Source: Naegleria gruberi | Taxonomy: Eukaryota | Length of the DNA: 64,000 nucleotides | Direction: 5' to 3' (one strand) | NCBI GenBank assembly: GCA_000004985.1 | Contig: GG738892.1 | Part shown: positions 1 through 64,000 of the stretch, in pieces | Layout of the letters: every line of letters begins with the position of its first letter | Numbering within the stretch: position 1 is the first letter of the stretch | The notes under the pieces: generated by a model | Databases searched by the model: none | Told to the model about the DNA's origin: nothing | What the model saw: the letters and a program-made list of their open reading frames with translations, nothing else | Made by a program: the position numbers and the translations under genes

Positions 1-167
1 TATTTCAAAGGATAGGATTGAGGCAAAGTTTATTATGAAAGATGAGATCATTTCGTATAAAGTTGGAAAAGATTAGGAATTTTGTAAATTGAGGTTTTAA
101 AGAAAAATGTGGAAAACAGGAGTGATTGATTATTAAGGAGAGGAATCTAAATTGGTTGACAATTTAT

Positions 168-812
168 TTAATATTTCGAATAGATTGAATATTGTTCATC
201 ATATTCTTCCATATATTGTTCATACTCATCATCCTCGTCAATAGATGAAACAATTTGTTTGCCTGTTTCTTGATTTCTAACAAATTCCTTCATAATTTTC
301 TTATTCTTCTTATTCTTCTTTTGTGAACAAGATTTTAAAGTTGAGATTTCTTGAGTTGTTGGTTGTAAAACAGTTGTGAATTCAGCTTGTTCTCTAGCAA
401 GTCTTTCTTGTTCTTCCTTTTTAAATTTGGAAATCAATTCTCCCAATTGACCATTTGACAACATGTCAATTCTGATATTTTTATCCCAGAATACATATTC
501 ATCTCTATAAATCAATTGTTGAATTCGATGTTGTGGAAGCTCTTCAGCCAAATCACTATTTAAGAATTCTTCATATGAAATAAAAGTGTCACCTTCAAAT
601 CTGTCTTTGTAAATCATTGACAAGTGAAGATAGGCATCATTTAAATCAGAATCCCACATGATTCTATTAATTGCTTCTTTACAGGTTAGAAAACGTTCCT
701 TTTTCTTAAGCCAAATTGTTTCTTCTTCAGCAATTTGTTCATTCTTAGAAAGGAAACAAGATTTAGTTTGTTGGGTGGCAGTATTATTTACAGGGAGGAT
801 TTTTACGGTCAT
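168..812 (-). CDS. hypothetical protein with acidic C-terminal tail (DEDDEYEQYMEEYDEQY)
   Basis: 214-aa ORF with ATG start, no overlapping competitor; charged/coiled-coil-like middle and acidic tail; no confidently recognisable domain. Confidence 0.45.
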   Translation of the reverse strand: MTVKILPVNNTATQQTKSCFLSKNEQIAEEETIWLKKKERFLTCKEAINRIMWDSDLNDAYLHLSMIYKDRFEGDTFISYEEFLNSDLAEELPQHRIQQLIYRDEYVFWDKNIRIDMLSNGQLGELISKFKKEEQERLAREQAEFTTVLQPTTQEISTLKSCSQKKNKKNKKIMKEFVRNQETGKQIVSSIDEDDEYEQYMEEYDEQYSIYSKY

Positions 813-1017
813 GATTTTTACACAGTTAGCAGAGTTTGGTGATCTTTTGTTTTTTTTTGTTTTGGATTTTCTTGAATTTCAGCTCTGCTTTCTATTTAAA
901 GCTTTGAAAAAATGTTTCATGCCAGAAGTTGAAGCATAAAAATAGATTTCAAGTTCATGTTGAACTTTTTTTTTGTGTACAAACTTGAAGTTGAATTTAT
1001 TAACAATGTGGCAATCT

Positions 1018-1461
1018 TTAAATCCATTCCAATAAATTTTCAAGTTCAGTATCATTCAATTCCATAAAATCTTGGTCTTCCTCTTGAACCATGGCATCAA
1101 ATTGACCTCTTGCAGCTTTCTCCTTCAAAATTTGTTCACCAACAGCAATATACGAAATCAAATACTGAACCATTGAGGTGTACTTTTCTCGCAAATGATA
1201 ATTTCCTGCATACTTTTTAAATTTTGGATTGAGGAGTTCTTTAGCATGTAATTCCTTCATGTACTCTTCATGATTCATGAGGAGCATTTTGTTAATCATG
1301 ACTTGTTGTTGGAGGTTAAAGTAACCCATCTCTCTCATGGCTTCTGGATCGAGAATGTAATCCTGGCAGTGAATAGTGGCAGCTGTCAATGCAATGAAAA
1401 GCAAAGCACACAGAAATAAAATCTTGGACATTTTTTTTATGGAGGATATTTGCTTATCCAT
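1018..1461 (-). CDS. small secreted protein (N-terminal signal peptide; start may be the internal MSKILFL.. Met at ~1431)
   Basis: 147-aa ORF; hydrophobic stretch LFLCALLFIALTAATIHC near N-terminus typical of a signal peptide; no known domain. Confidence 0.4.
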   Translation of the reverse strand: MDKQISSIKKMSKILFLCALLFIALTAATIHCQDYILDPEAMREMGYFNLQQQVMINKMLLMNHEEYMKELHAKELLNPKFKKYAGNYHLREKYTSMVQYLISYIAVGEQILKEKAARGQFDAMVQEEDQDFMELNDTELENLLEWI

Positions 1462-1636
1462 AAATTAATTCAGGTCCACCAAATAAAGACATTCTCATTT
1501 GGTTTGGATGTAACCCAAGAACGAATGTGGTAAATTATTTATCCATTAGAAACCTAATAAAAAAATCTTTTCAAAATTTGTGTCCAAAGGATTACAAAAA
1601 TTGTAGTTCAAGAACAAGTGTACAATATTGAATGAA

Positions 1637-3226
1637 TTATTGTTGTTGTTTAAGGAAATCATATTTTGAGTATTGTTGAGAGAATTTTTGTGCATTTTGC
1701 TTTTCTTCCTCAAATCTTGGTGCTCTCAATTTGGCTTCGTTTGGTGTCTTTTTCATAATTCCACAAAGTACTTCCTTTCCAAACACAAAACTGAAATCTT
1801 CATCAGAAATTGGATGGGCAAAACCACCATTCACTCCAAATTCTACATGGAAGTAAGGGAAACCTTTAGGTATGGATCTGTGAATTCCCTTTCCTTTTGT
1901 TTCAATAAATCTCTTATTGTCACTCCATTCACTGGCACTCAAATTATAAGCAGTATTACCTAGTTCTAAAATTGCATTCTTAAAGTAGGATGGAGCAACT
2001 TCCATCTGTTGCTCACTCACAGGTATGCACTCAATGAAGGCATGCTTCTCGTGTTTCATTGAATATTGAGTTACAGTCTCTATAAAAATAATATCTCTTC
2101 CCTGCTCAACAAATAGCTTCTTGAGAGCCAGTTTGAATTTCATAATTTCATCATAAACATCCTCATCAGTTTCTCTTATGGAAATCGTATGTTGAATTGG
2201 TACTATACAGCAGTGACCTTCAGTAAGGCACCCAAAAGGAGAGATTGTAAGGTATGCCTTGCTGCCAGTAGCAATAACCAGATGATTCTTGAATCTCTTA
2301 TTTTCCACACAGAATGCACAATTTTCCACATTATTTAGCTTTTTCAATTCGAACATTTTGTTCTTTTGAAGGAATGCTTTTTGTTTTTCTTCCAAAGTTT
2401 TTTGTTTCTTCTTTGATCTTCTATCGTCACCAACCTCGAATGATTCTGATCCATTACCCTTAAAGAAATCAGAGTATTGATCATCATATTCAGAGGCATT
2501 TCTATTGGATGATCTGTACAATGAATCTTTTGCAATATTATTTGCAAGATTTCTATCAAAATCTTGAACTGAATGTTCCTTAGCTTCCAAATAAATGTCT
2601 TGAAGAGATGAATCGTCTCTATTATTAATGTATTTTCTTCCTTGTGCTCCTCCATCAATTCTCCTTCCCTGTGAATCAAATGAAGGCAATTGTGCAGCTG
2701 CAGAGCCATGCTTTTTGTAAGTTTCTTTGCATTGTCTAATTTCCTTCAATTGATCACTCAATTCTCTGTACAATTTCATGTCTTTTCTATCTTCAGCATC
2801 GAGTGCTCTTTGGGCAAGACTATTCAATTCTTCATTGGACATGAGTGCATATTTCATAAAGGTTTGTTCATTAGTATTTCCAAATCTTGAAATATTGACA
2901 CTGGATGATTCACTCCTAGATTCATTTCTATACTTTTCATAAATCTTTGTATTAGGAGCAAGATCAAATTCTGGTTTTCTCATATTTCCATCCAGTGCAA
3001 AGTGTTTGTTTCGATGTGATTCTCTTTGTGCCATCTTTTCAATGGTCTTTTTATCATATTCAGTAGCAACATTCTTTGATGAATCTCCCCAATGTTCTTT
3101 CAAAACAGCATCTACAGAAACACCAGCCTCTTTAGCTCTTTCCTCTGCTCTCTTCAATGCTCTAGCTTTCCAAGAACTTGATGAAATATCGGAGGAAGAA
3201 GAAGTTTGAGACAATGATCGTGCCAT
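1637..3226 (-). CDS. CWF19-like splicing-associated protein (CwfJ C-terminal domains 1 and 2), CWF19L2-type
   Basis: C-terminal half has the C-x-F-C motif (NCAFCVENKRF) followed by a HIT-like region (CIVPIQHT) and a conserved CwfJ_C_2-type tail; N-terminal part is Ser/Lys/Glu-rich low complexity, as in CWF19L2. The frame stays open upstream of the annotated Met (see 3249-3506). Confidence 0.6.
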   Translation of the reverse strand: MARSLSQTSSSSDISSSSWKARALKRAEERAKEAGVSVDAVLKEHWGDSSKNVATEYDKKTIEKMAQRESHRNKHFALDGNMRKPEFDLAPNTKIYEKYRNESRSESSSVNISRFGNTNEQTFMKYALMSNEELNSLAQRALDAEDRKDMKLYRELSDQLKEIRQCKETYKKHGSAAAQLPSFDSQGRRIDGGAQGRKYINNRDDSSLQDIYLEAKEHSVQDFDRNLANNIAKDSLYRSSNRNASEYDDQYSDFFKGNGSESFEVGDDRRSKKKQKTLEEKQKAFLQKNKMFELKKLNNVENCAFCVENKRFKNHLVIATGSKAYLTISPFGCLTEGHCCIVPIQHTISIRETDEDVYDEIMKFKLALKKLFVEQGRDIIFIETVTQYSMKHEKHAFIECIPVSEQQMEVAPSYFKNAILELGNTAYNLSASEWSDNKRFIETKGKGIHRSIPKGFPYFHVEFGVNGGFAHPISDEDFSFVFGKEVLCGIMKKTPNEAKLRAPRFEEEKQNAQKFSQQYSKYDFLKQQQ

Positions 3227-3248
3227 TGGATTAATATGTGGATTTAAT

Positions 3249-3506
3249 TCAAGAGAGGAAGCTGATGACTGATGATGGTTTTTCTGCTTCTTCTTCTTCC
3301 TTTGATCGTTGATTATTGTTATTGAATATATCCTTCGGAGGAGCTAACATCCAATCCTCTCTTGTTGATTCTTCTTCATGTTTTCTTTTATGTGATTTTT
3401 CTTCTAATGATGCTGCTGATGAATTGTATTCCGAGGAGGTTGTTGTTTTACTATCTGATGAAGAATGCTTAGGTTGAGGTTTTCTCACTTTAATACCTCT
3501 CAACAT
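3249..3506 (-). CDS. probable N-terminal extension/5' coding segment of the CWF19-like gene in a different frame (frame break near 3250-3300)
   Basis: 85-aa Lys/Glu/Ser-rich ORF immediately upstream on the same strand; the main CWF19 frame remains open upstream of its Met (..DQRKKKKQKNHHQSSASSLELNPHINP-M..); the two frames overlap in an (aag/gaa)n tract with no canonical intron in between. Confidence 0.3.
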   Translation of the reverse strand: MLRGIKVRKPQPKHSSSDSKTTTSSEYNSSAASLEEKSHKRKHEEESTREDWMLAPPKDIFNNNNQRSKEEEEAEKPSSVISFLS

Positions 3507-3629
3507 TTTTTTATAATTAAATTAAAATTCATAACACCTTCAAATAATAAGAATTAATATTCTAAATAATATTAAGTAATATATTTAAAATAAATAAATT
3601 TAATTGATTATAAGTAGTAGGGGTTATTA

Positions 3630-5795
3630 TTATTCATTACAGGAATAGTAGAATCTAGAAATACTGTATCTACCGATGGAAGCTGGACAATTGTGAGAGT
3701 CATAATATTCCTGGATGGAATTATGATCACAGGCATTTCTAGAGTCCAAATCTGTTTCCACAACAACGTATCTCAATAAGCTATTACGTTCGTTGCTCAA
3801 ATGAGAAGTGAATTTTGTCATTCCTTTCCAATGATCTCTAGTTTCATAATCGAATACAATATCGATGCCATATAATTGTTTCAAATAATCAATTTGTTGT
3901 TCCAAATAGTTGTATTGAGAAAATCCTACCAACAACAAATATTCCAATTTTGGAAGTGACTTGGAATTCAAGATTGATTCAATTATGACTTTAGATGTTT
4001 CTTCTGCTGTCATTACTTCTTTTTTATCATCTGTTTTACGGTGGTAGTATCTTTCTTCACCACATCTTAATCTCAAATATCTTACACCTGGGAATGAGCA
4101 ATTATTAAAGAATGATTTCCACTCCTCATTTGGATATTCCTTATAGGCGGCTGATGCACTATAGTCAATTGATAAAAATCTTATACTATCAGGGAATGAA
4201 TAATTTTGCAGTGGTGTAAAGTATAACACATTGGCCAAGTTCAAATATATAGATTTCGATAATTTCTTTTCAATGTTATCCATCTTGATATCGGCTTGTG
4301 TGAGAGTATGTGCAGCCTTCTTATTATCTGCATCACAGGTAATAAAATTGGCCCATCCACCAGTTCCTTCAATTTTAACACCAAGCTTTGGAGAATTATC
4401 GTCGCCACTATGTTTAGTTCTTCTGTATCTGTATGGATTGGCTGCTGGTTGTTCATCTGCCCAACTTTCTAAATAATTAGAAGTTAAAAGCACATCATTA
4501 TCCTCACTCCAGTATTCATCATTATTTTCAGAGTCCATATGATTGAACATGTTCAAGGAGAGAATAAATGATTGAGTCATGAACATTTCAAATGCTGTAC
4601 GATGTGGTTTGAAAAGGGTTTCATAATCCTCAAATTCAATATCAAACCCATCCAATCTGGATTTAAGCATTGCTGTGCAGACTTGCTCATCGCTATACAA
4701 TGGAGTTTTAGAAGGGGTTTTCTTCTTCTTCTCCTTTTTCTTTATGGTTGTTTTAACAGGTTTTGGAACAGCAACCATTGAATATCTTCTCTCGTCCATC
4801 CTCTTTGAGAGAGTTGAACAATCATAAACCCATTGCTTACTAACAACAAATATACCTGCATTAATGGCTTCTTTTGTCTTGTCAGTATTCGAAAAGGCAG
4901 CAACTGGTTTGTGTTAGACCAAAATACCAATTTGAAACAAATACTTACTCATGTGAGTGGTTTTACCAGCTTGAAATTCTGGAGTGTATTTGGCTCCCAT
5001 TTTCATTGCAGTTTCTCTGAGGGTTGTTCTTTCTGGATTGACTATTCCACTAATTGCAATAGTGACACCAGGTAAAATTTTAGAAATATCAGAACAATAG
5101 TCTCCATCTAAGAAATCATCCTCTTCCTCCTCTTCTTCCTCTTCCTCCTCGTCATCGTCTCCACCATCGCTCATGTCATCCATCCAAGAGTTTTCCTTGT
5201 CAACAGCACTTTCTAAATCATCAAGTGGTTTACCTCTTTCAACAGCTTGAACAACATTTTGAATACGTCCCATCTCTTCTATTTGTCTTCTGTTCAAATC
5301 ACCACAACCTAATTGCAAATTATCAATAGTGTCAGTTCTAATCCAATAGGCCAACTTTTGGAAAAACACAAATCCTTGCAACCAAAATCTCTCCATAAAT
5401 TGTAAATCTGCATCATTAGCTTTTCCTGTCACTAATTCAAAAGTTCTCTTATCGACCATGGAAAGTTTTGCCAAGGCTTTAATATTGTCAAAAGTCGGAA
5501 TGAATTTTGTCAAGTGGCTCACACCTTGCTCAAGAGCACTCAAATCATACAAATTTCTTTTGGTAGCAGTTTGTGTTGGATCTCTCTTAATTGTTGTCAC
5601 ATCAACATTATGATAGAAATCGTTCAAATCACCCACAAGGAAGGAAATTACTTGTAAAACAAGTTCATTCGGTAAATCACCAAAAAGACCACTCGATGAT
5701 GATGATGAAGACAATTTAATTTTCTTGCTTCCTTCTTGGCTAGACTCACCAAGAGAGAGCTTTCTCTTATTTTCATCATGACTGCTGCCGTGCAT
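3630..5795 (-). CDS. F-box-like + BRCT domain protein; join(5795..4949, 4903..3630), 45-nt intron 4904..4948 (GTAAGT..CAG)
   Basis: Exon 1 encodes an F-box-like motif (LPNELVLQVISFL), a poly-Glu tract and a BRCT N-half (ILPGVTIAISGIVNPERTTLRETAMKMGAKY..TTH). Splicing phase-1 at cac atg a|GTAAGT .. ACCAG|TT gives ..THM-I-AAFSNTDKTKEAINAGIFVVSKQWVYDC, the canonical BRCT C-terminus, and runs in frame into the 389-aa downstream ORF. Frame arithmetic was checked against the ORF-track stop coordinates. Confidence 0.6.
5100..5165. repeat. (GAA/GAG/GAC)n trinucleotide tract encoding a poly-acidic run (DDDEEEEEEEEEEDD) in the BRCT gene
   Basis: Visible ctc/ttc/gtc triplet repeat on the plus strand. 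Confidence 0.7.
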
Positions 5796-5963
5796 CTTCT
5801 TGTAACGGCGTTTTTTTTTTAGAGTTCCACTTTTGTGTGGCTAAAAGATAGCAGTGATTACAATATAATCTAATCTATGGAATCTATTTTTCAAGAACAG
5901 ATCAATGTTTAGGTGGATCTTATTGAGATTTGTTGTTCAAGAGATTTAAAGGAACTAAACAAC

Positions 5964-7564
5964 ATGAATTTGTTTTTTGTAAAATCAAAAAAAAAAATGT
6001 TAGAAAATAAGAAGAGGAAATTGCTGCTCGATCAATTTTCTTCACAATACCTCAGGCCGAGCAAGTATTTGCTAATGTATCGTAATAATGACCTCGAGGA
6101 GGAATCAGAAGACCAAGCGAATAATAAACATGCCATTTACGAAAATAATGATGACAATAATGGTAGCAATGATGAAGCAACAATTAAAAGAATGGAATTG
6201 AATGATGAAAGAATGGATTCCGCATCATCATCTGCATCAGAAGAAAGAGTAGGAGCAGTAGGAGCAACAACACTGGAAAATAGATCCAGCAATAGAAAAT
6301 CAATTATGGAAATTGGAAATGATTGTTTCTTTGAAATTTTAGGCTTTTTGGAATTATACGAATTTCGTTCTTGCATTTTGGTGAGTAAAACTTGGGCCCG
6401 ATTGATTATTCCATTCTTTATGGATTTGGCAATGGAAATTTATGAAAATGATGAACATTTAGATAGTTTGAGAAAGTTTGGACAGGAGAATGATGATTTA
6501 ATATTGAAGGATGGTTTATATACTGAAGGTGCCACTTGGAAACCATTTACTTGTTATAATGATGATCAGATTGGGGATTTTAGTGTAAGCTATGGACATT
6601 GTTCAGATGACGATGATGTTATTGAGCTTGATGAGTGTGAATTTCACAGAAAATTGATTCCTTTTGGTAGTCCACTTTGTAAAGGAACCGTTAAGGAACA
6701 ATTTGAATTGGTTCAAGACAAAATAGATTCAGAATCTTATAGAATTCTTATTGAGAAACAACTTGGAATACCAGAAAAGGAACAGGACACTTATGAATTT
6801 AATCCTTTTGTAATATTTGATGAAATAGAGCGTGAAAAGGGTATGATCGAGCCATATCTTCATGAAATTCAAGAAGCAAAATGTAGAGATAATGATGACG
6901 ATAACTTTAATGTTTTCTCTGAAGAGCATGTTCCTTACGCAATCAGAGCTGGAATAACACGATGTACAAAACGTGCAGGTTTGTATTTGAATCATTTTCT
7001 TTTCTGAGCTTTCTAATAGGAATATTATTCCACGAACCGTCTGCTATTGAGGATGCTTTTTACCAACTGAAAAGATTCATTTATTTACTGATTAAGGATG
7101 CCTATGAAAGTAAATTCCCAAACAAGACACAAGATTTGCAATTTACAGAAACATATGAAGACTACTCACTCCACTGTTTCGAATATGAAGATGATTTTTT
7201 AAACAGTGATCTTATGGAAGATAGAGACCTAAAGTTGAACTCACAGGACATTCTAGAATCATTTACAAAACTAACAGGTAAGACATTCTTTTTTGCAGAT
7301 GCCCGATTGGAAGCTGCTTTATATGCAGGAAATCCTGAAGCAGAACCAATCGAACAAGGTAGTGATGAAGATTTGGAATATTTTGGATATTCTTTATACG
7401 AATCTGATATGAATGAGTTTCCAATTGTTGATCTGGATGATTCTTCCCCCAATGACGAACAACAGGCCACCGAAGAAGAATCTCTTCAATATCACCTTAG
7501 AAGAATGCTCAGAGAGCAATCATACGAATGTATTCTAAACTATTTCGAATCCACATCAGACTAA
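5964..7564 (+). CDS. F-box-like protein; join(5964..6978, 7020..7564), 41-nt intron 6979..7019 (GTTTGT..TAG)
   Basis: F-box-like segment IMEIGNDCFFEILGFLELYEFRSCILVSKTW. The track ORF at 5913 starts on GTG, and the first in-frame ATG is 5964. Donor gca g|GTTTGT and acceptor TAATAG|ga join the 364-aa and 200-aa ORFs in phase (..TKRA-G-ILFHEPSAIED..). Confidence 0.5.
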
Positions 7565-7691
7565 AAACGTGATCCATTCATTAAAACACACTGGATGCCT
7601 TTGTTTGTTTAACTCAACAGATAAAAAGTAAGAAATGAAAAACTTGACCAACCTGCTAATAGATCTACTATTAACCTTGATTAAAAGGAAA

Positions 7692-7764
7692 CGCCCACCG
7701 TGGGGGTCGAACCCACGACCACAAGGTTAAGAGCCTTGCGCTCTACCGACTGAGCTAGACGGGC
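7692..7764 (-). tRNA. tRNA-Lys (anticodon CUU)
   Basis: Reverse complement folds as a cloverleaf: acceptor GCCCGTC/GGTGGGC (two G-U pairs), D-arm GCTCAGTCGGTAGAGC, anticodon stem CAAGG/CCTTG with loop CTCTTAA, T-arm GTGGGTTCGACCCCAC, discriminator G; 73 nt, no intron, CCA not encoded. Confidence 0.9.
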
Positions 7765-8373
7765 TACACATTCACTAAAACTGTCAAATATTATTATTTT
7801 TATGGTCAGTCAACTTTACCAATTACAAATTTTACCAGTTTATTGTTCACTGTTGTATTAATTTGACCAAAACCCTTGTTTGGAACCTCATCATTTTTAT
7901 CTCTTAATACTTTCATGTTCTTTAAACTATTCATTGTATTTACACTTTACAAAACATGAAAACAATCTCTTTCCAATTTTCATCTATGGAAATCTACCGA
8001 ACCCCACAAAAGCCTTTTACTGCTGTCTCACTTCATGTAAAATTTCATTAATAATATCGTTTCGGCCTTATAAAGCATTCAAATGGTGGGTGTATTCCAA
8101 ATCAAGCATCAAAAGATTGAAGGGTTAGTACTCGTTTGGTAAATTACGATGAAAGAAAAAGCTAGATAAGTTTTTCTTTTGATTTAACATGAACCAACCA
8201 GCTAGAGATTGTGGTGGTATCATGAATAGTGATATCCACTTGTATTTTCATGCTCATTTCGTATAATTGGTTTTTTCACAAGTTTCTCCAACATTCGCGA
8301 ATCAGACACCCTCAAAAAAAACAACCACAAACACTAACTTGCTAATATTCAACACTAGTCTGTTGACAACAAC

Positions 8374-8934
8374 ATGGTCGCTTCAAATAATAGTAGTAAC
8401 AATCATCTAGATTCTCCTGGCTCATCAACTCCTTTCAATAAACATTTATCACAACCAGAAACCACATCATCATCCCTATCGACTTCCTCATCCTCTCTCA
8501 ACACACCATCCAATGCACAACCACCACGAGAATCGATTGATTTGAATCACATGCCAACATCAGCCAGCACCAAAAAAGGAGGAAACAATCAATTACTTGT
8601 TGGCTCCACTTCAACAGCACCCCAAAGAGAATCAGAAGTTTCAAAAGAGGAAGAAGCAAGCACAGAGGAAAAGACATGTTTAGATATGTACATGCAATCA
8701 CCCTGCTCTGGCATTTGGATGTATGATATAGGTGATAAGTTGGATAAGATTCATCCAATTCTTTCAATTCCATTCTATGTAGTATGTTGTCCATTTTCAA
8801 TGCCATGCATCTTTTTGAGTGGTTGTTTAATGGCATCAGATGGTTCTTCAGAGGATGACGATGTGGACACAGCAACACCATATGCATTGAAGAAGAAAAA
8901 GGAAGAAAATTCAAAAGAAGGAAAAGTTCAATAA
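8374..8934 (+). CDS. hypothetical Ser/Thr-rich protein with a Cys-rich hydrophobic segment (..VVCCPFSMPCIFLSGC..)
   Basis: 186-aa ORF with ATG start; low-complexity N-terminus; Cys-rich block of unclear affinity (PLAC8- or BRI3-like at best). Confidence 0.35.
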   Translation: MVASNNSSNNHLDSPGSSTPFNKHLSQPETTSSSLSTSSSSLNTPSNAQPPRESIDLNHMPTSASTKKGGNNQLLVGSTSTAPQRESEVSKEEEASTEEKTCLDMYMQSPCSGIWMYDIGDKLDKIHPILSIPFYVVCCPFSMPCIFLSGCLMASDGSSEDDDVDTATPYALKKKKEENSKEGKVQ

Positions 8935-9141
8935 AATGATTTTTCAAAAAAATATTTCTAATTGAATTCATTTCACATTTCAGAAAGCTCTGTATCAAAT
9001 TTAACATTCATACCTTACTCAAATTCCCGCCAAATTTCGTTCGAGCTCTCACTCGAATTGAAAAACAAAACACAAAAAAATTAGCCTACGAACTTGTGCA
9101 GCAAGCCTTTTGCAAAATGAAAGAAGAAAAAGACAAAAAAT

Positions 9142-11229
9142 ATGAATCACCATCATCATCATGGTAATAGCACGGCTCATCGTCATAAAAAGAGAACGAC
9201 CACGACTACAAATACCGATATGTTTCAAGGAAGGAATTTTATATTGAAGAGTAATAGTGTTCGGAAGGCTTGTTCGAGTAGTGATGGTCATGATGGTAAA
9301 TGTGTTGTTGAGGAAACAAGATCCTATTTTAATAGTAGGAAGGAAAGATTGGAAGCTTTGATTGTTCCTGCTGCTTCGCCTTCCAGTCCTGAGATTATCT
9401 TTAATGTATTGGCACCTAAATTAATGAATAAGGAGCCTCAGGAGGCATCGACATCATGCTTCTCTCACTTTCCAATAGAAACTCTGAAAGAATCTGAATT
9501 CAAGTTTGTCACTCCAAAGAGTAGAGAGAATGCAACTACAGCGTGCCCAACAAACAGTGCAGGAGGTGTTTCGTCTACCATTGGAGACATTATTACTCCC
9601 TCACTCTTTGAAGCAATTTATGATGATACCATTACACCAAATACCAATATCACAAAAAGCTCTAGGAAATCAGAAATAGCACAGCCAAACTCTAGCCCAG
9701 AAATTTCACTTGGTTCTCTGCCAAGTGATATTCTATCCTCGCCAGAGAATATTGTATCCTCTCCCCCATTGTTTGCAAGTAGAGTTTCATCAGACACCAA
9801 TAGCAGCTCGAGTTCATCCTCGCCAACAGCCTCACCCAAAAAGAAGAAGGTCAAGCTTAATGATAAATCCTTTGAGATGGCAGATTTTAATCTGGTGAGT
9901 CAAGAGAGTAAAGTGGGTTCTGAGAAATCCATTGTTGGAAACTTTGACATTCAATCCCATTCAAGAGTTTTTGCATTCGAGTTTAGGTTAAATGACTTGA
10001 GTTGTGAAATTGAAGAGATTGTTTGTGTTGAATTACTAAAGAATGGAATTGATTTCCAAGAGACTGGTATCAGATTCCATGCCTCTATCATTCAAAAAGC
10101 AGATGTGGATGGAAATGGAAAGTCCTATCTAACAGATGCAGTAACTAACCTTTCGAGATTAATTTACTCTAATAACTTTTTCAATGTTGATCAATCACCA
10201 AAGATTGTAACAAGAAGTCATGGCAAGAAGATGGACATGTTGTTGGATACATTACAGAATATTATAATTGGTGACACGTTTGATTCCTACTCCTTCCTGA
10301 ATAATCTCTATCACTTACTTTCTGAACAAACCATTTATCTGTATGAATCTTTCAAAGATAATATTAAACCTCTTTGTAATGAGCAGGAAATTCTGAACTA
10401 CTTTTCAATTTCTGCCAACTCATCAAATTGGATGTGTCAAACATGCTCTTCCAATAATTCTACTGTATGCTCGCTAGTCGAGTGCTCTACCACTTCCTTG
10501 CTTTTTCAGAGAATGTTTCAAGTTATTGAGAAGAAAAGAAATGCCACTCAAAATACTGACCAACAACAATTAGACGATTCTGTAATTTCCATTAATATTG
10601 ATTACGAAGAAGTACTCAATGCCATCAAAACACCTCCAAATGATTTCACACCAAAATCAAAAAACAATTCAACAAGATCAGGAAAAAAGTTTTCAAAAAT
10701 TAAGATTTCTCCTCGTGGGATAATATCTGCATCCAACACAAACAACAGCAACTCTAAGGATGCTAAAAAGTCCTTACAATTGGCAATAAGGAACTCTCCT
10801 AAAAAATCTAAAACTATTGCAACTAAGCCCACAATAGAAAAGGAAAATACTGAGATTCCTATTGTTCAACCAGTTGAATGTCCAAAAATTCAATTTGTTC
10901 TTCCTCAAAGAACAAGTCAAACAGCTTCACCTAAAACCGTATCTTCTGCCAAGCTTACTATCCTCAAGAAGAACAATCCACCTATAATAGAATGGACTGA
11001 TCAGAAAGTTGAAGAATTGTTAACGCCTAAAACAGTTGCAATCTTACATTTTTTCAGTACGTGTCGGCAAAAAAACCTTGATTCATTCTTTAAATCACCC
11101 AAGAGTTCAATGATATTGCAAATGAGACCTTTCCTTTCAATTAAGGATTTGGTGAACAAATTTTCAGAGCATCCTTGTTTGGGATTAACAAATCTCGCAC
11201 AGTTTTGTAAGACAACATTTGGACTCTAA
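9142..11229 (+). CDS. hypothetical Ser/Thr-rich protein (N-terminal His run, long low-complexity region, structured C-terminal third)
   Basis: 695-aa uninterrupted ORF with ATG start; no recognisable catalytic motif. Confidence 0.4.
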   Translation: MNHHHHHGNSTAHRHKKRTTTTTNTDMFQGRNFILKSNSVRKACSSSDGHDGKCVVEETRSYFNSRKERLEALIVPAASPSSPEIIFNVLAPKLMNKEPQEASTSCFSHFPIETLKESEFKFVTPKSRENATTACPTNSAGGVSSTIGDIITPSLFEAIYDDTITPNTNITKSSRKSEIAQPNSSPEISLGSLPSDILSSPENIVSSPPLFASRVSSDTNSSSSSSSPTASPKKKKVKLNDKSFEMADFNLVSQESKVGSEKSIVGNFDIQSHSRVFAFEFRLNDLSCEIEEIVCVELLKNGIDFQETGIRFHASIIQKADVDGNGKSYLTDAVTNLSRLIYSNNFFNVDQSPKIVTRSHGKKMDMLLDTLQNIIIGDTFDSYSFLNNLYHLLSEQTIYLYESFKDNIKPLCNEQEILNYFSISANSSNWMCQTCSSNNSTVCSLVECSTTSLLFQRMFQVIEKKRNATQNTDQQQLDDSVISINIDYEEVLNAIKTPPNDFTPKSKNNSTRSGKKFSKIKISPRGIISASNTNNSNSKDAKKSLQLAIRNSPKKSKTIATKPTIEKENTEIPIVQPVECPKIQFVLPQRTSQTASPKTVSSAKLTILKKNNPPIIEWTDQKVEELLTPKTVAILHFFSTCRQKNLDSFFKSPKSSMILQMRPFLSIKDLVNKFSEHPCLGLTNLAQFCKTTFGL

Positions 11230-11274
11230 TATTCTTGAAATGTTTTATTAAGGATTATTGTTTATTACATTGGA

Positions 11275-12759
11275 TTATTTATGATCCTTTTCATTTTGTA
11301 CTGCCAATTTAATGGAATCTGTTTCTATTGGTGCATGTGCATCAGATACACGTTGGGATAATCTCTTAGTATCGACGCCGTACTGAACTACTGGCTCTGG
11401 GGTTGTTGGTGTGGTAGCCAAATTAATATTTACTTTTGGAAGTGCATCCATTACAAAATGAGTACTTGAATCCAATGAGTATCCATGAAGTTTATCCAAT
11501 CTCACAAATGGATCATGAGGTCTCTGACTCTCATCCACAGTTTGAACATTGGATCCATTGGCAAGTGACAGTTGGGCTCTACTAGTCATTTCTCTCATTG
11601 TTTGTAATCTTGCCTCCTCATATCTTTTACTCATTCTGTATCTATAATAAAAGTATCCACTCGATAATAAAATTGCCAATAGAATAATCAAGCTCAAAAT
11701 AACAGCAGTCACCACAATAGCTGTATCAGCACTTGCAGAAGTCAAAGATTTTGAATTGACAGGTTTGACATTGAAAGAGAATTGACATCTGTCCAAAATC
11801 TGATCATTCAATGAACAATTAAGTGCTGTTACTTGAACGTACAGAGTTTTGATTGAGTTTGAATTGGTAGTAAATGTGAGTGTTGACCTACTATCCTTAA
11901 GAATCAGCGTCTGATCTGATGACCAAACCAGATCCTCTTGAGTTGACAATTTCACATTAATTAATGAGACACGTCCAGTAGCATACGGTGAAACTGTCAC
12001 AGTGTACGATACCTTTGCATCCAATTCATTCACATCAATAACTCTACTTGAACAAACCTCACAAACATACTTCTCAGTCAACCCACTCGGAATATCCACA
12101 CTTTGCATACCCAAAAGTAATCGATCATAAACTCTCCACGTCTCTTCCAATGTAAACTTTGTAATAGCCAATGTATATTGCAATGATTTTTCTTTTTTCC
12201 TAATAATATACTTGTACTGATTCAACTTGGTATTTTCGGTAAATCTCATCTCTGATATCTGAATAGAACCTGATGGTTTTGATGATTGGAAAAGATCAAT
12301 TTCACCATCAAATTTTGCAGGATCTGCTTCAAAAGCCGATGGATCTGATAAAAAGGCAGTATATGAATTTACATTCAGATACATGAGAGAGAAGGAAATG
12401 TTTTGGAGATAGGTGCTTGGACTGACAGCATACGAAACAGTAACTTTAAAAGTTCCGAAAGTTGGAGTATCATTGGGAAGGGTATAGAATGTAGAGTTTG
12501 ATGGGATGGTGATGGTGTCACAGTGAATTGGAGAACAGGTTAGGATGAGTGATAAATAAATGCAAGTCAAGAGGAGTATTGTTCGATTGTTGGTGAAAGT
12601 GGAAGAAAGTTGATTATTGTGGTGGGAAATTGATGTGCTAAAAGGAAAGTATGATGTTTCTATTTTGCAATGCTTTGTCCATGCAGTTAGTGAACCGAAT
12701 GGCATTTTGTTTTGTTGGAAAGTAGAAGAATCCTTTCTACTACTTTCATAGTTTGACAT
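11275..12759 (-). CDS. predicted single-pass type I membrane protein (large extracellular region, TM near C-terminus, short cytoplasmic tail)
   Basis: Track ORF starts on TTG at 12768, and the first ATG is at 12759. Hydrophobic segment LLLTCIYLSLILTCSPIHC ~60 aa in (internal signal/anchor, or an upstream exon was missed); TM IVVTAVILSLIILLAILLSSGYFYY followed by RYRMSKRYEE. Confidence 0.4.
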   Translation of the reverse strand: MSNYESSRKDSSTFQQNKMPFGSLTAWTKHCKIETSYFPFSTSISHHNNQLSSTFTNNRTILLLTCIYLSLILTCSPIHCDTITIPSNSTFYTLPNDTPTFGTFKVTVSYAVSPSTYLQNISFSLMYLNVNSYTAFLSDPSAFEADPAKFDGEIDLFQSSKPSGSIQISEMRFTENTKLNQYKYIIRKKEKSLQYTLAITKFTLEETWRVYDRLLLGMQSVDIPSGLTEKYVCEVCSSRVIDVNELDAKVSYTVTVSPYATGRVSLINVKLSTQEDLVWSSDQTLILKDSRSTLTFTTNSNSIKTLYVQVTALNCSLNDQILDRCQFSFNVKPVNSKSLTSASADTAIVVTAVILSLIILLAILLSSGYFYYRYRMSKRYEEARLQTMREMTSRAQLSLANGSNVQTVDESQRPHDPFVRLDKLHGYSLDSSTHFVMDALPKVNINLATTPTTPEPVVQYGVDTKRLSQRVSDAHAPIETDSIKLAVQNEKDHK

Positions 12760-13260
12760 TTTTTTCAACTTGTGAAGGCGATACCATTCAAACGCTGTCG
12801 CTCATTCAATTTCCTTATCTCCATTTATTGCGATAAACACGATACCCGATAACTATTCTAGATATTGAATTCAAAAATTATTCGAAACCTACATTTTGAT
12901 TGAATATCCAAAAAATTGACAAAAATCAGAAATATAAACATTTAAAAAGAGGAACCTTGAATGAGGATTTGAACCTCAAGTCTGGCTATTTTTCTCTTTG
13001 CCATGCTTGTCCAAATTAAGCTTTCCAAAGTCACCTCTTCCTGGTAATCAAAGAATTTTGGCGCCAATCAAAATTTCGATCAAACGCGCAAACTTCAAAA
13101 TTTTGGTTTTTATTAAAATGAAAAAAATCCTTTTTACAAAATGTAAGCTTCAAGTCTAATACATGTAAATTCGGAATTGTTTGAAAAGAAATCCATGTTG
13201 ATGATATTTGAAAAGTCATTCCGAAAATCTTGATGAGTTTGCTCTTCCACTTTAAAAAAA

Positions 13261-15141
13261 ATGCGCCAAAATCTTGAGAGGGGAAAATCTTTAATGTCTG
13301 TTAGAAAATTCCGAGAGTCGAGGATCACAATGATGATGATCGGAATGTTATTGTTGATGGTAGTGGTAGGGTTGATGGGGTTGGTGAGTGCGGATAATGC
13401 TGGGGAAAAGAAGGAAAGAAAAAATGTGTGGATATTTACTCAACCATTGTTTTATGACCAGTTTAAGCCTTTGGTTGATCACTTGGTGAATGAGGATAAG
13501 TCTGTTGTTACTGTGTTGACACCTTACGATGCTTCGGATGCCTTTGAGCAATTTTTAACAAAGAGAAGGGCTGGTGAAGAAGCCAAGTTTAACCTTGTCA
13601 AATGTCCAATTGATACCAGAATTCCAACAAATTTCTACTCATCAATTATTGAGCCTGCCAACAAGAAGCAAACTTACTATGAATATGCCACTCATTTGAA
13701 ACATCAATGGATTGATACATATTTTGGAAAATCATTCTACAAGTGTGGATCTAGCCAATTAGAAAAGTCCAAGGTTGATGTAGTTGTTACTGATTGTCAT
13801 GCATTTGGTGCTATGGATTTTGCAAGCAGTTTCTCAAAGCCTCTTGTCATTTTGTGTCCAACTCTTGCTGGTCTTTCAACTATTCAACCAGTATCTCACC
13901 AAACTGGAAAGGAATTGTTCGAACCTAGATTCAATCCATTCAATCAAGTATCCTATCTCAAACTCTTTAATCAAATGATTCAATTAGATAAGACTTCATC
14001 ATATGCTACTACTATGGATCTTGTAACAAGAGGTCAATTCTTGAAGCAAAACTCTACCGACTTTATCAGATCTATGAATGAAGAGAATTTGGTTGGACAA
14101 TTCTTGAATATCGTTTCCAATATGTTCTCACAAACTCAATACCAAGCATTTTGGCTTTATGAACTCTTTTTAAACAATAGAAGATCAGAATATCTTCCAA
14201 TGAGAATTGCTGATGATACTAGCATTCTTGACATTGTCAAAACTGCTCATGTGTTCTACACTTCTGTTAGTGGTGTTACCGAAGATAGCTCTCTTAGAAT
14301 TCCATCAAATGCTCATTTAATTCCTCCACTTTTGATCAAACAAACCAAGTGGATCAATGTTGCTGAGAAGAGATTGTCAGAAGTCAAGACATTGGAGAAG
14401 AAGATGGAAAACAGAAATGTTATTCTTGTCAATTTAAGAGATTCATTCAAATTACTTCCACTATTTCTCAATAATTTGGAAACCATTGCTACCAAGCATA
14501 ATCATCTTGTTATTATTAATAAGAATGGTCTTAGCCAGGAAATCATCTCCAAATACCCATCCTTCGTGTTTTCTGATTTAAGAGCTGAGGAAAGAAACAG
14601 AATTCTCAAATCGTCCAGTATTAGATTCGTCATTACAAGTGGAGATTTATTATCGACCAGTGAGGTGATTGCTCATGGAAAGCCTGTTTTGATGGTTCCA
14701 TCCACTACTGAAGGATTTGCTGTTTCATTACAATTGAGTGGAAACTTGAAAATAGGACATGTTCTCATTCCATCATTTACTAACGAAAAGGTTATCCAAG
14801 ATGTTATGTCTAACTTCTTAAAGAATACTGAGCTTTATTCACAAGTTAAGATTACCAAACAATATTCCGACCTCTTCTCAGAAGGATCCAACATGTCTGT
14901 AAATATTCTCTCATCTTACATTCTTTCATTGGCTTCCAATAAGAACGTGCTCTCACCTTCATATAGCTTTGATACAAAGGCTGCATTGATTGTTGATACT
15001 TCAATTGTTGCTATTTGTATCCTTCTCACCCTTCTCATCATTATCTACATCAATATCAAAATTATGCTCAGAATTATTTCTCTTCTTTGCTTGTGCTGTG
15101 TAAAGTCCACTAACAAACCTAAGAAGGAAAAGACTGAATAA
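13261..15141 (+). CDS. UDP-glycosyltransferase (GT1/UGT)-like ER membrane protein, possibly catalytically divergent
   Basis: N-terminal signal/TM (MMMIGMLLLMVVVGLMGLVSA) and C-terminal TM plus Lys-rich tail (CCVKSTNKPKKEKTE), the UGT topology. Donor-binding region FVITSGDLLSTSEVIAHGKPVLMVPSTTEGFAVS parallels the UGT signature FITHGG..S..E.I.HG.P...P.F.DQ, but HGG is replaced by SGD. Confidence 0.5.
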   Translation: MRQNLERGKSLMSVRKFRESRITMMMIGMLLLMVVVGLMGLVSADNAGEKKERKNVWIFTQPLFYDQFKPLVDHLVNEDKSVVTVLTPYDASDAFEQFLTKRRAGEEAKFNLVKCPIDTRIPTNFYSSIIEPANKKQTYYEYATHLKHQWIDTYFGKSFYKCGSSQLEKSKVDVVVTDCHAFGAMDFASSFSKPLVILCPTLAGLSTIQPVSHQTGKELFEPRFNPFNQVSYLKLFNQMIQLDKTSSYATTMDLVTRGQFLKQNSTDFIRSMNEENLVGQFLNIVSNMFSQTQYQAFWLYELFLNNRRSEYLPMRIADDTSILDIVKTAHVFYTSVSGVTEDSSLRIPSNAHLIPPLLIKQTKWINVAEKRLSEVKTLEKKMENRNVILVNLRDSFKLLPLFLNNLETIATKHNHLVIINKNGLSQEIISKYPSFVFSDLRAEERNRILKSSSIRFVITSGDLLSTSEVIAHGKPVLMVPSTTEGFAVSLQLSGNLKIGHVLIPSFTNEKVIQDVMSNFLKNTELYSQVKITKQYSDLFSEGSNMSVNILSSYILSLASNKNVLSPSYSFDTKAALIVDTSIVAICILLTLLIIIYINIKIMLRIISLLCLCCVKSTNKPKKEKTE

Positions 15142-15306
15142 AAGAAATTTTTCCCTCAACTCGCTTACATACAATGCATCTCTAAAATCAATTTCGAACA
15201 GAAATTTAGCCCTTAATCCACGTGTACTGTACACTTGCCACCTCATAAGATAGTATTCTCCCTTAAAAAAATTAAATTTATTAAAAAATTTTAGTATTAA
15301 AAAAAA

Positions 15307-18300
15307 ATGGCTACAAGCTCTGCTCATCTCAACCAAGAGAAGTATTGCACCCAACTCATCAACTTTGAGACCAAGCCAAGTATTACCAAGAAACAACTCA
15401 AGGAAACTTTGGAAGCCAGTCCTCAAAATGTTACCGATGATGAAAAGATAGAAGCCATGAAGACTCTCTTGATGATGCAATTGAACGGAGAAGATTTCTC
15501 CCACTTGCTCATGACCATCATTCAATATGTTTTGCCAAATCAAAACAAGATGATGAAGAAGTTGGCCTACTATTATTTGGAAACTATGAATAGAAGAGAA
15601 CCAGGTAGTGGTAAGATGATTTCGTACCTCTTGATGTGCTGGTATGTTTGTTGTTAGTGATTATTGTTGTTTTAACAAGATTTTCTTCTCCTTGTTACTA
15701 TGATTATTGCTAATTTATTATCCTAATAATATTATTATCCTTGTTGTATAATCTTCTTCACAACACATCTCATATTGATACTTTTATTGTATACAATTAA
15801 TAGCTCCCACATTAGAAACGATCTCCTTCATCCAAACGAATATGTCAGAGGTTTTGCTCTTCGTTTCTTGTCTCGTGTTCGTGAACCAGAAATGTTAGAA
15901 CCTCTCATCACTCCAATCCTTCAAAACTTGGAGCACAGAACATCCTACGTCCGTAGATGTGCAGTTACAACCATCTTTTCTATTTACAGCAATTCTGATG
16001 AAACTAATGGTGAAAGTCTTATTCCTGATGCTCCAGAGTTGATGGAAGAATTCTTAAAGACTGAAACTGAAATCTCTGCTATGAGACATGCTTTCATCAT
16101 GCTCTTCCACTGCGATCAAGAAAGAGCTGTAAGATACTTGAGAGACATTATGAATACTGTCAGTCAACAAGGAGACATTTTCCAATTGGCTATTTTGAAT
16201 CTCTTGAAGCAAATGTGTAAACAATACCCAAGTGAAAAGGCTATTTATCTCAGAGTTATTAGTAGCTTGTTGGAATCCAAGTCAAATTCTGTTGTTTATC
16301 AATGCTGTTGTACATTAGTTTCCCTTTCTTCCTCACCAATTTCTATCAAGTATGCTGCCACAAACTTTATCAAGCTTTTGCAAAATCACTCTGATAGCAA
16401 TGTCAAGTTGATTTGTCTCGAAAGATTGACTGAATTGAAGACCAAGTTTGGTGTTGATGTTATGCAACAAGAACAAATTGTTCTCGACTTGCTTCGTACT
16501 CTTTCTTCATCAACTTCTGTCAATTTGGATAATGACATTAGAAGAAAGATTTTAGAACTCGCTATGGAATTGATTTCTCCATACACTGTTGAGGCTGTTG
16601 TTAATGCTTTGAGACGTGAATTGCAAAAGTCCAGATCTGAAACTGTCGAATATGAAAAGCAATCTGAACAAGAATATCGTAGACATGTTATGCGTACCAT
16701 TCACATTTGTGTCAGAAAGTTCCCAGACCAAACCAACGCCTCTGTTCTTACTCTCATTGGTTCTGATCAATATTTGAGTGATGCTTGTGGTGTTGAATGT
16801 GCCATGCTTGTTCGTGAAGTTATTGAAATTTCTTCCAATGAATTCCGTGCTAAGGTTATTGAAAAGTTGTGTGAACATTTTGCTACTATTAACAATGCCA
16901 GAACCTTCCGTATTGTTTTATGGATTTTGGGTGATTATTGCGATAGTGCTGAACAAATTCAACAAACCTTCCAAACTGTTAAGGTTGAATTGACTGAATT
17001 AATTCAAAATGTTGATGAATTGGCTATTGACAAGCCAGAAGAAAATGATGATACCATCAGCGATGCTGGTAGTTTGAGATCTTCGAAGACTACTAGATCT
17101 ACTGCTACCACTTCTGCCATTGGTAAGGACGGTACCTATGTTACTCAATTTGCTGATACTCTCACCAGCACTGAAGCCAACAACAATGCAGTTGCTTCTA
17201 CCTCTTTGAAGGGATTGATTGAGGAAAGAAACTTTTACTTGGTTTCTGTTGTTGCCAACACTCTCACCAAGTTGGCTCTCAAGTTCAAGCAAATTAACAC
17301 TAACAAGAAGGAAGTTAACAAGATGATTGCTGAGGTTATGAATATTTTGGCTGTTCTTATTCGTATTGGTTTGAGCTCATCTGGTGCCTCATCCAAGAAT
17401 ACTGAAGCTGCTAAGGGCGTTGCTGAATTGGCTCACAAAGGAATCAAGATGGACAAGGACACCCTTGAAAGAATCAATTTGTGCTTGAAAATTTTGGCTT
17501 CCAAGTCTGATGATGAACTCTCATTGCTTGATATTAACGACAATCGTGGTGCTTTCACTCGTATTCTTGAAGAAGAAAAGACTAGAGAAGCTGCTGAACG
17601 TGAAGGGCTCAAATCCAAGAAGGAATTGCAACAAATTCAATGTGACTCCCTCATTCATGTACCTCAATTGAAGGGAAGATCTATTGATGCTATTGACTTT
17701 GAAGATGATCCAGCTGATATTTCTAGAGCCACCTCTAACTTGTCTGCCTCTATGGCTTCCGATCACGAAAAGCTCATGACCAGATTGAGCCGTGTTACTC
17801 AACTTACTGGTTTCTCTGATCCAGTTTATGCTGAGGCTCAAGTTGTTACTCACCAATTTGATATCATGTTGGACATTTTGGTTGTTAACACCACTAACCA
17901 AACCTTCCAAAACTTGACACTTGAAATGAGTACTGTTGGTGATTTGAAGCTCTGTGAACGTCCACAAACTTACACTCTCGCTCCAGGTGCAAGACAACAC
18001 ATTACAGCCAACATTAAGGTTTCTTCCACTGAAAATGGTATCATCTTTGGTAATATTGTTTATGACACTCCAAAGGGTGAATCTTTCTGTATTATTCTTA
18101 ATGATATCCATATCAACATTATGGATTATATCTTCCCAGCCATCTGTAATGATATTCAATTCCGTGCTATGTGGTTCGAATTTGAATGGGAAAATAAGAT
18201 TACTATCAAATCTTTCACTACCGATGTTTCCCTTAGAGATTATCTTACACTGATCAAGGATGTTACTAAGACTAACTGTCTCACACCTGAAAGTGCTCTT

Positions 18301-18513
18301 GATGGTGATTGTGAGTTCTTGTCTGCCAATCTCTATGCTAAGAGCAGCTTTGGTGAAGATGCTTTGGCTAACGTTTCTTTAGAAAAGTTACCAGAAGGCA
18401 ATATTGAAGGTGTTGTCAGAATTCGTAGTAAGACTCAAGGAATTGCGTTGTCATTAGGTAATATTATTGCTGATCAAACTAAGATGTTTGACGCAAAGAA
18501 GTTGAAGAAATAA
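15307..18513 (+). CDS. SEC26: coatomer (COPI) subunit beta; join(15307..15641, 15804..18513), 162-nt intron 15642..15803 (GTATGT..AATAG)
   Basis: Exon 1 matches the COPB N-terminus (..LMMQLNGEDFSHLLMTIIQYVLP.. vs human ..[23 protein letters not shown]..). Exon 2 matches from ..RNDLLHPNEYVRGFALRFL.. through KVTQLTGFSDPVYAEA..IVYDTPKG to ..NLYAKSSFGEDALANVS. Phase-2 splice reconstructs ..LLMC-C-SHIRNDLLHPNEY. Confidence 0.9.
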
Positions 18514-18628
18514 ACTAATCTTTGAGTTTCTCAGATAAGTTCCTCTCCAAATTTTTGTGATCAATAACAATCAAGCTTAATACATTTGAACTATGGTCAC
18601 GAAATCATTTAGAGGTTAATAAATTAAT

Positions 18629-20847
18629 TTATGTAAGATTCTTTTTGAATATAGCTGCATCATCTTCTCTACTGTCCAGCAAACCTAGTAGGTTTGAAAT
18701 TTTGGCGAATATTGATGAAACTGAAAATGATCTACCACTTCTCGGTGTGGAAGGGCTGCTAGAGAGTTGTGTGAGCTTTTTGAGATTTTCTCGTGATTGT
18801 TGAGCAGCTTTCTTTTCCTCTGCATTCAACTCTTGTTCCTCATATTTGAGTGTGAGATTCTCCATCAGTCTGGAAGTGAGTCTAACACTGAATGAATATT
18901 TGAGAATTATATCAATATCCACATGCTCTGCAGTGTTATAGAGTTTTGTTGTTACTTCAGTCGCATTGGCACCTATAATTTCCTTCTTACTTAATTTCAT
19001 GAGACCAGCCATCAATCTTACCAACCTGTTAAAATTTGAACAATTAATTATCTCAGTTCAATGAAATAAACTTACATTTTCCAACCTTCATTGAGGAAAA
19101 TAGACCATATACGTTGCGAAGATGCAAAAGAGAATCTATTCGTACACAGTGTCATCAATATAGAACTGGCATACATTTCTGGAAGAATGTAATTCTCTTC
19201 TAGATGTTTGTGAATATCTGGAAGTCTCAACTTGATCAATTCTGACACCATGAACATAATCAACCTCAAACGTGGCAACCCCTCTGCAAAAATATCTTTC
19301 AATCCATGTTTTCCATTATTCATTATCTGAACAAAGAACCAAAAAGTGTCCTCCTCATCCTCCAGATTCATCAGTGCAAAACCACAAATAAAAGCCATTC
19401 CTTGACAATATCCTGTCTGCTTATCAAAGTGGCAATAGGCTTTCAAAATTCTAATAAGAGACATTTGACCTGGTCCATCCTTCTCACTGAAAAACTCGTA
19501 CTGTGGATAAGTTCTGTGAACATCTTTTAAAATTTTGTGAACATCGTCTTCCAGAATATCATCGTGCATTGTCAATTTTTTGTACAGACCAGGATACTTG
19601 TTAGAAAGCTCCTCAGACCCTACCATTCTCTTCCAAATAGTTTTGAGCGATTCCTTTGTTGGAATTCCTTCTCTGATTAATTTTCTGAATTGATTTGGAT
19701 TTTTTGTTACATATTCCTTATAGTTGGATGCTATTGATTCGAATAAATGAATTCTCTTACTATCGTGCTTGGATTCAAATATTATTGAGCTATATATTTT
19801 TGGTTGACTTGCATTGGTATTGCTAATCTCATTAACTGAAGGATAGTAATTAACAGCCTCATTCACTTTGAGTACAGATCCATTGCTACTCACTAAAATA
19901 CCATCAGTATCAGAGGATTTTACAGACAAAATATCTGAGCCCTTTAAATCTGATGATGAGTCTTCAAAATATCCATCTTTGACGTTTGAAATAATACCAT
20001 CATCATCATCAATATCACTCGAATATGTTGAGGTATCGTTTTCTATTTCACTATCATCGAAAATTTCTACATTATGCACAGGAGTTTCGGTTGATGAGGT
20101 TGTAGATGATGTTAATGCATGAAAATTGGTATTTACAACAATTCTTCTCGATATTCTTCGTTCTCTAACTTTAATAATTGATTCAGCGTCCAATTTTTCA
20201 CTTGAATTTGCTTGAACTTGTTCCTCCTCAACTTGTTTTACATTCTCTTCCGGTTCTACTATTGATACAGATTTTTCAATGTTTAATTCCGGTTGATTTT
20301 CATGTCTTGTTAATAATACCTCTTCATCGTGATGTTTATCCTCCTCCTCCTCCGATGATGCATTCCCTAAATCCATTACTTGCTCTTCTGTTGCAATTAC
20401 TAACACATTGCTATTAGTATCAACAATAGTTATTGATTTTTCTCCATTAGAATCTTCATCACAAGTAACAACCGATTCTGATTGCACAGTACTCGTACTA
20501 TTATTATTATTACTACACACAATCTTATCCACAACAATCGTACTATCACAATTATTATTATTATTAGTATTACAATCTATAACTTGTTCTTCTCCTCCGA
20601 TCGATAATTCTTCTTTACCATCATCAACAACATGACGATGATCCGATACGTTATTCATGATCATCATCTGCATCACGTTGATCTTCTCATCTTTAGTTTC
20701 ATTCATTTTCTTGTTGATTATTTCCTGTTGTTGATGCTGTTGATGATTATAATTTATCAACAATATCGATGGTGATCCTTCTTCATCACCCGTCGTGGAA
20801 CACGGCAGTGGAGGTTTTTCTGTCATGATTGTTTGATTTGGATCCAT
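18629..20847 (-). CDS. TBC-domain Rab GTPase-activating protein; join(20847..19076, 19025..18629), 50-nt intron 19026..19075 (GTAAGT..AACAG)
   Basis: Long low-complexity N-terminus (poly-N, acidic) then Rab-GAP TBC domain with Arg finger IxxDxxR (ILKDVHRTYP) and Gln finger YxQ (GYCQGMAF). Splice aaaat|GTAAGT .. AACAG|g restores ATG and continues ..NEGWKM-LVRLMAGLMKL.. in the frame of the downstream 131-aa ORF. Confidence 0.8.
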
Positions 20848-21661
20848 TTTTTTGTAAAAGATTTTATTGGCGGGATTAGGAGTTGAGGAGTTATGTGATC
20901 AGATATAGTCCAGAATTATTATTGTCCATATGAGCTATTTTGTTTCATCACTGTTTTATCTTCATTTGATATTATTCAAGATTCAACTAGTAACCAGATT
21001 GTTCAATTCAGAGAAAAGATTCATTCAATAATTTAGTTCAATGTCAAATATGTTCAATATAGCCTTCTGATTTTTTACAATGCTTAATAAGGATATGACT
21101 ATTTCGAAATTTTTCAATCAGGAATGGACAAGATATAATTTTGTTGTTTGAATATTTAAGGCCACAAGCCATAACAGAGTGATAAACGTTAGAATAAGTG
21201 GTTCCTATGATCACCTTTGTCATATTAATCATAAAAACAATGTCTTACACAGGAGGAGCATCTTATGAACAAATGGGAGAAGCAGCTGATCTTCGCGATT
21301 CCCATGAAAAAGGAAGTGAGGAGAGAATTGAATTGAATAAAATTGTTCACTGTAGGGAATATGAAGATGAATATGAACCACCAGGTGTATTTAGTGAAAA
21401 GGCGGAAGAAGTCCTTGAAAATTTAAGAGATGAGTCATCCAGGTAAAATAAATCTGTGAGTTTCACTCCATCAACATTCTTCTGATTCGTCTACTTTTGA
21501 AATTCAATTTATTTCATTTATTCAAGACTTTTGCATTCGGAATTTCAAGTTAAAGAATAAATGATATGAATTGAATTTCATGAAGTGAAATATTCCAATA
21601 ATTTGATGTAGGACAATAGTGGATCTATAGAGGTACGCTTCATGATGGTTATGTCTTAATC

Positions 21662-23821
21662 TCATTGTAAATGTTTTTGATATTTGGACACAGATTCCCA
21701 TTGTCTATAATTGGAAGTTTCTTGCAATCTTTTAAAAGTGTCCAACATGTTCAAAACCAGGTCAAATCCAACAACTTGCCATAACTTGTCAAATTCAATT
21801 TGTGATTTTTCTAGTGCTTGTTCTTTCAAATTGTAAAATTCCTTCTTACAACTCGAAGGAAGATTAACTTCAAATTTCGAATAACTCTTAATGAAAGTCT
21901 GATCAATTTCTTCCAATTCCTTCACAGAAACAAACTTTTGTCCCTTCAATTTCATCAGCATCGAATATAATTCAATATTTTCCAAACTAAACTCTTTGGA
22001 ACTATATTCTTTCAACAAGTTGAACAAATCTTCATTTTGTAAAACAACTTCCAATTCATCATTATTCTTCATTGGTTTCTTTCCATATTTCACCTTCTTA
22101 TAAATCTCAATCATGACCGTATTTCCTCCAGTGATGAGCACCATCGAGAGACAAATAATTGTGTTAAATAGTCCTCCAATCGAATCCCTTCCTTCAAATC
22201 CACCAATTATCGTATTTCCAAGAAGAATAATAATGATTACAATGATAATGAATGTTAATGAGAGGATATCGAGACGAACATAGAGTGGATCGTCAAAGAA
22301 TAGGAAATGGAATAGTCCAAGAGTTTTAATTCTCTTTGAATTTGAGATCATATCCAATATTACAAATAAAAGTCCTAGAATTGCACCCACTAGGATAAAC
22401 AATCCAAAAACAAAGGATCTGAATATGTCAGATGCCACTTTTAGTTCATTGAAAAACATGAATAGTCCCATGAGATTAAATAGCAAAGCTAGTAGAAATG
22501 TTAAAAGTACCGAAATAAGAATGCCACTTTTTTCTGAGGCCAATATTTTCATTAATCGTTCTCGTTTCGGATATTTTGTAATGAGAGAATATAAATTTCT
22601 CAAATAGTAGAATCTGACAACTGTTGCTGAATAGATAAAGACACCCCAAATTAACACAAATGTTGAAATATTGTAAACGACACAAACACATAGCCGAGAA
22701 AGATCAGTAAATGTCAACATCAGAATAAAAATGAGAATTGGAGTGTAGGGAAGTGCAATTCTTCTTCTAAGTGATGGTTTTTTAAACAATCCAAATCCAA
22801 ACAATAAAGCAAAGTATCCAAATATGATGAGAAATTGAGGAATTTTCCAATAGTCCTCCACTGGGTTATAGTTTTCTCCAACACATGCTGAGCTTTTACA
22901 CATGTAACATGATGAGGAGAGAAGCAAATTATTGAGAGAGCTCGTATTGAAATTGGTGGTTCCAATCTCAGAAAAAGGAGCTGATAACAAAAGTAAAGGA
23001 AGTTTGCTGTTTACAAGTGTCCAATTTCCTGAAAGAGATGATTTGGAAGTGATTCTCTCAATAATAGAAACATCTATTTCAGAAAAATTAGAATAACCTG
23101 TCAATAATCTAATGAATTGTGCATCTGACTCGTCAGGTAGATTGTCACATGAAGCCGTCTTCTCAACATGAAACAAATCAGTTTCACTCTCTATAGAAAC
23201 CGTTCTATTCGTATAAACCTCATACGGAATCAGTGGAATTGGCAAAAAATTCCCACTTTCCATCTTTTTCAAAGAACCAAATCCATTATTCCTATTATAA
23301 AATCTAACAAAGAAAGAAAAGGCATATGGTTCCATAAGGACAGCATCATACCTTTCCAAAAAGTAATTTCTATCAAGACAGATATCAAATGAAGGATAAA
23401 TGTTGTAAATGGTGCTTGATGAGTTGGAGAGAGGGGGAAATTCAGATGCTTGAATGGAAACATTGAAATAGTTAAAGGTGGAAGTTAAATATTGGGTGTG
23501 AAAAGTGGTGGCACCAATCGAGATTGGATTTGTTTTTAGCCAATTCATCACCAATTGTCTATTCACATCATGATTGGGGGAGGTGACATGTTGATTTTCT
23601 ATAAAGTCAACCAATTTACTTCCATTCTTCTTGAAAATGAAGAGTGTAAGAAAGGTTTTCACACCAATAATTTCATCGAATGAATTGACTTTTGAAAGAT
23701 GTTGTTTCGAATACAAAAGTTCCAATGGAATATTGGAAAAGGCATGAGCAAGATGTTGCATTGAAAAGCTCATGATTGCCACAAAGATGACGAGAAGGAG
23801 AAGAGAGAGGGAGCTTTTCAT
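21662..23821 (-). CDS. seven-transmembrane receptor with large N-terminal ectodomain and C-terminal RGS domain (GPCR-RGS fusion)
   Basis: Track ORF starts on TTG; the first ATG is at 23821 (MKSSLSLLLLVIFVAIMSFS, signal peptide). ~330-aa N-glycosylation-rich ectodomain, seven hydrophobic helices between ~aa 340-600, then an RGS box (..KEYSSKEFSLENIELYSMLMKLKGQ..EIDQTFIKSYSKFEVNL..). Confidence 0.6.
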   Translation of the reverse strand: MKSSLSLLLLVIFVAIMSFSMQHLAHAFSNIPLELLYSKQHLSKVNSFDEIIGVKTFLTLFIFKKNGSKLVDFIENQHVTSPNHDVNRQLVMNWLKTNPISIGATTFHTQYLTSTFNYFNVSIQASEFPPLSNSSSTIYNIYPSFDICLDRNYFLERYDAVLMEPYAFSFFVRFYNRNNGFGSLKKMESGNFLPIPLIPYEVYTNRTVSIESETDLFHVEKTASCDNLPDESDAQFIRLLTGYSNFSEIDVSIIERITSKSSLSGNWTLVNSKLPLLLLSAPFSEIGTTNFNTSSLNNLLLSSSCYMCKSSACVGENYNPVEDYWKIPQFLIIFGYFALLFGFGLFKKPSLRRRIALPYTPILIFILMLTFTDLSRLCVCVVYNISTFVLIWGVFIYSATVVRFYYLRNLYSLITKYPKRERLMKILASEKSGILISVLLTFLLALLFNLMGLFMFFNELKVASDIFRSFVFGLFILVGAILGLLFVILDMISNSKRIKTLGLFHFLFFDDPLYVRLDILSLTFIIIVIIIILLGNTIIGGFEGRDSIGGLFNTIICLSMVLITGGNTVMIEIYKKVKYGKKPMKNNDELEVVLQNEDLFNLLKEYSSKEFSLENIELYSMLMKLKGQKFVSVKELEEIDQTFIKSYSKFEVNLPSSCKKEFYNLKEQALEKSQIEFDKLWQVVGFDLVLNMLDTFKRLQETSNYRQWESVSKYQKHLQ

Positions 23822-24359
23822 GTTTTTTTTATTATTTCTTGTCAATTTACCCGGTAATGTGAAATGTCTAGTGAAATAGTTGAGAGCTATTATCCCTTAA
23901 TCTGACATGGACGAAACAAGGATCCTGTCCAATCTTTTACCCTTGCTTCTTGCCATATAAACAACATTCTTGCTTTTAATCAAAAATTGACACAATTTGA
24001 AGGACATACTCTCGTGAGTCTTCATCATGCATTGACATTATTCAAATCTGTGCAATTGAAAGCAGAAGAGATAGGCAAAGTGTTTATCGATAATTGTTTC
24101 AGTAACCAAATGGAATGTGCTTTGTAGCTGAAATTTCAAATTTCCAATCTTTACAGTTTCTAAGTTCTTTTGTAAACTAAATTGGTGAAATGAAATTGGA
24201 CTAGTGAACACTGCACAATTCTTCTATAAGGACGTACCTTTAATTTTAATCTTCGTCCGCGGACTTGCAAAATCCCTATTTTCTATTTCTAATAACTTTC
24301 TCAAAATTTCTTCAAAAACTTCCAAATTTTCCATTTTTCAAAAAAATTCAAAAAAAAAA

Positions 24360-25553
24360 ATGTCAACACAATCAATTCCCAACAGCAACAATATCAAAGT
24401 CTGCGTTACAGGTGCCACCGGATTTATTGCCTCTCACATTGTCTATCAGCTCCTTCTGAAGGGCTATACTGTACATGGCACTGTTAGATCGTTACCAAAG
24501 GGACAAGAGGAATTGATGAGTGCCCTCTTGAAATTTGATCAATTCTCGGAGGATGGACAGAAGAAATTGAGTGAAGAGATGATGAAGGAGAGATTGATTT
24601 GTTTTGAAGGTGATTTGTTGAAGGAGGGATGTTTTGAGAAGGCAATTGAGGGATGTCGATTTGTGCAACATACTGCTAGTCCGTATAAGATTGATGTGAA
24701 GGATCCACAGACTGATTTGGTTGATCCTGCATTGAAGGGAACTTTGAATGTTGTGAATGAATGTATAAAATTGAGAAAAACACAATCGAATGAGGATTCG
24801 AATAGATTGCAAAGAATTATACTGACCTCGTCGATTGCTGCTATTGTGGATACTGCATTGCCGGATAAGGTTTATACAGAGGAGGATTGGAATGAATTAT
24901 CTGGTTTGGATAAGAATCCATATTTCTATTCGAAAGTTGTTGCTGAAAAAGCTGCTTGGAAGGTGTTGAGACAAGCTGAATTGGAACATGGAAATGAATT
25001 TTTGGAATTGGCTGTCATTAATCCTAGTGCAGTAGTTGGTAGACCAATTTTTGAGAAACAAGTCAATCAAAGTCATGAATCAATCCAAAAAATAGCCAAT
25101 GGTGAATTTCCAGCCATTTTCAACTTGGCATTTGTTTTTGTGGATGTCAAAGATGTTGCTACAGCCCACGTTGCTGCAATGGAACATGAAATTGATAATA
25201 GAAGCAGATTTCTTCCATCAAAAGGTGAAAGATTCATTGCTGCAGGAGATGAAACTACAAACATGAAACAAATGTGTGACCTGTTTAGAGAATTATTCCC
25301 TAATCCTCCAAATACATGGATTAAGAATGTTCCAAGTTTTTCAATGGAAGGTGGTTTTGGAAATGCAGTGGCCAAGTTTGCAGGATTATTCCAACCAAAG
25401 GGAGTTCGTCAACTTGTCAATAGTTCTGTTGGAAAGCCAACCTATTTCTCAAATAAGAAGATTAGAGAAACATTTGGAATGACATTTATGGATGCTAAAA
25501 CTCAAATCAAAATTTCGACAGAGCATTTACTCAAATTAGGATTAATCAAATAA
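24360..25553 (+). CDS. NAD(P)-dependent epimerase/dehydratase-family reductase (cinnamoyl-CoA reductase / Gre2-like ketoreductase)
   Basis: Track ORF begins at 24204, but the Rossmann fold starts right after the internal Met at 24360 (MSTQS..KVCVTGATGFIASHIVYQLLLKGYTVHGTVRS). Typical SDR-extended layout with catalytic YxxxK region (YFYSKVVAEKAAW). Confidence 0.8.
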   Translation: MSTQSIPNSNNIKVCVTGATGFIASHIVYQLLLKGYTVHGTVRSLPKGQEELMSALLKFDQFSEDGQKKLSEEMMKERLICFEGDLLKEGCFEKAIEGCRFVQHTASPYKIDVKDPQTDLVDPALKGTLNVVNECIKLRKTQSNEDSNRLQRIILTSSIAAIVDTALPDKVYTEEDWNELSGLDKNPYFYSKVVAEKAAWKVLRQAELEHGNEFLELAVINPSAVVGRPIFEKQVNQSHESIQKIANGEFPAIFNLAFVFVDVKDVATAHVAAMEHEIDNRSRFLPSKGERFIAAGDETTNMKQMCDLFRELFPNPPNTWIKNVPSFSMEGGFGNAVAKFAGLFQPKGVRQLVNSSVGKPTYFSNKKIRETFGMTFMDAKTQIKISTEHLLKLGLIK

Positions 25554-25576
25554 TAATTAATTCATTTCAACTAATT

Positions 25577-25593
25577 TATATATATATATATAT
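25577..25593. repeat. (TA)n microsatellite in 3' flank of the reductase gene
   Basis: tatatatatatatatat run. Confidence 0.7.
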
Positions 25594-25686
25594 TGTATAA
25601 ATAAATAATTTATTATGCTATTTGAAATTAAAGAATTATGATACAGTTACTGGTATTTCTCTGCTGGTACACAGGTAAAATTGAAT

Positions 25687-26274
25687 TTACATGATACAAC
25701 ACTTCCTTTGCTTTTTAACAGAAGTTGTGGAGCTCTTTTTCTTTTCTATAGATTTCTTTCTAAGCATTGAATTAGTTTCTCTAATAATTTCTTCGAAACA
25801 TTCATTAATGTTCTGACCTGTTTTGGCTGATGTTTCGAAAAAGTGTTTAATCTGTAATGATTCTGCAAGATTTTTGCCTTGTGTGTTAGAGACTTGTCTT
25901 TCAGATGTCAAATCACACTTATTTCCAACCAGTACGAATGGAATTGTTTCAGTATTCTTTGCTCTCTTTACTTGTTCGACGAATATTCTAATCTCATCCA
26001 AACTTTTTCTGTTGGTAACATCATAAACAAGAATGAAACCATCACGTTGTCTCATGTAGACATCTCTGAGTGAGTAGAATTCCTCCTGACCAGCTGTATC
26101 AAGAATATCGACAAAGAATGTTTCTCCATCAACAATTTCTTCTTTCATGTATGAATCTTCAATTGTTGGATCGTAGAATTGTTCCGTGTTGAATTTGTTT
26201 TCAATGTGTCTGATGGTAATACTTGATTTACCTGTGGCACCTCCTCCAACAATTGCAATACTTAATTCTGGCAT
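25687..26274 (-). CDS. Ras-family small GTPase (Ras/Rap-like) with CAAX box
   Basis: G1 VGGGATGKS, effector loop YDPTIEDSY (Ras-type), G3 DTAGQEE, G4 GNKCD, G5 ETSAK, C-terminal polybasic stretch + CCIM prenylation motif; single exon. Confidence 0.85.
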   Translation of the reverse strand: MPELSIAIVGGGATGKSSITIRHIENKFNTEQFYDPTIEDSYMKEEIVDGETFFVDILDTAGQEEFYSLRDVYMRQRDGFILVYDVTNRKSLDEIRIFVEQVKRAKNTETIPFVLVGNKCDLTSERQVSNTQGKNLAESLQIKHFFETSAKTGQNINECFEEIIRETNSMLRKKSIEKKKSSTTSVKKQRKCCIM

Positions 26275-26519
26275 CTTTTAAGGGTTATTAATGTTTTGTA
26301 GATATTTGTTTTTGTTGTGAATTTACATTGCAGGTAATTCCTTAGTGGGGAATTTATATTAAGCATGATGAAGGATGTTGATATTATTAGAGAGTGATGA
26401 AGAACCTCTCCCGAGAATGTTCTTATCGTGTTCTTGATGTGTTCTTGGGAATAAGCAAAGACAGTAAAATTGATGTTCCTTAATATTCTTAATGAAATGG
26501 GAACTTGCCTAGTTGTGGT

Positions 26520-29149
26520 TTATTGGTGCAAGACTCTTGGCTTGAATCGAACCATGAGTGGAGTTGATGGTTCAACAGCTATGGCATGTCTTTCAATGAT
26601 TGGTGTTCGTTGCATTTCATCGGATAGGCTCATTTCATAATTCCATACCAAGTTGGCAGCATAATCAATCATTTGAGATTCAGCGAGTTTGTATCCAATC
26701 TATAATATCATTGTAAATTAAACTTCAAGTTTCAATAACTTACACATCTACGACCACCAATAAAGAATGGTACAAATTCAAATCTATTATTCAAAGAATT
26801 ATCCTCTTTGATTCTCTTGTTGTACTCGGTAAATCTGTCAGGACGAAATTCATCAGCATCTTCTCCCCAAATCTTCTTGTCATAATTATTCAAACCGTGG
26901 AATGTTAAAACTTGAAGGTTCTTTGGAAGGAGAATACCATCTTCCAAAACTATATCTTTTACAGTTTTTCTCAAATTTGCTGGGACTGGATTTTCCTTGG
27001 AGAGCAATAGTAACGTAGAAGATGCAGAATAGGCACGGTCTTTTTGTGTTATTTTTAACGTTCCTTGGCCGTACCTTGACCGCACCTCTTTTGTGTGTCT
27101 ATTTTTATTTCTTTTTGTGTTTCTTCCATCTCAACCTAGAAACGAGAAAAGACACAAAAAAAGGAACGGAANNNNNNNNNNNNNNNNNNNNNNNNNNNNN
27201 NNNNNNNNNNNNNNNNNNNNNTANAGCAATTGCTCCAAATCAATACTTAATGTTTAAACAAGAAGGAAAATTATACATTGGATGTATTCAATCACATACA
27301 AAAGATACAGTTAAATTTGGAAAGGTGTGGATTGTTACAAATGATTATCACCAAGTATGTCAATTCAGAAAATTAAATAGAGTGAAATCTTCCAATTTAA
27401 ATGTTGATTGGAAAGATATCAATGCTAGATGCCAAGTAGTTTACATTGATTCCAAGTTTTACTTGAATCAATTTATGTTAATCATGAATTATTATAAATT
27501 TTAAAAATTTTGAAATTCTTTTACAATAAAAAAAATTAAAATAGAAATAATAATTTATTTATTCGCTAGTTGTTCAACCCTTTCAGGTAAAAAATTAAGT
27601 TTACGTAGTAAAGGACTCATTCTATAATAGTACGATTAATTTAAAATTCATATTGGTTATTTATTGTTAAATAAGTGTTATTTGTACTTTTATAGAAAAT
27701 TAGCAAGGATTTCAACGGTGGAAATGACTTATAAAAATTTTAAAAGTGTCCATGCCTTGTTTGCAAACCTATTCCCGTGCCTATTTTCTGCCGTACCTGG
27801 GTCGTTTCTTAAAAATAAGTCACCAAACCTTCCCTGTTCCTTGCCAATTCTATTTTTATTACACACCGTACCTTTTCCATGCCTCGCCATTCCTGTTGCG
27901 CTCCAAGGCTTGCAAACGTAAAGTTTCATTCATGGCCATTTTCAAATATTCAAAATTATTATCAATATCTTTCAAAGTCAAATTGAGAGAGGATGAAGAG
28001 TCACGTGTTTCGAAGGAGGATGAGTTGACAAAGTCTTGAATTTCTTCAAAGACCTTTTGTTGGTATTGAGGATGTTTTGCCAAGAAGAAAATAAGCCAAC
28101 TTGAACTTATGCCTGTTGTTCGTGAACCAGCCAATAGAACAATATGAGTATTAGATACAACTTCATCCAAGCTCAATTTACCATACTCTGGAGATTCATA
28201 CTTTAAAAGTTGAGTAATGAAATTATCTCTATCCACATCAATTGAGGCCTGACCAGTATTTTCAATATTCTCTACCAATCTTTCCTTTTCTCTCAACACT
28301 AAATTCTTAATGTACTCTGGCCATGTACGGAATAATTCAGAAGAATCTGTGACATCCTTCCACAACCAAGCTGGAATTATTCTTCCCAAGGTGATAATCA
28401 CCGTTTTTGGAATCATCAAGACCATTTGAGCGGCCAGAAAGTTCCTTCTGGATAGCTCTGGTAATTCTTCCTTGTCATCCAACACAATTCGAATCCAATC
28501 CAAATGCTATTCTTCCAATCACATCTAGTGTTGCATTATTGAGTAATCTAAATACGTTGATTTCATTCTTTTGATTGTTTTCAACGTAGGTCAGTACATT
28601 CTTTACAATATCATTAATTGGAGTCATGTAGTTTGCAAGTTTGGAATCTGTAAAGCTAACTGAAGATATGGATCTGTATCTCTTCCAAGATTCTCCTCCT
28701 CTCGATGCAAAAACATTGTTGGTTGGTCCACAAGGTTGAATTTCCAAAAACTTTTCCTCATCCTTTTCAAAATATTTTGTTTTAGTGATGGCAATTTCCT
28801 TGTAATGATCCAATTTGCATGTGTGAAAGATTGTCTTGTCTCCTACTGTAATTCTCCAGTAGGGACCAAATTCATTATAGTTGTGATATTGCTTTTTATC
28901 ATTCCAGAAAAAGTCATTCTTGTGAAAGAGGATAAACAATAGTTTGAAGGGATAGTTTCGTCCAGGTATGTGAGATACTCTTTGGACCTCCTTTCTATGT
29001 TTGTACAAGGTAACAAGAATGTACGTAACCATCAATGCTAGAAATGAAGAGAGGATCATGACCCCTGTACCACTCATCATGTTTATGCCAGGTAACGTTA
29101 CTGAACGAAAAACAAACTGAACTAGTGTTTCAATATTGCCCGTAACCAT
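26520..29149 (-). CDS. cytochrome P450 monooxygenase, multi-exon, model incomplete (assembly gap and an apparent frame break)
   Basis: Exons on minus strand: 29149..~28497 (membrane anchor MMSGTGVMILSSFLALMVTYIL, ..DVIGRIAFGLD); ~28503..~27900 (I-helix LLAGSRTTGISSSW, K-helix NETLRL); 27085..26753 (..FRPDRFT..FVPFFIGGRRC heme-Cys motif), 54-nt intron 26699..26752 (GTAAGT..TATAG), last exon 26698..26520 (IGYKLAESQM..stop). The first two exon ORFs are out of frame in a 28-nt overlap with no intron possible, and the 50-N gap lies between ETLR and the heme exon. Confidence 0.6.
27172..27221. other. assembly gap (run of 50 N, plus a single n at 27224)
   Basis: Literal n characters in the sequence; sits inside the P450 gene. 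Confidence 0.95.
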
Positions 29150-29626
29150 GTTGTGTTAATTTTTTTCGTTTCTAGTTCTTTTGATTGTTCTTGTGATGTT
29201 CTTGTGATTAGATCACAATTCAAGATCTATTAAATCCGTAATTAAAAAACTAAAAGATGTTGCATCAATTATGTTCATGCTCGCTTCCACAACAGGTCTT
29301 GCGAGCATTGACCTACATGATTAAATTGCCTAGTCTCCTACTTCATTAGAACAAATGGGCCGTAACATAATGACCAACTTGACCGTTAAAGTATTTCCAA
29401 CCTTATCTTTTCCGATTCACTTCTTACTCTTCGTTGCAAAATTCGTTCCCAACACGACAAGCAATTTGGGTTTTGAATTTTTTTAAAAAATTAAAATATA
29501 TTTTGGCGCAATTTTTGCCAGCCTTCTTGTAATTCAAATATTCAAATGTTGGATGATGATAATTAGTTTATTAGCAAAAGTTTACATTTAAGTTTAGGTT
29601 ACGTTTTCAACAAGTTATTTGAAAAA

Positions 29627-30123
29627 ATGCCACCACGTAAAGCACCATCAACAAAGGCTCCACCACAAATTCACCTCTCGGAAGAAAAGAAGGTTCAATT
29701 AGAGAATGAATTAAATTGGTGTATTCAACAATTGGAATTAGGACTCTCTAGAAAGGATGCTGATGCATATCAAATTAAAGAAACCAAGAGAGTTCTTACC
29801 ACATTGCAATCAAATTCCGTTGCCGATGTTCAAAAGAGACAATTAATGAAAGTCATCTTTGGTGATTATAGGTAAGAGGTTCATAATATATTGTTAGTAA
29901 ATAATGAGGACATTGATTCGGAATCATGATGATGATGATGATGAACCTTATCTAATTTATATATTTTGGATATTAATTTAGAAAATTGATGAAAGACGAT
30001 AAAAAGCAACGAGAAGAGGAAGAGAATAAAAAGAAGGCAAAGGAAGAAAAAGCCCAAACAGAAAGCACGACATTGGAAGCAACTTCAGAAACTGTACAGT
30101 TAGAGGACAGTACAACAAATTAA
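29627..30123 (+). CDS. UPF0488 (C8orf33-like) family protein; join(29627..29871, 29982..30123), 110-nt intron 29872..29981 (GTAAGA..TTTAG)
   Basis: ..ELNWCIQQLELGLSRKDADAYQIKETKRVLTTLQS..QKRQLMKVIFGDYR matches the family core ..ELAWCVEQLELGLKRQK..KRQLMHSLFGDYR. Phase-2 splice reconstructs R and adds a Lys/Glu-rich tail (KLMKDDKKQREEEENKKKAKEEKAQTE..). Confidence 0.75.
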
Positions 30124-30540
30124 TTCATATCAATTTGCTCGCCATTAAGATCCACATCATATAAATTGTTTTTTGATTTTTTGAATGAGATTTTTGCACA
30201 TTTATTAAGGCTGATGATACCCCTCTCATCAGCACAAACACAATTGACTGCCTTATTTGTGGTGAGGAGGCCATGCGCTCAATACATTTTTTGCTAATTC
30301 TCCACAACGGGTAAAGCAAGTGCTGAATCTTTTCAGATTCTTTTCACAGGACCGAATATTCAACAGAATAATATTAATAAGGCTTCCTGCAATTTAAATT
30401 GAGGCAAAAGCAGTGCTAGCTTTCTCATTACACTACTCAAAAAACTACCTCAATATCCCAAACTCACACTCTTTTGTTGAGAATCATATAAAACGACAAG
30501 AATATATTTTCTCCCTGTTGTGAAATTTCAATAAGAAACA

Positions 30541-31209
30541 ATGCTCAATATCATTCATTCACAAGGAATAAGAGTATCATCATCATCATCATTACCCTCA
30601 CTCGTCCGTTCAAATTCCACTTTATTCTCAATGCTTAACTCATTCAATCAGGTAACATCTGCCTCAGTATCCATCAAGGAAACATCAAAATCAGAAGAAA
30701 CAACCCACACCAATTGGTATCATTTATGGGCCTTTTTGGCAATCTTGTTAGATTATGTTTCTGTAATTTTTAATGTCTTTCCAGTCTCTACGACGATTGA
30801 GAATACTCCATCAACATCCAGTATGATGACTAATGAAGAATTAGAATATGAACTTGGTAATCAATGCACTATAAGCAATTCCATAATGCCAAGGTCATTA
30901 TCCCCACGCCCAGATCTTCCAAAGAATAGTCTTGAGGTGTTTACCTCAGAGTTTTATTTTTCACTGTTTGCAAGTGGTGGAATTGAATCGAATGAAAACC
31001 TTGAGAGAATGGTAAATTCATTTGGTAATTTGGTGCCAAGACATGATAGCATCTATTCTCAATCTGAGTCCAGTGAAGATGATTCATCAAGTACCTCTTC
31101 AATAAGAACAAAACACAATAACGAACATTCTGAGAAAAGTTACCAACAACATGCAGAAGTAGATGCTTTAAAAAGTACCTTGAACTTGTTCAAGTTTCCT
31201 AAAAGGTAA
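30541..31209 (+). CDS. hypothetical Ser-rich protein with one predicted TM helix (WAFLAILLDYVSVIFNVF)
   Basis: 222-aa ORF with ATG start in a gene-sized gap between neighbours; no known domain. Confidence 0.3.
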   Translation: MLNIIHSQGIRVSSSSSLPSLVRSNSTLFSMLNSFNQVTSASVSIKETSKSEETTHTNWYHLWAFLAILLDYVSVIFNVFPVSTTIENTPSTSSMMTNEELEYELGNQCTISNSIMPRSLSPRPDLPKNSLEVFTSEFYFSLFASGGIESNENLERMVNSFGNLVPRHDSIYSQSESSEDDSSSTSSIRTKHNNEHSEKSYQQHAEVDALKSTLNLFKFPKR

Positions 31210-31383
31210 AATATAGTTGTGATGAGACTGGCAAATTGAATGAAATCCCATAATGGGTAATAATTGATGTTTTGAAGGACATTAGAGAATCGAAACTGAG
31301 ATCTCTATTGAGATACAAATGAGATTTATTTAACTTTCCAAATAAATTTAAAGTATAACAATTCAATGCACATCAACAAGTCC

Positions 31384-32163
31384 TTAATGATTGTTTGGAA
31401 GAATGAATCCTAAAAGGAAGCATGCTCGAACAATGAAAATTCTCCTCTCCAATGTAAAATAGTGAGCATTGTGTGCCTCAGCATCAATAATGCCCAATGT
31501 TGTCCCATTTTGGATGTCCAGAATTGGTGCACAACATTCTGATTGTACTTTTACATCACAGCTATAATAAGGTTGACCAGAATCAGAAGCACTATTCACA
31601 TCATCCAAAGTAACAACCACTCTATTCAGTGCTACAAATGAATTGGTTGAACTCTTTGCATGTTCCTCATCAATTGGAAAATCAGCTCTCGAATACTTTC
31701 CATAATAACTCATCTTATAGAGACACCCTTCAAAATTTCTATAAATTCCCATCCAATCACAACCAACTTGCTGTTGAATTGCATTCACCAACTTGTACAA
31801 CAGGTGGACATATCTTGCCAACTCTCTCTTTTCACAATTTTCCATAAATTTAACAAAAACCTGTTCGAACAAATCGAATGGTTTCTCATCCATCACTCTG
31901 CTACACATAAATCCACCTCCTTGAACTTTCTTTGGTACCGAATATTGGAAAAGTTTGGTTTCTTCTACAGAGGAAGAAATAATTTCCTTCTCAAACTCTT
32001 CATCGATATGATTTAAAATTGATCGGAATAAATGATCCACCTGTTCCGAAACTTGTTTCATATTAGTTTCATTTAGTAAAGCATCTTGTTTGATGATTTT
32101 TAAATAGTTAATAAATTGTAATTCATCAATGGTGGAAGGAAGTATGTTTTTAAATGATGCCAT
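31384..32163 (-). CDS. GAF-domain protein, free methionine-R-sulfoxide reductase-like, with N-terminal extension
   Basis: C-terminal half carries fRMsr/GAF-like motifs VGCDWMGIY..(vs dWvGfY) and YSCDVKVQSECCAPILDIQNGTTLGIIDAEA (vs iaCD..SEiVvPi..g.liGVlDiDS). Confidence 0.5.
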   Translation of the reverse strand: MASFKNILPSTIDELQFINYLKIIKQDALLNETNMKQVSEQVDHLFRSILNHIDEEFEKEIISSSVEETKLFQYSVPKKVQGGGFMCSRVMDEKPFDLFEQVFVKFMENCEKRELARYVHLLYKLVNAIQQQVGCDWMGIYRNFEGCLYKMSYYGKYSRADFPIDEEHAKSSTNSFVALNRVVVTLDDVNSASDSGQPYYSCDVKVQSECCAPILDIQNGTTLGIIDAEAHNAHYFTLERRIFIVRACFLLGFILPNNH

Positions 32164-32291
32164 TTTTTTTAAATATCTTTGTAATTGAATGATCTTTAAT
32201 TTTTCATAATTTTATAAAATCTTTAAATATATTAAACTATTTAACTATTTAAATAATTATCAAATCGTAAATTTAAAAAAAATAAAAAAAA

Positions 32292-32519
32292 ATGGCACTC
32301 GATGACGAAACCAAACATGTCCTGAAAACTGTCGGAATTTCAGTCGGAGTTAGTCTCCTCGTTGTCGGCTTGTATCATCACATTGTGATGGGTCCAATCA
32401 TGGACGATGTCGACAATGCACGACAATACATTGCAAAGATTAAAGCACCTCTGGCTCCACTGGTGGAAAAGGCAAAGGCTATTGAACTTCCGAATTGGTT
32501 GAAGAAATCGGATCAATAA
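32292..32519 (+). CDS. small (75 aa) single-TM protein, function unknown
   Basis: ATG-initiated ORF, TM helix TVGISVGVSLLVVGLYHHIV followed by an amphipathic tail; Lys-rich. Confidence 0.3.
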   Translation: MALDDETKHVLKTVGISVGVSLLVVGLYHHIVMGPIMDDVDNARQYIAKIKAPLAPLVEKAKAIELPNWLKKSDQ

Positions 32520-32683
32520 TTGGTAATCTTTTTAGTCATCTATTTATCTACTAGTATTTATTGTCATCATCATGTTGGAAATTTCATTCCTGAGATGATG
32601 ATTGAATTTTTGTATTTATTTTGGAAAAATTGTAAATTTAATGATGAAATTGTAAATAAAATTGGAATTGTTTGGAATTGGAA

Positions 32684-35600
32684 TCAAGTTACTTCTTGGA
32701 CGAGTTGTTGGGCAGTTAGGCGAGCTTGAGGAAGGAATTTGAGAAGACGAGTCATGATATTGAGGAGTTTGTTTAACAATGCTTGATTGTGGGTATTGCT
32801 GTAGTGATCTGTGATTGCTTTGGTCATTTCTTGGAAGCTGAATAGGTAATAATTCGAATAATTTATCAGACCATTAATTAGAAATATTGAAAATGAAACA
32901 TACCATTGTTCTTCAGAGTGAATGAGTTTGGAACAAATTGAAGTAGAAGTATCCAAAGTTAATAATTGATACAATGTCACTCCAAGTGAATACATGTCAG
33001 TGGCAAATCCATAAGGTTGATTCAATAGTAATTCTGGTGAAATGTAGCAAAGAGAACCAGCATAGGTATTTTTGGTAGTGTGTGCATTCTCTTTGGCAAT
33101 ACCAAAATCTCCCAAAACAACCTCAATCAAATTCGAGTCAATATCCCTTCTTCTGATAAAGATGTTTTGAGGTTTAATGTCTCGGTGCATGACTTGTTGG
33201 GAATGCACATAGTTAAGAGCTTGGGTGGTTTGAGAAATGATTTTCCAAATAATTGGCAGTGGAATAGTTGTGGCTGATTTGATGGATTCACTAATGATGG
33301 ACATGACATCTCCCTTATACAGTTCCATGACAATGCAAAACATGGAAGAATGCTCGGTATCGACTTGGAAAGTGTCATAAATCTTTACCACATTCTGGTG
33401 ATCCAATTGCTTGACAAGATTGGCTTCATTTTCAGCATCTTGTGTTGGTTTCTGAATTGAATTTTTACCTGTAGCGATGGTTTTGATTGCCACATTTGGT
33501 TCCTCTGGTGTATTCAACACTTGGCATTCAAAAATGATACCAAATCCTCCCTCTCCAATAATTCGAATAATTTTGTATCGATCATCAAGAGTCATTCCCA
33601 AATATTGTTCATATCTTCCATTGCCTGCTCTTTGTGGAAGAATTGAATCGACAGTATTCTTGACTCTCTTCAATTTAATCAGGTTGAGTTCATCATCCAA
33701 TAATTGTAAATCCTTCATGTCCACAACATCCACAAATTCCTCAAAATCGGGATCATAGTATTGCAATTCGTAACTACCTCGAATTCCACATCTGAGCTTG
33801 GTTTTTTTCACAAAATCTTGAACACTCTCAGAATAATTGACAACCATTTTGAATCTCTTACGATACAGATTCAACATGTTATCTATATATTCCACTTCAA
33901 ACTTGTAACAGAGATAGGTTTCGGATTTGTTAAGGAGCTTTCGTGCCCAAATAATCATGTCTGAATTTTCAGTTGTTTCTGCAACAGAGGCCAAATCCAT
34001 TCCATTCTTTTTAACATCCACATCAGCTCCCTTCTCAACTAGGATGAAAGCCAATTCTTGTTGATTCGTCTCTACAGCAAAAGTGAGAGGAGTTCCATTA
34101 TTGATCAATTGGCTGAGACCTGTTTTTCCATTACTGTTCGATTTGGCAGGAGCTTGCTCAGCTTCATTTCCATGATTCAATCGAGCATTTAATAACTTTG
34201 GAAACATTTCAATGAGTGTTACAACGCTTTTGGTTGATCTCTTTCTGAGTGCATATAGAATAAGTGAAGGATTCGAATAGTGAGATTCTTGATATCTAAT
34301 ATCACTAATGGTTCTTCTGGTGGCAAGCTCTGGTTCTTTTTGAACAAGGTATTTCAAAGCACTTGTCATGCCATAATCAATTGCTATAAAGCAAGCCTTT
34401 GATAGAACCTCCACATTGAAATTCTTGTCATCCGTAATCATTGCATTGATGAATAGTTCAACACCTGGATACTTAGAGTTGACAATACAATAATCAATTG
34501 GTCTCAGTCCTCTAAAGCTCTCAAAGCAAAGCTCCTTATTTTTCCTAGCAATGATTTCGACTACAGGCCAATACTTGTTATCGATCGCGTAGAGGAGTAG
34601 ATTCATGTCAACTGGTAATTTCTCATTACTTTTTTGAATATTGTCAATCCGTGTCAAGTGGCAATAATCTATCATTTCTTGATTCTTTGTTCTGAGACTT
34701 TCAGCAGCAATGTCTTTGCCTTTTCTGAGGGCATTGACATTAGCTCCTTTGGAAATTAATTCTTTAAGCTCTTCAAATTGGTTGAGTTGAATGGCTACAA
34801 ACATAGCCTCGTCCAATGACATTCCACCACTCTTATCATAGACAGTAAGGTAATATCTATAATAATTTCCACATTTAACAAGATATTTGATGATTTGATT
34901 TTCATATTCCACAAGCTTTGACTTGTCAACCTTGTTGGTCTTGTTTAAAAGATCATTGACCTTTCCAGTAAATTTGTTCAATCCATCCGTTGATGTTTTT
35001 TCTTTCTGGAATATCTTTTCCACCTCTAGTAAATTTTCCTTATATCTTAGAATAGTATCATTGATATTCTTCCACAATCTGCAATATTCAAACATTTTGC
35101 TACAATAAGTTTCATTGATATTGTAAAAGTATGAAAGAACCATACAAATATTAACATTAGGATATTTCAACGAAACAGTTTTGAGCATATTTCTTGTAAC
35201 AGCTATTGGATGACTTCCAAGATCTGGAATGTTCGAAACATTTGGAAGAGTCTCCTTCGAAAGGCAAATTAACACAATATGAGAAGCACAAATCTTTTTC
35301 AGGATATCTCTTTCCAACTTGTAGGTAGAAAGCTTTGAAACCTCATAGTGAAGTGCTCCAATTAATTTGTAATAGCTGTAGAAATACTTGATGAGAGCAA
35401 ATTGCTTTTCTTCTTGATATAAATAGGTCAATTGATTGATGAGAGCATTCGTATTGTCGAATATTGAACTCATTGCTTCAAATCCAATACCTTTGAGCCG
35501 ATATTTCAAATCAGCAAGTTGATACATATTTTGGGAATTATGCAAACAATCTCTCAATGTTAAAATATTCTGTCTATGCTTGTGAATTAAACACTTGACT

Positions 35601-38600
35601 TTCATGTGAACAAGAGCAGGGAAGCCAACAAATGAGGGTGAAATTGAGTAAATCTCCTTTTGCCAAGTGATTGAATGGGATTGAACAAAAAATTGTTTCG
35701 AAACCAAACTCAGAATGAATAAACTTGTTGGTGTGGTAAAGAGACAAATTCTGCCAATGACCTTATCAGGAAGCCACTTATTAAAAGTTGGGAATCTCCG
35801 TTTGATACTTTCTGAAAGTGCCATATACACATTTCCCATACTCAACAAGTGTTTCAATGGTAAATTGTGCATTATAAATGTAGAATAGAGTGGAACTGCT
35901 TTTTCAATAATTCCAAGAACTATATTATCCGTTTGTTGACCAGGATCTTCTTCGTCATCCTCCTCACGAAACAGCTTCAATTTTTGCTCCAGCTCAACTC
36001 GTAATGACATCTTATTGGACTTTGGTTTTGAGAGTGGAATTGGTGATTTGGATTTTGGAGTACTAGCTTTCGAAAACAAAGTAGGGGGAGGTGGTGGAGG
36101 GATTGCCTTTTCTAGTGGAGTAGGTTTGATAAAGAGTTTGACATCTATTGGTTGGTTAATATTTGGAGGTGGAAGAGGTATTTCCACTTGTTTTGTTGTG
36201 GTGTTCTCTTCCTTCTTTATGGTAGAGGTAGCAGTGGAAATTAGCTTAAATGAACTGTCTGTGTTAGTCTTTTCGATAAAGATACTCGTTGTCAGGAACA
36301 AGTAGTACAATTCATTTCTATCGATGAGTTCATTATCCATCGTCTTGTTTCTGTATTGAATGAGGTAGGGCTGATTGGCCGAGTAGACCTCCATCTTGCC
36401 AGCAATAATTCTCTTTGCTGTTGGTTCCTTGCTCTTAACTGGTCTAATCAGTAGTGGATTGAATATTGGAACTGGAGGAATAATACCACGTTTGTAAACA
36501 ATTACCTTATTATCGAATGGATTGTCTAATTTTTCAACAGATCGTAATGGCAAATTCTTGACATGTTCTGGCAATTCTTTTGGAATCAATTCCAGCAAAT
36601 ATTTGACTTCCTCCTGACGATGCTTTGTAAGCATTGACTCTTTCATAACTGTTATAATAGTATAGAGGAAGGTACTGAATTGATTATCCTTGAATCCAAA
36701 TCTCTTCTTGATATCCATGAAGAATGTTCCATGATAACGTTCCATAATTGAATCAATCCAAGAAGATGCTCTGTTCCAATCAAATTGTTTAGACAAGTTT
36801 AAAACTGTCTTTTTAAGAATTTCGAATAATCTGTTATGATTCTTGGAGAAAACATAGGCCAAATAATCAACATATCTCACATTGTGAAAGTATAAACCAG
36901 AACCAGCCTCTGACTTTTTGATGAACATTTTCAATTCCATCAAGTCATTAGTAATGGAGGTGGAATTTTTCAATACATAGGTCCCAGTAACCTTTGCATC
37001 AATGCCATGATTGAAAATGATCATGGTTTGGTCAATAATTGCCATTAGAGTTTTCATTGGCAACATGAATGGCTCGAAGAGTGAGGGAACAACCTCGAAA
37101 AGTCTGTCAAATTTTGGATCAGAAACAATTTTTGATTCATAGTCATGAGTTTCGTCCAATATTTGTTTCAGATATTTTGCAGATGATGATTTTAACAGGG
37201 TGTCTGCAATTTTAAATTCCAAAGGTTCTAAATCTGTACCTCTAATATCGTGACTAATAATTTCAAGAGATTTTTCCGAGAGCATATCAATAAATTTCAA
37301 AACCTTGACGCTTTTGATCGCATCCAAATCTGGATATCTCAAAAATTCAAAATCTGTACTATTCTGTTGTAAAAATTCTTTCAAATTCACATCCTTGACA
37401 AAGTTCTGCTTGTTTAAAACCTTGCTCAACCTCATGTAGAGATGATTCTTTTCATAGACGCTGGTAATATTCTCGTGAAGTCGTTCGACATAGTTCAGGA
37501 ATGTTTCCAACTCATTACTCTCATCCTCAATTAGTTTTTTAAATGTTTTCCCTCTGTGTGAATGCAGTACTGATGGAAACATGTCACTGGAGAGAAAGGT
37601 CACATTATGAACAAAGGTCTGAACGTACGGATCATTGGTGAGGAAATTTCTCAAATAATCAGGTGAAATATATTTGGAGTTTAAATAGTGATTATTATTT
37701 GTCTCTCTTTTGTTATTTCCATTAGAAAAATTAGAGCTACCCGAAGGAGGAGTATTAGTTGGTGAAGGTGGAGGAGTAGATTTGGGAGATTCTTCTAAGT
37801 TATCAAAGACTGAGGCAAACGAACCTGCTAATGATAAATTTCCAGATGAATTTTCCCTCTTCATTTCCGTTTCAGATGAGAAGAAATCATGAGCATGAAT
37901 CCACAATTGAAATAATTCCTTTTGATTATTTTCCAATAAATGATTCAACACTTGTAATATTTGATAACTGAAAAAGTAAGATTCTTGTCCAGAGTTTGGA
38001 AAGGATTTGTCATTATATTCATAAATATCCAATCCTGTTGTATCCTTTTGTTTTTTCAAATAGAATTTGAATCCTTGTAAATTTCTCTGAATAAAGTTTA
38101 GAATAAACTCATGGAAATAATTACTTACAATGATGGTCTTTTTAATTTCCATAGTTGGATATCGAATTAATTTCTTTTGGAGAATTGAATTTGGAGAAGC
38201 CATATTCGAATCAAAATTAGGTGTCTGATCCGAAGTGAAAGGATTTACCTTGATAATCTTATTTGAAAAGTTCTCCACCTGTTGTCTATTTGGTTTACTA
38301 TTTTGACTTGCAGATAAATATTTAAATCTTCCATTAGTTTCTGATTGACTAGAATTGGGCACTGTTTGTTTCTGTTGAAAATGTTGAGATTGAACATTCT
38401 TCGCCTGATAAACTGTGGAACGAATAAAATCAGCCAATTTACTCTTTCCACTCGACTCTTTACTCCAACCAAAATCTTTAGGTTTCGCACTAAATGAACT
38501 AATCTCACAAATTAATGGAATTTGTAAGACATTAGAAGATTGAGACATGTTTTCCAAAAAGATTCCCTTCCTCACAGTGGGCTGATCCCTCATTAGTGAA

Positions 38601-38956
38601 ATTAAATCAGTCAATATAATTCCTCCAAACAAGTAGGCATCCTCAGTATTGAAATATTGTGAACGTTCGGGAATGACTTGAATTTGTATGGAAATCACAT
38701 CACGGGATGGATTTTCTATATCGAGTGTGGTAGAAATAGAGGTTGTATTGGTTTTTAATTGATCGGCAGAAAAACTTTGTTTATGTTGTAGGTGTCGTGA
38801 GGTGTAGATGGAAATTTCCACTTGAGTGGGAGAATAGAGTTGAGTATTGATGGTGTTGAGAAGGTTGGAATCAAATTCCTTGATGCTCGTAGAGATGTTG
38901 ATGAACCCGAGCTGTAGTTCCAGGCTTGTATTTGCTGCCTGTGTTTGTGTGAGCAT
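32684..38956 (-). CDS. giant (~2090 aa) multidomain protein: large uncharacterised N-terminal/central region, ankyrin repeats, C-terminal Ser/Thr protein kinase domain; join(38956..32904, 32837..32684), 66-nt in-frame intron 32838..32903 (GTATGT..TTCAG)
   Basis: Kinase subdomains present: GEGGFGIIFEC, AIKTI, HRDIKPQNIFI, DFGIAK, GSLCYISPE. Ankyrin-like repeats sit upstream (..GANVNALRKGKD.., ..TPLTFAVETNQQELAFILVEKGADVDV..). Pro-rich linkers (PPPPPTLF, PPPSPTNTPP). The intron is AT-rich and stop-free so the ORF track reads through it; removing it restores subdomain XI (..SEEQ-C-FQEMTKAI..). Confidence 0.8.
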   Translation of the reverse strand: MLTQTQAANTSLELQLGFINISTSIKEFDSNLLNTINTQLYSPTQVEISIYTSRHLQHKQSFSADQLKTNTTSISTTLDIENPSRDVISIQIQVIPERSQYFNTEDAYLFGGIILTDLISLMRDQPTVRKGIFLENMSQSSNVLQIPLICEISSFSAKPKDFGWSKESSGKSKLADFIRSTVYQAKNVQSQHFQQKQTVPNSSQSETNGRFKYLSASQNSKPNRQQVENFSNKIIKVNPFTSDQTPNFDSNMASPNSILQKKLIRYPTMEIKKTIIVSNYFHEFILNFIQRNLQGFKFYLKKQKDTTGLDIYEYNDKSFPNSGQESYFFSYQILQVLNHLLENNQKELFQLWIHAHDFFSSETEMKRENSSGNLSLAGSFASVFDNLEESPKSTPPPSPTNTPPSGSSNFSNGNNKRETNNNHYLNSKYISPDYLRNFLTNDPYVQTFVHNVTFLSSDMFPSVLHSHRGKTFKKLIEDESNELETFLNYVERLHENITSVYEKNHLYMRLSKVLNKQNFVKDVNLKEFLQQNSTDFEFLRYPDLDAIKSVKVLKFIDMLSEKSLEIISHDIRGTDLEPLEFKIADTLLKSSSAKYLKQILDETHDYESKIVSDPKFDRLFEVVPSLFEPFMLPMKTLMAIIDQTMIIFNHGIDAKVTGTYVLKNSTSITNDLMELKMFIKKSEAGSGLYFHNVRYVDYLAYVFSKNHNRLFEILKKTVLNLSKQFDWNRASSWIDSIMERYHGTFFMDIKKRFGFKDNQFSTFLYTIITVMKESMLTKHRQEEVKYLLELIPKELPEHVKNLPLRSVEKLDNPFDNKVIVYKRGIIPPVPIFNPLLIRPVKSKEPTAKRIIAGKMEVYSANQPYLIQYRNKTMDNELIDRNELYYLFLTTSIFIEKTNTDSSFKLISTATSTIKKEENTTTKQVEIPLPPPNINQPIDVKLFIKPTPLEKAIPPPPPPTLFSKASTPKSKSPIPLSKPKSNKMSLRVELEQKLKLFREEDDEEDPGQQTDNIVLGIIEKAVPLYSTFIMHNLPLKHLLSMGNVYMALSESIKRRFPTFNKWLPDKVIGRICLFTTPTSLFILSLVSKQFFVQSHSITWQKEIYSISPSFVGFPALVHMKVKCLIHKHRQNILTLRDCLHNSQNMYQLADLKYRLKGIGFEAMSSIFDNTNALINQLTYLYQEEKQFALIKYFYSYYKLIGALHYEVSKLSTYKLERDILKKICASHIVLICLSKETLPNVSNIPDLGSHPIAVTRNMLKTVSLKYPNVNICMVLSYFYNINETYCSKMFEYCRLWKNINDTILRYKENLLEVEKIFQKEKTSTDGLNKFTGKVNDLLNKTNKVDKSKLVEYENQIIKYLVKCGNYYRYYLTVYDKSGGMSLDEAMFVAIQLNQFEELKELISKGANVNALRKGKDIAAESLRTKNQEMIDYCHLTRIDNIQKSNEKLPVDMNLLLYAIDNKYWPVVEIIARKNKELCFESFRGLRPIDYCIVNSKYPGVELFINAMITDDKNFNVEVLSKACFIAIDYGMTSALKYLVQKEPELATRRTISDIRYQESHYSNPSLILYALRKRSTKSVVTLIEMFPKLLNARLNHGNEAEQAPAKSNSNGKTGLSQLINNGTPLTFAVETNQQELAFILVEKGADVDVKKNGMDLASVAETTENSDMIIWARKLLNKSETYLCYKFEVEYIDNMLNLYRKRFKMVVNYSESVQDFVKKTKLRCGIRGSYELQYYDPDFEEFVDVVDMKDLQLLDDELNLIKLKRVKNTVDSILPQRAGNGRYEQYLGMTLDDRYKIIRIIGEGGFGIIFECQVLNTPEEPNVAIKTIATGKNSIQKPTQDAENEANLVKQLDHQNVVKIYDTFQVDTEHSSMFCIVMELYKGDVMSIISESIKSATTIPLPIIWKIISQTTQALNYVHSQQVMHRDIKPQNIFIRRRDIDSNLIEVVLGDFGIAKENAHTTKNTYAGSLCYISPELLLNQPYGFATDMYSLGVTLYQLLTLDTSTSICSKLIHSEEQWYVSFSIFLINGLINYSNYYLFSFQEMTKAITDHYSNTHNQALLNKLLNIMTRLLKFLPQARLTAQQLVQEVT

Positions 38957-39097
38957 TTTTATTTGATGTTATTAAACGACAGTTGACTCGTAAAATGGTT
39001 AAGTGATTAATGAGCTGATTTGGGTAATTAACATGTCTATCACAACAAATAGCAGACTTTGTAAAGGATCCAAACATTTTGAAATCATGTAGTTTCA

Positions 39098-40045
39098 TTA
39101 ATTTTCAATAATTAAAACACCAATAACATGACTTCCTCCTTTTTCTTGTTCATTAGAAAATGGTTCAAAAGTAACCTTAACTTGAGACATTACTTGTGAA
39201 TAATCTCCAACACCTTCCAATTGCAAAGTATCATCTCTATTCAATATGTGAATAGAACTCTTATCATCATGATTGGATGATTTTGGAATGTTAACTTTGA
39301 CCAAGGCATCCAAATCATCGGGTACATATAAAAACAAGTGCCACTTCCTTTGATTGTTACTAGTATCTATTTGTTGTTCTTCTTCATCTTGTTCTGTTGT
39401 AGTTGATGAAGTTGTTGTTACTGGTAATAAATCCAATAATTGCAACAAATTAATTTCTTCTGATGAATCAAAGTCATGCACAGAACGACAAACGACCTTC
39501 TCACACTTGGTTCTTTCATCCTTCGTCATGACATTATAGTCAATAATTAAATGTTCCTGGTCTCCTTCATCGATTGTTGAAGGAATTAATTCACACTCTG
39601 TTTTGGCAGAACCAGAAAAGTAATAGGGAACCATCAGTGGAAGATAATCCCTTTGTATTAATTCCTTCCTTGATGAATCTTGTTCTTCATGTTGTTGAAT
39701 AATGTACATTTGTGTTGGATGTGTAGTCTTTTGTTGTGGATGTTGCGATAGATTACATTGAGTATAAATTAAAACACGAGAATAGCCTACAAAGGATGAG
39801 AAGGGGACCTTTTGAGAGTTTGTTGTTGTTTGTTGCTCTTCAAGAGGTTGTTGTTGATGAAATTGTGTTTTCATCTGAGCACTCGATAAACGGAATGTAA
39901 AATCATCATTAACAGATGTACACGTTGATGGAGAAATGATAAATTGTCTGGTAGTTCCTTGACCATTCTTCCATGGCATGGTTTGATAGTCAGAACTTGC
40001 GAGCTTGGAAGAAGATAAAATAGAATAGTGGATTGGGGGAGACAT
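39098..40045 (-). CDS. hypothetical Gln/Thr-rich protein
   Basis: 315-aa ORF with ATG start; low-complexity acidic and Thr-rich segments; no recognisable domain. Confidence 0.35.
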   Translation of the reverse strand: MSPPIHYSILSSSKLASSDYQTMPWKNGQGTTRQFIISPSTCTSVNDDFTFRLSSAQMKTQFHQQQPLEEQQTTTNSQKVPFSSFVGYSRVLIYTQCNLSQHPQQKTTHPTQMYIIQQHEEQDSSRKELIQRDYLPLMVPYYFSGSAKTECELIPSTIDEGDQEHLIIDYNVMTKDERTKCEKVVCRSVHDFDSSEEINLLQLLDLLPVTTTSSTTTEQDEEEQQIDTSNNQRKWHLFLYVPDDLDALVKVNIPKSSNHDDKSSIHILNRDDTLQLEGVGDYSQVMSQVKVTFEPFSNEQEKGGSHVIGVLIIEN

Positions 40046-40153
40046 GTTTTTTATTGTTTTTTTTAATTTTTAATTTAATAAATTTTAAATATTGGCTTTA
40101 CAGAATAACAAATCATCACTTCCAGTGCCAACAAGAATTATGTTTTCAATAAA

Positions 40154-40702
40154 ATGGATAAACTGCACCTCGAACGGCCAGATGAAAAGTTCGACTACCG
40201 AAACGAAAAGTGTGTCTGTTGTTTTTGTGGTCATAAGAAAAAGAATTGGAGCCGATTCTATCTTTTATCACCGAAAGGAATAGAGGTTGCAAGTAGATTA
40301 CTTGGAAAGGATATTCAGCCGGGTTATTGTTGTTGCAAAATGTTCACTCGAGTAAAGAGATACTATGGGAAGGAATGTTTATCAAGAAAGGAAGAGTTAC
40401 AAAAGAGAGAATCGAGAAGCAATGATACAGGAAATATTTCAGTGGTTCCCTTCTCAACATTGGCAAGTGACACAAATCAAACAATTTCATTGGTTGCCCA
40501 TGATGATCTGCCAGTTAAAAGTGTTCTAGTGGTAAAAAAGAAACATACAGAATCAAAGATGATTTCAAAAAAACACAAAATGAAATTAATGGACAGCAAA
40601 TGTTTACCCTTAAAATCACAACTTCTCACCACAACTGAAAAAGGAGCAATTGAATTATTGGCTATTAAGGAAACGCAAAATTACGAGTATAGAAATAATT
40701 AA
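40154..40702 (+). CDS. hypothetical basic protein with Cys cluster (CVCCFCGHKKKNW..GYCCCKMF)
   Basis: 182-aa ORF with ATG start; possibly a zinc-binding module; weak support. Confidence 0.25.
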   Translation: MDKLHLERPDEKFDYRNEKCVCCFCGHKKKNWSRFYLLSPKGIEVASRLLGKDIQPGYCCCKMFTRVKRYYGKECLSRKEELQKRESRSNDTGNISVVPFSTLASDTNQTISLVAHDDLPVKSVLVVKKKHTESKMISKKHKMKLMDSKCLPLKSQLLTTTEKGAIELLAIKETQNYEYRNN

Positions 40703-40728
40703 TTTTGTAAATAGATATATATAGATTA

Positions 40729-42555
40729 TTAAACAAAAATTTGTTGAAGGGCAGGTAATTTTCTAAGCATATTTCTAACTTGGTTACCATAGGGGTTTGG
40801 CCAGTATGCACAGAGCCATGTTAAATTTTTCAAAGCAAGTATGGATTTTGCTCCTTCATCAGTCATTCCAATGCCATTAATGTGGAGTTTTGTGAGACGA
40901 GTTAGTCGACTAATAGCCTTAACTCCTTCATCTCCAATTTCATAATCGCTGTAAATGCGCAGTTCAGTTAATTGGCTCATCTGACCAATATATTTAGCTC
41001 CTACAGTTCGAATATTATTAGCGCCAATCGAAAGAGCAGTTAAATTGGGTAATTGACTGATAAATCGAGCCCCTTCTGAACAAATATTATTATAGTCAAT
41101 CTTGAGAATTAGTAAATGTTTCATCTCGCTTATCTTTTCGGCACCTGTTGTTCCAATTTCGTTGTTTTCAATATCAAGTTCAGTTAAATGCTTTAACTCT
41201 GTAATTGATTGAATTCCAGTTTTGTTTATGGAATTTCGTGGGACAATTAATGATGTCAAATGTGTCATTTCACAGATTGATTTGAATTCATTTTGAGTAA
41301 AATTTTTCGAAATGTCAAGTTTTTTCAAATGTTTCATTCTTTCAAGTAAATTGGGATCCAAATAATAATTATAGTGTAGGTACAGTGATTTCAATTGATC
41401 TAATTTGGTGATGGAAACCAATCCATTCGTGGTAATTTTGTTATATCCTAAATTAAGGTATGTTAAATTTGTAATTTCACTACTTTCTACCATTACATTC
41501 TCAATTTGATTATATTGCATATCCAGAAAGGTTAATTGTTTCATTTTGATAATATACTCCGCACCAACATCACCAATTCTATTTCCATTAATGCAAAGTG
41601 CAGTTAATTTTTCAAGTCTACTAATATATAAGGCACCTTTAGCATGAATATGATTATTTCCAATGGAAAGGCATGTCAATTGTTTCATTTCAGCAACATT
41701 TTGTGCTCCTTTAGATCCGAGATTATTTCTATTAATATTGAGCGATTTTAAATATTGTAATTTTTCACTAATCGGCTTGCAAGAGGTAATACCACAACCA
41801 CTAACATTGAGATATATCAAATGATTTAAATTTTCTGCAATTTCCTCAATTCCCAAATCTCCAATTCTATTCTTTTTAATATTAAGATGTGTTAAATTTT
41901 TCATTTTACAAATTGATTCTACACTTTCAATTCTATTATTTCTAATATTCAACAATGTTAAACCTTTCAAATCACTCAACAATTCCAACCCTTCATCTTT
42001 TATATGATTATCCCCTAAATTTAATAATTCCAAATTTTTAAATTGAGATAGTATTTTAACTTGTTCATTTCCAATATCACTTGAAGCAATGTCCAATCTT
42101 TTCAAATGTTTCATTTTACAAATTGTATTCTCTACACTTTCGAATAAAGTTTCATTACCATGATCAACATGTCTTGATTGTTTGAAAAATTGCATAAATC
42201 GTAATCCAACAAGTTTTAAATTGAAAATACCCTCCATATGATGATGTTTCCAACTCGAATAAATCCAAACTCTATTAAAATAACCTTTTCTCATGACCAG
42301 GGAAAGTTTCGCCTTCTTGTTTGTAATCACCCGATCCCACTGTTGCGAAATTAATGTACAAACTGTTTTTACAAATTGATAATCAAGATATTGAACAATT
42401 TCTGAACAAATATCATCCGAAAACAATTCATCTAAACTTTGATAATATTAAAATGATTTTTATAAATTTTGCATGTAAATAGAGATATGTAAATATTACT
42501 TACCACTCGATAATCTAAATTTCAATGATTCCGATAATGATACTTGTTCTGGCAT
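40729..42555 (-). CDS. F-box-like / RNI-type leucine-rich-repeat protein; join(42555..42504, 42431..40729), 72-nt intron 42432..42503 (GTAAGT..TTTAG)
   Basis: About 17 tandem ~24-28-aa LRRs of ribonuclease-inhibitor type (L..L.I..N.IG..GA..I..). Short 5' exon (MPEQVSLSESLKFRLSS) splices in phase 1 to ..DELFSDDICSEIVQYLDYQFVKTVCTLISQQWDRVI (F-box-like), the same N-terminal motif as the paralogue at 49310. Confidence 0.75.
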
Positions 42556-42648
42556 TTTTTTTGTGAATTTTGTAAAGATTGTAAAGAGAGAACAAACTTG
42601 ATCAAGTTCAATATTGCATTCAATATTGATAGGTTTATATTCACTGGT

Positions 42649-44201
42649 TTATCTGTTTGACAGGATTTCATCAAGTGATTTCATCAATTTCCCATGAACG
42701 ACCGACACGAGTGAAAATCGAGAATTTAATAAATTGAGAGCATTTTGATTTCTTTGCAGAATTTCATAATAATCAATTGGTTGAAGAATGCCTAGCTCTC
42801 CAAAACTTATTTGATTGTTCATTCTCGATCCATTCTTGATGCCTTTCACAACTTGTAAATTGACACGTGTTGCCATTACTATAAATGGAATTGAGAATAA
42901 ACTACAATGATTGAATGAATCAGTTTCACATAGATAGGTTATTCTGAGACTGCATTCTTCTATCAGATCGGTTCTACTGAGAGAGGAGACGTAAACTCCC
43001 AATTTTAAACCTTCAATTAATAAGGTTTGAGTGAATTCGAAACTATTCGAAGGGGAATCTTCACTATTGGAATCTGTATTTCTTGATAGAATGGTCGAAA
43101 TACATAACTTTACAATTTCAGATCCAGTATTGATAATTTCATTACAATTTTCTTTCGTAATTTTTTGTTGTAATAATGTCACCAATTGACTTGATAGTGT
43201 AATTCCACAAATAAACTCAAATACGGAAGGTAATCGACTTGCAAAGTTTAATGCATCCATTTCTCCAAATGAAAATTGTTCCAAAAACGAAATTGTCCTT
43301 TTCAATCGTGATTGGTTGACTAGATTTCCAAATTTACAACAATGTAAATGAAAATTCGACAATTCCATATTTCCTCTTCCAATTTCAAAGAGTCCTAGAT
43401 TGAGATGTGTATAAGAAACTAGAATAAAGCTTGGATTGAAGCTTTTTGAGAGGAAATTTCTAGATTTCATTGCACATTCCTCTGAAAGATTCGATTTTCC
43501 ACATGATTGATTACACAGAGCTTGTATACTCCAATATAATGCATTTCTCTCCAACATGAAACTTTCTCTCTCGCATTTCGTTTCGTATATTTCAATATAT
43601 TTTTCCAATAAATCTCTGTTGAAGCATGTTTTCATGCTTTCATTCACATCTTTGGTAATATAGAAATTAAATGGGAGAGGCATTGAAAAAGTCCATGGCA
43701 GGTAATATGCAATGCTCGCTTTGTTATTGTTGGAATGAGTTTCTTCCAAATTGACACTCACATGTTTGTTATTGGGTGAAGATGAATCAGATAGTGTCAA
43801 TTCCCTCTTTCTCTTTGTTGAGGATCCTGTTGGTGAGATTTGATTCGCCTTCCTTGATTCTCTATTTTTATAGATGCATTCCACTCCTCGAGATGTACAT
43901 CTTTCACATGAGGGTTTTGTTTTTGCTGTTTTTGAAATAATTTGTTAACATAAATATTTGTCTAAATCAATTGGTGTGAGCTCAAATACTTACAACAAAA
44001 TTTATGCATTCGTCTACATCTTACACAAGAGATTGGATGAAAATGTTCTTGAGTGTCGCTGTTGTTGGAACTTTCAGATTCTTCTGTAATGTTGCTGCTG
44101 ATGGAGCTACTACATGTTATTGGAAAGTCTTCTTCCAACAATAAGTTATCATTTCCAGTCAAACTCAATACCAGAGAATCAATATTATCAAAGGGATTCA
44201 T
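42649..44201 (-). CDS. Zn(II)2Cys6 (GAL4-type) fungal transcription factor; join(44201..43994, 43925..42649), 68-nt intron 43926..43993 (GTAAGT..AACAG)
   Basis: Spliced product contains CVRCRRMHKFC-S-KTKPS-CERCTSRGVEC, i.e. C-x2-C-x6-C-x7-C-x2-C-x6-C. The intron falls between the third and fourth Cys. Downstream ~400 aa resemble the fungal-specific TF middle homology region. Confidence 0.75.
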
Positions 44202-44544
44202 CTTGTTTTTTCCTCGAGGAATTTGAATTATTCGAAAGTGTTGGAAAATAATAAACTAGAGAGGTCATTGAAACTATTCCTTGTTCTTTTTAGTGCTACA
44301 ATGCAAGATATGAGACCCAATATGGAGAAGCCAACAATTCCTTCTCATTCTTATTTAACAATTTGTCAATTATTATCCTAAACAGTTTCTAACATAAATT
44401 TTCGAGTAACAGTATATGTAAACCATGTACTCGACATTGATATTTCATTCTTTCTAATAAGGTGTTAAATGTGCTTCTGTAAATGGAACCGGAATTGGAA
44501 CAATTAAATGAGCTCCAATAACAAAAATTAACAAACAAAACATC

Positions 44545-44616
44545 CTCCCATGCCGGGAATTGAACCCGGACCTCCTGGGTGAAAGCCAGGTATCCTAGCC
44601 ATTGGACTACACGGGA
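44545..44616 (-). tRNA. tRNA-Glu (anticodon UUC)
   Basis: Reverse complement TCCCGTGTAGTCCAATGGCTAGGATACCTGGCTTTCACCCAGGAGGTCCGGGTTCAATTCCCGGCATGGGA(G) folds as cloverleaf: acceptor TCCCGTG/CATGGGA, anticodon stem CCTGG/CCAGG with loop CTTTCAC; 72 nt; T-rich flank downstream on the coding strand. Confidence 0.9.
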
Positions 44617-44703
44617 TTTACATTCATGTTTCCTTAATGCTCTAGTCCAGTAAGATAAGGTAATTAATTTAAAAGGTGAACTTGTTTTGCATAATAATAA
44701 AAA

Positions 44704-45684
44704 ATGAAAAGAAACAAGACAATCACAACGGCGTCAACATTGTCATCACATTGGTACGAAACATGCGGAGAAGCCTTTTTTACACAACTACTCGTACCAT
44801 TCCTCAGCAACCCATCCCGAGAATTAAAATCACTCTCCCTAACGTGTCGATTTATTTATCAAATTTATGCATCATCATCGAGTGGAAATGATTTGTGGAT
44901 GAATTTCCTATTGAACAAGTATCATGACTTGAATAGGGAAATATTGAAAAATAACGATGGAAAATTAATGATGTATTATTATCAATTAGTTTATTTTGAA
45001 AATCATTTGGATCAGATTCTGCCAGAATATTTAATACCAACATTATCTTATGGAAGAGATTTAAAGAATGATGATGTTAGACCTCGTTTTATTTGTTCAT
45101 CTTCTAATGGATATTATTATTCTATGGGATTTATTAACATGTTGATTAATTCGGAATTTGATTTGGAATATGATCCATGCCTTGAGGATAATTATACATT
45201 TAATTTGGAAATGGAAAATGCAAAGAAATGTATTTCATTATATCCCATTTCATTATTGGAGGAATATTCACCACTCTATCAAGGTTATATCGATATGAGT
45301 GATGGAATGATTTTTACACTTGTTATCAAGAATGATTTTAATAATATCGAATCAGTATTGGATCAATTTCATATATTTTACAAGCAAGTGCAATTGCAAA
45401 AAAGGTTAAACTCGTTTATATTTACCATTGCAATTACTTACAAGGATTTTATGGAAGATTCTTTTAAGAAAATGGTCGAAGAGGAATTGAGAATGCACAT
45501 TTCACATTATAACATTGTAAATTATGTAATTATGGAATGTAATCCAAGGAAGAGAGATCAAGTTTTAAGAATAACCATCGAGTCTGTGAAGAGATTTAAA
45601 TTTATTGATACCAAACTATTCTTGAAATATCTTCAAATTAAATCGGAAGAGGAGAAGAATAAGAAGAATTGTTCAATAATGTGA
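44704..45684 (+). CDS. hypothetical protein with F-box-like N-terminal segment (..LKSLSLTCRFIYQIYA..)
   Basis: 326-aa ORF with ATG start; no catalytic motifs. Confidence 0.35.
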   Translation: MKRNKTITTASTLSSHWYETCGEAFFTQLLVPFLSNPSRELKSLSLTCRFIYQIYASSSSGNDLWMNFLLNKYHDLNREILKNNDGKLMMYYYQLVYFENHLDQILPEYLIPTLSYGRDLKNDDVRPRFICSSSNGYYYSMGFINMLINSEFDLEYDPCLEDNYTFNLEMENAKKCISLYPISLLEEYSPLYQGYIDMSDGMIFTLVIKNDFNNIESVLDQFHIFYKQVQLQKRLNSFIFTIAITYKDFMEDSFKKMVEEELRMHISHYNIVNYVIMECNPRKRDQVLRITIESVKRFKFIDTKLFLKYLQIKSEEEKNKKNCSIM

Positions 45685-45937
45685 ATATTTGAACAGTCAG
45701 TGTAAATTCATCAAATTCAAACTTGATACAGACATCAAATGGCCAATATGGAGAAATCTCACAAGTAATCATATAATTCAATACAAGGAAAGGCAATGCT
45801 CTCACTACAAGTCTCTTAAACACTTCATATACTTTTGCAAAGTTACAGAGATTATTTCAACAAAAAAGTTTTTTTTGAAGATCCCTTTCTGAGTTGTAAA
45901 CTGTTTGGTAAACTTGAGTTGCATTTATGGAAATTTT

Positions 45938-47202
45938 TTATTCCAAGTCACCTCTAATCTTTAAAATAATCTTTCCACTATTCTTATTTTGTTCCATATG
46001 TTCATGAGCTTGAATAACTTGATCCATATCAAAGACTGTATCAACATTGGCAACTAGTTTTTTAGTTTCAAAAGCATCCTTAATGTAATCTTTCAATTCT
46101 TGAACAAGTTGTTGCTTATAGAGAGGAGATCTATTTCTCAAAGTACTATATTGAATACGAATTCTCTTTCTCAACATTAATCCTAAATCAATAGTAGCGC
46201 TGGTTCCTCCCATTGATGCAATTCCAATAATAGTGGCATCTAATCTGGCAATTTGTACATCTTGTTCCAAATAGGTATTTCCACCAATTGGATCTAGAAT
46301 ATAATCAATGAGTGGTGTAACACCACTTTCAGAATCATTGGTCAAGATTTTTGAAAGTTTTTCACTCCACTTTGGATTTTCCTTATAATTTACATAATGA
46401 GTAGCTCCATATTGTTTACAAAATTCACCCTTCTCATCACTTCCACAAGTAACACAAATGTTCTTACACAATCCACTCAATTTACACAATTGAATCAATG
46501 CCAATCCAACACCACTTGCACCACCATGAATCAAAACATTGAGATTTCCCTCAACTTTTTCATGTAATCTTCCAATTTTGAAGAAACATTGAAATGCAGT
46601 CAGGAAAGCTTCTGGAATTGCAGCAGCTTCCTTCAATGAAATTCCATTACAATGAAACATTTGACTTGTAGTAGCAATAACATATTCAGAATATGCACCT
46701 CCTTCAACAAGACAATAAACGTAATCTCCAACTTTGAATTGACCATCAGTGGATGTTTCTTGTCCATTGGAAAACTTTTCAATAATACCCGAAACTTCTA
46801 ATCCAATAATTGGACTACTACCAGGTGGTGGTGGATACATTCCATTTCTTTGTACAATATCTAGATACACATTAAATACATTAAATAATTATTAAATATT
46901 GTGATTAATACATTAATTAATAATCGGAATACAACATCATCAATCAAACATTAGCCATTAATATATATTGATAAATATTACAATCATTTAATATATTTAA
47001 TATATTTAATAAAAAACATACCAGCACGATTCAAAGCAGCATAATAAACTTTAATCAAGGCTTGAGTATTACCAACTGCTGATTGTTGTTGTGATGGTGG
47101 TGGGGCAGAAAATTCAGGAATTGGATATTCATTATCAATGTATAAATCTTTGGCTGATTTGGTGATTGGTTGACGAACTTGAACAACTCGTTGATGACTC
47201 AT
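45938..47202 (-). CDS. zinc-type alcohol dehydrogenase-like / NADPH:quinone oxidoreductase (MDR superfamily); join(47202..47022, 46860..45938), 161-nt intron 46861..47021 (GTATGT..TCTAG)
   Basis: Exon 1 ..ALIKVYYAALNRAG; phase-1 splice gives -D-IVQRNGMYPPPPGSSPIIGLEVSG.., a GroES-like fold then Rossmann motif LIHGGASGVGLALIQL. Exon boundaries checked against ORF-track codon positions. Confidence 0.8.
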
Positions 47203-47683
47203 TTTTTTTAAATATACTTTACAATATTAAATACTATTGAATGTATAATACTTCTTTTAATTAAGTTCAATACTTGTCGAAATTTTTTCGATTTTGTCTT
47301 TGTTGAGTGATTATCTGGCTATTCCTTCTCAAGTTTCTGATAGCTCTGATTTTTCATCAGCTCCTTCAGATCCAATGTTAACCTTTGATGATGAAAATTC
47401 CATAATGTCATCTGTTAGTGCCTCTGAGAATGATCCATTACTTATCGACCAAACCTCAATATTCTCTGTCATTAGAGAAGAAGCTAGTAACAACTCTCAA
47501 GCAACTCCTCAAAAGAGATAATCTTGGTGTCGAGGTTTATCTTCAATTTTTAAAGTTTGCCTTAATTAAAATTTGTAAAGTTTTATTTAGAATCATTTTA
47601 AAGATGCCTTGGTGAAATTTGGGTGAAAGCAAGCTATTACTGTCCCAATCAGTCGTGTTAACAATTTTTTAATATTTCCCGAA

Positions 47684-47764
47684 GGTGTGTTGACCGAGTG
47701 GTTATGGTGCTGGCTTCAGGTGCCAGTGGGTAAAACCGCGTGGGTTCAAATCCCACACACATCA
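47684..47764 (+). tRNA. tRNA-Leu (anticodon CAG), type II with long variable arm
   Basis: GGTGTGT-TG-ACC-GAGTGGTTAT-GGT-G-CTGGC-TTCAGGT-GCCAG-[13-nt variable arm]-GTGGG-TTCAAAT-CCCAC-ACACATC-A. Discriminator A73 and U33 indicate Leu rather than Ser identity. An oligo-T tract follows. Confidence 0.85.
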
Positions 47765-47770
47765 GTTCAA

Positions 47771-47781
47771 ATTTTTTTTTC
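47771..47781 (+). terminator. oligo(T) RNA polymerase III terminator after tRNA-Leu
   Basis: Run of 9 T beginning 7 nt after the tRNA 3' end. Confidence 0.5.
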
Positions 47782-47804
47782 TTAGGGGAAATAATTCTAA
47801 AAAA

Positions 47805-48412
47805 ATGAAAGAACCCAAACTTAATGAATACATTACCGTTCCGTTGGTTTTTATTTGCTGTTCTTCCTCTTCAGAATCATCATCACCATTAAATTATTAT
47901 TTTCTTGAAAAGGAATTTAATGGAAAGAGAAATGATCATGTTTCGTATGCTATTTGTTTGAGAAAGAGATTATATTTTTGGGAAGATGAATTTGATCAGG
48001 GAATGATAATTAATATGAAAGTGCAATTGATAAAACTATTAACCATCCAGCAGCATGATTATGGAAAATTTGAAAAGTTTAATTTTGAGGAATTAACATT
48101 GAAATGAAATTTGAAAGAGTTGATTTCAAATTTAGTAAGCCAATGTTTAATGAACATTCCAGCACTAATGGTGGAGCCAGGAAGGAAATTGATTATTATT
48201 GTGGAGTTAGGGCATTTAGAATTACAATTGAATTGGATCAGATGGATATTAGCAAGTCAATTGTGAAAAGTCGTGAAATTAACTCTATATTTGAAATTGA
48301 ATACAATCCATTTTGTGATATGAATCACGTTGTGGATGAACCATTTCTACAACATGACATGTGCATGAATTTAATTGTAGACGCTGATGTGAGAATTCGA
48401 AACAAAGATTAA
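47805..48412 (+). CDS. hypothetical protein, represented by two abutting ORFs in different frames (47805..48107 and 48104..48412)
   Basis: ORFs of 100 and 102 aa overlap by 4 nt (..ttg aaa tga / atg aaa ..) with no intron possible; either a frameshifted single gene or two tiny genes; no known domains. Confidence 0.25.
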
Positions 48413-48438
48413 TTGGAAATCCTGTTAAAATTCCTCCA

Positions 48439-49209
48439 ATGCCATTCGATTCCTTACTTCTCCATGCAACAATTCTCTCAAGATTGGATGAATCCAACGA
48501 AAAAGTTCTAATGATTCACTATCGTGATACTGCTAAAAAGTATCGTCATCTTGTGAGAAGAATTTCATTCGAAGATAATAATGGGAAACTTGTTGGAAAA
48601 TTGGGAAAGTGTGAATTGCTTAATTATTTCAAACATTTCAATGAAAAAGTGAGAATTATTTCACATTGTAGAGTCAGTGAAACATGCTACCTTTACAAAA
48701 TTGTTTCAAATCATGATTGTGATACACAATTACATTTCAAATCGGTTAAAGAATTTTCAAAGCATACTCAATGGATCTTAATTGATCTGGAAAGCCGTAT
48801 TGTTAGTGAAATTGAACCATATTATGCTAAACTCCTTCCTTCAAGTATTCCAAATGAGTCAATTGCAATTGATGAGGATGGATTCATCCAAAAACCAAAA
48901 CGAAAAAAGTATTTCGCCATTAGAAATAGAAAGGAGCAACACATTTCGACTGTGGGTTTTTGTGACTTTGCAAGAATCAGTCTTTCCTCCTTTACTCCAT
49001 TCCCCTATTCCTCTTCGAATTCATCACTGGTTAATGTACTTTGTACTGTGATGGTTACTGAGACGACAACTCGTCACAAGAAATTCACGAATGAGAATTC
49101 TGTTGTTTTCATTAATTATCAATTCAAACTTTTGAAAGGAGGATGGAAGGATTTGTTTGAAAAAACAAAAGACAGATCGCTTGTGGATATTGAAATTAGA
49201 TTTAGATAA
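48439..49209 (+). CDS. hypothetical protein (256 aa)
   Basis: ATG-initiated ORF on the same strand directly after the previous one; may be a further exon or domain of the same locus; no recognisable motif. Confidence 0.3.
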   Translation: MPFDSLLLHATILSRLDESNEKVLMIHYRDTAKKYRHLVRRISFEDNNGKLVGKLGKCELLNYFKHFNEKVRIISHCRVSETCYLYKIVSNHDCDTQLHFKSVKEFSKHTQWILIDLESRIVSEIEPYYAKLLPSSIPNESIAIDEDGFIQKPKRKKYFAIRNRKEQHISTVGFCDFARISLSSFTPFPYSSSNSSLVNVLCTVMVTETTTRHKKFTNENSVVFINYQFKLLKGGWKDLFEKTKDRSLVDIEIRFR

Positions 49210-49309
49210 TCTTTGTCTACAACCATCCATCACTTTGATTTAAATGTCAAAATAGTTTACAACACAAAATTTCAAGTGATGAACTTTGTGTCAAGAACAA
49301 CCTAAAAAA

Positions 49310-50524
49310 ATGCATCAACAAGATAAATACACCACCCCTTCAACGTTGCTAGAGAAATCCAATGCTGTATTTTCGGATGATATTTGTTATGAAATATTGT
49401 CATTTCTTGACCATAATTTCAAATCTTCATCACTTTGGAATTATGCATCAATTTCAAAACAATTTATGAAAATAATTGGAGGACGATTGGAATTGAACAT
49501 GTACTATTCAGAAATGACTTCTCAAAAGATTGAGTTAATGAGGAGAAGTATCCTGTCTCAAAATGTTGTGAGTTTGAGAACTGAAAGAGTTTCGGATTTT
49601 CCAAAATTTTGCACAATTCTTAAAAGCATGAATCAATTGAGGAGAGTTGAAATTTGTGGTCATCACTTGAAAGGAGCAACAATTAAACCATTGACCATGT
49701 TGAAACAAGTTACAGATCTTGTACTAAATGAGAATGGAATTAGTGAACTGGGTGTGATTTACATTTCTGGAATGATTCAATTAAAATCTCTCGATATTAG
49801 GAATAATGAAATTAATGTTGAGAGTGCCAAATATATCACTCAACTGCGTAAACTACAATCTTTGAGTGTTTCAGTTCGTAACAATGAAGTTCTGACATTA
49901 ATAGGTGGAATGAAAAATTTGACTCGATTGAGGATTGATAGAAATAACATAGGACATGATGGAGCCAAAATAATCAGTAGAATGAAGCAATTGACCAGTC
50001 TGCATATTTCCAATAATTCACTGCTATCTGAAGGAGCAAAATTGATAAGTAGTATGAAGAAACTAACCGAATTGGTCATTACCAACAATAATATTGGAAT
50101 AATGGGAACCTTTTATATTAGTGAGCTGAAAGAATTAACCAAACTTTGTATTGGTTTTAATTGTATTGGAGATGAAGGAGCCAAACATATTAGTGGGTTG
50201 AAAAAGTTGGTTGACCTTAATGTCACTTGGAATGAGATTGGCCTTGCTGGTGCCAAGTCAATTGGAGAATTGAGAAATTTAACTCATCTTTCTGCGGGTG
50301 AGAATGATATTCCAGCAGAAGGAGCTAAAGCAATAAGTCAATTAAGGAATTTGACCTATCTTGATATTGTAGGCAATCCAATAGGTGATGAAGGAGGTTT
50401 AGCAATTAGTGAATTGACAAAATTGACTACACTCTTCATTGGCGTCTATTCCTTGAGTAATTGCTCAATTGACCAACTCAAGAAAATGAAGCAGTTAAGA
50501 GTATCAGATCTTCTTGATGATTAG
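49310..50524 (+). CDS. F-box-like / RNI-type leucine-rich-repeat protein (paralogue of 40729..42555)
   Basis: Track ORF starts on TTG at 49286, and the first ATG is at 49310. N-terminus ..SNAVFSDDICYEILSFLDHNF (the same F-box-like motif as the paralogue), then ~11 RNI-type LRRs (..LDIRNNEINVESAKYITQL.., ..LRIDRNNIGHDGAKIISRM..). Confidence 0.75.
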   Translation: MHQQDKYTTPSTLLEKSNAVFSDDICYEILSFLDHNFKSSSLWNYASISKQFMKIIGGRLELNMYYSEMTSQKIELMRRSILSQNVVSLRTERVSDFPKFCTILKSMNQLRRVEICGHHLKGATIKPLTMLKQVTDLVLNENGISELGVIYISGMIQLKSLDIRNNEINVESAKYITQLRKLQSLSVSVRNNEVLTLIGGMKNLTRLRIDRNNIGHDGAKIISRMKQLTSLHISNNSLLSEGAKLISSMKKLTELVITNNNIGIMGTFYISELKELTKLCIGFNCIGDEGAKHISGLKKLVDLNVTWNEIGLAGAKSIGELRNLTHLSAGENDIPAEGAKAISQLRNLTYLDIVGNPIGDEGGLAISELTKLTTLFIGVYSLSNCSIDQLKKMKQLRVSDLLDD

Positions 50525-50582
50525 TTTCATTGAGATTTCATTTGAATCGAATAATTATAATTTATTTAATTATTAAAAAAAA

Positions 50583-52229
50583 ATGAAAAGACAATATGAT
50601 ATGATTAATACTTGTTCTTCTGATCAAGATGAAGATGATGATTGTACAGAAACTTGTTCTTCCGAAGATGAACAATATGAACTTGCTTTAAAATATTTTA
50701 ATGGGACTAATGTTGAAACAAATTATTCTAAAGCTTTCGACTTGTTTTTGAAGAGTGCGGAACAGGGAAAGACAGAATCACAACATCAAATTGGCTATTT
50801 TTATCATTGTGGATTGGTGGTGGAGAAGGATTTATCTAAAGCAATGGAATGGTATCTGAAAGCTGCCGAAAAGGGATTTTCAGAATCACAATTTTCAATC
50901 GGAATTTTGTTTTATAAAGGAGTTGAAGTGGAGTATTCGAAAGCTATGGAATGGTTTTTGAAAGCAGCTGAAAATGGTCTTTCGAAAGCTCAGTGTAATC
51001 TTGCTGCTTTATATGAAAATGGATGGGGAGTTGAACAAGATTATTCGAAAGCTATGGAATGGTATTTAAAATCTGCTGAACAGGAAAATTCAATAGCTCA
51101 ATGTAATATTGGAAATATATTTGCAAATGGAAAGGGAGTTGACCAAGATTATTCTAAAGCATTCGAATGGTATCTGAAAGCTGCTAAAAATGGTGATTTA
51201 ACTGCTCAATCATTTGTTGCATCATCATTTGCAACTGGAAGAGGGGTCAAAAAAGATTATTCTAAAGCATTCGAATGGTATTCAAAAGCAGCTGAAAATG
51301 ATTATTCTCATTCAGTCTACAGTATTGTAAATGGAAAAGGAACAGACAGTGATGCAAAATTCAATCTAGCTTATTTATACGAAACTGGATCAGGTGTTCA
51401 AAAGAACATCCTGAAAGCATTCGAATGGTATATGAAAGCAGCTCAAGATGGTCATCTAAATGCACAATTTTCCATTGCAGGATTTTATAGAGATGGATTG
51501 GTAGTTCAACAAAATTTTTCAAAGGCAGTAGTATGGTATTTGATAGCTGCTGAAAATGGTCATATGGACGCACAGTTCAATGCTGGTTATGCTTTTGAAA
51601 ATGGTTTAGGAGTTCCACAAGATTATTCGAAAGCTATGGAATTATATTCTAAAGCTGCTGAACAGGGGAGTGCACGTGCTGAATGTAATATTGGAAATAT
51701 GTATTTGTATGGGAGAGGTGTTGAAATAGATTATTCGAAAGCTGAGGAACATTTATTGAAGGCCTCTGAAAGAGGTGATGCATTATCACAAGTTAATGTT
51801 GCATATTATTACATGAATGGAGTATTCGATAGAGATTACACCAAAGCATTCAAATACTTTCTTGAGGCTGCTAAAAATGGTGAGCTAACCGCCCAGAATA
51901 ATGTTGCAAAATTATTCGAATTGGGCCTAGGAACTGAGAAAAATTTGAAACAAGCTCTATTTTGGAATTCAAAAAAATTGAATGATAGTTGCAGTTTTCA
52001 ATTTATTGAGGATCCGTATGACCAATTTGCTTTAAAAACTTTCAGACCAGTAATAGACAGCGAGATGAGTTTAATTACAGATTCGAATGAGATGGTGATT
52101 ATTCGATTTGAAACTAGAGATTTTACAATCTTGAAAAACAAGGTGATCACAAGCAAATACTTGACAACAATGATGAATTCTAATTGGATTGGTTTCAATT
52201 CGAAAGGAGAATGGTCAACTTGTACTTGA
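50583..52229 (+). CDS. Sel1-repeat (SLR) protein, ~12 tandem Sel1 repeats
   Basis: Repeated 36-aa units of the form ..DYSKAMEWYLKAAEQG...AQ.NLG..YENG.GV.QD; the C-terminus leaves the repeats and begins a BTB-like segment that continues in another frame (see 52189..52650). Confidence 0.8.
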   Translation: MKRQYDMINTCSSDQDEDDDCTETCSSEDEQYELALKYFNGTNVETNYSKAFDLFLKSAEQGKTESQHQIGYFYHCGLVVEKDLSKAMEWYLKAAEKGFSESQFSIGILFYKGVEVEYSKAMEWFLKAAENGLSKAQCNLAALYENGWGVEQDYSKAMEWYLKSAEQENSIAQCNIGNIFANGKGVDQDYSKAFEWYLKAAKNGDLTAQSFVASSFATGRGVKKDYSKAFEWYSKAAENDYSHSVYSIVNGKGTDSDAKFNLAYLYETGSGVQKNILKAFEWYMKAAQDGHLNAQFSIAGFYRDGLVVQQNFSKAVVWYLIAAENGHMDAQFNAGYAFENGLGVPQDYSKAMELYSKAAEQGSARAECNIGNMYLYGRGVEIDYSKAEEHLLKASERGDALSQVNVAYYYMNGVFDRDYTKAFKYFLEAAKNGELTAQNNVAKLFELGLGTEKNLKQALFWNSKKLNDSCSFQFIEDPYDQFALKTFRPVIDSEMSLITDSNEMVIIRFETRDFTILKNKVITSKYLTTMMNSNWIGFNSKGEWSTCT

Positions 52230-52650
52230 TTTACAAACTATTGAACATGAAATATTTCAGAGAAATGTCAATCACATTGAAATATTTGAGAAATATGTTG
52301 AATACTTGACAAATGATACGATACCATCTAATTTTGATACTAAAATGGAATTAATTGAATTATCAAGATATTTACAGGACGATTCATGTATTTTTAAAAT
52401 TGTGAAATATTCTGACGTTTTGACAAGATTTTACATTTCATTTTATTTTGACAAAACGGAACAGCTTGACATTCCAATAGTTAGTTGTTATATAATGGAT
52501 ACTACATTCAACACGTGCGATATTTCACCTCATGCAATTGAGAAATTATTGACAGGACCTGATTTATCACCAATTGCCAAGAGGAAGATTTTAGATCTAG
52601 TTCCATTAAATAATTTGGGAACCAATTCGACAATATTCGAAGGTAAGTAA
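52189..52650 (+). CDS. BTB/POZ-like segment, probable C-terminal continuation of the Sel1 gene in a shifted frame
   Basis: ..MVIIRFETRDFTILKNKVITSKYLTTMMNSNW (end of the Sel1 ORF) and ..KENGQLVLDLQTIEHEIFQRNVNHIEIFEKYVEYLTND (this ORF) together resemble one BTB fold. The two frames overlap by ~40 nt with no room for an intron. Confidence 0.35.
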   Translation: MVSIRKENGQLVLDLQTIEHEIFQRNVNHIEIFEKYVEYLTNDTIPSNFDTKMELIELSRYLQDDSCIFKIVKYSDVLTRFYISFYFDKTEQLDIPIVSCYIMDTTFNTCDISPHAIEKLLTGPDLSPIAKRKILDLVPLNNLGTNSTIFEGK

Positions 52651-53049
52651 TCGAATCAAATTTAATTACCAACCAGCTCGATAGATAACAATACAATTCA
52701 CACAATTTTTTCACCAATTGAAGTTAAAAAGGAAATTAGAATTGATACGAAATCAATTATTCTAGAATTAGAAATCGAAGAAACTGGAATGATAATCAAA
52801 AGCGATGATTTGAGTAATTCCCAGATTTACATTCAATTAAATAATGATAATGATCACGTTGGGTTTTGGTTATTGGTCAATCCTGGAAAAACTATTTTGA
52901 AATTACCAAAATATGATTTTGACACAATTGATATGATTATTATTCCAACCGTAACTGCAATACTGGACCAAGAAAATTGAATCACATCTTGCAAGATAAC
53001 AAGCAAGTCTTGATAGAACCATTGAAATGGCAAATAAAAAAATTTGAAC

Positions 53050-53130
53050 TGATGTGTGTGGGATTTGAACCCACGCGGTTTTACCCACTGGCACCTGAAG
53101 CCAGCACCATAACCACTCGGTCAACACACC
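53050..53130 (-). tRNA. tRNA-Leu (anticodon CAG), second copy in inverted orientation
   Basis: Exact reverse complement of the 47684..47764 gene over all 81 nt; ~45 nt of 5' flank and the oligo-T 3' flank are also similar between copies. Confidence 0.85.
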
Positions 53131-53291
53131 TTCGGATATTATTAAAAAATTTTGAATACGACTGATGGCGACACCTTCACTTTAAATTACTGTGCGGCGT
53201 GCATTGATTCTATTAAATATATCTATGGTAATGTGAAAAATCATAATCCAAAAATTAATTTACTATTTCATAACTACAGCTAAATATTAAT

Positions 53292-56200
53292 TTATTTAAA
53301 AACTGAAACTCTGTTGTTAGTCTCCTCACAAATATACAATTCTCCTGTGTGATGATCGACATCAAAACCAGTTGGTGAAAATAATTGACCGTGCTTACTT
53401 CCCTTCTCACCAAATCTCTTGACAATTCTCAAACAACGAGTCTTTCCATTTCTTGGTCCAAGTCTATCAATTAACAAATCATCATAACTTTCAAATTGTC
53501 CCAATTCATCCTTACTCTCCACAAAATTACAATCCTCATAGACATTGATTCGATGCCAATTATGAACTGACAAGTACAAGTATCCTGTAGATCTTTCAAA
53601 ATAAATATAATTGGTGGCCCATTCAATTTCTGGTGAAACACTTAGACTTCTCATATCATGAATTAATTCTCCTTCCCTTGTAAAGACCTTAATGGAACCA
53701 CTTGTAAAATCATAGGCCATTAAATGACCATCATTATTAAAGTCAACTCCCCAACCAGAATTAATTTCCTTAATGGTTCCAATAGTTCTGAGAATTTTAC
53801 CATCATGACTAATAACAGCAATTCTATTATTACACATGTCAGTAACGTAGACATCACTAGTCTCTGGATCGACAGTGAGACATGTTGGAGTAGAAATTTC
53901 ATCTGGATAATCTCCTGCAGATCCTCTTCCTGCTTGCCAAACTTGAACTTTTCCATCCCATGTATATTTGCTGTTTGTGTTGGCATTTCAATTAATTGTA
54001 ATGTAGCAGTAAATGCAATCAATTGTAAGAAAAATAAATAATACATACTAAACCTTATTAGTTGAAGTTCCTGATACAAGCAAAGTCTTATCATTGTAGT
54101 CAAATGCAATAGATCTACTTCCACCTGGAACTGAAAAGTGATACAAATATTTTTTAGTAGCACAATCAAAAACTTGAATTCTACCATTCAAATAATCTGA
54201 AACAAATGCTTGTCTTGTCATGGCATTAATTTTCACATCGTGTGGCAAGCTAAAAAGGCCAGGATCTCTTTGATGTCTAGAGTAATTTCCATACTTGTCT
54301 CCAAGCTTTCCAACATATTCAATCTTTCCAAATAGGCTGAATGTCTTTCTCTTGAAAACCGGTTGAGCAAGAGCTGAGGATTTGGTTGAGTTTGGAGGGG
54401 GCAATTCTTTAAGACCAGTATGGAATTTGGTCTTGTTTGACTTGTTGTGGAGAGTCAAGTGAAGTTCACAGAAATAGGCATCACAATCAGAGCAGTGATG
54501 AGTGGCATTGGTTTTTTCCTCTGCTTCATCAAAACATTTGGTACAATGAGGTACAGAACTTTCCTTCTTCAATTCTACCAAATCATCAACATGGAATTTG
54601 GTCTTGTTTGCCTTATTGTGTAGTGTCAAGTGTTCTTCACAAAAGTGGAGAGCACATGTCTTACAAAAGTGAGTAGCTTGCGTTTGTTCTTCATCATCGA
54701 GACACTTGTCACAGAATCGTTCGCCACTTGAGGAATCATTTGTTTCGGCAAGTGGAATCTTGGTTTCAACTGTTTCAATCAAATTTCCTCTCAAATATAA
54801 ATTAGTAGTGATTAATACATCTTTTCCATCGCCAGCTTGTTCCAACTCAATTGGAATGGATTTTTCATACTTTCCATTTTCTGGAATTAATTGAACTTGT
54901 TCTTCAAATGTTTTTGTGACAAATCTTGTGTCAAATGTAATGACATAGTGTACAGGGTTCGGAGTATACTTTCCATATGGAATTCCAGAAGCATTATTCA
55001 AGGTAATTTTCAATGTTGCTGCCTTTCCTGGTCTGAGAGCAGTTGGATCTTGAGAGATGGATTCAATACTGACAGGATATTGAACCTTAAAAGTTTTTGG
55101 AAGGGTTGAATTGTTAAATGTCTTTCCAAGAAGAGTTGCTTGTGAAATGATGGTAATTTCAGATTCCAAGCCACTACTACCATTCTCTCCTACAGTACCA
55201 TGAAAATCGTGTGGAACGACAATTTCCTCTTGAGGAGCAAGACTTGTATTCAATGTAAAACTTTCCTGACCAGCATTTGGAAGGAATTTGAATTTAGAGC
55301 TAGCCAAACTGGTAAAGCTAATCACTACTCCACTTGGGCATGTCAATTTTCCTTCATTCTTAATTTTGAGACCTGTAATCATGACAGCTTCACCTGGTTC
55401 AATAATTCCATCATTGGTGTTTACATCAGTTGTTTTCAATTCAAAATCTGAAACAACCAAATCATACATTTCACTTGCTTGCTCTAAAACCTGTCCAGTT
55501 TTAGAATCTACAATTACAAACTTCTTAACTCCTGATTGACCAGATTTTGATCCAGGTTCGCCAGCCTTGCCTTCCTGACCAGACTTACCACGATCTCCCT
55601 TTTGGCCATCCTTTCCTTTTTCTCCTGCCTTCTTTCCAGCACCATTTAGTGAGCTAGGATCTCCTCCTGAACCAGCATGTCCACGAGAACCTCCCAAACC
55701 AGCTGATCCAGCTCTACCTTGTTCACCTCCCATACCAGACATTCCTCCTCTACATTCAACTTGTAAAAAGATGAGATATTCTGGGTGGGATGTAGTTACA
55801 ATGACTTGATTGGTTGCATCTCCTCCATTAGCTCCATTTCCACCACTTTAGTTATTATTATTAAATTAGAAATTATTAGAAATAATTTAACAAATAATGG
55901 AAGATGAAAAAACTTACTCTCCACCATTACCTGAATGTCCACCATTTCCTCCTCTGCCACCATTTCCACCATTACCACCACTTCCTCCACTTTCACCTTT
56001 TCCTCCCTTTCCACCATTGCCACCTGATTCATTCAGAGAAGTGAAAAGTAGGGTCAGTACAACTCAATGAAATAGGATAATTAGAAACTTACCACTACCA
56101 CCTTCGCCTCCTGCTCCTCCGTCACCACCTCTACCACCATTTCCTCCATCACCTCCATTAGCTCTGAAAATCAACACGGATTCAGAAGCATCTTTAATAT

Positions 56201-56719
56201 CCAACAAGACACTTTCATTTGCAATATTTGATGACATGTTAAACTTTAACAAATTATCACTCTGGGATTCGATTGTAATTTGCACACTGGTGTGAGGACA
56301 CGATTTACCATCACTAGCATGACTGCCATTCAATCCATCAGTACCATTTCCTCCATTTCCTTTTGTGATTTCACAGAATTCCATAAGATGATGAATTTAA
56401 TGTCAACATATATATATTGAAATCATGTGCAATGATAACAAACCTCCAGAATCACCATCATCTCCTCTACCACCTCCACTCTTTCCCAAATGACCCGATC
56501 TTCCACTCTAAATTTGTTTCAACAACATATTAATATTTACATTTGATCATCAATCATATGATCAACAATACATTAAAATTTCCTTAAATACTATTGTGTG
56601 ATAGAATTACAAACCTCTCCTTTTGATCCTTTTTGTCCAGCTTGACCATCTGAACCATCCGAACCAACCTCACCACTCCAATCAATTATTTTAATCGAAT
56701 CAGTACATGAAGTGGCCAT
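53292..56719 (-). CDS. collagen-like / B-box zinc-finger / NHL-repeat protein, six exons: join(56719..56615, 56507..56444, 56359..56093, 56023..55918, 55845..54049, 53970..53292); introns 107, 84, 69, 72 and 78 nt
   Basis: Exons 1-4 and the start of exon 5 encode Gly-rich (GGX)n and G-X-Y runs (GSDGSDGQAGQKGSKGE / SGRSGHLGKSGGGRGDDGDSG / ..NGGDGGNGGRGGDGGAGGEGGSG / GNGGKGGKGESGGSGGNGGNGGRGG.. / ..AGEKGKDGQKGDRGKSGQEGKAGEPGSKSGQSG) interleaved with short beta-like segments. Exon 5 continues with a ~330-aa spacer and two B-box-type zinc fingers (CDKCLDDEEQTQATHFCKTCALHFCEEHLTLHNK.., CTKCFDEAEEKTNATHHCSDCDAYFCELHLTLHNK..). The exon 5-6 splice (tta|GTATGT..AACAG|c) continues the NHL propeller (..YKYTWDGKVQVWQ..NNRIAVISHDGKIL..NNRVSVFK). 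All donors are GTAAGT, GTATGT or GTTTGT, acceptors are YAG, and phases are consistent. Exon 3, 5 and 6 boundaries were checked against ORF-track codon positions; exons 1, 2 and 4 may be off by 1 nt. Confidence 0.7.
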
Positions 56720-57010
56720 TTTGTTTTTTGCTAAATTCGACTTGTAAAACATTATTCAATATTTATGCTCAATCAAACATGAAAGAACTTGCTAGGAAAT
56801 TGCAAATAACCGAATTGGAACACTAATAGTAAGGAGCGCCAATCAAGGTAAAAAATTCGTTGTGGGGGCGATTAAACATAATATTGTTGTCTAAGGCTAA
56901 AATGCGCGTTTTTGATTGTTATCGTGAGAAAATTTTGTACCAACATCGGATCAAGCCTTTTTAATTTTTTCAAAACTTGAAAAAAACAAATCAAAGACTA
57001 AGAGAGCAAA
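56720..57010. promoter_or_regulatory. divergent (bidirectional) promoter region between two B-box/NHL paralogues
   Basis: 291-bp AT-rich interval between the ATG of the minus-strand gene (56719) and the ATG of the plus-strand gene (57011); no ORF. Confidence 0.3.
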
Positions 57011-58480
57011 ATGCCACCAAAATTCTGCGCCAAATGTCTCGATGAAGAGGAAGAAGTTGCAGCAACTCATCACTGTCCAACATGTGATCTGTTAATGTGT
57101 GAGGTCCATTTGATGTTACACAATAAGGTGGCCAAGACTAAAGGACATGCTGCCGATGTGGTGGAAGTTAAAGAGGAAGAGGAAGAAAAGAAACAAATAA
57201 TGTGTCAAATGTGTATGGAAGATGATGAGGAAACAGCTGCCTTGTACTTTTGTCCTATTTGCAAGTTGAATATCTGTGAACTTCATTTGAATTTGCATAA
57301 CAAGATGAGCAAGACAAAGGGTCACGAAAAGGAGATCAAGATATTGGGAGAGGACGGATTGAGTACTTGTGCTCATTGTCAAGCTCATTGTCCTGATGAT
57401 TTTGTTGATGCTGTCTTTGCCTGTAGAGAATGTAAAACTAATTTGTGTTATCATCATGCTAAAATTCACACTCTTGCTTGTAATCATGCCAAAAATCCAA
57501 AACCTCAAGGTGAAGGATGTTCCCAACTCGATACCAACTCGTTCCGTCTATTGGCCGATAACAAGTTTAAACAATTTGCAGGAGATTTTGAATTTGTTGG
57601 ATTTTTGGGATCAAGTAATGAAGCTCAGGATGAATTTTTCTTGAAAGGAAGTGAAGGAAAGCAACCTCAACAATTCAAAAAACCAAATGGATTGAAAATT
57701 AACATTTATACAAAGGAAATATTTGTTTGTGACTCTCAAAATTGTAGAATTCAAGTTTTTGATTTGACCACAAGAGCATTCAAACGTGAAATGAAGTTTT
57801 TCAGCTTTTCACCACTTCATCTTGATTTTGATCTTTCAGATGACACTATGATCATTAGTGGTGATAATCAAACAGTTGCCAAGTACACAATGGATGGTAG
57901 AACTTTAATTTGGGAATATGGTAAACCAAACAATTATACTGCAACCGATGAGACATTTGGTAATTGTCGTGGTATTGTTGTAGATAATGAAGGGGATGGA
58001 AATGTTTACATTGCCGAGTGGAATAACGATAGAGTGAAGGTATTGACAAGAGATGGCAAGTTTGTCAAACACTTTATTGAAAAGCAATTATGGACTGCTC
58101 CTCAAGGATTGGCTATTAGAAATGGAAATTTACTAGTCAATTCTCGTTGTTATGGTCAAGGACAAGTTGCTGAATTGAGTCTTCCTGATGGAGAATTTAT
58201 TAAGAGTTATGGTAAAAAGCAAGACCTGGATCCTGAACTCCAAGATTCATGCTACATGTGTGTTGAACGATTTTCAGGAAATATTGTCATTGCGGATACT
58301 GACGATTCGTGGACCTCTCCAATTAAATTCATCAAGGGTCAAAGTTTACTCAAACTTGAAAAACCAAGAGGGCAAGGAAAGTTACATTTCAGTGCCCCAA
58401 CTGGCATTGACATTGATCCTTACACTGGTTTATTGTATGTATGCGATCGTGAAAATAATCGTGTTCAAATATTGAAATAA
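57011..58480 (+). CDS. B-box zinc-finger (x3) + NHL-repeat beta-propeller protein
   Basis: N-terminus has three B-box-like modules (CAKCLDEEEEVAATHHCPTCDLLMCEVHLMLHNK.., CQMCMEDDEETAALYFCPICKLNICELHLNLHNK.., CAHCQAHCPDDFVDAVFACRECKTNLCYHHAKIH). C-terminal ~270 aa carry NHL blades (..QNCRIQVFD.., ..NVYIAEWNNDRVKVL.., ..LYVCDRENNRVQILK). Single exon. Confidence 0.75.
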   Translation: MPPKFCAKCLDEEEEVAATHHCPTCDLLMCEVHLMLHNKVAKTKGHAADVVEVKEEEEEKKQIMCQMCMEDDEETAALYFCPICKLNICELHLNLHNKMSKTKGHEKEIKILGEDGLSTCAHCQAHCPDDFVDAVFACRECKTNLCYHHAKIHTLACNHAKNPKPQGEGCSQLDTNSFRLLADNKFKQFAGDFEFVGFLGSSNEAQDEFFLKGSEGKQPQQFKKPNGLKINIYTKEIFVCDSQNCRIQVFDLTTRAFKREMKFFSFSPLHLDFDLSDDTMIISGDNQTVAKYTMDGRTLIWEYGKPNNYTATDETFGNCRGIVVDNEGDGNVYIAEWNNDRVKVLTRDGKFVKHFIEKQLWTAPQGLAIRNGNLLVNSRCYGQGQVAELSLPDGEFIKSYGKKQDLDPELQDSCYMCVERFSGNIVIADTDDSWTSPIKFIKGQSLLKLEKPRGQGKLHFSAPTGIDIDPYTGLLYVCDRENNRVQILK

Positions 58481-58578
58481 ATTTGGTAGCTCTGTAAATT
58501 GTATATTATTAATCCAATTACAAAATCTTATTAAAATAATAATTTGTCAAGTTATTAAATACAAAATGAATTGGCAAT

Positions 58579-59817
58579 TTATTTATAAATAACAACCTTA
58601 TCTTCATCACAATTGACATACAAATAGCCATTAGTTGGGTCAATATCCATACCATATGGTCTGAATGGTCTTTCTCCTAATTGAGTTGAGCAACCAGTTG
58701 CTGTAGCCATTAATACTTTGCCATCTTTTTCAGTTAACTCGTAGAGAGTCAATTTCTTAGAGGACGGTTCAGACATGATCAAGTTGCCAGTACACTTTTC
58801 TACTATACAATAAATTGGAGGATTACAGAATGCATTCAGGGTGGAATTCTCATATCCAAAAACCTTATTAACAAATACTCCATCCTTTGTAAATAATTGA
58901 ACTCCTCTCTTGTGATATGTCTTGTTGCAATAGACAAGTAAATTCTTATTGTCGGCTGTCAACCCAATACAGTAAGGATCGTAAATTTCAGCAATGTCGC
59001 TTCCAATCTCTCCCTTCATTGTTCTTAAATATTGACCTGCACTGGAGAAGACTTGAATTCTTGAATTGAAACAATCAGCAACAAATACAGAACCATCCAA
59101 AGGATCGACCACACAAGTAGTATGATCAGAGAATCTGTCATTACTTTCACCTCTTGATTGATCAAATTTCCACACAACTTCACCACTCTCAACTTTAATT
59201 TTGTAAATATTACAACCACAACACAAGATCATTGCTTCATCATTATCACACAAGCACATCCAACGAGCAGTGGAAGGAGCCTTGATCGTTCTCTTTGGCT
59301 CTCTAGTCTTGCTATCAAAAACAGCAATCATACTATATTCATAAGACATGTAAATCTCTTGATTCTTGGCACTCACTTTAACATCAAATGATTTTCTAGT
59401 GCCAAGAGTTTGTTTTTCAATTTCCAAAGTACCAACAAGTGTGAAATTTCCACTAAATGGAACATCACCTCCCTTTCCAATCACTCTAATTTCTGGAGTG
59501 TGTGATTTACTCAGAGTTGAAATCTTGTGCAACTCGACATGATTTTTACATAAATTTAATTTACATTCATGACAATGATGACTAGCCTTCAAACATGTAT
59601 CCAACAATTTCTTCTCCTTCATTTCCAAACACTCATCACACATGTAAACAGGTTTTGAATTAATATCAATCACTTGATCCGCATGCCCGGAAGTCTTCTT
59701 TGCAGCATTATGAAGCTCCAAATGACTCTCACAAAAATAGAGAGCACATTGTGGGCAGTGATGAGAGGCTGGTGTTGTCTCCTCCACTTGTTTACACTTA
59801 TCGCAACATTGAACCAT
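58579..59817 (-). CDS. B-box zinc-finger + NHL-repeat beta-propeller protein (third paralogue)
   Basis: CDKCKQVEETTPASHHCPQCALYFCESHLELHN.., CDECLEMKEKKLLDTCLKASHHCHECKLNLCKNHVELHK.., then NHL blades (..FNSRIQVFS.., ..YLYVNCDEDKVVIYK). ATG start and single exon; convergent with the 57011 gene. Confidence 0.75.
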   Translation of the reverse strand: MVQCCDKCKQVEETTPASHHCPQCALYFCESHLELHNAAKKTSGHADQVIDINSKPVYMCDECLEMKEKKLLDTCLKASHHCHECKLNLCKNHVELHKISTLSKSHTPEIRVIGKGGDVPFSGNFTLVGTLEIEKQTLGTRKSFDVKVSAKNQEIYMSYEYSMIAVFDSKTREPKRTIKAPSTARWMCLCDNDEAMILCCGCNIYKIKVESGEVVWKFDQSRGESNDRFSDHTTCVVDPLDGSVFVADCFNSRIQVFSSAGQYLRTMKGEIGSDIAEIYDPYCIGLTADNKNLLVYCNKTYHKRGVQLFTKDGVFVNKVFGYENSTLNAFCNPPIYCIVEKCTGNLIMSEPSSKKLTLYELTEKDGKVLMATATGCSTQLGERPFRPYGMDIDPTNGYLYVNCDEDKVVIYK

Positions 59818-60143
59818 GGCTTTTTTTTTTGATTTTCTTCTTGTGAGTAAGCGACTAAGCGTTTTTTTTGATCACGAAGGATTCTTGTTCGGGTAATATT
59901 TTTGCCTATCGCCCTTTGTGAACATATGTAGTACGGCAATGTTCGATTTGGAAGGGAGAACAACTGGTGCAAAATTTAATCTTTACTACAGTATGTACGG
60001 TTTAGAGTCTTTGAAAAAAACAGTCTTAAATCTTCTATTGAGGTGGTTTAATAATTTTCCTTGATATTGAGGAAAGTGTTGCAATCTTCTTTAAATAACT
60101 GGAAATTTCCAATTTTTTTAAAATTAATAAAAATTAAAAAAAA

Positions 60144-61310
60144 ATGCCTCAACTCGATAACAATGAAGAGAAAGCCTTGATGATCAAACAGGAGAAAAGA
60201 CGGGAAATGTCTCTCCGATTTGGAAAGTCCATGATTAAGAAAACATTTCAACCAATGAAAAAAGTTTCTGCTATGGAGAGGAGGAAAAAATTGGGAATTG
60301 ATTGTGAGGAGGAAGAAATGAATTTAAATAGTGGCAAGAATGTAAGACCTTTATCGGAGGAGAAGAAGAAAAAGAGGTCTGTTGTGGATATGTCTCTATT
60401 CGAAAGTAGTGATGATGATATTTGTGATGATGAAGTTGAGGAGAAGGTGAACAATAGGATGAGAAAAAATAAGCCTTCCGACTTTATTGAAGAACAAGAT
60501 TCATCAAGCAAAGAGGAAGAAGAAATTATTCAAAAAAAGAAGAAACGAAAGGTTTCGTCCACAACTAAAAATATAATAACTAGCGAAAGAAATGTAAAAA
60601 TACCAAAAACAGCCAAATACTATACAAGCCTTGGAGTAGAAACATGTGAGTCTTCCAATTTGGATTTGGAATTTATTGAAATTTCATCCAATTCAAACTC
60701 TAAAAAAAAGATTTTAGAAATTAAGGAGCTAGTGGATAGCTCATTAAATTACGACGAATCAGAAGAAGACTTTACCAAAAAGCCATATAAGTTATTCATT
60801 TGTTTGGAAAAAGATTCTCGAGTGGTAGTTGGATGTCTGATTGCAGAAAAGATTTCATCTGCAAGAAGAATTCATTTCAAGAGGAAGGAAAATGAAAGCT
60901 CTTCCTCCAATAATAGTAACAGCAGTGACAATGGTTGTGATGATATTTTATCAGCACTCTTTGAATCATTTAAGCACTCACTCTCTCAGAGTATTGGAAC
61001 AGAAGAATTACACTCACCCAAGATTATTGATCATCCCAGCCTAGACATGGCTGATATAAATTTTGATAATAGCACCAATGAGAAGGAAAAGGCTGTGTGT
61101 GGTATTTCTAGGATTTGGGTCTCTGACGACTACAGAAGAAGAGGAATTGGAACAAAACTATTGGACTATACGAGAAAGCACCTCTGCTATGCCTATCAAG
61201 TACCAAGACAATATATTGCCCTTACTCCTTTCACACCACTGGGTTTTAAATTTATTATTGAATATCTTTCGAAAGGAAAAACAAGAGTGGATTCAGTTTT
61301 GGTTTATTGA
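60144..61310 (+). CDS. ECO1: Eco1/ESCO-family N-acetyltransferase (establishment of sister-chromatid cohesion)
   Basis: C-terminal acetyltransferase core CGISRIWVSDDYRRRGIGTKLLDYTRKHLCYAYQVPRQYIALTPFTPLGFKFI matches the ESCO signature (CGISRIWV...RR.GIA..L...........IAFS.PTP.G..FA). Basic/acidic low-complexity N-terminal half as in Eco1 orthologues. Confidence 0.75.
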   Translation: MPQLDNNEEKALMIKQEKRREMSLRFGKSMIKKTFQPMKKVSAMERRKKLGIDCEEEEMNLNSGKNVRPLSEEKKKKRSVVDMSLFESSDDDICDDEVEEKVNNRMRKNKPSDFIEEQDSSSKEEEEIIQKKKKRKVSSTTKNIITSERNVKIPKTAKYYTSLGVETCESSNLDLEFIEISSNSNSKKKILEIKELVDSSLNYDESEEDFTKKPYKLFICLEKDSRVVVGCLIAEKISSARRIHFKRKENESSSSNNSNSSDNGCDDILSALFESFKHSLSQSIGTEELHSPKIIDHPSLDMADINFDNSTNEKEKAVCGISRIWVSDDYRRRGIGTKLLDYTRKHLCYAYQVPRQYIALTPFTPLGFKFIIEYLSKGKTRVDSVLVY

Positions 61311-61436
61311 GAATATTAGAAGTTACATTTTCATAATATTGTGAACCATTCTTGGTACCAGGAGCTGAAGTCCGTAATTAGTGATTTTACAATAGCAAGG
61401 AAAATCTGTAAAATTTTTTATTGTCAATCAAAAAAA

Positions 61437-62048
61437 ATGTCCAAACGAAGCAATGATGAGAGAACAAGAGAGGAACACGCCAAAAAGATTAAACTCTCGA
61501 CTGTTACCACCAATGAAACAACAACAGCATCACAAACGAATAATTTGTTGATGAATTTACCAAAGGATGAATTTTCACACATGATTTCTTTTTTAAATAT
61601 CGGAGAAGTGATAATGTTGAGTTTGTCATGTAAATTTATTCACAACTTCTTAAACGAACACCTACAAATGATTTATCCATATGTTGTTAATTCATATTCG
61701 GAGGGAAAGTATCCAGAGTGGAGTATTGGACGTGCTTTAAAGACTCATCGAAGATTGGTAATTAATAGCAAGTCAATTGATGAACTTAATGACGTTTTTA
61801 ACAGCATGATTAAAAAGAATGAGCCATTTTCCAAATTAACAAAATCAGTGGAAATAATTAGTATTGATCCTGGATTGGAAATGAAAAAACTTTTAAATCT
61901 CCTTTCCAAATCAACAGGACAACCAAAACAAAATGTGAAATTTGTAAGACTTTCCTATTCTAAAGATGAAAAATCAGATGAAGAAGACGAAGATGAAGAC
62001 GAAAAGACCCAAATGTTCAAAAATATAGAGAAGAATCACCAACATTGA
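61437..62048 (+). CDS. F-box-like N-terminal part of an F-box/LRR gene (frame break at ~62045)
   Basis: Track ORF starts on GTG at 61341, and the first ATG is at 61437. F-box-like motif LPKDEFSHMISFLNIGEVIMLSLSCKFIHNFL, with the acidic tail ending at a TGA. The LRR-encoding ORF 62045..63346 follows in another frame. Confidence 0.4.
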   Translation: MSKRSNDERTREEHAKKIKLSTVTTNETTTASQTNNLLMNLPKDEFSHMISFLNIGEVIMLSLSCKFIHNFLNEHLQMIYPYVVNSYSEGKYPEWSIGRALKTHRRLVINSKSIDELNDVFNSMIKKNEPFSKLTKSVEIISIDPGLEMKKLLNLLSKSTGQPKQNVKFVRLSYSKDEKSDEEDEDEDEKTQMFKNIEKNHQH

Positions 62049-63346
62049 CGAGAAACTTGAAATCAATGCCAATTGGTTTCTCTGTCAAGGAATTAATCAT
62101 TGATGATATTGAAATATCTCTTTCAAATATTTACCAAATTCTATCCCATTGTAGTTCTTTGGAGAAATTAAAACTTTCTATATCCTCAGATGATGCAGAT
62201 TTGAAAGATTTTTCTATTGAAGTTCCATTGTTGGAGAATCTCAAATATCTCCAATTAGAGACAGTACATGGTTATGATGATAATGAGCTAAAGATTGCCT
62301 ATGATTTGGTGAAACTTGCCCCTAACCTCGAATATTTGGAGATTACATATGCCAATGAACCTGCAGGTAATGACTTTCTCCTTTTTCTCACACAAAAATG
62401 TCCAAATTTGAAAGGTATTTCTATTGATGTGGATGGCGATGTACCAGATTTACAAATTTCCGATGAAGGAATTCTTACATTCCTAAAAGGAGAACCTAAA
62501 TTAGAATATTTGAGCTTTGCATATTATTGTTGCAATATTAGTGGAGAAATATTTTCCAAAATTGGGCAGTTCAAGAACTTGAGATGTATAAAAATTAGTA
62601 GGGATGTGTACATGGAGGATGCCATAGATCAGTGTACAGATTTAAAATTTGGTGGAGGAATTCTAAACAAGCTAGAATCCATCTCGTTTGGAAGTAATTT
62701 TTCACTCAATCATTGTACCCAATCAGAGAAAGATAAATTCATTACATCCTTGATAGAGATGGCTCCAAACATTAGGGATATTGGAACTCTTAATGATATT
62801 GAAGCTATTGAAATTCTGGATTATTTAGATCAATTAAGTCCACTGTTAACTGTTTTTCCACACCTTGGTGATGAATGCACCCTAGATGAATGCAAAAAAA
62901 TTGAGCTTTGGTTGAAGAAATCAAAACAATTAGAAGAAATTGAGTGGAATTTCAATGTTGATCTTTCTAATATTGAACCAATTCCATCTGTGAAGAAACT
63001 CAGCGTGTATGAAGACCTTAATTTAAATAGTTCCAAGGAATTGAGCAGAGTCTTTCCTTCTCTTACTGAGCTTGCATATTATCCAAAGGAAAATCAAGAG
63101 AACGAGGTTGTTGAATTGTTAAAGAATGGCATTTGGCCTGATTTGAAATGCTTTAAAGGACCAAATAGTGTTTTGAAAGCTAGGCCAAATCTTTATGGAA
63201 ACAGAAAAGATGAGGGTTTAGTTGATTTTATAGAATTGTGTAAACTTGAAGATGAAACTCTTCAGTTTGAAAAGGAATGGCTTATTTTAGATCACGTCGA
63301 AGAGGAAATCAATACTTCTAAAATGATGAAATTCCTTAAAAAGTGA
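62045..63346 (+). CDS. leucine-rich-repeat (FBXL/AMN1-type) C-terminal part of the same F-box/LRR locus
   Basis: Begins on TTG (no ATG) directly overlapping the stop of the upstream F-box ORF; irregular LRRs (..LEKLKLSISSDD.., ..LEYLEITYANEP.., ..LKGISIDVDGD.., ..LEYLSFAYYCC..); no GT..AG intron can bridge the frames. Confidence 0.5.
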   Translation: MTRNLKSMPIGFSVKELIIDDIEISLSNIYQILSHCSSLEKLKLSISSDDADLKDFSIEVPLLENLKYLQLETVHGYDDNELKIAYDLVKLAPNLEYLEITYANEPAGNDFLLFLTQKCPNLKGISIDVDGDVPDLQISDEGILTFLKGEPKLEYLSFAYYCCNISGEIFSKIGQFKNLRCIKISRDVYMEDAIDQCTDLKFGGGILNKLESISFGSNFSLNHCTQSEKDKFITSLIEMAPNIRDIGTLNDIEAIEILDYLDQLSPLLTVFPHLGDECTLDECKKIELWLKKSKQLEEIEWNFNVDLSNIEPIPSVKKLSVYEDLNLNSSKELSRVFPSLTELAYYPKENQENEVVELLKNGIWPDLKCFKGPNSVLKARPNLYGNRKDEGLVDFIELCKLEDETLQFEKEWLILDHVEEEINTSKMMKFLKK

Positions 63347-63425
63347 TAAATGACAACATTTTGATAAAATATATTTCATCAAAGAGTTAAATCTTATATT
63401 GTTTATTTATAAATCCAATTCTAAC

Positions 63426-64000
63426 TTAATAACCAAAATATCCACCAATGGATTTGGCAATACCCTTACTAGCATCATATAAACTATAACTCAATTGAAT
63501 GGTTTGTTCAGTGATGGATGGAGTGGTTCCAGGAGTAGTTGTTGAAACTGCAACTGATGCTGGTGGTTGCGAACGACACTTGGAATAGATTCCAATAGAA
63601 ATTGCTGAAATGGCACAAGCAGCAAGAGTTTGAACAGCATATTGCTTAATCTTGGCAATGAAATTCTCTCTATTCACATGCGTATTCCAAGCATCAGCAT
63701 AGGTCTTTTGTGGAGTGAAGGCAACCATATTGTACAATGGCTTGAATGCATTTACTTGTGGGAAGTTCTTGTGGAGGAAACGCATAACAGCTTGTTCCAA
63801 TAAGAATAATGGATCAGCAGTCTTTGATCTCATTACAATGAAATTGTGCAATGACAAGTTGAGAATGGCATCAGCTGAAGGTTTTCTTGTCAAACTGTAA
63901 TTTTCAAAAACAGCTTGAATGAGCTCTGAATTGAATGCAGTTGGCTTCAATCCTCTCTTACTTTGTTCCTCCTTGATAATATTTGAAAAGACGTGACAAT
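63426..64000 (-). CDS. partial gene (5' end beyond window): hypothetical protein with C-terminal hydrophobic segment
   Basis: Open frame continues upstream past position 64000 (..CHVFSNIIKEEQSKRGLKPTAFNSELIQ..); TM-like AVQTLAACAISAISIGIYS; ends ..SIGGYFGY. Confidence 0.35.
   Translation of the reverse strand, partial: CHVFSNIIKEEQSKRGLKPTAFNSELIQAVFENYSLTRKPSADAILNLSLHNFIVMRSKTADPLFLLEQAVMRFLHKNFPQVNAFKPLYNMVAFTPQKTYADAWNTHVNRENFIAKIKQYAVQTLAACAISAISIGIYSKCRSQPPASVAVSTTTPGTTPSITEQTIQLSYSLYDASKGIAKSIGGYFGY

What the first reader, a model, noticed from the sequence alone, without database searches (positions are those of the whole stretch)
21662..23821. Seven-transmembrane receptor fused to a C-terminal RGS domain, with a large N-glycosylation-rich ectodomain
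The protein combines a signal peptide, a ~330-aa ectodomain, seven hydrophobic helices and a C-terminal RGS box (FSLENIELYSMLMKL.. motif). A receptor that carries its own GAP for G-alpha is the AtRGS1-type design, a self-regulating G-protein signalling module.

Its ectodomain has no obvious known fold and may bind an unknown ligand.
Basis: partly seen in the sequence, partly recalled or inferred. Interest (0 to 1): 0.5.

Follow-up and report, generated by a model that had tools for sequence, protein, structure and literature searches.

The report
Amoeba receptor with built-in G-protein brake
This Naegleria gruberi gene encodes a seven-helix membrane receptor that carries its own G-protein off-switch (an RGS domain), a receptor type already described in Naegleria; its outer domain looks like a bacterial nutrient-binding protein, which had not been noted and hints at a small-molecule ligand.

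Summary
Window 21662-23821 (minus strand) is an uninterrupted 719-aa ORF, identical to Naegleria gruberi NAEGRDRAFT_71707 (UniProt D2VRU5, 'RGS domain-containing protein'). It has a signal peptide, a ~300-aa ectodomain, seven hydrophobic cores conserved across the family, and a C-terminal RGS box.

On its own the RGS box misses Pfam's threshold (19.6 vs 23.9 bits). A 46-member family profile hits only RGS proteins in the PDB (E=4.7e-9), and the RGS4 residues that contact G-alpha are conserved.

The class is known. Bosch et al. 2022 described 28 '7TM RGS' proteins in N. fowleri and showed GAP activity for three of their RGS domains.

The best reading is a receptor-GAP with a divergent Venus-flytrap-like sensor. 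It belongs to a paralog family seen so far only in Naegleria and Willaertia. The ligand, the G-alpha partner and how ligand binding couples to GAP activity are inferred, not shown.

Interest is modest: a known kind, with a plausibly new ectodomain variant.

The parts
21662..23821 (-). Complete single-exon CDS (719 aa plus stop codon) of N. gruberi NAEGRDRAFT_71707, a 7TM-RGS protein
   Evidence: ORF listing; exact-sequence match to XP_002673269.1 / D2VRU5
23741..23821 (-). Signal-peptide-like hydrophobic N-terminus, aa 1-27 (MKSSLSLLLLVIFVAIMSFSMQHLAHA)
   Evidence: Hydropathy of the sequence and of the family. The cleavage site is inferred from the AHA|F motif; no predictor was run.
22844..23740 (-). 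Ectodomain, aa 28-326: a divergent type-II periplasmic-binding-protein-like (NMT1/SsuA-like, 'Venus flytrap') alpha/beta domain with 7 N-x-S/T sequons
22883..22909 (-). Juxtamembrane cysteine motif C-x2-C-x4-C, aa 305-313, conserved in the family
   Evidence: C308 and C313 are at least 90% conserved, and C148 and C225 are also conserved. Disulfide pairing was not determined.
22103..22843 (-). Seven-transmembrane region, aa 327-573 (TM1 about 327-348, TM2 358-378, TM3 380-402, TM4 432-456, TM5 466-491, TM6 516-540, TM7 548-573)
   Evidence: Single-sequence hydropathy. Seven hydrophobic cores are conserved in 46 relatives. The low-confidence AF2 model shows seven long helices. No Pfam 7TM family is hit and the 7TM profile hits no PDB sequence.
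22268..22318 (-). Third intracellular loop motif GLFHFLFFDDPLYVRLD, aa 502-518, nearly invariant in the family; function unknown
   Evidence: D511 is invariant, and G502, P512, R516 and D518 are at least 90% conserved in 46 sequences.
21665..22054 (-). Cytoplasmic RGS box, aa about 590-719, with conserved G-alpha-contact residues S612, E614, N615, N653, D694 and R698
   Evidence: Pfam RGS covers aa 590-695 at 19.6 bits. The family profile against the PDB gives RGS17 at E=4.7e-9, and all hits are RGS proteins. 33 of 46 members hit Pfam RGS.

Best explanation
The gene encodes a plasma-membrane 'receptor-GAP' of the Naegleria 7TM-RGS family. After the signal peptide, a glycosylated, disulfide-containing ectodomain faces outward. 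It has a divergent type-II solute-binding-protein (Venus-flytrap-like) fold. Seven helices cross the membrane, and a cytoplasmic RGS box accelerates GTP hydrolysis on one or more of the amoeba's many G-alpha subunits.

The most likely mechanism follows AtRGS1 and the N. fowleri 7TM RGS proteins. [quoted passage not shown] Binding of a small solute in the ectodomain cleft changes the 7TM conformation, clustering or trafficking, and so changes GAP access to G-alpha.

Shown here by computation: the ORF, the topology, RGS homology with intact contact residues, the ectodomain fold class, and a paralog family in Naegleria and Willaertia.

Inferred: GAP activity of this particular protein, the G-alpha partner, ligand binding, and the direction of coupling.
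For: Identity and architecture.

RGS: the family profile hits only RGS proteins in the PDB. 33 of 46 members pass or approach Pfam RGS. RGS4 contact residues S85/E87/N88/N128/D163/R167 correspond to S612/E614/N615/N653/D694/R698 and are kept in at least 41 of 45 relatives (at least 43 of 45 for all but S612).

Experimental precedent: N. fowleri has 28 7TM RGS proteins, and the RGS domains of three of them are GAPs for Nf G-alpha2/3/5/7, including self-activating ones (PMC9283941). The same 7TM+RGS module occurs in large REJ/EGF/GPS-bearing relatives (P0149). N. gruberi has about 44 G-alpha and 229 RGS proteins (PMC8584482, PMC3971589).

Ectodomain.
Against: This protein alone is below Pfam's RGS threshold.

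No 7TM family can be assigned by sequence, and no confident 7TM model was obtained.

No ligand, expression, localisation or GAP data exist for this protein. The four N. fowleri proteins that were cloned are much larger paralogs with different ectodomains; GAP data were obtained for three of them.
Confidence: 0.7

Rival explanations
1. It is a conventional GPCR, that is, a ligand-activated exchange factor for G-alpha. Its C-terminal RGS box only sharpens signal termination, making a self-limiting GEF+GAP module rather than a pure receptor-GAP.
For: Naegleria has both slow-exchanging and self-activating G-alpha subunits, and both types interact with 7TM RGS domains (PMC9283941). The family has strongly conserved intracellular loops, including R-F-x-Y-L-R-N-L-Y after TM3 and FLFFDDPFYxRxD in ICL3. 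These could form a G-protein coupling surface.
Against: The 7TM region has no detectable similarity to any GPCR family with known GEF activity. No 7TM-RGS protein has been shown to act as a GEF (my own knowledge of the AtRGS1 literature).
Confidence: 0.15
2. The ectodomain is not a ligand-binding Venus flytrap. It would be a lineage-specific glycoprotein domain for structure or adhesion, and its resemblance to PBP-II proteins would be a remnant or a generic alpha/beta similarity. The receptor-GAP part of the reading would still stand.
Confidence: 0.25
3. The RGS box is a non-catalytic RGS-homology scaffold, as in axin or GRKs, and the protein signals without acting as a GAP.
For: The Pfam score is sub-threshold for this sequence. 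Some RGS domains are known to have lost GAP activity (PMC3971589).
Against: All six main G-alpha-contact residues of RGS4, including the catalytic-support Asn128 equivalent N653, are conserved here and nearly invariant in the family. Related Naegleria 7TM RGS domains are active, canonical GAPs and are sensitive to the switch-I G-to-S mutation.
Confidence: 0.08

Closest known systems
Naegleria fowleri 7TM RGS proteins (Nf 7TM RGS1-4 and 24 others; Bosch, Jeck & Siderovski 2022, PMC9283941)
   Same: Same genus and the same architecture of 7TM followed by a C-terminal RGS box. The 7TM+RGS module is homologous to that of large GPS/REJ/EGF-bearing relatives. A collinear N. fowleri ortholog exists (CAG4714715.1, about 36% identity). 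GAP activity on Nf G-alpha subunits was shown for three members.
   Different: The four cloned proteins are 1215 to over 2459 aa, with EGF, lectin and GPS ectodomains. This one is 719 aa with a PBP-II-like ectodomain, which that paper does not mention. Neither this protein nor its ortholog was tested.
Arabidopsis AtRGS1
   Same: The receptor-GAP design: an N-terminal 7TM and a C-terminal RGS box acting on a self-activating G-alpha (as summarised in PMC9283941 and PMC8584482).
   Different: AtRGS1 has only a short extracellular N-terminus and no sensor ectodomain (my own knowledge). Homology of the two 7TM regions was not tested here. Plants have one copy, whereas Naegleria has a large paralog family.
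Class C GPCRs (mGluR, GABA-B, CaSR, taste receptors)
   Same: A bilobed periplasmic-binding-protein-type 'Venus flytrap' ectodomain sits on a 7TM, with a cysteine-containing linker before TM1.
   Different: Class C receptors use the type-I (LIVBP/ANF) PBP fold and act as GEFs without an RGS box (established knowledge). Here the fold matches type II, there is no Pfam 7tm_3 or ANF hit, and the output domain is a GAP.
Bacterial type-II solute-binding proteins of the NMT1/SsuA/NrtA/TauA/PhnD group, and yeast THI5
   Same: These are the best structural matches to the ectodomain model. The Pfam NMT1/THI5 hit in the homologous subgroup covers the 'I-T-x3-DL-x2-K-x-(V/I)-A-V ... F-E-x-F-D-A' lobe motif.
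   Different: There is no significant sequence similarity for this protein itself. The domain is eukaryotic, glycosylated, cysteine-bearing and membrane-anchored, and its second lobe is largely helical in the model.

Membership tests
RGS domain (Pfam PF00615) | Scores above the Pfam gathering threshold | tested here: not met
   This protein scores 19.6 bits against a cutoff of 23.9, E=0.0013, over aa 590-695.
RGS domain (Pfam PF00615) | Family-level homology to bona fide RGS domains | tested here: met
   33 of 46 relatives hit PF00615, best 2.1e-9. The family profile against the PDB returns 35 chains, all RGS proteins, best RGS17 at E=4.7e-9.
RGS domain (Pfam PF00615) | Conserved G-alpha switch-contact residues (RGS4 S85, E87, N88, N128, D163, R167) | tested here: met
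   The equivalents are S612, E614, N615, N653, D694 and R698, each kept in at least 41 of 45 family members. The RGS4 sequence was recalled from memory; its numbering is self-consistent.
RGS domain (Pfam PF00615) | GAP activity on a G-alpha subunit | not testable with these tools
   GAP activity has been shown only for three paralogous N. fowleri 7TM RGS domains (PMC9283941).
7TM-RGS receptor-GAP architecture (AtRGS1 type / Naegleria 7TM RGS) | Seven transmembrane helices N-terminal to the RGS box, with the RGS box cytoplasmic | tested here: met
   Seven conserved hydrophobic cores plus a signal peptide. The charge distribution in the loops places the C-terminus inside. No dedicated predictor or confident 3D model was available.
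7TM-RGS receptor-GAP architecture (AtRGS1 type / Naegleria 7TM RGS) | Homology of the 7TM+RGS module to the published Naegleria 7TM RGS proteins (GPS/EGF-bearing) | tested here: inconclusive
   The profile matches large proteins over TM5-7 plus RGS or over 7TM plus RGS, for example P0149 (2324 aa; REJ+EGF+GPS+RGS) at E=1.5e-11. The sequences of Nf 7TM RGS1-4 themselves were not available for direct comparison.
7TM-RGS receptor-GAP architecture (AtRGS1 type / Naegleria 7TM RGS) | Sequence homology of the 7TM region to plant RGS1 | not tested
   No AtRGS1 sequence was available. The 7TM-only database search failed.
Classical GPCR families (Pfam 7tm_1/2/3, Dicty_CAR, Frizzled) and adhesion-GPCR GPS motif | A significant match of the 7TM region or juxtamembrane region to one of these models | tested here: not met
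   Only RGS is found at E<=1 for this protein. No 7TM or GPS family is hit in 46 relatives. The 7TM profile against PDB sequences gives nothing at E<=10.
Periplasmic-binding-protein-like II fold (NMT1/THI5-SsuA group) | Bilobed alpha/beta fold matching solved PBP-II structures | tested here: inconclusive
Periplasmic-binding-protein-like II fold (NMT1/THI5-SsuA group) | Sequence match to a PBP-II Pfam family | tested here: not met
   There is none for this protein or its 25-member subgroup. The match is met only indirectly. Willaertia P0055 scores 24.1 bits against the NMT1 cutoff of 20.5, and 2 of 4 subgroup members match. That subgroup is homologous to ours by hhalign at 96.6%, E=4.9e-10.
Periplasmic-binding-protein-like II fold (NMT1/THI5-SsuA group) | Binds a small solute in the inter-lobe cleft | not testable with these tools
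   No coordinates could be inspected and no experimental data exist.

The most novel reading that the evidence does not exclude
This protein represents an undescribed subfamily of receptor-GAPs in which a solute-binding-protein-type (PBP-II) Venus flytrap directly gates a tethered RGS domain. It would be the GAP-output mirror image of class C GPCRs. The subfamily has expanded to at least ten paralogs in N. gruberi and is present in N. fowleri, N. lovaniensis and Willaertia. Because the sensor is a soluble, expressible binding-protein fold, it would give the first tractable route to identifying a direct ligand for any 7TM-RGS protein.
Probability: 0.45. Interest if true: 0.55.

Novelty: new variant of a known kind. 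Interest (0 to 1): 0.35.

Why it matters
7TM-RGS 'receptor-GAPs' are thought to be an ancient way of controlling G proteins without a GEF. What they sense directly is still unclear, even for AtRGS1. A subfamily whose ectodomain is a recognisable solute-binding fold would allow ligand screening on an isolated soluble domain. It would also show that the Venus-flytrap-plus-7TM design arose independently with the opposite enzymatic output. The pathogenic N. fowleri has an ortholog, so the family is also a possible drug-target class. If the fold assignment fails, this is simply one more uncharacterised member of a published family.

Tried and rejected
- Single-sequence phmmer of the whole protein and of the RGS region against the PDB gave nothing significant. 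RGS5 and RGS1 appeared only at E of about 0.5.
- The first AF2 run, full length with a 5-sequence alignment, gave pLDDT 42 and was unusable. A Foldseek search with that model returned noise: TRP channels, and one RGS14 hit at E=4.8.
- The afdb50 fold library was not available.
- The ectodomain profiles A4 and A5 against PDB sequences found no PBP hit.
- The 7TM-only profile A6 found nothing in the PDB. It also found nothing in the 5.8-billion-protein search, where hydrophobic words evidently swamped the candidate list. The GPCR class and any relation to the AtRGS1 7TM therefore remain open.
- A GPS/adhesion-GPCR reading of the juxtamembrane Cys motif was rejected, because there is no GPS hit in this protein or its subgroup.
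- 'N-glycosylation-rich' as a special feature was rejected, because the sequon count equals the compositional expectation.
- A G-alpha gene was sought in the window, and none was found among the ORFs of 150 aa or more that were scanned (41 of 43; the two not scanned lie antisense to scanned ORFs).
- Bradford 2013 and Anantharaman 2011 could not be read, so earlier mention of this ectodomain type cannot be excluded.

Full report
**What is there**

Window 21662-23821 holds one uninterrupted ORF on the minus strand, with its ATG at 23821 and its stop codon at 21662-21664, giving 719 aa. The protein is identical over its full length to Naegleria gruberi NAEGRDRAFT_71707 (XP_002673269.1, UniProt D2VRU5, named 'RGS domain-containing protein'). 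The window is therefore N. gruberi nuclear DNA of about 34% GC, and the gene has a single exon.

Neighbouring genes include a TBC RabGAP, an NAD-dependent epimerase-like protein, a Ras-family GTPase, coatomer beta, a P450, a large ankyrin-kinase, and LRR and Sel1 proteins. No G-alpha gene was found among the ORFs of 150 aa or more that were scanned (41 of 43).

**Checking the observation**

Kyte-Doolittle analysis gives a hydrophobic N-terminus (aa 1-27, ending AHA|F) and then no hydrophobic stretch until aa 327. Seven stretches follow between aa 327 and 573.

I aligned the protein with 45 relatives. The family-mean hydropathy shows the signal peptide plus exactly seven conserved cores: 327-341, 360-371, 381-401, 432-454, 469-489, 518-538 and 551-568. 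The Lys/Arg-rich loops are KKPSLRRR after TM1, the loop after TM3, the loop after TM5 and the tail after TM7. They alternate as expected for an N-out, C-in topology, which places the RGS box in the cytoplasm.

No TM predictor was available. The full-length AF2 model made with five sequences was poor (pLDDT 42), though it too shows seven long helices in this region.

The ectodomain is about 300 aa (28-326). It has 7 N-x-S/T sequons, but that is what its N/S/T-rich composition predicts (shuffle mean 5.2, p=0.25). Only the N245 sequon recurs in about half of the relatives.

**The RGS box**

For this sequence alone Pfam RGS is sub-threshold (19.6 bits against 23.9, E=0.0013, aa 590-695), and phmmer against the PDB finds nothing.

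An exhaustive profile search of 1.84 billion representative proteins found 287 relatives, 67 of them with E<=1e-30. Many are collinear over ectodomain, 7TM and tail.

- Of 46 aligned members, 33 hit Pfam RGS, with the best at 2.1e-9.
- The family profile hits 35 PDB chains, all of them RGS proteins (RGS17 E=4.7e-9, also RGS1, 2, 4, 5, 8, 10, 16, 18, GAIP and EhRGS-RhoGEF).
- The RGS4 residues that contact the G-alpha switch regions are S85, E87, N88, N128, D163 and R167 (established knowledge from the RGS4-Gi-alpha1 structure). They map to S612, E614, N615, N653, D694 and R698, and each is kept in at least 41 of 45 relatives. The RGS4 sequence was recalled from memory and its numbering was self-consistent.

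The RGS box is real and looks GAP-competent.

**What is already known**

Bosch, Jeck and Siderovski (JBC 2022, PMC9283941) reported 28 '7TM RGS' proteins in N. fowleri. They showed that the RGS domains of three of them accelerate GTP hydrolysis on Nf G-alpha2, 3, 5 and 7. These include self-activating subunits, and the interaction uses a canonical interface sensitive to the switch-I G-to-S mutation.

The four proteins they cloned are 1215 to over 2459 aa, with EGF, lectin and GPS ectodomains. They are not this 719-aa type.

De Mendoza et al. 2014 (PMC3971589) counted 229 RGS proteins in N. gruberi and noted 7TM-RGS architectures in many bikonts. A review cites about 44 G-alpha subunits in N. 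gruberi (PMC8584482).

Our profile also matches the TM5-7 plus RGS part of a 2324-aa protein carrying REJ, EGF and GPS domains, which ties this protein to that wider family.

Named relatives come only from N. gruberi, N. lovaniensis, N. fowleri and Willaertia magna. N. gruberi has at least nine further paralogs among the hits that were looked up. The collinear N. fowleri ortholog is about 36% identical.

**The ectodomain**

I modelled aa 28-326 with a 58-sequence alignment, which gave pLDDT 86 and pTM 0.87.

A bridge exists, however. A subgroup of family members (Willaertia P0055, and P0058, P0064, P0050) keeps the classic lobe motif 'I-T-x3-DL-x2-K-(R/K)-(V/I)-A-V ... F-E-x-F-D-A'. P0055 passes Pfam's NMT1/THI5 threshold (22.3 to 24.1 bits against 20.5), and two of the four members match. 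The subgroup profile aligns to our subgroup over 180 columns at 96.6% probability, E=4.9e-10. Twenty column-shuffled controls and a reversed control score no higher than 18.4, against 74 for the real comparison.

Structure and sequence thus converge on the same group, NMT1/SsuA-like PBP-II. I put this fold assignment at about 0.75.

The order of secondary-structure elements fits. Two long strands (aa 50-63 and 192-204) bracket a beta-alpha-beta middle segment, as expected for the two crossovers of a PBP-II. The C-terminal part is mostly helical, so one lobe is divergent.

Conserved cysteines are C148, C225 and the juxtamembrane C-x2-C-x4-C at aa 305-313, with another at the top of TM3. These suggest disulfides, perhaps tethering the sensor to the helical bundle, which is inference.

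**The 7TM region**

The 7TM region matches no Pfam 7TM family and no solved protein by profile. A database search with the 7TM alone failed technically. Its class, and any homology to the AtRGS1 7TM, remain open.

It carries strongly conserved intracellular motifs, notably G-x3-FLFFDDPFYxRxD in the third loop. I know of no counterpart for this motif.

**Mechanism**

The best-supported model is a receptor-GAP. The tethered, catalytically competent RGS box keeps one or more G-alpha subunits switched off. Solute binding to the flytrap-like ectodomain alters 7TM conformation, clustering or endocytosis, and thereby changes GAP access, as proposed for AtRGS1 and for the N. fowleri proteins.

Only the architecture, the RGS homology with conserved residues, and the fold class are shown here. 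GAP activity of this protein, its partner, its ligand and the sign of coupling are inferred.

The rivals are:

- a GEF-type GPCR with a built-in terminator (about 0.15);
- a non-ligand-binding, degenerate ectodomain (about 0.25; this concerns only the sensor);
- a non-catalytic RGS scaffold (about 0.08).

**Verdict**

The protein is an uncharacterised member of a published family. The PBP-II-like ectodomain subfamily appears undescribed in the literature I could search. Two relevant papers could not be read.

I rate it a new variant of a known kind, with interest 0.35.

Noticed in passing
window 22268-22318 (-), aa 502-518: The third intracellular loop of the 7TM-RGS family carries an almost invariant motif G-x3-FLFFDDPFYxRxD (here GLFHFLFFDDPLYVRLD). 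D511 is invariant, and P512, R516 and D518 are at least 90% conserved in 46 sequences. I know of no counterpart for it. It could be a G-protein or RGS docking surface.
   Followed up: partly
window 27859-28503 and 28475-29149 (-): A cytochrome P450 is split over two overlapping ORFs, covering Pfam p450 positions 212-335 and 6-161. This suggests an intron or a frameshift.
   Followed up: no
window 19072-20847 (-): The immediate downstream neighbour is a TBC/RabGAP protein with a long N/Q/E/S-rich, low-complexity N-terminal half. A Ras-family small GTPase lies at 25687-26274 (-).
   Followed up: no
window 32684-38956 (-): A 2090-aa single-ORF protein has ankyrin repeats and a C-terminal protein kinase domain. 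The N-terminal 1500 aa or so have no Pfam match.
   Followed up: no
window 50583-52229 (+): A Sel1-repeat protein with 11 repeats lies in the stretch with the strongest GC skew of the window (+0.256 at 50001-52000). LRR proteins flank it at 40729-42426 (-) and 49286-50524 (+).
   Followed up: no
relatives P0149 (2324 aa, metagenome) and P0055 (Willaertia magna KAL9643344.1): The same 7TM+RGS module is attached to very different ectodomains. P0149 has beta-helix + EGF + REJ/PKD + GPS, and P0055 has an NMT1/THI5-like PBP. This indicates ectodomain shuffling on a conserved receptor-GAP chassis in heterolobosean amoebae.
   Followed up: partly
N. fowleri gene models P0006 (331 aa), P0008 (722 aa), P0002 (444 aa): The N. 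fowleri ortholog is annotated inconsistently between assemblies. One model is a 331-aa C-terminal fragment. Another is a 722-aa model that lacks the conserved 'VVRFYYLRNLYS' segment after TM3, probably because of a wrongly predicted intron.
   Followed up: no

Follow-up and report, generated by a model that had tools for sequence, protein, structure and literature searches.

A single nuclear gene of Naegleria gruberi, read from the minus strand of a 64,000-nucleotide window of contig GG738892.1, most likely encodes a cytosolic multidomain Ser/Thr kinase of about 2068 amino acids, in which a C-terminal kinase domain is joined to a targeting and regulatory scaffold. The scaffold role is proposed for the whole of the non-kinase remainder. 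Six to eight ankyrin repeats would serve in protein binding; the other parts would be a module of ~80 residues directly preceding the kinase, a probable F-box-like motif, proline-rich linkers, and an N-terminal part of ~1000 residues, found in Naegleria only, that would combine a beta-rich head with a conserved helical core. The gene is real, catalogued and ordinary but for its first ~1,300 residues, and the protein is a lineage-specific multidomain kinase. Its features are as follows (residues are numbered along the entire open reading frame, ORF):

32684..38956, minus strand: whole ORF, one gene encoding a multidomain Ser/Thr kinase; residues 137-2090 make up the GenBank model.
38549..38956, minus strand: N-terminal extension, residues 1-136, probably coding, absent from the GenBank model.
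38462..38956, minus strand: beta-rich N-terminal region, residues 1-165, ending at a conserved DFGW(S/N)KES.
36557..37669, minus strand: conserved alpha-helical core, residues 430-800, from the orthologue alignment and AF2; no Pfam or PDB match.
36002..36184, minus strand: proline- and lysine-rich linker, residues 925-985, with PPP and PPPPPP runs.
35657..35779, minus strand: F-box-like motif, residues 1060-1100 (core LPDKVIGRICLFTTPTSLFILSLVSKQFF), borderline in Pfam and hhalign.
34820..35656, minus strand: helical stretch, residues 1101-1379, leading from the F-box-like motif to the ankyrin repeats, from AF2; no Pfam family assigned.
33917..34819, minus strand: ankyrin-repeat region, residues 1380-1680, with ~6-8 degenerate repeats, from Pfam, AF2 and Foldseek.
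33662..33910, minus strand: conserved module of ~80 residues directly before the kinase, residues 1683-1765, from the orthologue alignment.
32693..33577, minus strand: protein kinase catalytic domain, residues 1794-2088 (Pfam Pkinase), with all catalytic residues present.
32838..32903, minus strand: predicted in-frame intron of 66 nt in the kinase C-lobe, GTATGT...CTATTCAG, ending in CAG.

The ORF begins with ATG and runs without interruption for 2090 codons plus a stop. The first-pass annotation had described it as a giant ankyrin-repeat Ser/Thr kinase of ~2090 residues; the length proved exact, and both the ankyrin repeats and a complete Pkinase domain score above their Pfam cut-offs (see below). 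At 34% G+C, stops are calculated to make up ~7% of random codons, so that an open frame of 2090 codons is impossible by chance. Neither strand carries another ORF of at least 100 amino acids that overlaps it; codon usage is of the coding type in each segment and continuous along the frame. Self-BLAST disclosed no internal duplications in the protein, and there are no tandem DNA repeats within the gene. GenBank already holds the gene as XP_002673273.1 (EFC40529.1; UniProt D2VRV2), an automatically annotated "Serine/Threonine kinase" of 1954 amino acids to which residues 137-2090 of the ORF are 100% identical. No functional study of XP_002673273.1 was found in the literature, and a literature search with three accessions returned no paper. 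Among transcript-derived records and contigs, no exact match to the 1954-, 2090- or 2068-residue product is on record.

The orthologue, C9374_000027 of N. lovaniensis (XP_044552580.1; P0003, 2049 amino acids, automatic annotation), is collinear over its full length and 45% identical. Conserved blocks comprise residues 481-760, residues 1681-1760 and the kinase; to judge by this alignment, the gene is under selection along its length. Residues 1794-2088 match Pfam Pkinase (PF00069) with E=1.7e-48 and 165.8 bits (cut-off 31.7) over model positions 1-260 of 263. A complete eukaryotic kinase had been claimed for the C-terminus, and its motifs lie where they had been placed: GEGGFG at 1801, VAIK at 1822, HRDIKPQN at 1924, DFG at 1950, SPE at 1973 and DMYSLG at 1987. 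The motifs GEGGFG, VAIK, HRD, DFG, SPE and DMYSLG are invariant in the orthologue. From its intact residues the domain is predicted to be catalytically active and, since it is of the 'RD' type, would probably be switched on by phosphorylation of the activation loop (ENAHTTKNTYAGSLCYISPE).

Ankyrin repeats had been placed upstream of the kinase, and an Ank_2 match of 34.6 bits (cut-off 27.3) indeed covers residues 1524-1649, with weaker Ank matches from residue 1384 onward. The Pfam Ank family itself scores 21.8 bits against a cut-off of 21.1, and the N. lovaniensis orthologue also has an ankyrin match. In the AF2 model, residues 1449-1679 form paired helices with pLDDT values of 50-83, the sole part of the model in that range. 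The best Foldseek matches are ankyrin-repeat proteins (4o60, AnkB 5y4f; E ~3e-4), with a high RMSD (7-10 Å) that is due to the poor remainder of the AF2 model. Between the repeats and the kinase, residues 1683-1765 are 72-82% identical to the orthologue, which equals the best-conserved parts of the kinase. This module has no Pfam match at E<=10, and a PDB profile search returned chance matches only. A PB1 or ubiquitin-like module, guessed by eye, was rejected: hhalign against seven PB1 domains gave 0.3%, with no Pfam and no PDB match.

In the first ~1380 residues no Pfam family rises above threshold, and the PDB offers no relative by sequence. The earlier view that the first ~1300 residues could not be assigned thus stands, the F-box-like motif discussed below falling under the cut-off. 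The same annotation had suggested a C2-like start. AF2 draws about seven strands at residues 10-152, at pLDDT values of 52 or less, but no Pfam C2 family matches at E<=10, and hhalign against classical C2 domains (Syt1, PKCalpha and cPLA2) gave 0.2%; what remains of the suggestion is a beta-rich pattern in a low-confidence model. Better founded were the proline-rich linkers, with PPP at 395 and 929 and PPPPPP at 953; in the linker at residues 925-985, the orthologue keeps the feature and not the exact sequence. The best-conserved stretch within the N-terminal 1380 residues is residues 481-760, with 60-80% identity to N. lovaniensis, as in YESKIVSDPxFDRxFEVxPSLFEPFMLPMKTLM. AF2 models built from two-sequence alignments reached mean pLDDT values of 30.5 (residues 1-1200) and 39.5 (residues 1000-2090), and the kinase domain itself came out without a confident fold, so that no structural statement on the orphan region is drawn from them. 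Foldseek with the model of residues 1000-2090 returned ankyrin and kinase matches only.

A phmmer search of 1.84 billion representatives with residues 1-1200 retrieved the protein itself and the N. lovaniensis orthologue only. A word-based search and a two-species profile search of 5.8 billion proteins retrieved the protein itself alone. No relatives were found in metagenomes with the pre-kinase module as query, nor in viral contigs with the N-terminal alignment as query; these searches lend no support to an origin from giant viruses or the environment. The N-terminal 1200 residues look like a single-copy sequence restricted to the genus Naegleria. The gene had been regarded as typical of lineage-specific signalling expansions: the lineage-specific element holds for these 1200 residues, but no expansion is visible in them, no paralogue being present at E<=0.001 among the 1.84 billion representatives.

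Borderline signals converge on a short segment in the middle of the protein. Residues 1062-1094 match Pfam F-box (PF00646) with E=6e-4 and 20.0 bits when the segment is searched (cut-off 20.5), and with E=0.02 and 15.2 bits in the whole protein. At the homologous position of N. lovaniensis, Pfam F-box-like (PF12937) gives E=0.0075 and 16.5 bits (cut-off 24.3). In hhalign, comparison with an uncurated alignment of seven F-boxes gave a probability of 79.5% (P=1.5e-5), where eight shuffles and a decoy reached at most 1.7%. The core LPxK..xxICL...PT.L...SLVSKQFF is common to both species. By these three tests, borderline as each is, the segment is a probable F-box-like motif. The kinase might then be linked to SCF: the motif would bind Skp1 and would either place the kinase under ubiquitin-dependent turnover or make it a substrate receptor, whose ankyrin repeats would bind substrates for phosphorylation by the attached kinase. 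The three signals and the conserved core speak for this reading, and Legionella AnkB is an ankyrin effector that contains an F-box (PMC2790608). Against it, the 20.0 bits fall short of the Pfam gathering cut-off, the hhalign reference set is uncurated, and the motif lies mid-protein, ~290 residues from the first ankyrin repeat, where pLDDT is ~30-40. A link to SCF is tentative and less likely than not; it elaborates the scaffolded kinase proposed above, and both can hold.

The affinity of the catalytic domain bears on another reading, namely that the protein is a divergent NEK (NIMA-related) kinase acting in a flagellar, basal-body or cell-cycle programme of the amoeboflagellate. Of the solved structures, NEK7 ranks with the closest (96.3 bits), with 29-32% identity in Foldseek alignments. 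The catalytic loop HRDIKPQNIFI and a Y-I-S-P-E motif resemble NEK signatures. However, apicomplexan CDPK1 scores equally or slightly higher (97.1 bits), followed at a short distance by DCLK1 (87 bits), ULK1 and CaMKII. Combinations of NEK with ankyrin repeats are known in Giardia, but in the opposite order, the kinase coming first and the repeats after it, and the association is stated to be unseen outside Giardia (PMC3218828). Membership in the NEK family seems, on balance, rather unlikely. A TKL-type ankyrin kinase of the ILK/TNNI3K kind was also considered and rejected, Pkinase (165.8 bits) scoring well above PK_Tyr_Ser-Thr (109.8 bits) on the same domain. Among the 60 best PDB matches shown, there is no ILK- or TNNI3K-type kinase, and the only tyrosine-type chain is 7t6f (~84 bits), well below NEK7 and CDPK.

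Two changes are proposed to the GenBank model of N. gruberi, which probably starts 136 codons late and retains the predicted 66-nt intron as coding sequence. The annotated start, Met137, is probably too far 3' because the 136 upstream codons are open, of coding type and aligned with N. lovaniensis. The true start is probably the ATG at 38956, set in A-rich sequence 141 nt after the stop codon of the preceding gene. Within the extension, the codon-usage score is +0.11 in frame versus -0.42 and -0.21 out of frame, and the alignment with the N-terminus of the orthologue pairs, for example, FGGIILTDLISL with FRGIVSNDLNSL.

At the other end of the gene, the predicted intron coincides exactly with a 22-residue gap against P0003, and splicing would create the junction SEEQ-C-FQEM, which aligns with SEEN-C-MQEL of N. 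lovaniensis. The intron has a negative codon score and a G+C content of 23%, where the exon flanking it upstream has ~36%. Removal of these 66 nt would leave a mature protein of 2068 amino acids, given the predicted splicing and start codon. The gene had been called nearly intron-free, with in-frame retained introns suspected; both remarks agree with the single intron predicted at 32838..32903. When all N. gruberi-specific insertions of at least 6 residues relative to N. lovaniensis were screened for GT...AG ends at a matching length, only this one qualified. A decaying pseudogene, or a catalytically dead pseudokinase scaffold, would find some support in the 22-residue non-homologous insertion that the C-lobe keeps in the GenBank model if the intron is not removed. 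However, the catalytic residues are all intact and kept in the orthologue; the insertion, with canonical GT...AG ends, a length that is a multiple of three, the low G+C content and no counterpart in N. lovaniensis, is read as an intron and not as a lesion, and decay or loss of activity is very improbable. A fusion, artefactual or real, of a gene for the N-terminal orphan protein with a separate ankyrin-repeat kinase gene is hardly credible, since 6.27 kb pass without a stop codon, the same collinear architecture occurs in a single N. lovaniensis gene model, coding-type codon usage is unbroken and conservation spans the putative junction regions.

For the multidomain kinase, these results would correct the public gene model by adding 136 N-terminal residues and removing a 22-residue, intron-derived insertion from the C-lobe. 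They also bring out ~1000 residues that are conserved within Naegleria and lack any relative in ~15 billion public proteins. Since the brain-eating pathogen N. fowleri belongs to the same genus, an apparently active kinase limited to Naegleria, and seen here in N. gruberi and N. lovaniensis, could offer a selective target or a marker of the lineage. In practice little is gained, and no long-standing open question is touched. Should the F-box-like motif be functional, the protein would join Dictyostelium MEKKalpha as another kinase with a direct connection to SCF ubiquitin ligases. In the boldest and decidedly improbable version, kinase and SCF adaptor would be united in one polypeptide: the F-box would recruit Skp1/cullin, the ankyrin repeats and N-terminal domains would choose the partners, the kinase would make phosphodegrons or trigger its own destruction, and the N-terminal ~1000 residues would hold at least one undescribed fold.

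Three known systems invite comparison. ILK and TNNI3K, of the TKL group, carry N-terminal ankyrin repeats, a protein-docking module, followed by a C-terminal kinase. The domain order is that of the Naegleria protein, but they are without the ~1380-residue N-terminal extension, and the Naegleria domain is nearest to NEK7 and CDPK among solved structures, not to TKL kinases. The NEK-ankyrin kinases of Giardia have an N-terminal kinase and C-terminal repeats with a TALM signature, and form a massively expanded family (PMC3218828). With the Naegleria protein they share a kinase domain, divergent ankyrin repeats in a variable array and an excavate protist as host; the resemblance to NEK kinases is tentative on the Naegleria side. 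In Naegleria, however, the repeats precede the kinase, and no paralogue exists of the N-terminal 1200 residues, the part searched. Dictyostelium MEKKalpha combines an F-box, WD40 repeats and a kinase, with ubiquitination governing its stability (PMC5666861). Like the Naegleria protein it is a kinase with a repeat-type protein-binding domain, and the putative F-box would extend the likeness; it differs in having WD40 repeats and a MEKK kinase, where the Naegleria protein has ankyrin repeats and an F-box-like motif that is borderline by sequence.

The kinase gene occupies a single open reading frame of 2090 aa (32684..38956, minus strand) whose translation is uninterrupted, and the ORF listing of the window contains no rival ORF of at least 100 aa overlapping it on either strand. 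At the window's G+C content of ~34%, stops should make up ~7% of random codons by our arithmetic, and chance therefore does not account for an open frame of 2090 codons. The first-pass annotation had considered that the ORF might be a fusion of two genes. This idea finds no support: the full-length Naegleria lovaniensis orthologue (P0003, C9374_000027; 2049 aa, 45% overall identity) shows the same collinear architecture within one gene model, and codon bias (codon score) and conservation (N. lovaniensis comparison) are unbroken along the whole ORF. On these sequence criteria the ORF is one gene, not two. The gene is intact and maintained by selection. N. lovaniensis has two orthologue records, P0002 (C9374_013710, on a 56-kb contig) and P0003 (on a 749-kb contig), whose first ~1755 residues are identical. 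Beyond this point, P0002 skips the pre-kinase linker and its kinase domain is mis-modelled and truncated. Probably one record is a haplotig or recent duplicate of the other, and one of the two gene models is faulty.

The public model, XP_002673273.1, appears to be wrong at both ends, starting 136 codons late and translating a 66-nt intron. The segments concerned are:

38549-38956, minus strand: probable N-terminal extension missing from the GenBank model (open frame, codon usage, orthologue)
32838..32903, minus strand: predicted intron of 66 nt within the kinase C-lobe, with GTATGT...CTATTCAG ends

The GenBank protein (1954 aa) begins at Met137 of the ORF and is identical to it from there on. 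The true start is probably the ATG at 38956, since the reading frame stays open for 136 codons upstream of Met137, this ATG has an A-rich context and lies 141 nt downstream of the upstream gene's stop, codon usage across aa 1-136 is of the coding type (score +0.11 in frame vs -0.42 and -0.21 in the other frames), and the alignment with the N. lovaniensis orthologue covers aa 1-136 and runs through Met137. The 66-nt segment has a negative codon score and a G+C content of 23%, vs ~36% in the upstream flanking exon. It coincides exactly with the sole 22-aa gap in the kinase C-lobe relative to the full-length N. lovaniensis protein, and its removal creates a junction, SEEQ-C-FQEM, that aligns with N. 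lovaniensis SEEN-C-MQEL. Because this intron would be removed and no other N. gruberi-specific insertion relative to N. lovaniensis has splice-like ends, the mature protein is most likely 2068 aa long. The collections queried held no transcript-derived record of a 2090-aa or 2068-aa product.

The kinase motifs, including all those quoted in the first-pass annotation, are found in the translated ORF (GEGGFG at 1801, VAIK at 1822, HRDIKPQN at 1924, DFG at 1950, SPE at 1973, DMYSLG at 1987), and Pfam recognizes the protein kinase domain in full (aa 1794-2088; E=1.7e-48; 165.8 bits vs a cut-off of 31.7). The ankyrin repeats it had placed upstream are likewise recovered (Ank_2, aa 1524-1649; 34.6 bits vs a cut-off of 27.3), with weaker Ank matches starting at aa 1384. 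Among solved relatives of the catalytic domain, apicomplexan CDPK1 scores highest (97 bits), closely followed by human NEK7 (96 bits); DCLK1, ULK1, CaMKII and NEK2 come next, all within 15 bits. The sequence HRDIKPQNIFI and the YISPE motif have a NEK-like look; NEK would be one candidate family.

Upstream of the ankyrin repeats lies a long orphan region. A phmmer search with aa 1-1200, covering ~15 billion proteins through 1.84 billion representatives, gave two matches, N. lovaniensis (42% identity) and the query's own N. gruberi entry. A word-indexed database of 5.8 billion proteins yielded only self, by sequence and by two-species profile; the PDB held no relative by sequence or profile, viral contigs did not match the N-terminal alignment, and Pfam returned only noise apart from an F-box signal. 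Judged from these searches, which return N. gruberi and N. lovaniensis only, the orphan region is confined to Naegleria. Its want of a detectable paralogue argues against membership in an expanded family, as initially proposed. Conservation is uneven:

Identity to N. lovaniensis along the protein
aa 1-160: 18-32%
aa 201-240 and 361-400 (low-complexity linkers): about 10%
aa 481-760: 50-80%
aa ~1000-1240 (F-box-like motif included): 28-38%
aa 1380-1680 (ankyrin region): 20-60%
aa 1681-1760: 72-82%
kinase: 42-85%

A low-confidence AF2 secondary-structure prediction suggests ~7 beta strands at aa 10-152 and mostly helices onward to aa 1380. Two AF2 runs, both limited by the two-sequence alignment, gave mean pLDDT values of 30.5 and 39.5; even the kinase domain lacked a confident fold, and therefore no fold was assigned to the orphan region. 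The C2-like start suggested earlier is not borne out, with no Pfam match at E<=10 and an hhalign probability of 0.2% against three classical C2 domains; a C2 domain of a divergent class is conceivable. The pre-kinase module (aa 1683-1765) is as conserved relative to N. lovaniensis as the best kinase parts. The comparisons do not support a PB1 domain here (no Pfam or PDB match; hhalign 0.3%), and a metagenome scan with aa 1678-1771 gave no match.

One further motif was noted by Pfam, orthologue and hhalign comparison:

aa 1062-1094: F-box-like motif, LPDKVIGRICLFTTPTSLFILSLVSKQFF

Pfam scores this segment just under the F-box cut-off (E=6e-4; 20.0 bits vs 20.5; E=0.02 on the whole protein), and the N. 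lovaniensis orthologue independently matches F-box-like at the aligned position (E=0.0075). Against an uncurated reference set of seven F-boxes, hhalign gave 79.5% probability (P=1.5e-5), vs at most 1.7% for eight shuffles and a PB1 decoy. The balance of these comparisons moderately favors an F-box-like fold.

A query with aa 1-1380 retrieved a single, 100% identical protein, 'Serine/Threonine kinase [Naegleria gruberi]' (strain NEG-M; EFC40529.1, XP_002673273.1, UniProt D2VRV2). The gene is thus already catalogued, by automatic annotation only, and the searchable literature does not mention these accessions. It is of an ordinary kind, a large lineage-specific multidomain protist kinase; additions to the public record are confined to the orphan region, a borderline F-box and the corrected gene model.

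The ORFs around the kinase gene include those for coatomer beta, RabGAP-TBC, RGS-like, CwfJ, LRR, Sel1, GAF and mTERF-like proteins; they are ordinary for a eukaryote and fit a compact protist genome with few introns. Among them are a protein with nine Sel1 repeats (50583-52229, plus strand; E=1.8e-107) and an RNI-like LRR protein (40729-42426, minus strand; LRR_6 E=2.8e-46). In the coatomer beta ORF (15775-18513, plus strand), the Pfam Adaptin_N match does not start until model position 82; the N-terminus is probably encoded by an exon further upstream, hence an intron near the 5' end. Directly upstream of the kinase gene, a 315-aa ORF (39098-40045, minus strand) partially matches HutD, best at aa 18-60 (model positions 1 to ~42 of 181); it is a gene split by an intron or else a divergent fusion. 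Close to the 3' end of the kinase gene and convergent with that gene, an ORF of ~70 aa (~32300-32520, plus strand) has one hydrophobic helix in a by-eye reading. The window also holds four tRNA genes, the two Leu-CAG copies lying on opposite strands ~5 kb apart:

7692-7764, minus strand: tRNA-Lys-CTT
44545-44616, minus strand: tRNA-Glu-TTC
47684-47764, plus strand: tRNA-Leu-CAG
53050-53130, minus strand: tRNA-Leu-CAG

As translated, the catalytic domain holds every residue needed for phosphotransfer, and the protein contains an ankyrin-repeat array and conserved non-catalytic blocks. It would be an active RD-type Ser/Thr kinase regulated via the activation loop. The ankyrin repeats, the pre-kinase module and N-terminal domains peculiar to Naegleria presumably determine its specificity and location. 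Its proline-rich linkers, which contain PPP and PPPPPP, may give SH3-, WW- or profilin-type docking sites, and the putative F-box-like motif may couple the kinase to SCF ubiquitin ligases as a possible extra layer. An ankyrin kinase of the ILK or TNNI3K type is ruled out because the Pfam Pkinase model outscores the Tyr/TKL-type model on the catalytic domain; ILK and TNNI3K share the domain order of the N. gruberi kinase but differ in the type of catalytic domain, whereas in the NEK-ankyrin proteins of Giardia the domain order is reversed.

Follow-up and report, generated by a model that had tools for sequence, protein, structure and literature searches.

Two identical tRNA-Leu(CAG) genes in opposite orientation on a Naegleria gruberi chromosome: a probable local inverted duplicate of an ordinary kind

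Introduction

Multi-copy nuclear tRNA genes of eukaryotes carry internal A and B boxes and an oligo-T terminator and encode no CCA, and the copies have an identical coding sequence between diverged flanks. The eukaryotic consensus reads TRGCNNAGTGG for the A box and GGTTCGANTCC for the B box, and TATA-like upstream elements are known in tRNA genes of plants and Schizosaccharomyces pombe. For the amoeboflagellate Naegleria gruberi, 924 tDNAs were reported in 41 Mb, together with 12 adjacent pairs of the same isotype, 4 of which are antiparallel (Bermudez-Santana et al. 2010, PMC2888827). Pairs of tRNA genes have also been connected with rearrangements, since according to PMC7990762, Kellis et al. 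(2003) found every inversion between species of Saccharomyces sensu stricto to be flanked by oppositely oriented tRNA genes. In prokaryotes, tRNA-linked genomic islands and phages consist of accessory genes at a tRNA gene that is accompanied by a direct partial repeat.

Here, we analysed two tRNA-Leu(CAG) genes in a 64,000-nt stretch of N. gruberi DNA (the window). The pair has the box, terminator and CCA features of multi-copy nuclear tRNA genes as well as their identical coding sequences and diverged flanks. It also belongs with the antiparallel pairs of the same isotype that the N. gruberi survey describes, but its members lie 5.3 kb apart, which is presumably wider than the adjacency applied there. 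The cut-off used by Bermudez-Santana and co-workers in 2010 was reportedly about 1 kb. A further difference, here from dispersed tRNA copies, is the similarity of the two genes over about 43 nt upstream, which exceeds what is usual for such copies and is what one would expect of genes related through local duplication. As in yeast, genes for the same isoacceptor stand in opposite orientation at both ends of a segment; however, inversion in yeast was demonstrated by comparison of species, whereas the Naegleria pair is known from one arrangement. With prokaryotic islands the locus shares a tRNA gene at the edge of an accessory-looking gene block, but it is eukaryotic and comprises two complete inverted genes without an integrase.

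Results

The window comes from the nuclear genome of the eukaryote N. gruberi: 6 of 10 window ORFs matched NAEGRDRAFT predicted proteins exactly, all on one contig of 342,059 bp, and the product of a neighbouring quinone oxidoreductase gene shared 75% identity with its counterpart in N. fowleri. The window is AT-rich, with dense ORFs that include LRR, Sel1 and collagen-like genes. A giant virus or a bacterium was for this reason considered as its source, and rejected on the strength of the exact N. gruberi protein matches and of orthologues in Naegleria and Willaertia. An N. gruberi-like contig from ENA (2.3 kb, 99% identical) ends about 0.85 kb before the second of the two tRNA genes.

Two independent callers, ARAGORN and Rfam (RF00005), agreed on a tRNA-Leu(CAG) gene at 47684..47764 on the plus strand (copy A) and another at 53050..53130 on the minus strand (copy B), with an Rfam score of 55.2 bits for each copy versus a gathering score of 29. 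The copies are identical at all 81 of their 81 nucleotides, so that the preliminary description of two identical 81-nt genes in opposite orientation was reproduced down to the coordinates. The encoded tRNA has the long variable arm of class II and discriminator A73, and its predicted fold fits a cloverleaf with a variable-arm hairpin. The A box (TGACCGAGTGG) occupies positions 8-18 and the B box (GGTTCAAATCC) lies in the T arm; each agrees with the eukaryotic consensus at 10 of 11 positions. CCA is encoded at neither copy, where GTT comes next after the 3' end. The 3' trailer reads GTTCAAA followed by T9 in copy A (47765..47780, plus strand) and GTTCAAA followed by T7, then ATTT, in copy B (53036..53049, minus strand); the T-run starts 8 nt past the tRNA 3' end in both and, as read from the sequence, is of the Pol III terminator type. 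The window contains four tRNA genes, the two Leu genes, a tRNA-Lys and a tRNA-Glu gene, and each is followed by an oligo-T run.

Similarity between the copies reaches beyond the genes. A repeat search detected two inverted arms of 138 nt (47641-47778 and 53036-53173) that are 94% complementary, separated by about 5.3 kb and together form the longest inverted repeat of the whole window. When the flanks were aligned with the tRNA start as register, 35 of 43 positions were identical upstream of the gene (-43 to -1; 47641..47683 on the plus strand for copy A, 53131..53173 on the minus strand for copy B) and 14 of 14 in the trailer (GTTCAAA plus T7), on either side of the 81/81 match. The chance of at least 35 identities among 43 upstream positions is about 3e-13 to 8e-13. 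Just outside the arms, identity drops to about 27%, which is random, giving a sharp edge at -43, and downstream the similarity ends with the oligo-T run that occupies nt 8-14 after the tRNA. A core of about 100 bp, from -5 to the T-run, is perfectly identical, and the divergence between the copies amounts to 8 upstream positions plus the T-run. Conservation of some 45 nt of upstream flank and of the oligo-T flank had been noted before, and the alignment puts figures to it; the repeated unit comes to 138 nt and is larger than the tRNA itself.

The upstream block of copy A contains ATCAGTCGT at -36..-28, the A/T-rich stretch AATTTTTTAATA at -21..-10 and CCGAA at -5..-1. The combined motif ATCAGTCGT..AATTTTTTAATA occurs at two sites in the window, one at each Leu gene, with 0 expected from shuffled sequence. 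None of the Leu upstream motifs was found upstream of the tRNA-Lys and tRNA-Glu genes of the same window, and no motif was common to all four genes. The leaders of the two copies can be told apart by sequence (TTTCCCGAA versus ATATCCGAA). Exact-pattern scans (37-mer and 22-mer) of metagenome contigs gave 0 matches to the tRNA with its flanks, and 0 matches were likewise obtained in viral contigs and in prokaryotic genome contigs. We also searched positions 46800-53900 against Rfam (E<=1) for a small RNA gene beside the tRNAs, a search modelled on the tRNA-companion snRNA genes of trypanosomatids. It returned no credible match except the tRNAs; two further matches were at chance level, far below the gathering score.

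All genes between the copies lie on the plus strand, and most of the immediate neighbours outside lie on the minus strand. Following copy A, within the interval and outside the repeat, are three consecutive ORFs without Pfam domains (47805..49209, plus strand), the third of which is the N. gruberi predicted protein NAEGRDRAFT_71721 (48439..49209, plus strand). They are followed by an LRR protein gene (49286..50524, plus strand; Pfam LRR_6/LRR_8) and by a Sel1-repeat gene (50583..52650, plus strand) with 11 repeats and a C-terminal extension in another frame. The Sel1 repeats (Pfam PF08238, E = 1.8e-107, n=11) span 50583..52229, and the frame changes near 52143-52206 through either a frameshift or a 64-nt intron. 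A protein database search with the C-terminal region of this gene returned no homologues. Pfam supported the LRR and Sel1 labels that had been given to these two genes, but the accompanying F-box and BTB labels were not supported: no F-box family matched the N-terminal 130 aa encoded at 49286..50524 at E<=5, leaving LRR families as the only matches of this gene, and at the same threshold no Pfam family, BTB (PF00651) included, matched the joined C-terminal 234 aa of the Sel1 gene.

Expanded gene families are also present beyond the pair. An LRR paralogue lies at 40729..42426 on the minus strand (BLASTP, 31-41% identity to 49286..50524), and three B-box/NHL paralogues are clustered at 53292..59817, both outside the interval, which speaks against the proposal that the tRNA genes mark the boundary of an inserted or duplicated set of such families. 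A larger inverted segmental duplication between 40.7-43.9 kb and 47.8-50.5 kb was considered and rejected, as the LRR genes are paralogous and the adjoining ORFs are unrelated. The intervening 5.3 kb are chromosomal sequence of an ordinary, gene-dense kind and not the cargo of a mobile element. The tRNA pair sets no functional limits on the interval, and the genes in between form no special block.

Discussion

The two genes are probably functional nuclear copies of tRNA-Leu(CAG), built as Pol III type 2 units, that originated by local inverted duplication and whose tRNA was kept by selection. Judged by its sequence features, each copy would be transcribed by RNA polymerase III as a type 2 unit complete in itself. 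TFIIIC would recognise the A and B boxes within the gene and position TFIIIB over the approximately 40 nt upstream of it, termination would take place in the T7-T9 run, which starts 8 nt beyond the mature 3' end, and CCA would be added after transcription. The pair itself may go back to an old event in which about 140 bp were copied locally in inverted orientation or, alternatively, to the duplication of a larger segment of which the constrained 140 bp or so alone are still recognisable. Since then, purifying selection, possibly with gene conversion, would have held the 81 RNA-coding nucleotides identical, and the upstream 43 nt would have diverged at their 8 positions.

The proximity of the copies favours local duplication. 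CTG is the rarest Leu codon in this DNA (6.7%), which suggests that the tRNA-Leu(CAG) family is small, and if the family has no more than 20 members, chance alone would place a second one within 5.4 kb with P<=0.005. With regard to the extent of the original unit, the neutral decay of a larger duplication is expected to be gradual, but the edge at -43 is abrupt, and this points either to a unit of about 140 bp or to selection on the upstream block. On a protist nuclear chromosome, as opposed to a virus or bacterium, tRNA genes that are duplicated and end in T-run terminators are nothing unusual. In a nuclear genome with about 900 tRNA genes, the pair is therefore best seen as an ordinary local duplicate and not as a special element.

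Next to local duplication, a different source of the flank similarity has to be weighed. The block from -43 to -1 might be an extragenic promoter element of this isoacceptor or subfamily, common to many or all Naegleria tRNA-Leu(CAG) genes, a reading that we consider unlikely. The flanks would then be alike through function and not through nearby copying, which seems to us unlikely to the same degree. The upstream conservation does look blocky, with ATCAGTCGT, AATTTTTTAATA and CCGAA intact and the mismatches in between, and it stops about where TFIIIB contact is expected and, downstream, exactly at the terminator. However, with n=8 mismatches the blocky pattern cannot be told apart statistically from random scatter, the tRNA-Lys and tRNA-Glu genes of the same window lack the motifs, and the closeness of the two Leu copies is itself improbable by chance. 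Compared as they are at this pair, the similar flanks may nevertheless belong to a family-wide conserved element instead of being the trace of a local duplication. The TATA-like elements of plants and S. pombe resemble the A/T-rich block AATTTTTTAATA, which also lies just upstream of the gene and within a conserved stretch, but the Leu block, at -21..-10 relative to the mature 5' end, is nearer to the gene and is missing from the tRNA-Lys and tRNA-Glu genes of the window. We found no description of Pol III upstream elements in Heterolobosea. It is conceivable, though distinctly unlikely, that the 43-nt block (ATCAGTCGT ... AATTTTTTAATA ... CCGAA) serves heterolobosean tRNA genes as an undescribed extragenic Pol III promoter element and is conserved throughout the Leu(CAG) family or, as a non-exclusive alternative, that the pair drives a polymorphism among Naegleria strains in the orientation of the fast-evolving LRR/Sel1 block.

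Such rearrangement was also envisaged in the preliminary description, which took the inverted tRNA pair as a plausible substrate for inversion. In principle it could be one, given about 100 bp of perfect identity (from -5 to the T-run) inside the 138-bp inverted repeat and the precedent of tRNA-flanked inversions between Saccharomyces species related in PMC7990762. That the pair has acted or still acts as a recombination substrate, so that the 5.3-kb block would be reversed against its ancestral order or would vary in orientation among strains, nonetheless appears quite improbable to us. The block genes all lie on the plus strand between neighbours that are mostly on the minus strand, but gene orientation by itself is no evidence of inversion, and 100 bp of homology is little for efficient recombination. 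Nor is there synteny with the corresponding loci of N. fowleri, ENA Naegleria and Willaertia: around the oxidoreductase gene, these have the oxidoreductase alone in common with the window, and no tRNA-Leu gene was found nearby.

Two further readings are very improbable. It is hardly credible that the 138-bp arms are the TIRs of a DNA transposon or composite element with LRR and Sel1 cargo, or that they belong to an element integrated at a tRNA gene. Inverted repeats around 5.3 kb provide the geometry and nothing else. The outer ends lack a target-site duplication (...ATTAC|TGTCCC versus ...GGCGACA|CCTTC), with no direct repeat shared by the outer flanks ...GCTATTAC| and |CCTTCACTT, and the Pfam search of the interval ORFs revealed no transposase or integrase domain; the missing target-site duplication and transposase led us to reject the transposon reading. 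Each arm carries an entire, functional-looking tRNA gene in inverted orientation and not a partial att-like copy, no att-like direct repeat of the 3' part of the tRNA was detected, no further copies of the element exist in the window, and the host is a eukaryote. The earlier appeal to tRNA genes as integration hotspots thus falls away, as such ideas are not applicable to a protist nuclear chromosome. An assembly artefact that represents a single tRNA gene twice is just as implausible, for it has nothing in its favour except the identity of the 81-nt gene, and the 8 upstream differences and the unequal T-runs argue against it, as does the unique sequence with different neighbouring genes on both sides of each arm.

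The main value of the analysis is that it corrects the frame in which the two Leu genes are seen and places them among pairs of a known, ordinary kind. Two diverged copies that share a sharply bounded block up to -43 offer a cheap candidate for a Pol III upstream element. Should the block between the copies be oriented differently among strains, this would be a case of tRNA-mediated inversion outside yeast and would extend the phenomenon to Discoba.

Two tRNA-Leu(CAG) genes form an inverted repeat

Across the 64-kb window, ARAGORN called four tRNA genes: tRNA-Lys(CTT) at 7692..7764 (-), tRNA-Glu(TTC) at 44545..44616 (-) and two tRNA-Leu(CAG) genes, copy A at 47684..47764 (+) and copy B at 53050..53130 (-). 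Both Leu genes were also recovered by the Rfam tRNA model (55.2 bits each versus a gathering score of 29). They are 81 nt long, identical in sequence (81/81), and a repeat search located them in the arms of a 138-nt inverted repeat (47641-47778 and 53036-53173, 94% complementary), the longest such repeat in the window. In an alignment registered on the tRNA start, the copies agreed at 35 of the 43 positions of the upstream block (-43 to -1; probability of at least 35/43 about 1e-12 given base composition) and at all 14 positions of the trailer, GTTCAAA plus the first seven T, while identity was about 27%, that is random, just outside both repeat edges. Since tRNA calls, repeat arms and flank identity agree, the preliminary description was correct in its account of the repeat and its coordinates.

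The copies carry the features of eukaryotic class II, RNA polymerase III-transcribed tRNA genes. Both have the acceptor stem GGTGTGT/ACACATC with one G-U pair, discriminator A73 and a 13-nt variable region predicted to form a hairpin. The A box (TGACCGAGTGG) and the B box (GGTTCAAATCC), as read from the sequence, each match the textbook consensus at 10 of 11 positions, and the 3' CCA is encoded in neither copy. T-runs begin 8 nt past the 3' end (nine T in copy A, seven in copy B) and are also found closely downstream of tRNA-Lys and tRNA-Glu. The upstream block has nothing in common with the regions upstream of those two genes, and its motif was found nowhere else in the window, where shuffles expect zero occurrences. 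Rfam searches of 46800-53900 (E<=1) gave no credible match to other RNA families beside either Leu copy; two chance-level matches inside ORFs between the copies were far under the gathering score.

Source genome and origin of the pair

Six of ten window ORFs matched N. gruberi predicted proteins exactly, all on one 342,059-bp contig; among these six is a 256-aa ORF between the copies, which corresponds to NAEGRDRAFT_71721. The ORF adjoining copy A (45938..46870, -) encodes a zinc-type quinone oxidoreductase with protein relatives in Naegleria fowleri (75% identity) and Willaertia magna (59%). On the strength of these relatives and the exact matches, we assign the window to the nuclear genome of a heterolobosean, a free-living amoeboflagellate, and to neither virus nor bacterium. 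GC content is ~34% along the window, with no compositional break between the copies.

A survey of eukaryotic tRNA gene organisation put the N. gruberi complement at 924 tDNAs (883 tRNA genes plus 41 pseudogenes) across 41 Mb, with 77 adjacent tDNA pairs versus about 39 expected at random and 12 same-isotype pairs, 4 of them antiparallel (PMC2888827 and additional file 2). That this genome has identical tRNA genes in multiple copies, some of them as antiparallel pairs, is therefore already described. The window is locally tRNA-rich, its four genes in 64 kb comparing with about 1.4 expected at that density.

CTG is the rarest leucine codon among the window ORFs (6.7%), which hints at a small Leu(CAG) gene family. 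In families of up to 20 copies, a second member would fall within 5.4 kb of any one copy by chance with a computed probability of no more than 0.5%. This low chance of proximity, together with the flanks common to both copies, favours local duplication. With 8 of the 43 upstream positions differing, the Jukes-Cantor divergence is about 0.21 substitutions per site, and the duplication is therefore not recent, unless the upstream block is under constraint. Given the abrupt edge at -43, either ~140 bp alone may have been copied, or a larger duplicate may have decayed outside its functionally constrained part. Going by general properties of TFIIIB and TFIIIC, the stretch from ~40 nt upstream through the terminator is roughly the footprint of the Pol III machinery. 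An assembly artefact representing one tRNA gene twice is unlikely: eight upstream positions and the T-run distinguish the arms, and each arm is surrounded by unique sequence and has its own neighbouring genes.

The enclosed segment and its surroundings

Between the copies lie three ORFs without Pfam domains (47805..49209), a leucine-rich repeat (LRR) gene assigned by Pfam (49286..50524, +) and a gene with 11 Sel1 repeats (50583..52229, +) that continues in another frame to 52650. The LRR and Sel1 types initially proposed thus hold. The accompanying F-box and BTB labels were not borne out: at E<=5, Pfam detected no F-box in the N-terminus of the LRR protein and no domain, BTB included, in the C-terminal region of the Sel1 protein with its +1-frame continuation. 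That C-terminal region had no homologues in the protein database. The Sel1 ORF overlaps the +1-frame ORF (52189..52650) that extends the protein; the frame change, in 52143..52230 (+), is explained either by a frameshift of 1 nt or by a 64-nt GT..AG intron spanning 52143-52206.

Paralogues occur on both sides of the tRNA pair. An LRR gene at 40729..42426 (-) shares 31-41% identity with the enclosed one, and three B-box zinc-finger/NHL-repeat paralogues form a local cluster close outside copy B (53292..55742, -; 57011..58480, +; 58579..59817, -). This contradicts the earlier suggestion that the pair bounds inserted expanded-family genes. The enclosed segment is ordinary chromosome. Locally expanding families abound in this region, where the tRNA pair is another of several local duplicates. 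A larger inverted segmental duplication around the two LRR genes was ruled out, since their adjoining ORFs are mutually unrelated. Both LRR paralogues, oppositely oriented, have an N-terminal FSDDIC.EI..LD that is F-box-like by eye and escapes detection by Pfam.

The B-box/NHL gene next to copy B also encodes a Gly-rich collagen-like N-terminus and DUF7932. It is broken by two in-frame stops (TAG 54050-54048, TGA 53990-53988). The NHL part resumes beyond them without a change of frame, and no canonical GT..AG intron that would keep the frame was found at the stops (53988..54050). The TAG also terminates gene call P0131 (559 aa) on a 99%-identical ENA metagenome contig. The gene is either split or a pseudogene, or contains an unusual intron. 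Elsewhere, long runs of repeats with a 9-nt period at 55569..56700 (-) give several short ORFs a collagen-like Gly-X-Y sequence, and 32684..38956 (-) is an uninterrupted 2090-aa ORF that combines ankyrin repeats with a protein kinase domain at its C-terminus.

Recombination between the copies

Recombination between the arms is possible, because they share ~100 bp without any mismatch. In Saccharomyces, every interspecies inversion was flanked by oppositely oriented tRNA genes, according to the summary of Kellis et al. 2003 in PMC7990762. As a recombination or integration landmark the pair is only weakly supported. Pfam detected no transposase or integrase domain, and the sequences flanking the repeat show no target-site duplication. 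No further copy of the repeat was present within the window.

Loci from N. fowleri (around the oxidoreductase orthologue), an ENA Naegleria contig and Willaertia each have just the oxidoreductase gene in common with the window; they carry no tRNA-Leu gene and are otherwise non-syntenic. Around the oxidoreductase (45938..47202, -), gene order differs between N. gruberi and N. fowleri, with this sole common gene within ±10 kb; the order oxidoreductase-ASCH-L7Ae is common to N. fowleri and the ENA Naegleria contig. Pattern scans for the tRNA-Leu sequence in metagenome, viral and prokaryotic collections gave zero matches. The metagenome contig sharing the TAG stop (ERZ929261, run ERR1078381, project PRJEB11402) ends before reaching copy B; it encodes a protein with 99% identity to the B-box/DUF7932 protein of N. 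gruberi, which indicates that an N. gruberi-like organism is present in the sample. Inversion between copies A and B is a reasonable yet unsupported possibility.

The explanation is mundane: the pair arose by duplication of a nuclear Pol III tRNA gene, and hundreds of tRNA genes are present in this genome. One loose end is the upstream block reaching to -43, a possible family-wide promoter element.

What the first reader, a model, noticed from the sequence alone, without database searches (positions are those of the whole stretch)
53292..59817. Tight cluster of three paralogous B-box zinc-finger + NHL beta-propeller genes in a fungal-type genome
Three adjacent genes share the architecture of multiple B-box-like Cys/His zinc fingers followed by an NHL six-blade propeller. 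They are arranged minus/plus/minus, divergent then convergent.

B-box + NHL is the hallmark of metazoan TRIM-NHL RNA regulators (Brat, Mei-P26, TRIM71). B-box domains are very rare in fungi. Here there is no RING finger, and one copy is fused to a collagen-like region. This looks like a lineage-specific tandemly expanded family with no described fungal function.
Basis: partly seen in the sequence, partly recalled or inferred. Interest (0 to 1): 0.75.

Follow-up and report, generated by a model that had tools for sequence, protein, structure and literature searches.

The report
Naegleria RING-less B-box–NHL gene cluster
Three neighbouring genes of the amoeba Naegleria gruberi (not a fungus) each encode tandem B-box zinc fingers joined to a six-bladed NHL propeller, a stripped-down cousin of the animal TRIM-NHL regulators that is already in the public genome annotation but has never been studied.

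Summary
Three adjacent paralogous genes lie minus/plus/minus at 53292-59817, and each has 2-3 Cys/His fingers followed by a propeller.

- **Fingers:** They are B-box type 1 by ligand spacing, by profile match to TRIM28 B-box1 and by predicted fold. They fall below Pfam's B-box thresholds.
- **Propeller:** It is a six-bladed NHL domain. The 19 best structural matches are all animal TRIM-NHL domains.
- **What is missing:** There is no RING, no coiled coil and no filamin domain.
- **Gene 1:** It runs to 56719 in six exons. It adds a proline-poor Gly-X-Y/GGX region and a DUF7932 domain.

The "fungal" interpretation is wrong. The window is Naegleria gruberi, and the genes are NAEGRDRAFT_81014, _51768 and _71727, all annotated as predicted or hypothetical proteins. 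At least five more paralogues exist in N. gruberi, and relatives occur in N. lovaniensis, N. fowleri and Willaertia magna. The Willaertia protein keeps B-box1, B-box2, a coiled coil and NHL.

The most likely function is a non-catalytic, self-associating adaptor whose propeller binds a protein or RNA ligand. That function is inferred, not shown.

This is a new variant of a known kind and of moderate interest, because TRIM-NHL-type architecture has been described as animal-specific.

The parts
53292..56719 (-). G1 = NAEGRDRAFT_81014 (UniProt D2VRW2). Six exons: 56719-56615, 56507-56444, 56359-56093, 56023-55918, 55845-54049 and 53970-53292 (stop included). 1005 aa in my model, 1018 aa in the reference model.
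   Evidence: All five introns are GT..AG, 69-107 nt, and in frame. The product is identical to XP_002673278.1 except for the acceptor of intron 3. The splicing is inferred; no RNA data were available.
55527..56674 (-). G1 N-terminal Gly-rich region (aa 16-287). It holds six runs of Gly-X-Y or GGX triplets (11, 7, 17, 4, 10 and 9 triplets), interrupted by two short beta-like segments. It spans introns 1-4.
   Evidence: Regex and composition: 30.7% Gly and only 4 Pro in the first 300 aa. Pfam Collagen scores 16.9 bits against a threshold of 27.2. There are weak matches to the Scl collagen-like regions.
55077..55454 (-). G1 DUF7932 domain (aa 312-437). It is followed by a second beta-rich region at 54738-55076.
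   Evidence: Pfam PF25560 scores 58.2 bits against a threshold of 27. UniProt names D2VRW2 'DUF7932 domain-containing protein'.
54591..54713 (-). G1 B-box1-type finger a (aa 559-599)
   Evidence: Regex, alignment A1 and the AF2/Foldseek B-box fold
54420..54545 (-). G1 B-box1-type finger b (aa 615-656)
53295..54320 (-). G1 NHL propeller (aa ~690-1005; intron 5 lies inside it at 53971-54048)
   Evidence: Pfam NHL scores 39.5 bits against a threshold of 20. It is homologous to the G2 propeller.
56720..57010 (.). 291-bp intergenic spacer between the divergent G1 and G2 genes. It may act as a shared promoter region.
   Evidence: Coordinates. Any regulatory role is inference only. The spacer shows 6 differences in 291 nt against the 98%-identical Logan contig.
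57011..58480 (+). G2 = NAEGRDRAFT_51768 (D2VRW3), 489 aa, single exon
   Evidence: ORF. Identical to XP_002673203.1.
57026..57148 (+). G2 B-box1-type finger a (aa 6-46)
   Evidence: pLDDT is 81-91 in the full-length model.
57203..57325 (+). G2 B-box1-type finger b (aa 65-105)
57368..57487 (+). G2 third, divergent Cys/His finger (aa 120-159). Its status as a B-box is uncertain.
   Evidence: It matches the ligand regex. It is only 23% identical to finger a of G1 and has pLDDT 25-39.
57638..58477 (+). G2 six-bladed NHL propeller (aa 210-489)
   Evidence: Pfam NHL scores 56.2 bits. PDB sequence hits include Thin at 5.8e-18 and TRIM2, TRIM3 and TRIM71. The AF2 model has pLDDT of about 90 and 23 strands. 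Foldseek matches TRIM71 at E 6.5e-19 with TM 0.85.
58481..58578 (.). 98-bp spacer between the convergent 3' ends of G2 and G3
58579..59817 (-). G3 = NAEGRDRAFT_71727 (D2VRW4), 412 aa, single exon
   Evidence: ORF. Identical to XP_002673279.1. There is a stop 20 codons upstream in frame.
59683..59805 (-). G3 B-box1-type finger a (aa 5-45)
59500..59640 (-). G3 B-box1-type finger b, with a longer first loop of 17 residues (aa 60-106)
58582..59445 (-). G3 NHL-type propeller (aa ~125-412), more divergent than the other two
   Evidence: Pfam NHL scores only 15.6 bits against 20. It aligns end to end with the G1 and G2 propellers at E 1e-31 to 1e-38. It also matches the NCBIfam ScyF NHL family at E 8.6e-13.

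Best explanation
**What it is.** This is a tandem cluster of three old paralogues of a Heterolobosea-restricted gene family in Naegleria gruberi. The genes are NAEGRDRAFT_81014, _51768 and _71727.

**Architecture (shown).**
- Each product has two or three B-box type-1 zinc fingers, each with eight ligands in a C5H3 pattern, enough for two zinc ions.
- A short, non-helical linker joins the fingers directly to a six-bladed NHL beta-propeller.
- There is no RING, no coiled coil, no filamin domain, no signal peptide and no membrane segment.

**How it most likely works (inferred).**
- The proteins are probably cytosolic, non-catalytic adaptors.
- The B-boxes would mediate self-association or association between paralogues. 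Solved B-box1 and tandem B-box domains (TRIM28, PML, CONSTANS) do this.
- The top face of the NHL propeller would bind the ligand, either a protein or an RNA.
- The deep divergence of the paralogues (26-28% identity) would reflect diversified ligand specificity.
- G1 adds a proline-poor Gly-X-Y/GGX region and DUF7932 beta-domains at its N-terminus. These would plausibly multimerise or space several propellers.
For: **Host and identity.** Coatomer beta is 83% identical to N. fowleri. The three products are identical or near-identical to N. gruberi proteins on one 342-kb scaffold.

**Paralogy.** E-values run from 1e-32 to 1e-41.

**B-box.**
- Seven ligand columns (C, C, C, C, C, H, H) are invariant across all seven fingers; an eighth position is His in six of them.
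- The best PDB profile hit is TRIM28 B-box1 across the whole finger, E 0.0016.
- The AF2 model of the tandem fingers has pLDDT 74.7.
- Foldseek matches the CONSTANS/COL2 tandem B-boxes at E 2e-4, TRIM28 B-box1 at TM 0.81-0.83 and 32-33% identity, and PML B1.
- An exhaustive HMMER search with the finger profile returned 106 proteins. Of 103 scanned, 84 carry Pfam ANCHR-like_BBOX and 69 carry zf-B_box.

**NHL.**
- Pfam scores are 56.2 and 39.5 bits against a threshold of 20.
- PDB sequence hits include Thin, TRIM2, TRIM3 and TRIM71.
- In the AF2 model most propeller blocks have pLDDT above 90.
- The top 19 Foldseek hits are all TRIM-NHL domains, TM 0.74-0.85 except one filamin-NHL chain (0.61).

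**Absent features.** No RING, coiled coil or membrane segment was found by Pfam, by regex or in the model. There is no room for upstream exons.

**Constraint.** G2 coding sequence shows 1 synonymous difference in 391 nt. Adjacent non-coding DNA shows 13 in 386 nt, measured against a 98%-identical assembly.

**Family.** Members were found in N. gruberi, N. lovaniensis, N. fowleri and W. magna.
Against: **Function is untested.** No expression, localisation or binding data were found for these loci or for any family member.

**The B-box call has weak points.**
- Pfam's own B-box models do not reach threshold on the window proteins.
- The finger model has only moderate confidence, from a three-sequence alignment.

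**Oligomerisation is an analogy.** The proposed role of the B-boxes is taken from other proteins, not shown here.

**The ligand type is open.**
- Propeller pI is 5.6-6.1, which gives no indication of a basic RNA-binding face.
- Whole-domain charge cannot exclude such a face either.

**The G1 N-terminal exons are predicted only.** The reference model differs from mine at one splice acceptor.
Confidence: 0.6

Rival explanations
1. The proteins are sequence-specific RNA-binding post-transcriptional repressors, working like Brat, LIN-41/TRIM71 or Mei-P26. The NHL top surface would read RNA motifs and the B-boxes would recruit effectors.
For: The closest solved structures to the G2 propeller are RNA-binding NHL domains: TRIM71 bound to lncRNA (E 6.5e-19, TM 0.85), LIN-41 with RNA, Mei-P26 and Brat with RNA. 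The closest sequence hits in the PDB are also TRIM-NHL domains. Brat likewise lacks a RING (established knowledge).
Against: - Identity to those domains is only 17-25%.
- All three propellers are net acidic, pI 5.6-6.1. RNA-binding NHL domains use a basic top face (established knowledge; PMC4015489 and PMC5908797 appeared but were not read in detail).
- Not all animal NHL domains bind RNA.
- No residue-level check was possible, because model coordinates are not exposed.
Confidence: 0.2
2. The proteins are unconventional ubiquitin or SUMO ligases or E4 factors, in which the RING-like B-box1 substitutes for a RING and the NHL domain acts as the substrate receptor.
For: The B-box1 fold is a RING-like cross-brace. 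Foldseek also lists RING domains (Bre1, IDOL, RING1B) behind the B-box hits. B-box-dependent ligase activity has been reported for MID1 B-box1 and TRIM16 (recalled knowledge, not checked here).
Against: - No RING, U-box or HECT domain is detected.
- The RING-domain matches are weak, E 0.5-2.
- No E2-binding surface could be assessed.
- Reported B-box ligase activities are weak and debated.
Confidence: 0.1
3. The propeller is an enzyme of the six-blade clan, such as a PAL-like lyase or an SGL/arylesterase-type lactonase, and the fingers are accessory.
For: There are near-threshold cross-hits for G2: SGL at 25.8 bits against 26.3, and Arylesterase at 24.5 against 21.3 but with no single domain passing. 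The PAL structure 3fvz appears at E 7.4e-06 by sequence and 3.9e-12 by fold.
Against: - These hits are far weaker than the TRIM-NHL matches.
- They are the usual cross-talk within the six-blade propeller clan.
- G1 and G3 do not reproduce them above noise.
- Catalytic metal ligands were not examined.
Confidence: 0.05
4. The cluster is foreign DNA, either recently transferred from an animal, bacterium or giant virus, or contamination, rather than native Naegleria genes.
For: - Marin (2012) describes TRIM-NHL-type architecture as animal-specific (PMC3503706).
- The best general database hits to the G2 propeller are unnamed metagenomic or bacterial NHL proteins.
- The closest non-heterolobosean fingers are mollusc multi-B-box proteins.
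- GC is slightly higher here, 0.36-0.38 against about 0.33.
Against: - G1 has five short GT..AG introns like the host's.
- The genes sit between ordinary Naegleria genes.
- Paralogues lie on at least four other N. gruberi scaffolds, and relatives exist in N. lovaniensis, N. fowleri and Willaertia.
- All outside hits are at most 27% identical.
- Viral structures match only as generic propellers, 10-18% identity.
- Ancient transfer into the heterolobosean stem cannot be excluded.
Confidence: 0.05

Closest known systems
Animal TRIM-NHL proteins (TRIM71/LIN-41, TRIM2, TRIM3, TRIM32/Thin, Mei-P26; Marin's subfamily C)
   Same: They have B-box zinc finger(s) N-terminal to a six-bladed NHL propeller. 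The G2 propeller's 19 best structural matches are all from this group, with TM up to 0.85. The fingers match TRIM28 B-box1 in sequence and fold.
   Different: The window proteins have no RING, coiled coil or filamin domain. They carry two or three B-box1-type fingers rather than a B-box1 plus B-box2 pair. Identity is only 17-25%. The host is a heterolobosean amoeba, whereas this subfamily is listed as animal-only (PMC3503706).
Drosophila Brat / C. elegans NCL-1 (RING-less TRIM-NHL proteins)
   Same: [quoted passage not shown]
   Different: Brat has B-box1, B-box2 and a long coiled coil that dimerises it (established knowledge). The window proteins have a short unstructured linker instead. Brat's RNA-binding face has not been shown to be conserved here.
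Willaertia magna ABK040_005426 and the environmental TRIM71-like proteins (P0216 cluster)
   Same: The Willaertia protein is a heterolobosean relative retrieved by the same finger profile. It is RING-less and has an NHL C-terminus.
   Different: - The Willaertia and P0216 proteins keep the fuller B-box1, B-box2 and coiled-coil module. It matches KAP1 RBCC at E 1e-11 for Willaertia and about 1e-15 for P0216.
- P0216 also has a filamin domain, and its NHL region scores 262 bits against LIN-41.
- The window genes look like a simplified derivative.
- The organism behind P0216 is unknown.
Other N. gruberi paralogues (NAEGRDRAFT_65049, _47029, _68017, _78767, _53360), N. lovaniensis C9374_000220 and N. 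fowleri FDP41_005321
   Same: They share the architecture of one to three B-box1 fingers followed by a propeller, and the LHN-x3-KTK-x-H finger signature. They are mutually significant in BLASTP.
   Different: Most have propellers too diverged for Pfam NHL to detect. None carries the Gly-rich plus DUF7932 extension of G1. In the reference model, _47029 is fused to a 2OG-Fe(II) oxygenase domain.
Plant BBX / CONSTANS tandem B-box domains
   Same: They are the best whole-model fold match to the tandem fingers, E about 2e-4. Both have two consecutive B-boxes with no RING.
   Different: Plant BBX proteins carry a CCT domain and act in transcription. They have no NHL domain, identity is only 18-20%, and the relative orientation of the two fingers is not reproduced (rmsd about 11 A).

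Membership tests
TRIM / RBCC family (TRIM-NHL, class VII / subfamily C) | N-terminal RING finger | tested here: not met
   Pfam finds no RING in G1-G3, and the RING regex finds none. There is no room upstream: the spacer to G1 is 291 bp, and an in-frame stop lies 20 codons upstream of G3.
TRIM / RBCC family (TRIM-NHL, class VII / subfamily C) | One or two B-box zinc fingers | tested here: met
   B-box1 spacing and ligands. TRIM28 B-box1 profile hit at E 0.0016. Fold matches to B-box structures. Relatives of the fingers are Pfam B-box proteins.
TRIM / RBCC family (TRIM-NHL, class VII / subfamily C) | Coiled coil following the B-boxes | tested here: not met
   The linker from the last finger to the propeller is short. 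In the G2 AF2 model no helix is predicted in residues 115-208, but pLDDT there is below 50.
TRIM / RBCC family (TRIM-NHL, class VII / subfamily C) | C-terminal six-bladed NHL propeller | tested here: met
Pfam zf-B_box (PF00643) / ANCHR-like_BBOX (PF22586) | Score at or above the gathering threshold | tested here: not met
   PF00643 gives no hit at E <= 1. PF22586 scores 21.7 bits (G2) and 12.4 bits (G1) against a threshold of 27. Membership of the B-box fold class rests instead.
B-box type 1 | Eight zinc ligands with spacing C-x2-C-x7-12-C-x2-C-x4-C-x2-[CH]-x3-4-H-x4-9-H | tested here: met
   Six of the seven fingers fit. G3 finger b has a first loop of 17 residues, and the last ligand of G2 finger 3 is shifted. 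The consensus itself is recalled knowledge. Zinc binding was not tested.
Pfam NHL repeat (PF01436) | Score at or above the gathering threshold of 20 bits | tested here: met
   G2 scores 56.2 and G1 scores 39.5. G3 alone scores 15.6, which is not met. G3 is assigned through full-length homology to G1 and G2 and the ScyF NHL hit at 8.6e-13.
Collagen triple-helix repeat (PF01391) | Gathering threshold, and long uninterrupted Gly-X-Y runs with Pro in the X or Y position | tested here: not met
   The score is 16.9 bits against 27.2. Runs are 4-17 triplets, many of them GGX, with only 4 Pro in 300 aa. Triple-helix formation cannot be tested with these tools.
DUF7932 (PF25560) | Score at or above the gathering threshold of 27 bits | tested here: met
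   G1 aa 312-437 scores 58.2 bits. UniProt gives D2VRW2 the same name.
   Coatomer beta is closest to Naegleria (83%), then Willaertia (56%) and Acrasis (53%). Plants and a fungus lie at 42-44%. The products are exact matches to N. gruberi proteins.

The most novel reading that the evidence does not exclude
The heterolobosean B-box-NHL proteins could be vertical relatives of the animal TRIM-NHL proteins. The Willaertia member keeps B-box1, B-box2, a coiled coil and NHL, and the Naegleria family would be a simplified derivative.

In that case the B-box/coiled-coil/NHL module arose before animals. It would date to near the eukaryotic root, or it was exchanged between distant eukaryotes. The RING would then be a later addition or a repeated loss.

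Within that frame, G1 would be a previously undescribed multimeric, collagen-stalked intracellular receptor, combining a Gly-X-Y/GGX stalk, DUF7932, a tandem B-box and NHL. The diversified N. gruberi paralogues could act as an innate recognition or restriction system in a bacterivorous, virus-exposed amoeba.
Probability: 0.15. Interest if true: 0.65.

Novelty: new variant of a known kind. Interest (0 to 1): 0.35.

Why it matters
TRIM-NHL proteins are central regulators of animal cell fate. The evolutionary survey read here lists their subfamily as animal-only (PMC3503706).

A family with RING-less B-box1 fingers and an NHL propeller in Naegleria changes that picture. So does a fuller form in Willaertia with B-box1, B-box2, a coiled coil and NHL. 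Either the architecture is older than animals, or it was assembled or transferred independently.

The family also offers a minimal, intron-poor and genetically simple version of the module. It could be used to ask what B-boxes and NHL propellers do without a ligase domain.

For genome annotation, two of the three genes are labelled only "predicted protein" and could be renamed as B-box/NHL proteins.

The practical importance is modest. The genes have been public since the N. gruberi genome release, and nothing here points to a new biochemical mechanism.

Tried and rejected
1. **Fungal origin: rejected**.
2. **Exact look-up of G2 in the contig index.** It found nothing, and the first homologue search returned only propeller hits at 27% identity or less. 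The N. gruberi entries were hidden inside clusters whose representatives are fragments, and were recovered only through cluster look-ups.
4. **Metagenome scan for related loci with the finger alignment.** It gave 158 pattern matches, none confirmed.
5. **NHL phylogeny.** The aim was to compare heterolobosean, animal and bacterial sequences. Extracting domains with a three-sequence profile gave only 16 usable and inconsistent envelopes. At about 25% identity and without a maximum-likelihood program, I abandoned it as unreliable.
6. **AlphaFold database search.** It was meant to find UniProt neighbours, but the library was unavailable.
7. **Giant-virus origin.** BFVD gives only generic propeller matches.
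8. **G1 middle region (DUF7932).** Nothing informative came from the PDB or NCBIfam.
9. **Literature.** Searches covered Naegleria with B-box or NHL, DUF7932, and the locus tags and UniProt ids. Nothing relevant was found.
10. **Pseudogene idea: rejected.** The open reading frames are intact and G2 shows coding constraint.

Full report
**Observation**

The ORF map shows three genes between 53292 and 59817 in the stated minus/plus/minus order.
- G2 (57011-58480, plus strand, 489 aa) and G3 (58579-59817, minus strand, 412 aa) are single open reading frames.
- G1 is split. I joined six exons with five GT..AG introns of 69-107 nt: 56719-56615, 56507-56444, 56359-56093, 56023-55918, 55845-54049 and 53970-53292. 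This gives a 1005-aa product.
- G1 and G2 diverge across 291 bp. G2 and G3 converge across 98 bp.

The three products are clear paralogues. BLASTP gives 1.6e-41, 2.9e-36 and 4.4e-32. Identity is 26-28% over fingers plus propeller and 40-51% within the fingers.

A ligand-pattern scan of all six frames of the 64-kb window finds six fingers, and the alignment adds a seventh with a longer first loop. All seven lie in these three genes, split 2+3+2. With at least eight family members known in the whole genome (below), three in 6.5 kb points to tandem duplication rather than chance (my inference).

**Host**

The window is about 34% GC, gene-dense and intron-poor.
- Its coatomer-beta gene (15775-18513) is 83% identical to Naegleria fowleri, 56% to Willaertia magna and 53% to Acrasis kona. 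Plants and fungi lie at 42-44%.
- Cluster look-ups then showed that G2 and G3 are identical to N. gruberi XP_002673203.1 (NAEGRDRAFT_51768, D2VRW3) and XP_002673279.1 (NAEGRDRAFT_71727, D2VRW4).
- G1 equals XP_002673278.1 (NAEGRDRAFT_81014, D2VRW2, 1018 aa) except for one splice acceptor. All three lie on one 342,059-bp scaffold.

The "fungal-type genome" reading is therefore wrong. The genes are public but annotated only as "predicted protein" or "DUF7932 domain-containing protein".

**The fingers**

Seven ligand columns are invariant across all seven fingers. The spacing is C-x2-C-x11-17-C-x2-C-x4-C-x2-H-x3-H-x8-H, which is the B-box type-1 pattern (the consensus is recalled knowledge).

Pfam does not make the call. 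zf-B_box gives no hit, and ANCHR-like_BBOX scores 21.7 bits against a gathering score of 27. Three independent lines do support it:
- A profile of the seven fingers finds TRIM28/KAP1 B-box1 (6o5k) as its best PDB match, aligned over the whole finger at E 0.0016.
- An AlphaFold model of the G1 tandem fingers has mean pLDDT 74.7 from only three sequences. It matches the tandem B-boxes of CONSTANS and COL2 at E about 2e-4. It also matches TRIM28 B-box1 (TM 0.81-0.83, 32-33% identity) and PML B1.
- An exhaustive HMMER search of 1.84 billion representatives with the tandem-finger profile returns only 106 proteins. Of 103 scanned, 84 carry ANCHR-like_BBOX and 69 carry zf-B_box.

The third finger of G2 is divergent and modelled at pLDDT 25-39, so its status is uncertain.

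**The propeller**

- Pfam NHL passes in G2 (56.2 bits) and in full-length G1 (39.5 bits) against a threshold of 20. G3 scores 15.6.
- G3 aligns end to end with G1 and G2. It also hits an NHL-type NCBIfam model at 8.6e-13.
- G2's best PDB sequence hits are the Thin, TRIM2, TRIM3 and TRIM71 NHL domains, down to 5.8e-18.
- A full-length G2 model built on 41 sequences puts most blocks of residues 210-489 above pLDDT 90, with 23 strands, close to the 24 expected for six four-stranded blades.
- Its 19 best Foldseek matches are all animal TRIM-NHL domains: TRIM71 at 6.5e-19 and TM 0.85, then Thin, TRIM2, LIN-41, TRIM3, Mei-P26 and Brat.

**What is absent**

- No RING appears in Pfam or by regex.
- There is no upstream coding space.
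- No helix is predicted between the fingers and the propeller, although that region is low-confidence.
- There is no filamin domain, hydrophobic segment or signal-like N-terminus.

**G1 extension**

- Residues 16-287 contain six runs of Gly-X-Y or GGX triplets (11, 7, 17, 4, 10 and 9 triplets). Glycine is 30.7%, and there are only four prolines in the first 300 residues.
- Pfam Collagen is below threshold, 16.9 bits against 27.2. Only weak Scl-like matches appear.
- A DUF7932 domain follows at 58.2 bits, and then a second beta-rich stretch.
- "Collagen-like" is fair as a description of the periodicity. It is not a demonstrated triple helix.

**Family**

- *N. gruberi:* named relatives of the fingers include five more proteins, NAEGRDRAFT_65049, _47029, _68017, _78767 and _53360. 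UniProt already labels one of them "B box-type domain-containing protein".
- *Other Heterolobosea:* there is one protein each in N. lovaniensis, N. fowleri and Willaertia magna.
- *Relationships:* all are mutually significant. The window genes are about as close to the N. lovaniensis protein as to each other, so the duplications are old.
- *Outside the group:* the nearest fingers belong to mollusc proteins made of many tandem B-boxes.
- *Fuller architectures:* the Willaertia protein keeps B-box1, B-box2 and a coiled coil. Its N-terminus matches KAP1 RBCC at E 1e-11, and its NHL region matches Thin at 1.4e-35. It has no RING. An environmental cluster of unknown origin is even more TRIM71-like, with a filamin domain and 262 bits against LIN-41.

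**Constraint**

A 98%-identical Logan contig (ERR1078381) differs from the window by one synonymous change in 391 nt of G2 coding sequence. It differs at 13 positions in 386 nt of adjacent intron and spacer. G1 exon 1 shows four amino-acid changes but keeps its frame and its Gly periodicity.

**Mechanism**

The domain identities and their order are shown. The function is inferred.
- The proteins most likely act as cytosolic, non-catalytic adaptors.
- B-box1 modules would drive self-assembly or assembly between paralogues, as solved B-box1 and tandem B-box domains do.
- The NHL top face would bind a protein or RNA ligand, and paralogue divergence would reflect different targets.
- The G1 Gly-rich region and DUF7932 would add multimerisation or spacing.

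Three rival functions remain open:
- A Brat-like RNA-binding role remains a live alternative. The acidic propellers (pI 5.6-6.1) give it no support.
- B-box-based ligase activity is less likely.
- Propeller catalysis is also less likely.

Recent foreign origin is disfavoured by host-type introns, by native neighbouring genes and by paralogues across the genus. Viral structures match only weakly.

**Comparison and novelty**

The proteins work most like RING-less TRIM-NHL proteins such as Brat. They fail TRIM membership on the RING and the coiled coil.

Marin (2012) lists the NHL-bearing TRIM subfamily as animal-only, with only the TRIM37-like subfamily present in excavates. I found no paper on B-box or NHL proteins in Naegleria or other Heterolobosea, or on these loci.

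This is a new variant of a known kind. It is already present in the public annotation but undescribed, and it is of moderate evolutionary interest.

Noticed in passing
window 55918-56093 (G1 intron 3): The reference model XP_002673278.1 uses a 30-nt intron, which inserts 13 hydrophobic residues (VVLTLLFTSLNES) into the GGX repeat. A 69-nt GT..AG intron with the same donor keeps the repeat continuous and matches the size of the other four introns. The public model may be mis-spliced.
   Followed up: partly
window 47684-47764 (+) and 53050-53130 (-): Two tRNA-Leu(CAG) genes are 100% identical over 81 nt and lie in opposite orientation. The second lies about 160 bp downstream of the G1 stop codon. 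The window also holds tRNA-Lys(CTT) at 7692-7764 and tRNA-Glu(TTC) at 44545-44616.
   Followed up: partly
window 50583-52650 (+): A protein with 12 Sel1 repeats (348 bits) is followed by an overlapping ORF in another frame (52189-52650) that has no Pfam match. This probably reflects an unrecognised intron or a frameshift joining a C-terminal domain.
   Followed up: no
window 60144-61310 (+): An ESCO1/2 (Eco1)-type cohesin acetyltransferase gene lies divergent from G3 across 326 bp.
   Followed up: no
window 32684-38956 (-): A single 2090-aa ORF has ankyrin repeats and a C-terminal protein kinase domain. Most of its N-terminal 1500 residues have no Pfam match.
   Followed up: no
window 39098-40045 (-), 40729-42426 (-), 49286-50524 (+): A HutD-like protein and two RNI-type leucine-rich-repeat proteins. 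Several further long ORFs have no Pfam hit at all, for example 9142-11229, 13261-15141 and 21662-23845.
   Followed up: no
P0230 (Willaertia magna ABK040_005426) and the P0216 cluster (JGI metagenomes): These RING-less proteins have B-box1, B-box2, a coiled coil and NHL, and the P0216 cluster also has a filamin domain. The P0216 cluster scores 262 bits against zebrafish LIN-41 filamin-NHL, but it comes from short environmental contigs of unknown organism.
   Followed up: partly
P0181, P0197 and others (Mya arenaria, Dreissena polymorpha, Mytilus): Bivalve proteins built almost entirely of 6-13 tandem B-box1 fingers are the closest non-heterolobosean sequence relatives of the Naegleria fingers.
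   Followed up: no
BFVD hits A0A1V0SKR9 and A0A1V0SKV3 (Klosneuvirus) and A0A3G5AIV5 (Sylvanvirus): Giant-virus proteins annotated as collagen triple-helix repeat proteins, and a TRAF6-like protein, match the G2 model structurally. A collagen-like region combined with a propeller recalls G1, but identity is only 11-16%.
   Followed up: no
P0286 (NAEGRDRAFT_47029, 603 aa): In the reference model this paralogue is fused to a C-terminal 2OG-Fe(II) oxygenase domain (41.8 bits). A 392-aa ENA version ends after the propeller, so the fusion may be a gene-model artefact.
   Followed up: no

What the first reader, a model, noticed from the sequence alone, without database searches (positions are those of the whole stretch)
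55845..56719. Collagen-like (GGX)n / G-X-Y repeats encoded by four short phase-compatible exons at the 5' end of a B-box/NHL gene
Exons 1-4 and the start of exon 5 together encode more than 150 residues in which Gly occupies every third position. Examples are GNGGKGGKGESGGSGGNGGNGGRGG and AGEKGKDGQKGDRGKSGQEGKAGEPGSKSGQSG.

These runs are interrupted by short hydrophobic beta-like segments (IKIIDWSGEV, SVLIFRANGG, VIVTTSHPEYLIFLQVECRGG). Triple-helix-like sequence in a fungus is rare, and its fusion to zinc fingers and a propeller is unexpected.

Each Gly-rich block sits in its own small exon with clean GTAAGT, GTATGT or GTTTGT donors. That suggests modular exon duplication.
Basis: seen in the sequence. 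Interest (0 to 1): 0.6.

Follow-up and report, generated by a model that had tools for sequence, protein, structure and literature searches.

The report
Glycine-rich folded domain, not collagen
The glycine-every-third-residue sequence is real and correctly spliced, but it is the conserved N-terminal domain of an uncharacterised bacterial-and-eukaryotic protein family (DUF7932) in the amoeba Naegleria gruberi. It is predicted to fold on itself rather than form a collagen triple helix, and it did not arise by exon duplication.

Summary
On the minus strand, four short exons plus the start of a long fifth exon encode about 290 residues that are 31% Gly. Of these, 178 lie in (G-x-x)n runs of four or more triplets, against 23±15 in shuffles. 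All five introns are clean GT-AG.

The organism is Naegleria gruberi, not a fungus. The gene is already annotated as NAEGRDRAFT_81014 / D2VRW2, "DUF7932 domain-containing protein".

The same layout of Gly blocks alternating with hydrophobic beta segments, followed by DUF7932, recurs collinearly in Bdellovibrionota, Myxococcota, bdelloid rotifers and a Xylariales fungus. Gly columns are near-invariant and block lengths are conserved.

AlphaFold2 on a rotifer homologue (31% identical) models the Gly blocks at pLDDT 90-98 with no helix or strand assigned. I read this as an intramolecular glycine-rich polyproline-II-type assembly on a small beta sheet. It has no match among solved structures.

Collagen membership fails: only 4 Pro, and the Pfam score is below threshold.

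Exon duplication is not supported. The introns cut inside the Gly blocks, exons 2 and 4 are phase-asymmetric, the exons share no DNA similarity above controls, and the rotifer homologue has no intron in its first 648 codons.

Function is unknown. The B-box/NHL tail is a Naegleria-specific fusion related to two adjacent paralogues.

The parts
56615..56719 (-). Exon 1 (105 nt, residues 1-35): start codon, first beta segment IKIIDW, and the start of Gly block 1. An in-frame ATG also exists 33 nt upstream at 56752.
   Evidence: same start as the annotated protein P0277
56444..56507 (-). Exon 2 (64 nt, phases 0->1): the middle of Gly block 1 (SGRSGHLGKSGGGRGDDGDSG).
56093..56359 (-). Exon 3 (267 nt, phases 1->1): the end of Gly block 1, four beta-like segments (residues 79-123), and the start of GGX block 2.
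55918..56023 (-). Exon 4 (106 nt, phases 1->2): the middle of GGX block 2, with internal 9/18/36-nt periodicity.
54049..55845 (-). Exon 5 (1797 nt): the end of block 2, beta segment VIVTTSHPEYLIFLQVEC, Gly blocks 3 and 4, DUF7932 plus two further Ig-like domains, two B-box-like zinc fingers, and the start of the NHL propeller.
53292..53970 (-). Exon 6 (679 nt including the stop codon): the remaining NHL blades.
55818..56159 (-). Genomic span of GGX block 2 (residues 124-190, 58% Gly), interrupted by introns 3 and 4. Its length is conserved in the family at 57-77 residues, with modes at 60 and 69.
55527..55649 (-). Gly block 4 (residues 247-287), the only truly collagen-like G-X-Y stretch. It is charged and contains one Pro.
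55077..55454 (-). DUF7932 (PF25560) Ig-like domain, residues 312-437.
   Evidence: 58.2 bits, cut-off 27; the fold of the homologue resembles pilin/MG-type beta sandwiches
54423..54713 (-). Two B-box-like Cys/His zinc-finger motifs (residues 559-599 and 615-655).
   Evidence: Cys/His pattern seen in the sequence; weak matches to the TRIM28 B-box (E 0.028) and the MID1 tandem B-box (E 0.22). Pfam B-box was not detected.
53295..54332 (-). NHL beta-propeller region (residues ~686-1005, interrupted by intron 5), related to the two neighbouring genes.
56024..56092 (-). Intron 3 (69 nt, GTAAGT...CAG, with a TACTGAC branch-like site 34 nt from the acceptor). The public model instead splices out only 30 nt and translates the remainder as VVLTLLFTSLNES.

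Best explanation
The Gly-rich repeats are the N-terminal domain of Naegleria gruberi NAEGRDRAFT_81014, a member of the uncharacterised DUF7932 protein family.

**Shown.**
- The family-wide architecture is: [SG-xx-G-xx-G block] - [beta segments] - [h-h-h-x-A-x-GG-x-GG-x-GG... block of about 60-70 residues] - [beta segment 'LLxLV'] - [GG-x/G-x-x blocks of about 75-80 residues] - DUF7932 Ig-like domain plus two further beta sandwiches.
- This architecture is shared collinearly by secreted Bdellovibrionota proteins, by Myxococcota proteins without a signal peptide, and by scattered eukaryotes.

**Inferred.**
- The Gly blocks fold back on themselves as short left-handed polyproline-II / polyglycine-II helices. 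These pack into a compact glycine-cored assembly against a small beta sheet made by the hydrophobic segments.
- This gives a rigid domain whose exposed third positions (N, D, S, K, R) form a flat polar surface.
- It is therefore an intramolecular relative of the glycine-rich PPII bundles (snow-flea antifreeze protein, phage S16 gp38 tip, the ALK/LTK glycine-rich domain, predicted PE_PGRS). It is not an intermolecular collagen triple helix.
- The four 5' introns are lineage-specific insertions into GGN-rich coding sequence, not module boundaries.
- The usual family C-terminus has been replaced in Naegleria by a B-box-like/NHL cassette related to the two adjacent paralogues.

**Speculative.** The Gly domain acts as a rigid recognition or self-association head on an Ig-like stalk. 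In Naegleria it would be coupled to an intracellular B-box/NHL binding module.
For: **Family membership.** DUF7932 scores 58.2 bits against a cut-off of 27. UniProt names D2VRW2 a DUF7932 domain-containing protein.

**Conserved architecture.**
- The 42-sequence alignment has more than 30 Gly columns at >=90% conservation, although mean column identity is only 14%.
- The blocks and beta segments are visibly collinear from bacteria to Naegleria.
- Of 151 DUF7932 representatives, nearly every one with at least 200 residues upstream carries a 20-38% Gly region there.
- Block 2 length is 57-77 residues, with modes at 60 and 69. Blocks 3+4 are mostly 73-81 residues.

**Structure prediction.**
- AlphaFold2 of the A. 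vaga homologue gave mean pLDDT 88.6 for the full length and 83.2 for residues 1-335.
- The Gly stretches score 90-98 and DSSP assigns neither helix nor strand.
- The strands coincide with the hydrophobic segments.

**Literature.** GGX repeats form double-layer PPII sheets, and GGX motifs are typical of glycine-rich PPII bundles (bioRxiv 10.1101/2023.11.25.568672; PMC13243192).

**Against collagen.** Only 4 Pro in 290 residues, and the Pfam Collagen score is below its cut-off.

**Introns.** They lie inside the blocks, exons 2 and 4 are asymmetric, and there is no exon-to-exon similarity. The A. vaga gene has a single exon over residues 1-648.

**C-terminus.** It is 26-28% identical to the genes at 57011-58480 and 58582-59817.
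Against: - The structure prediction is for a homologue only 31% identical. The tool would not accept the spliced Naegleria protein.
- I could not inspect coordinates or phi/psi angles. The PPII reading rests only on high confidence together with the absence of assigned helix or strand.
- No transcript data were available to confirm the junctions.
- Function has no direct evidence: bacterial neighbourhoods are uninformative, and no other Pfam domain co-occurs in the seven family members scanned.
Confidence: 0.62

Rival explanations
1. True collagen-like triple helix. Three chains would trimerise through the G-X-Y runs, especially block 1 (residues 16-70) and block 4 (residues 247-287). This would resemble the bacterial Scl proteins or C1q stalks and would hold three B-box/NHL units together.
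For: Blocks 1 and 4 have one Gly per triplet with charged X/Y residues, as in Pro-poor bacterial collagens. The family profile hits collagens strongly through its positions 190-262. There are weak hits to Scl2/SclB and Scl1/SclA and to Pfam Collagen.
Against: - The uninterrupted runs are short, at 8-17 triplets.
- There are 4 Pro in 290 residues, and only one sits inside a run.
- The scores are far below the family cut-offs: 16.9 against 27.2, and 36 against 325.
- The central blocks are GGX, which does not suit a three-chain supercoil.
- Block lengths are fixed across phyla rather than variable as in collagen rods.
- AlphaFold2 places the equivalent blocks with pLDDT >90 inside a monomer.
Confidence: 0.1
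2. Intrinsically disordered low-complexity Gly-rich linker, like RGG/FUS-type or plant glycine-rich proteins. It would act as a flexible spacer or condensate-forming region with no fixed fold.
For: The composition is extreme: 31% Gly and 12% Ser. No curated family covers the region. Many Gly-rich regions are disordered (PMC13243192).
Against: - Individual Gly positions and block lengths are conserved between bacteria and eukaryotes at 14% overall identity.
- Conserved hydrophobic segments are interleaved at fixed places.
- pLDDT is very high over the Gly stretches.
Confidence: 0.1
3. A beta-solenoid or beta-roll of Gly-rich turns (RTX-like or antifreeze-like), possibly binding Ca2+, rather than PPII helices.
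Against: - DSSP assigns no strands within the Gly blocks of the models.
- The period is 3 residues and GGX lacks a recurring hydrophobic residue. It does not fit the nonapeptide GGxGxDxUx (direct reading of the sequence).
- No structural match reaches significance.
Confidence: 0.08
4. One reading: the Gly-rich region was built recently in this genome by duplication of small phase-compatible Gly-rich exons.
For: There are four short exons in a row, all Gly-rich. TRF finds 9/18/36-nt periodicity in exon 4, which shows local triplet-unit expansion.
Against: - The introns lie within blocks rather than between them.
- Exons 2 and 4 are 64 and 106 nt with unequal phases.
- Exon-pair DNA alignment scores are not above triplet-shuffled controls. 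Most have z below 2.5, and the highest is 3.6 at a raw score of 14.
- The same blocks exist in intron-less bacterial genes, and the A. vaga homologue has no intron in its first 648 codons.
- There are no further copies of the module in the 64-kb window.
Confidence: 0.04

Closest known systems
Pfam PF25560 (DUF7932) family proteins, e.g. Adineta vaga I4U23_005038 and Bdellovibrionales / Sandaracinus hypothetical proteins
   Same: The DUF7932 hit is significant. The N-terminal architecture of Gly blocks and beta segments is collinear and is followed by Ig-like domains.
   Different: The Naegleria protein has lost the usual family C-terminus ('LLVT...' domain) and carries two B-box-like fingers plus an NHL propeller instead. 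It also has five introns, four of them inside the Gly region. No family member has a known function.
Glycine-rich polyproline-II helical bundle domains (snow-flea antifreeze protein, Obg N-domain, phage S16 gp38 tip, ALK/LTK glycine-rich domain, predicted PE_PGRS PGII sandwiches)
   Same: Both have GGX/GXX three-residue periodicity with Gly at the core-facing positions, and Gly-rich stretches that are confidently modelled with neither helix nor strand. In ALK the Gly-rich helices are grafted onto a beta domain (own knowledge). In the homologue models here, beta strands alternate with the Gly stretches along the sequence.
   Different: There is no detectable sequence or structural similarity to any solved example. 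The domain is much larger, with about 180 Gly-block residues in four blocks interleaved with about six strands. PPII geometry has not been verified directly.
Collagen / bacterial collagen-like proteins (PF01391; Scl1/Scl2)
   Same: Gly falls at every third residue. Blocks 1 and 4 are charged G-X-Y runs, and sub-threshold profile hits are obtained.
   Different: Pro is almost absent, GGX predominates, and the runs are short and interrupted. Block lengths are fixed, and the region is modelled as a monomeric compact domain. All scores fall below the family cut-offs.
TRIM-NHL proteins (RING-B-box-coiled coil-NHL)
   Same: B-box-like zinc fingers lie upstream of an NHL propeller.
   Different: No RING finger was detected by Pfam. 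The B-box evidence is weak. The N-terminus is a Gly-rich/Ig-like module instead. The organism is a heterolobosean, outside Metazoa.

Membership tests
Collagen triple helix (PF01391) | Profile score at or above the Pfam gathering threshold | tested here: not met
   16.9 bits against a cut-off of 27.2, E 0.0053
Collagen triple helix (PF01391) | Long uninterrupted G-X-Y runs with Pro (or Hyp) frequent at X/Y | tested here: not met
   Runs are 8-17 triplets long and broken by beta segments. There are 4 Pro in residues 1-290, only one of them inside a run. Most triplets are G-G-X.
Collagen triple helix (PF01391) | Three chains wound into one supercoil (trimer) | not testable with these tools
   Only monomer models of a homologue were possible.
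DUF7932 family (PF25560) | DUF7932 domain above the gathering threshold | tested here: met
   58.2 bits against a cut-off of 27, residues 312-437, nearly full profile coverage of 4-130 of 130
DUF7932 family (PF25560) | Gly-rich, beta-interleaved region immediately upstream of DUF7932 (a family trait found here, not part of the Pfam definition) | tested here: met
   The alignment is collinear with near-invariant Gly columns. The upstream Gly-rich region is present in almost all representatives that have enough upstream sequence.
Glycine-rich PPII (polyglycine-II) helical bundle domains | Three-residue periodicity with Gly at one to two of every three positions over many consecutive turns | tested here: met
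   178 of 290 residues lie in (Gxx)n>=4 runs. Block 2 is 58% Gly as GGX.
Glycine-rich PPII (polyglycine-II) helical bundle domains | Backbone in PPII geometry, with helices packed side by side | tested here: inconclusive
   Homologue models have pLDDT 90-98 over the Gly stretches and no DSSP helix or strand. Coordinates could not be inspected, and the window's own spliced protein could not be submitted.
Glycine-rich PPII (polyglycine-II) helical bundle domains | Detectable structural or sequence similarity to a solved member (sfAFP, gp38, ALK/LTK, Obg, acetophenone carboxylase) | tested here: not met
TRIM-NHL proteins | NHL repeats forming a propeller | tested here: met
   PF01436, E 4.4e-10, 39.5 bits against a cut-off of 20
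TRIM-NHL proteins | B-box zinc finger | tested here: inconclusive
   Two C-x2-C...C-x2-C...C-x2-H...H...H motifs are present. There is no Pfam B-box hit. Weak matches to the TRIM28 B-box (E 0.028) and MID1 (E 0.22). The neighbouring paralogue hits ANCHR-like_BBOX at 21.7 bits, below the cut-off of 27.
TRIM-NHL proteins | N-terminal RING finger | tested here: not met
   No RING family appears in the Pfam scan at E<=1. The N-terminus is the Gly-rich domain.
RTX beta-roll | Nonapeptide GGxGxDxUx with a periodic hydrophobic residue | tested here: not met
   The period is 3 (9/18 nt at DNA level), with no recurring hydrophobic position in the GGX runs.

The most novel reading that the evidence does not exclude
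The Gly-rich region represents a large, uncatalogued domain family with a fold that has no solved counterpart. In this reading it is a multi-block glycine-cored PPII assembly stitched onto a beta sheet. It is widespread in Bdellovibrionota and Myxococcota, both with and without DUF7932. It would have been transferred horizontally into a few eukaryotes (Naegleria, bdelloid rotifers, Xylariales). In Naegleria it would have acquired four introns and been rewired to a B-box/NHL module, making an intracellular recognition protein of a new type.
Probability: 0.3. Interest if true: 0.65.

Novelty: new variant of a known kind. Interest (0 to 1): 0.42.

Why it matters
Stable glycine-rich PPII bundles are known from only a handful of solved proteins, and they are of interest for protein design and antifreeze work. 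A conserved 290-residue domain of this type would enlarge that class considerably. It spans bacteria and several eukaryotic lineages and carries more than 30 near-invariant Gly positions, which makes it a tractable target for expression.

The finding also has three practical uses. It is a caution that "collagen-like" periodicity need not mean collagen. It flags a probable mis-splice in the public N. gruberi gene model. And it gives an example of introns sitting inside GGN-rich coding sequence in a gene family that is otherwise largely intron-less there.

Tried and rejected
**Structure prediction**
I used the A. vaga homologue instead, both full length and residues 1-335.

**Fold and sequence comparison**
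- Sequence and profile searches of PDB returned only collagens and artificial Gly linkers, through periodicity and composition.

**Functional clues**
- NCBIfam and Pfam scans of family members and Gly-only relatives found no domain beyond DUF7932 and sub-threshold collagen/Scl hits.
- The neighbourhoods of two bacterial homologues contain housekeeping genes and no operon clue.
- The C-terminal domain of the rotifer homologue matched no solved structure.

**Distribution and literature**
- Literature searches for DUF7932, for the locus tag and accessions, and for Naegleria with B-box and NHL found nothing.

**Allele comparison**
- The 98.5%-identical environmental allele L001 has too few differences to discriminate the two intron-3 models. 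It has only a 3-nt indel in intron 4, 8 nt of insertions in intron 5, and an in-frame 6-nt indel in exon 5.

**Further copies**
- A search for other copies of the Gly module in the window found none.
Full report
**1. What is in the sequence**

Reading the minus strand of 53800-57400 and assembling the exons gives one uninterrupted reading frame of 1005 codons:
- exon 1: 56719-56615
- exon 2: 56507-56444
- exon 3: 56359-56093
- exon 4: 56023-55918
- exon 5: 55845-54049
- exon 6: 53970-53292

The five introns are 107, 84, 69, 72 and 78 nt long. Their GC is 15-33% against 35-50% for the exons, and each carries stop codons if read through.

Residues 1-290 are 31% Gly and 12% Ser. Of these, 178 lie in runs of four or more G-x-x triplets, against 23 +/- 15 (maximum 72) in 2000 shuffles of the same residues. 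The observation, its coordinates and its quoted peptides are therefore confirmed.

**2. Whose gene it is**

Exact look-ups of five intron-less ORFs of the window, including the two flanking this gene, identify Naegleria gruberi. For example, 57011-58477 is XP_002673203.1 and 58582-59817 is XP_002673279.1, both on a 342-kb scaffold. The organism is a heterolobosean amoeboflagellate, not a fungus.

The gene itself is annotated as XP_002673278.1 / EFC40534.1 / UniProt D2VRW2 / NAEGRDRAFT_81014. It is 1018 aa and is named "DUF7932 domain-containing protein".

That model equals mine except at intron 3:
- It removes only 30 nt and translates the remainder as VVLTLLFTSLNES, in the middle of a GGX run.
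- With the 69-nt intron the run is continuous (…GGEGGSGGNGGKGG…).
- 40 of 41 homologues align through this junction, and only two have any insertion near it.
- The 69-nt intron also contains a TACTGAC branch-like site 34 nt from the acceptor.

I therefore think the public model is mis-spliced here. No transcript evidence was available to settle this.

**3. What the protein is**

Pfam finds DUF7932 (PF25560) at residues 312-437 (58.2 bits, cut-off 27) and NHL repeats in the C-terminal part. Collagen reaches only 16.9 bits against a cut-off of 27.2.

Two Cys/His motifs at 559-599 and 615-655 look like B-boxes, but the support is weak: TRIM28 B-box E 0.028 and MID1 E 0.22.

A protein search with residues 1-551 recovers a family of proteins from:
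- bdelloid rotifers (Adineta vaga, A. ricciae, A. steineri)
- a Xylariales fungus
- unnamed eukaryotic metagenome contigs
- Bdellovibrionales, Bdellovibrionaceae, Myxococcales, Kofleriaceae and Sandaracinus

Their sequences show the same order of elements as the Naegleria protein:
- an SG-xx-G-xx-G block
- beta-like segments
- a strand ending in A/x-GG followed by about 60-70 residues of GG-x
- a strand 'LLxLV'
- a further 75-80 residues of GG-x and G-x-x
- DUF7932

In a 42-sequence alignment with 14% mean column identity, more than 30 Gly columns are at least 90% conserved.

Block 2 is 57-77 residues long with modes at 60 and 69, which differ by three triplets. Blocks 3+4 are mostly 73-81 residues.

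An exhaustive search with only the non-Gly part (residues 291-560) finds 151 cluster representatives. Nearly all that have at least 200 residues upstream of DUF7932 carry a 20-38% Gly region there.

So the Gly-rich region and DUF7932 form one conserved module. Related Gly/beta modules also occur without DUF7932 in small bacterial lipoprotein-like proteins.

**4. Fold**

The spliced Naegleria sequence could not be submitted for structure prediction. I therefore modelled the A. vaga homologue, which is 31% identical and has the same architecture.
- The full-length model has mean pLDDT 88.6. The N-terminal 335 residues alone give 83.2.
- In both, the Gly-rich stretches score 90-98 and DSSP assigns neither helix nor strand.
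- The strands fall on the hydrophobic segments, which align with IKIIDW, SVQITIE, LLKFNM, VLLDIK, VLIFRA, VIVTTS/LIFLQVEC and KKFVIVD of the Naegleria protein.

Confident, compact, non-alpha and non-beta structure with a three-residue Gly period is what glycine-rich polyproline-II (polyglycine-II) bundles look like. The literature states that GGX repeats form double-layer PPII sheets and that GGX motifs mark such bundles in sfAFP, gp38, ALK/LTK and PE_PGRS.

This is my reading, but it is an inference for three reasons:
- I could not inspect the coordinates.
- Profile searches of PDB sequences return only collagens, by periodicity.

The rest of the homologue is a chain of Ig-like sandwiches resembling pilins and macroglobulin domains.

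**5. Why it is not collagen**

- There are only four Pro in 290 residues, and only one is inside a run.
- Two thirds of the periodic residues are in GGX rather than G-X-Y.
- The runs are short and interrupted at conserved places.
- Block lengths are fixed across phyla.
- The scores are far below the cut-offs of Pfam Collagen and of the NCBIfam Scl models.
- The blocks are modelled confidently within a single chain.

Only block 4 (residues 247-287) and part of block 1 look like Pro-poor bacterial collagen. Trimerisation through them cannot be excluded computationally.

**6. Why it is not exon duplication**

- Introns 1 and 2 cut block 1, and introns 3 and 4 cut block 2. No block has its own exon.
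- Intron phases are 0, 1, 1, 2. Exons 2 (64 nt) and 4 (106 nt) therefore cannot be duplicated or skipped without a frameshift.
- Local DNA alignments between exons score no better than triplet-shuffled controls.
- TRF sees only 9/18/36-nt periodicity inside exon 4. This indicates expansion of triplet units within an exon.
- The block layout is present in intron-less bacterial genes.
- The A. vaga gene encodes residues 1-648 in one exon. A related eukaryotic metagenome contig, which also carries a histone gene, encodes the equivalent of residues 47-550 in one piece.

The Naegleria introns are thus lineage-specific, either gained in Naegleria or lost elsewhere. No other copy of the module exists in the window.

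**7. The fusion**

The C-terminal 445 residues are 26-28% identical to the two adjacent genes (57011-58480 on the plus strand, 58582-59817 on the minus strand). These genes also encode Zn fingers and/or NHL repeats.

Other family members end in a different, unannotated domain beginning 'LLVT…'. The Naegleria architecture is therefore a local fusion of the family's N-terminal module to a B-box-like/NHL cassette of a tandem paralogue cluster.

Among the listed hits only one other protein (A. steineri P0014) combines DUF7932 with NHL. That may be a merged gene model.

**8. Function**

Nothing is known.
- Bdellovibrionota members have signal peptides. Myxococcota and eukaryotic members do not.
- The gene neighbourhoods of two bacterial members are housekeeping.
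- No other Pfam domain co-occurs in the seven family members scanned.
- No paper mentions the family or the locus.

By analogy with other glycine-rich PPII domains, I propose that the domain is a rigid, flat, polar recognition or self-association surface on an Ig-like stalk. In Naegleria it would be coupled to an intracellular B-box/NHL binding module. This last step is speculation.

**9. Verdict**

The headline interpretation (collagen-like, fungal, exon-duplicated) is mostly wrong.

What remains interesting is an unstudied, conserved, probably PPII-type glycine-rich domain family with no match among solved structures, plus a Naegleria-specific fusion. I rate the interest as moderate.

Noticed in passing
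window 56024-56092 (minus strand): The public N. gruberi model XP_002673278.1 appears to mis-splice intron 3. It removes only 30 nt and inserts 13 hydrophobic residues (VVLTLLFTSLNES) into a GGX run. Only 2 of the 40 homologues that align through this junction have any insertion near it.
   Followed up: partly
window 57011-58480 (+) and 58582-59817 (-): These are two further Zn-finger/NHL genes (XP_002673203.1, XP_002673279.1), 26-28% identical to the C-terminus of the gene studied. They form a small local paralogue cluster. The first is transcribed divergently from the Gly-rich gene across a gap of about 290 bp.
   Followed up: partly
window 53050-53130 (-): A tRNA-Leu(CAG) gene lies about 160 bp downstream of the stop codon of the gene.
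   Followed up: no
window 56752 (minus strand): An in-frame ATG lies 33 nt upstream of the annotated start and would add MFYKSNLAKNK. The true start is undecided.
   Followed up: no
L001 (ENA metagenome ERZ929261, 2308 bp) = window 53993-56301: An environmental contig is 98.5% identical to this locus. It has a 3-nt deletion in intron 4, 8 nt of insertions in intron 5, and one in-frame 6-nt deletion in exon 5. This indicates a close N. gruberi-like strain in that sample.
   Followed up: partly
proteins P0087, P0043, P0076, P0034, P0055, P0030: These are small (330-500 aa) bacterial proteins, several with lipoprotein-like or signal-peptide-like N-termini. They carry the same 'strand-A-x-GG-x-GG…' and 'SG-xx-G' blocks but no DUF7932 and no Pfam family. 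This suggests a wider uncatalogued Gly-rich domain superfamily.
   Followed up: no
P0014 (Adineta steineri, 841 aa): This rotifer protein also combines the Gly-rich/DUF7932 module with NHL repeats. It is either an independent fusion or a merged gene model.
   Followed up: no
P0002, P0006, P0053, P0066 C-termini: Eukaryotic and Myxococcota family members share an unannotated C-terminal domain starting 'LLVT/LLFVT…'. For the one example tested (P0006) there was no PDB sequence match. Bdellovibrionota members lack this domain and have signal peptides instead.
   Followed up: partly
PDB 8zxl_X / 9ius ('spindlefibril | axialfibril', 780 aa): The family's Gly-rich profile matched this non-collagen-named solved chain at E 2e-28. 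I did not examine what it is or whether it is a Gly-rich PPII-type fibril.
   Followed up: no
window 32684-38956 (-): A 2090-codon uninterrupted ORF is the largest in the window. Its exact sequence is not in the protein collection, and I did not characterise it.
   Followed up: no
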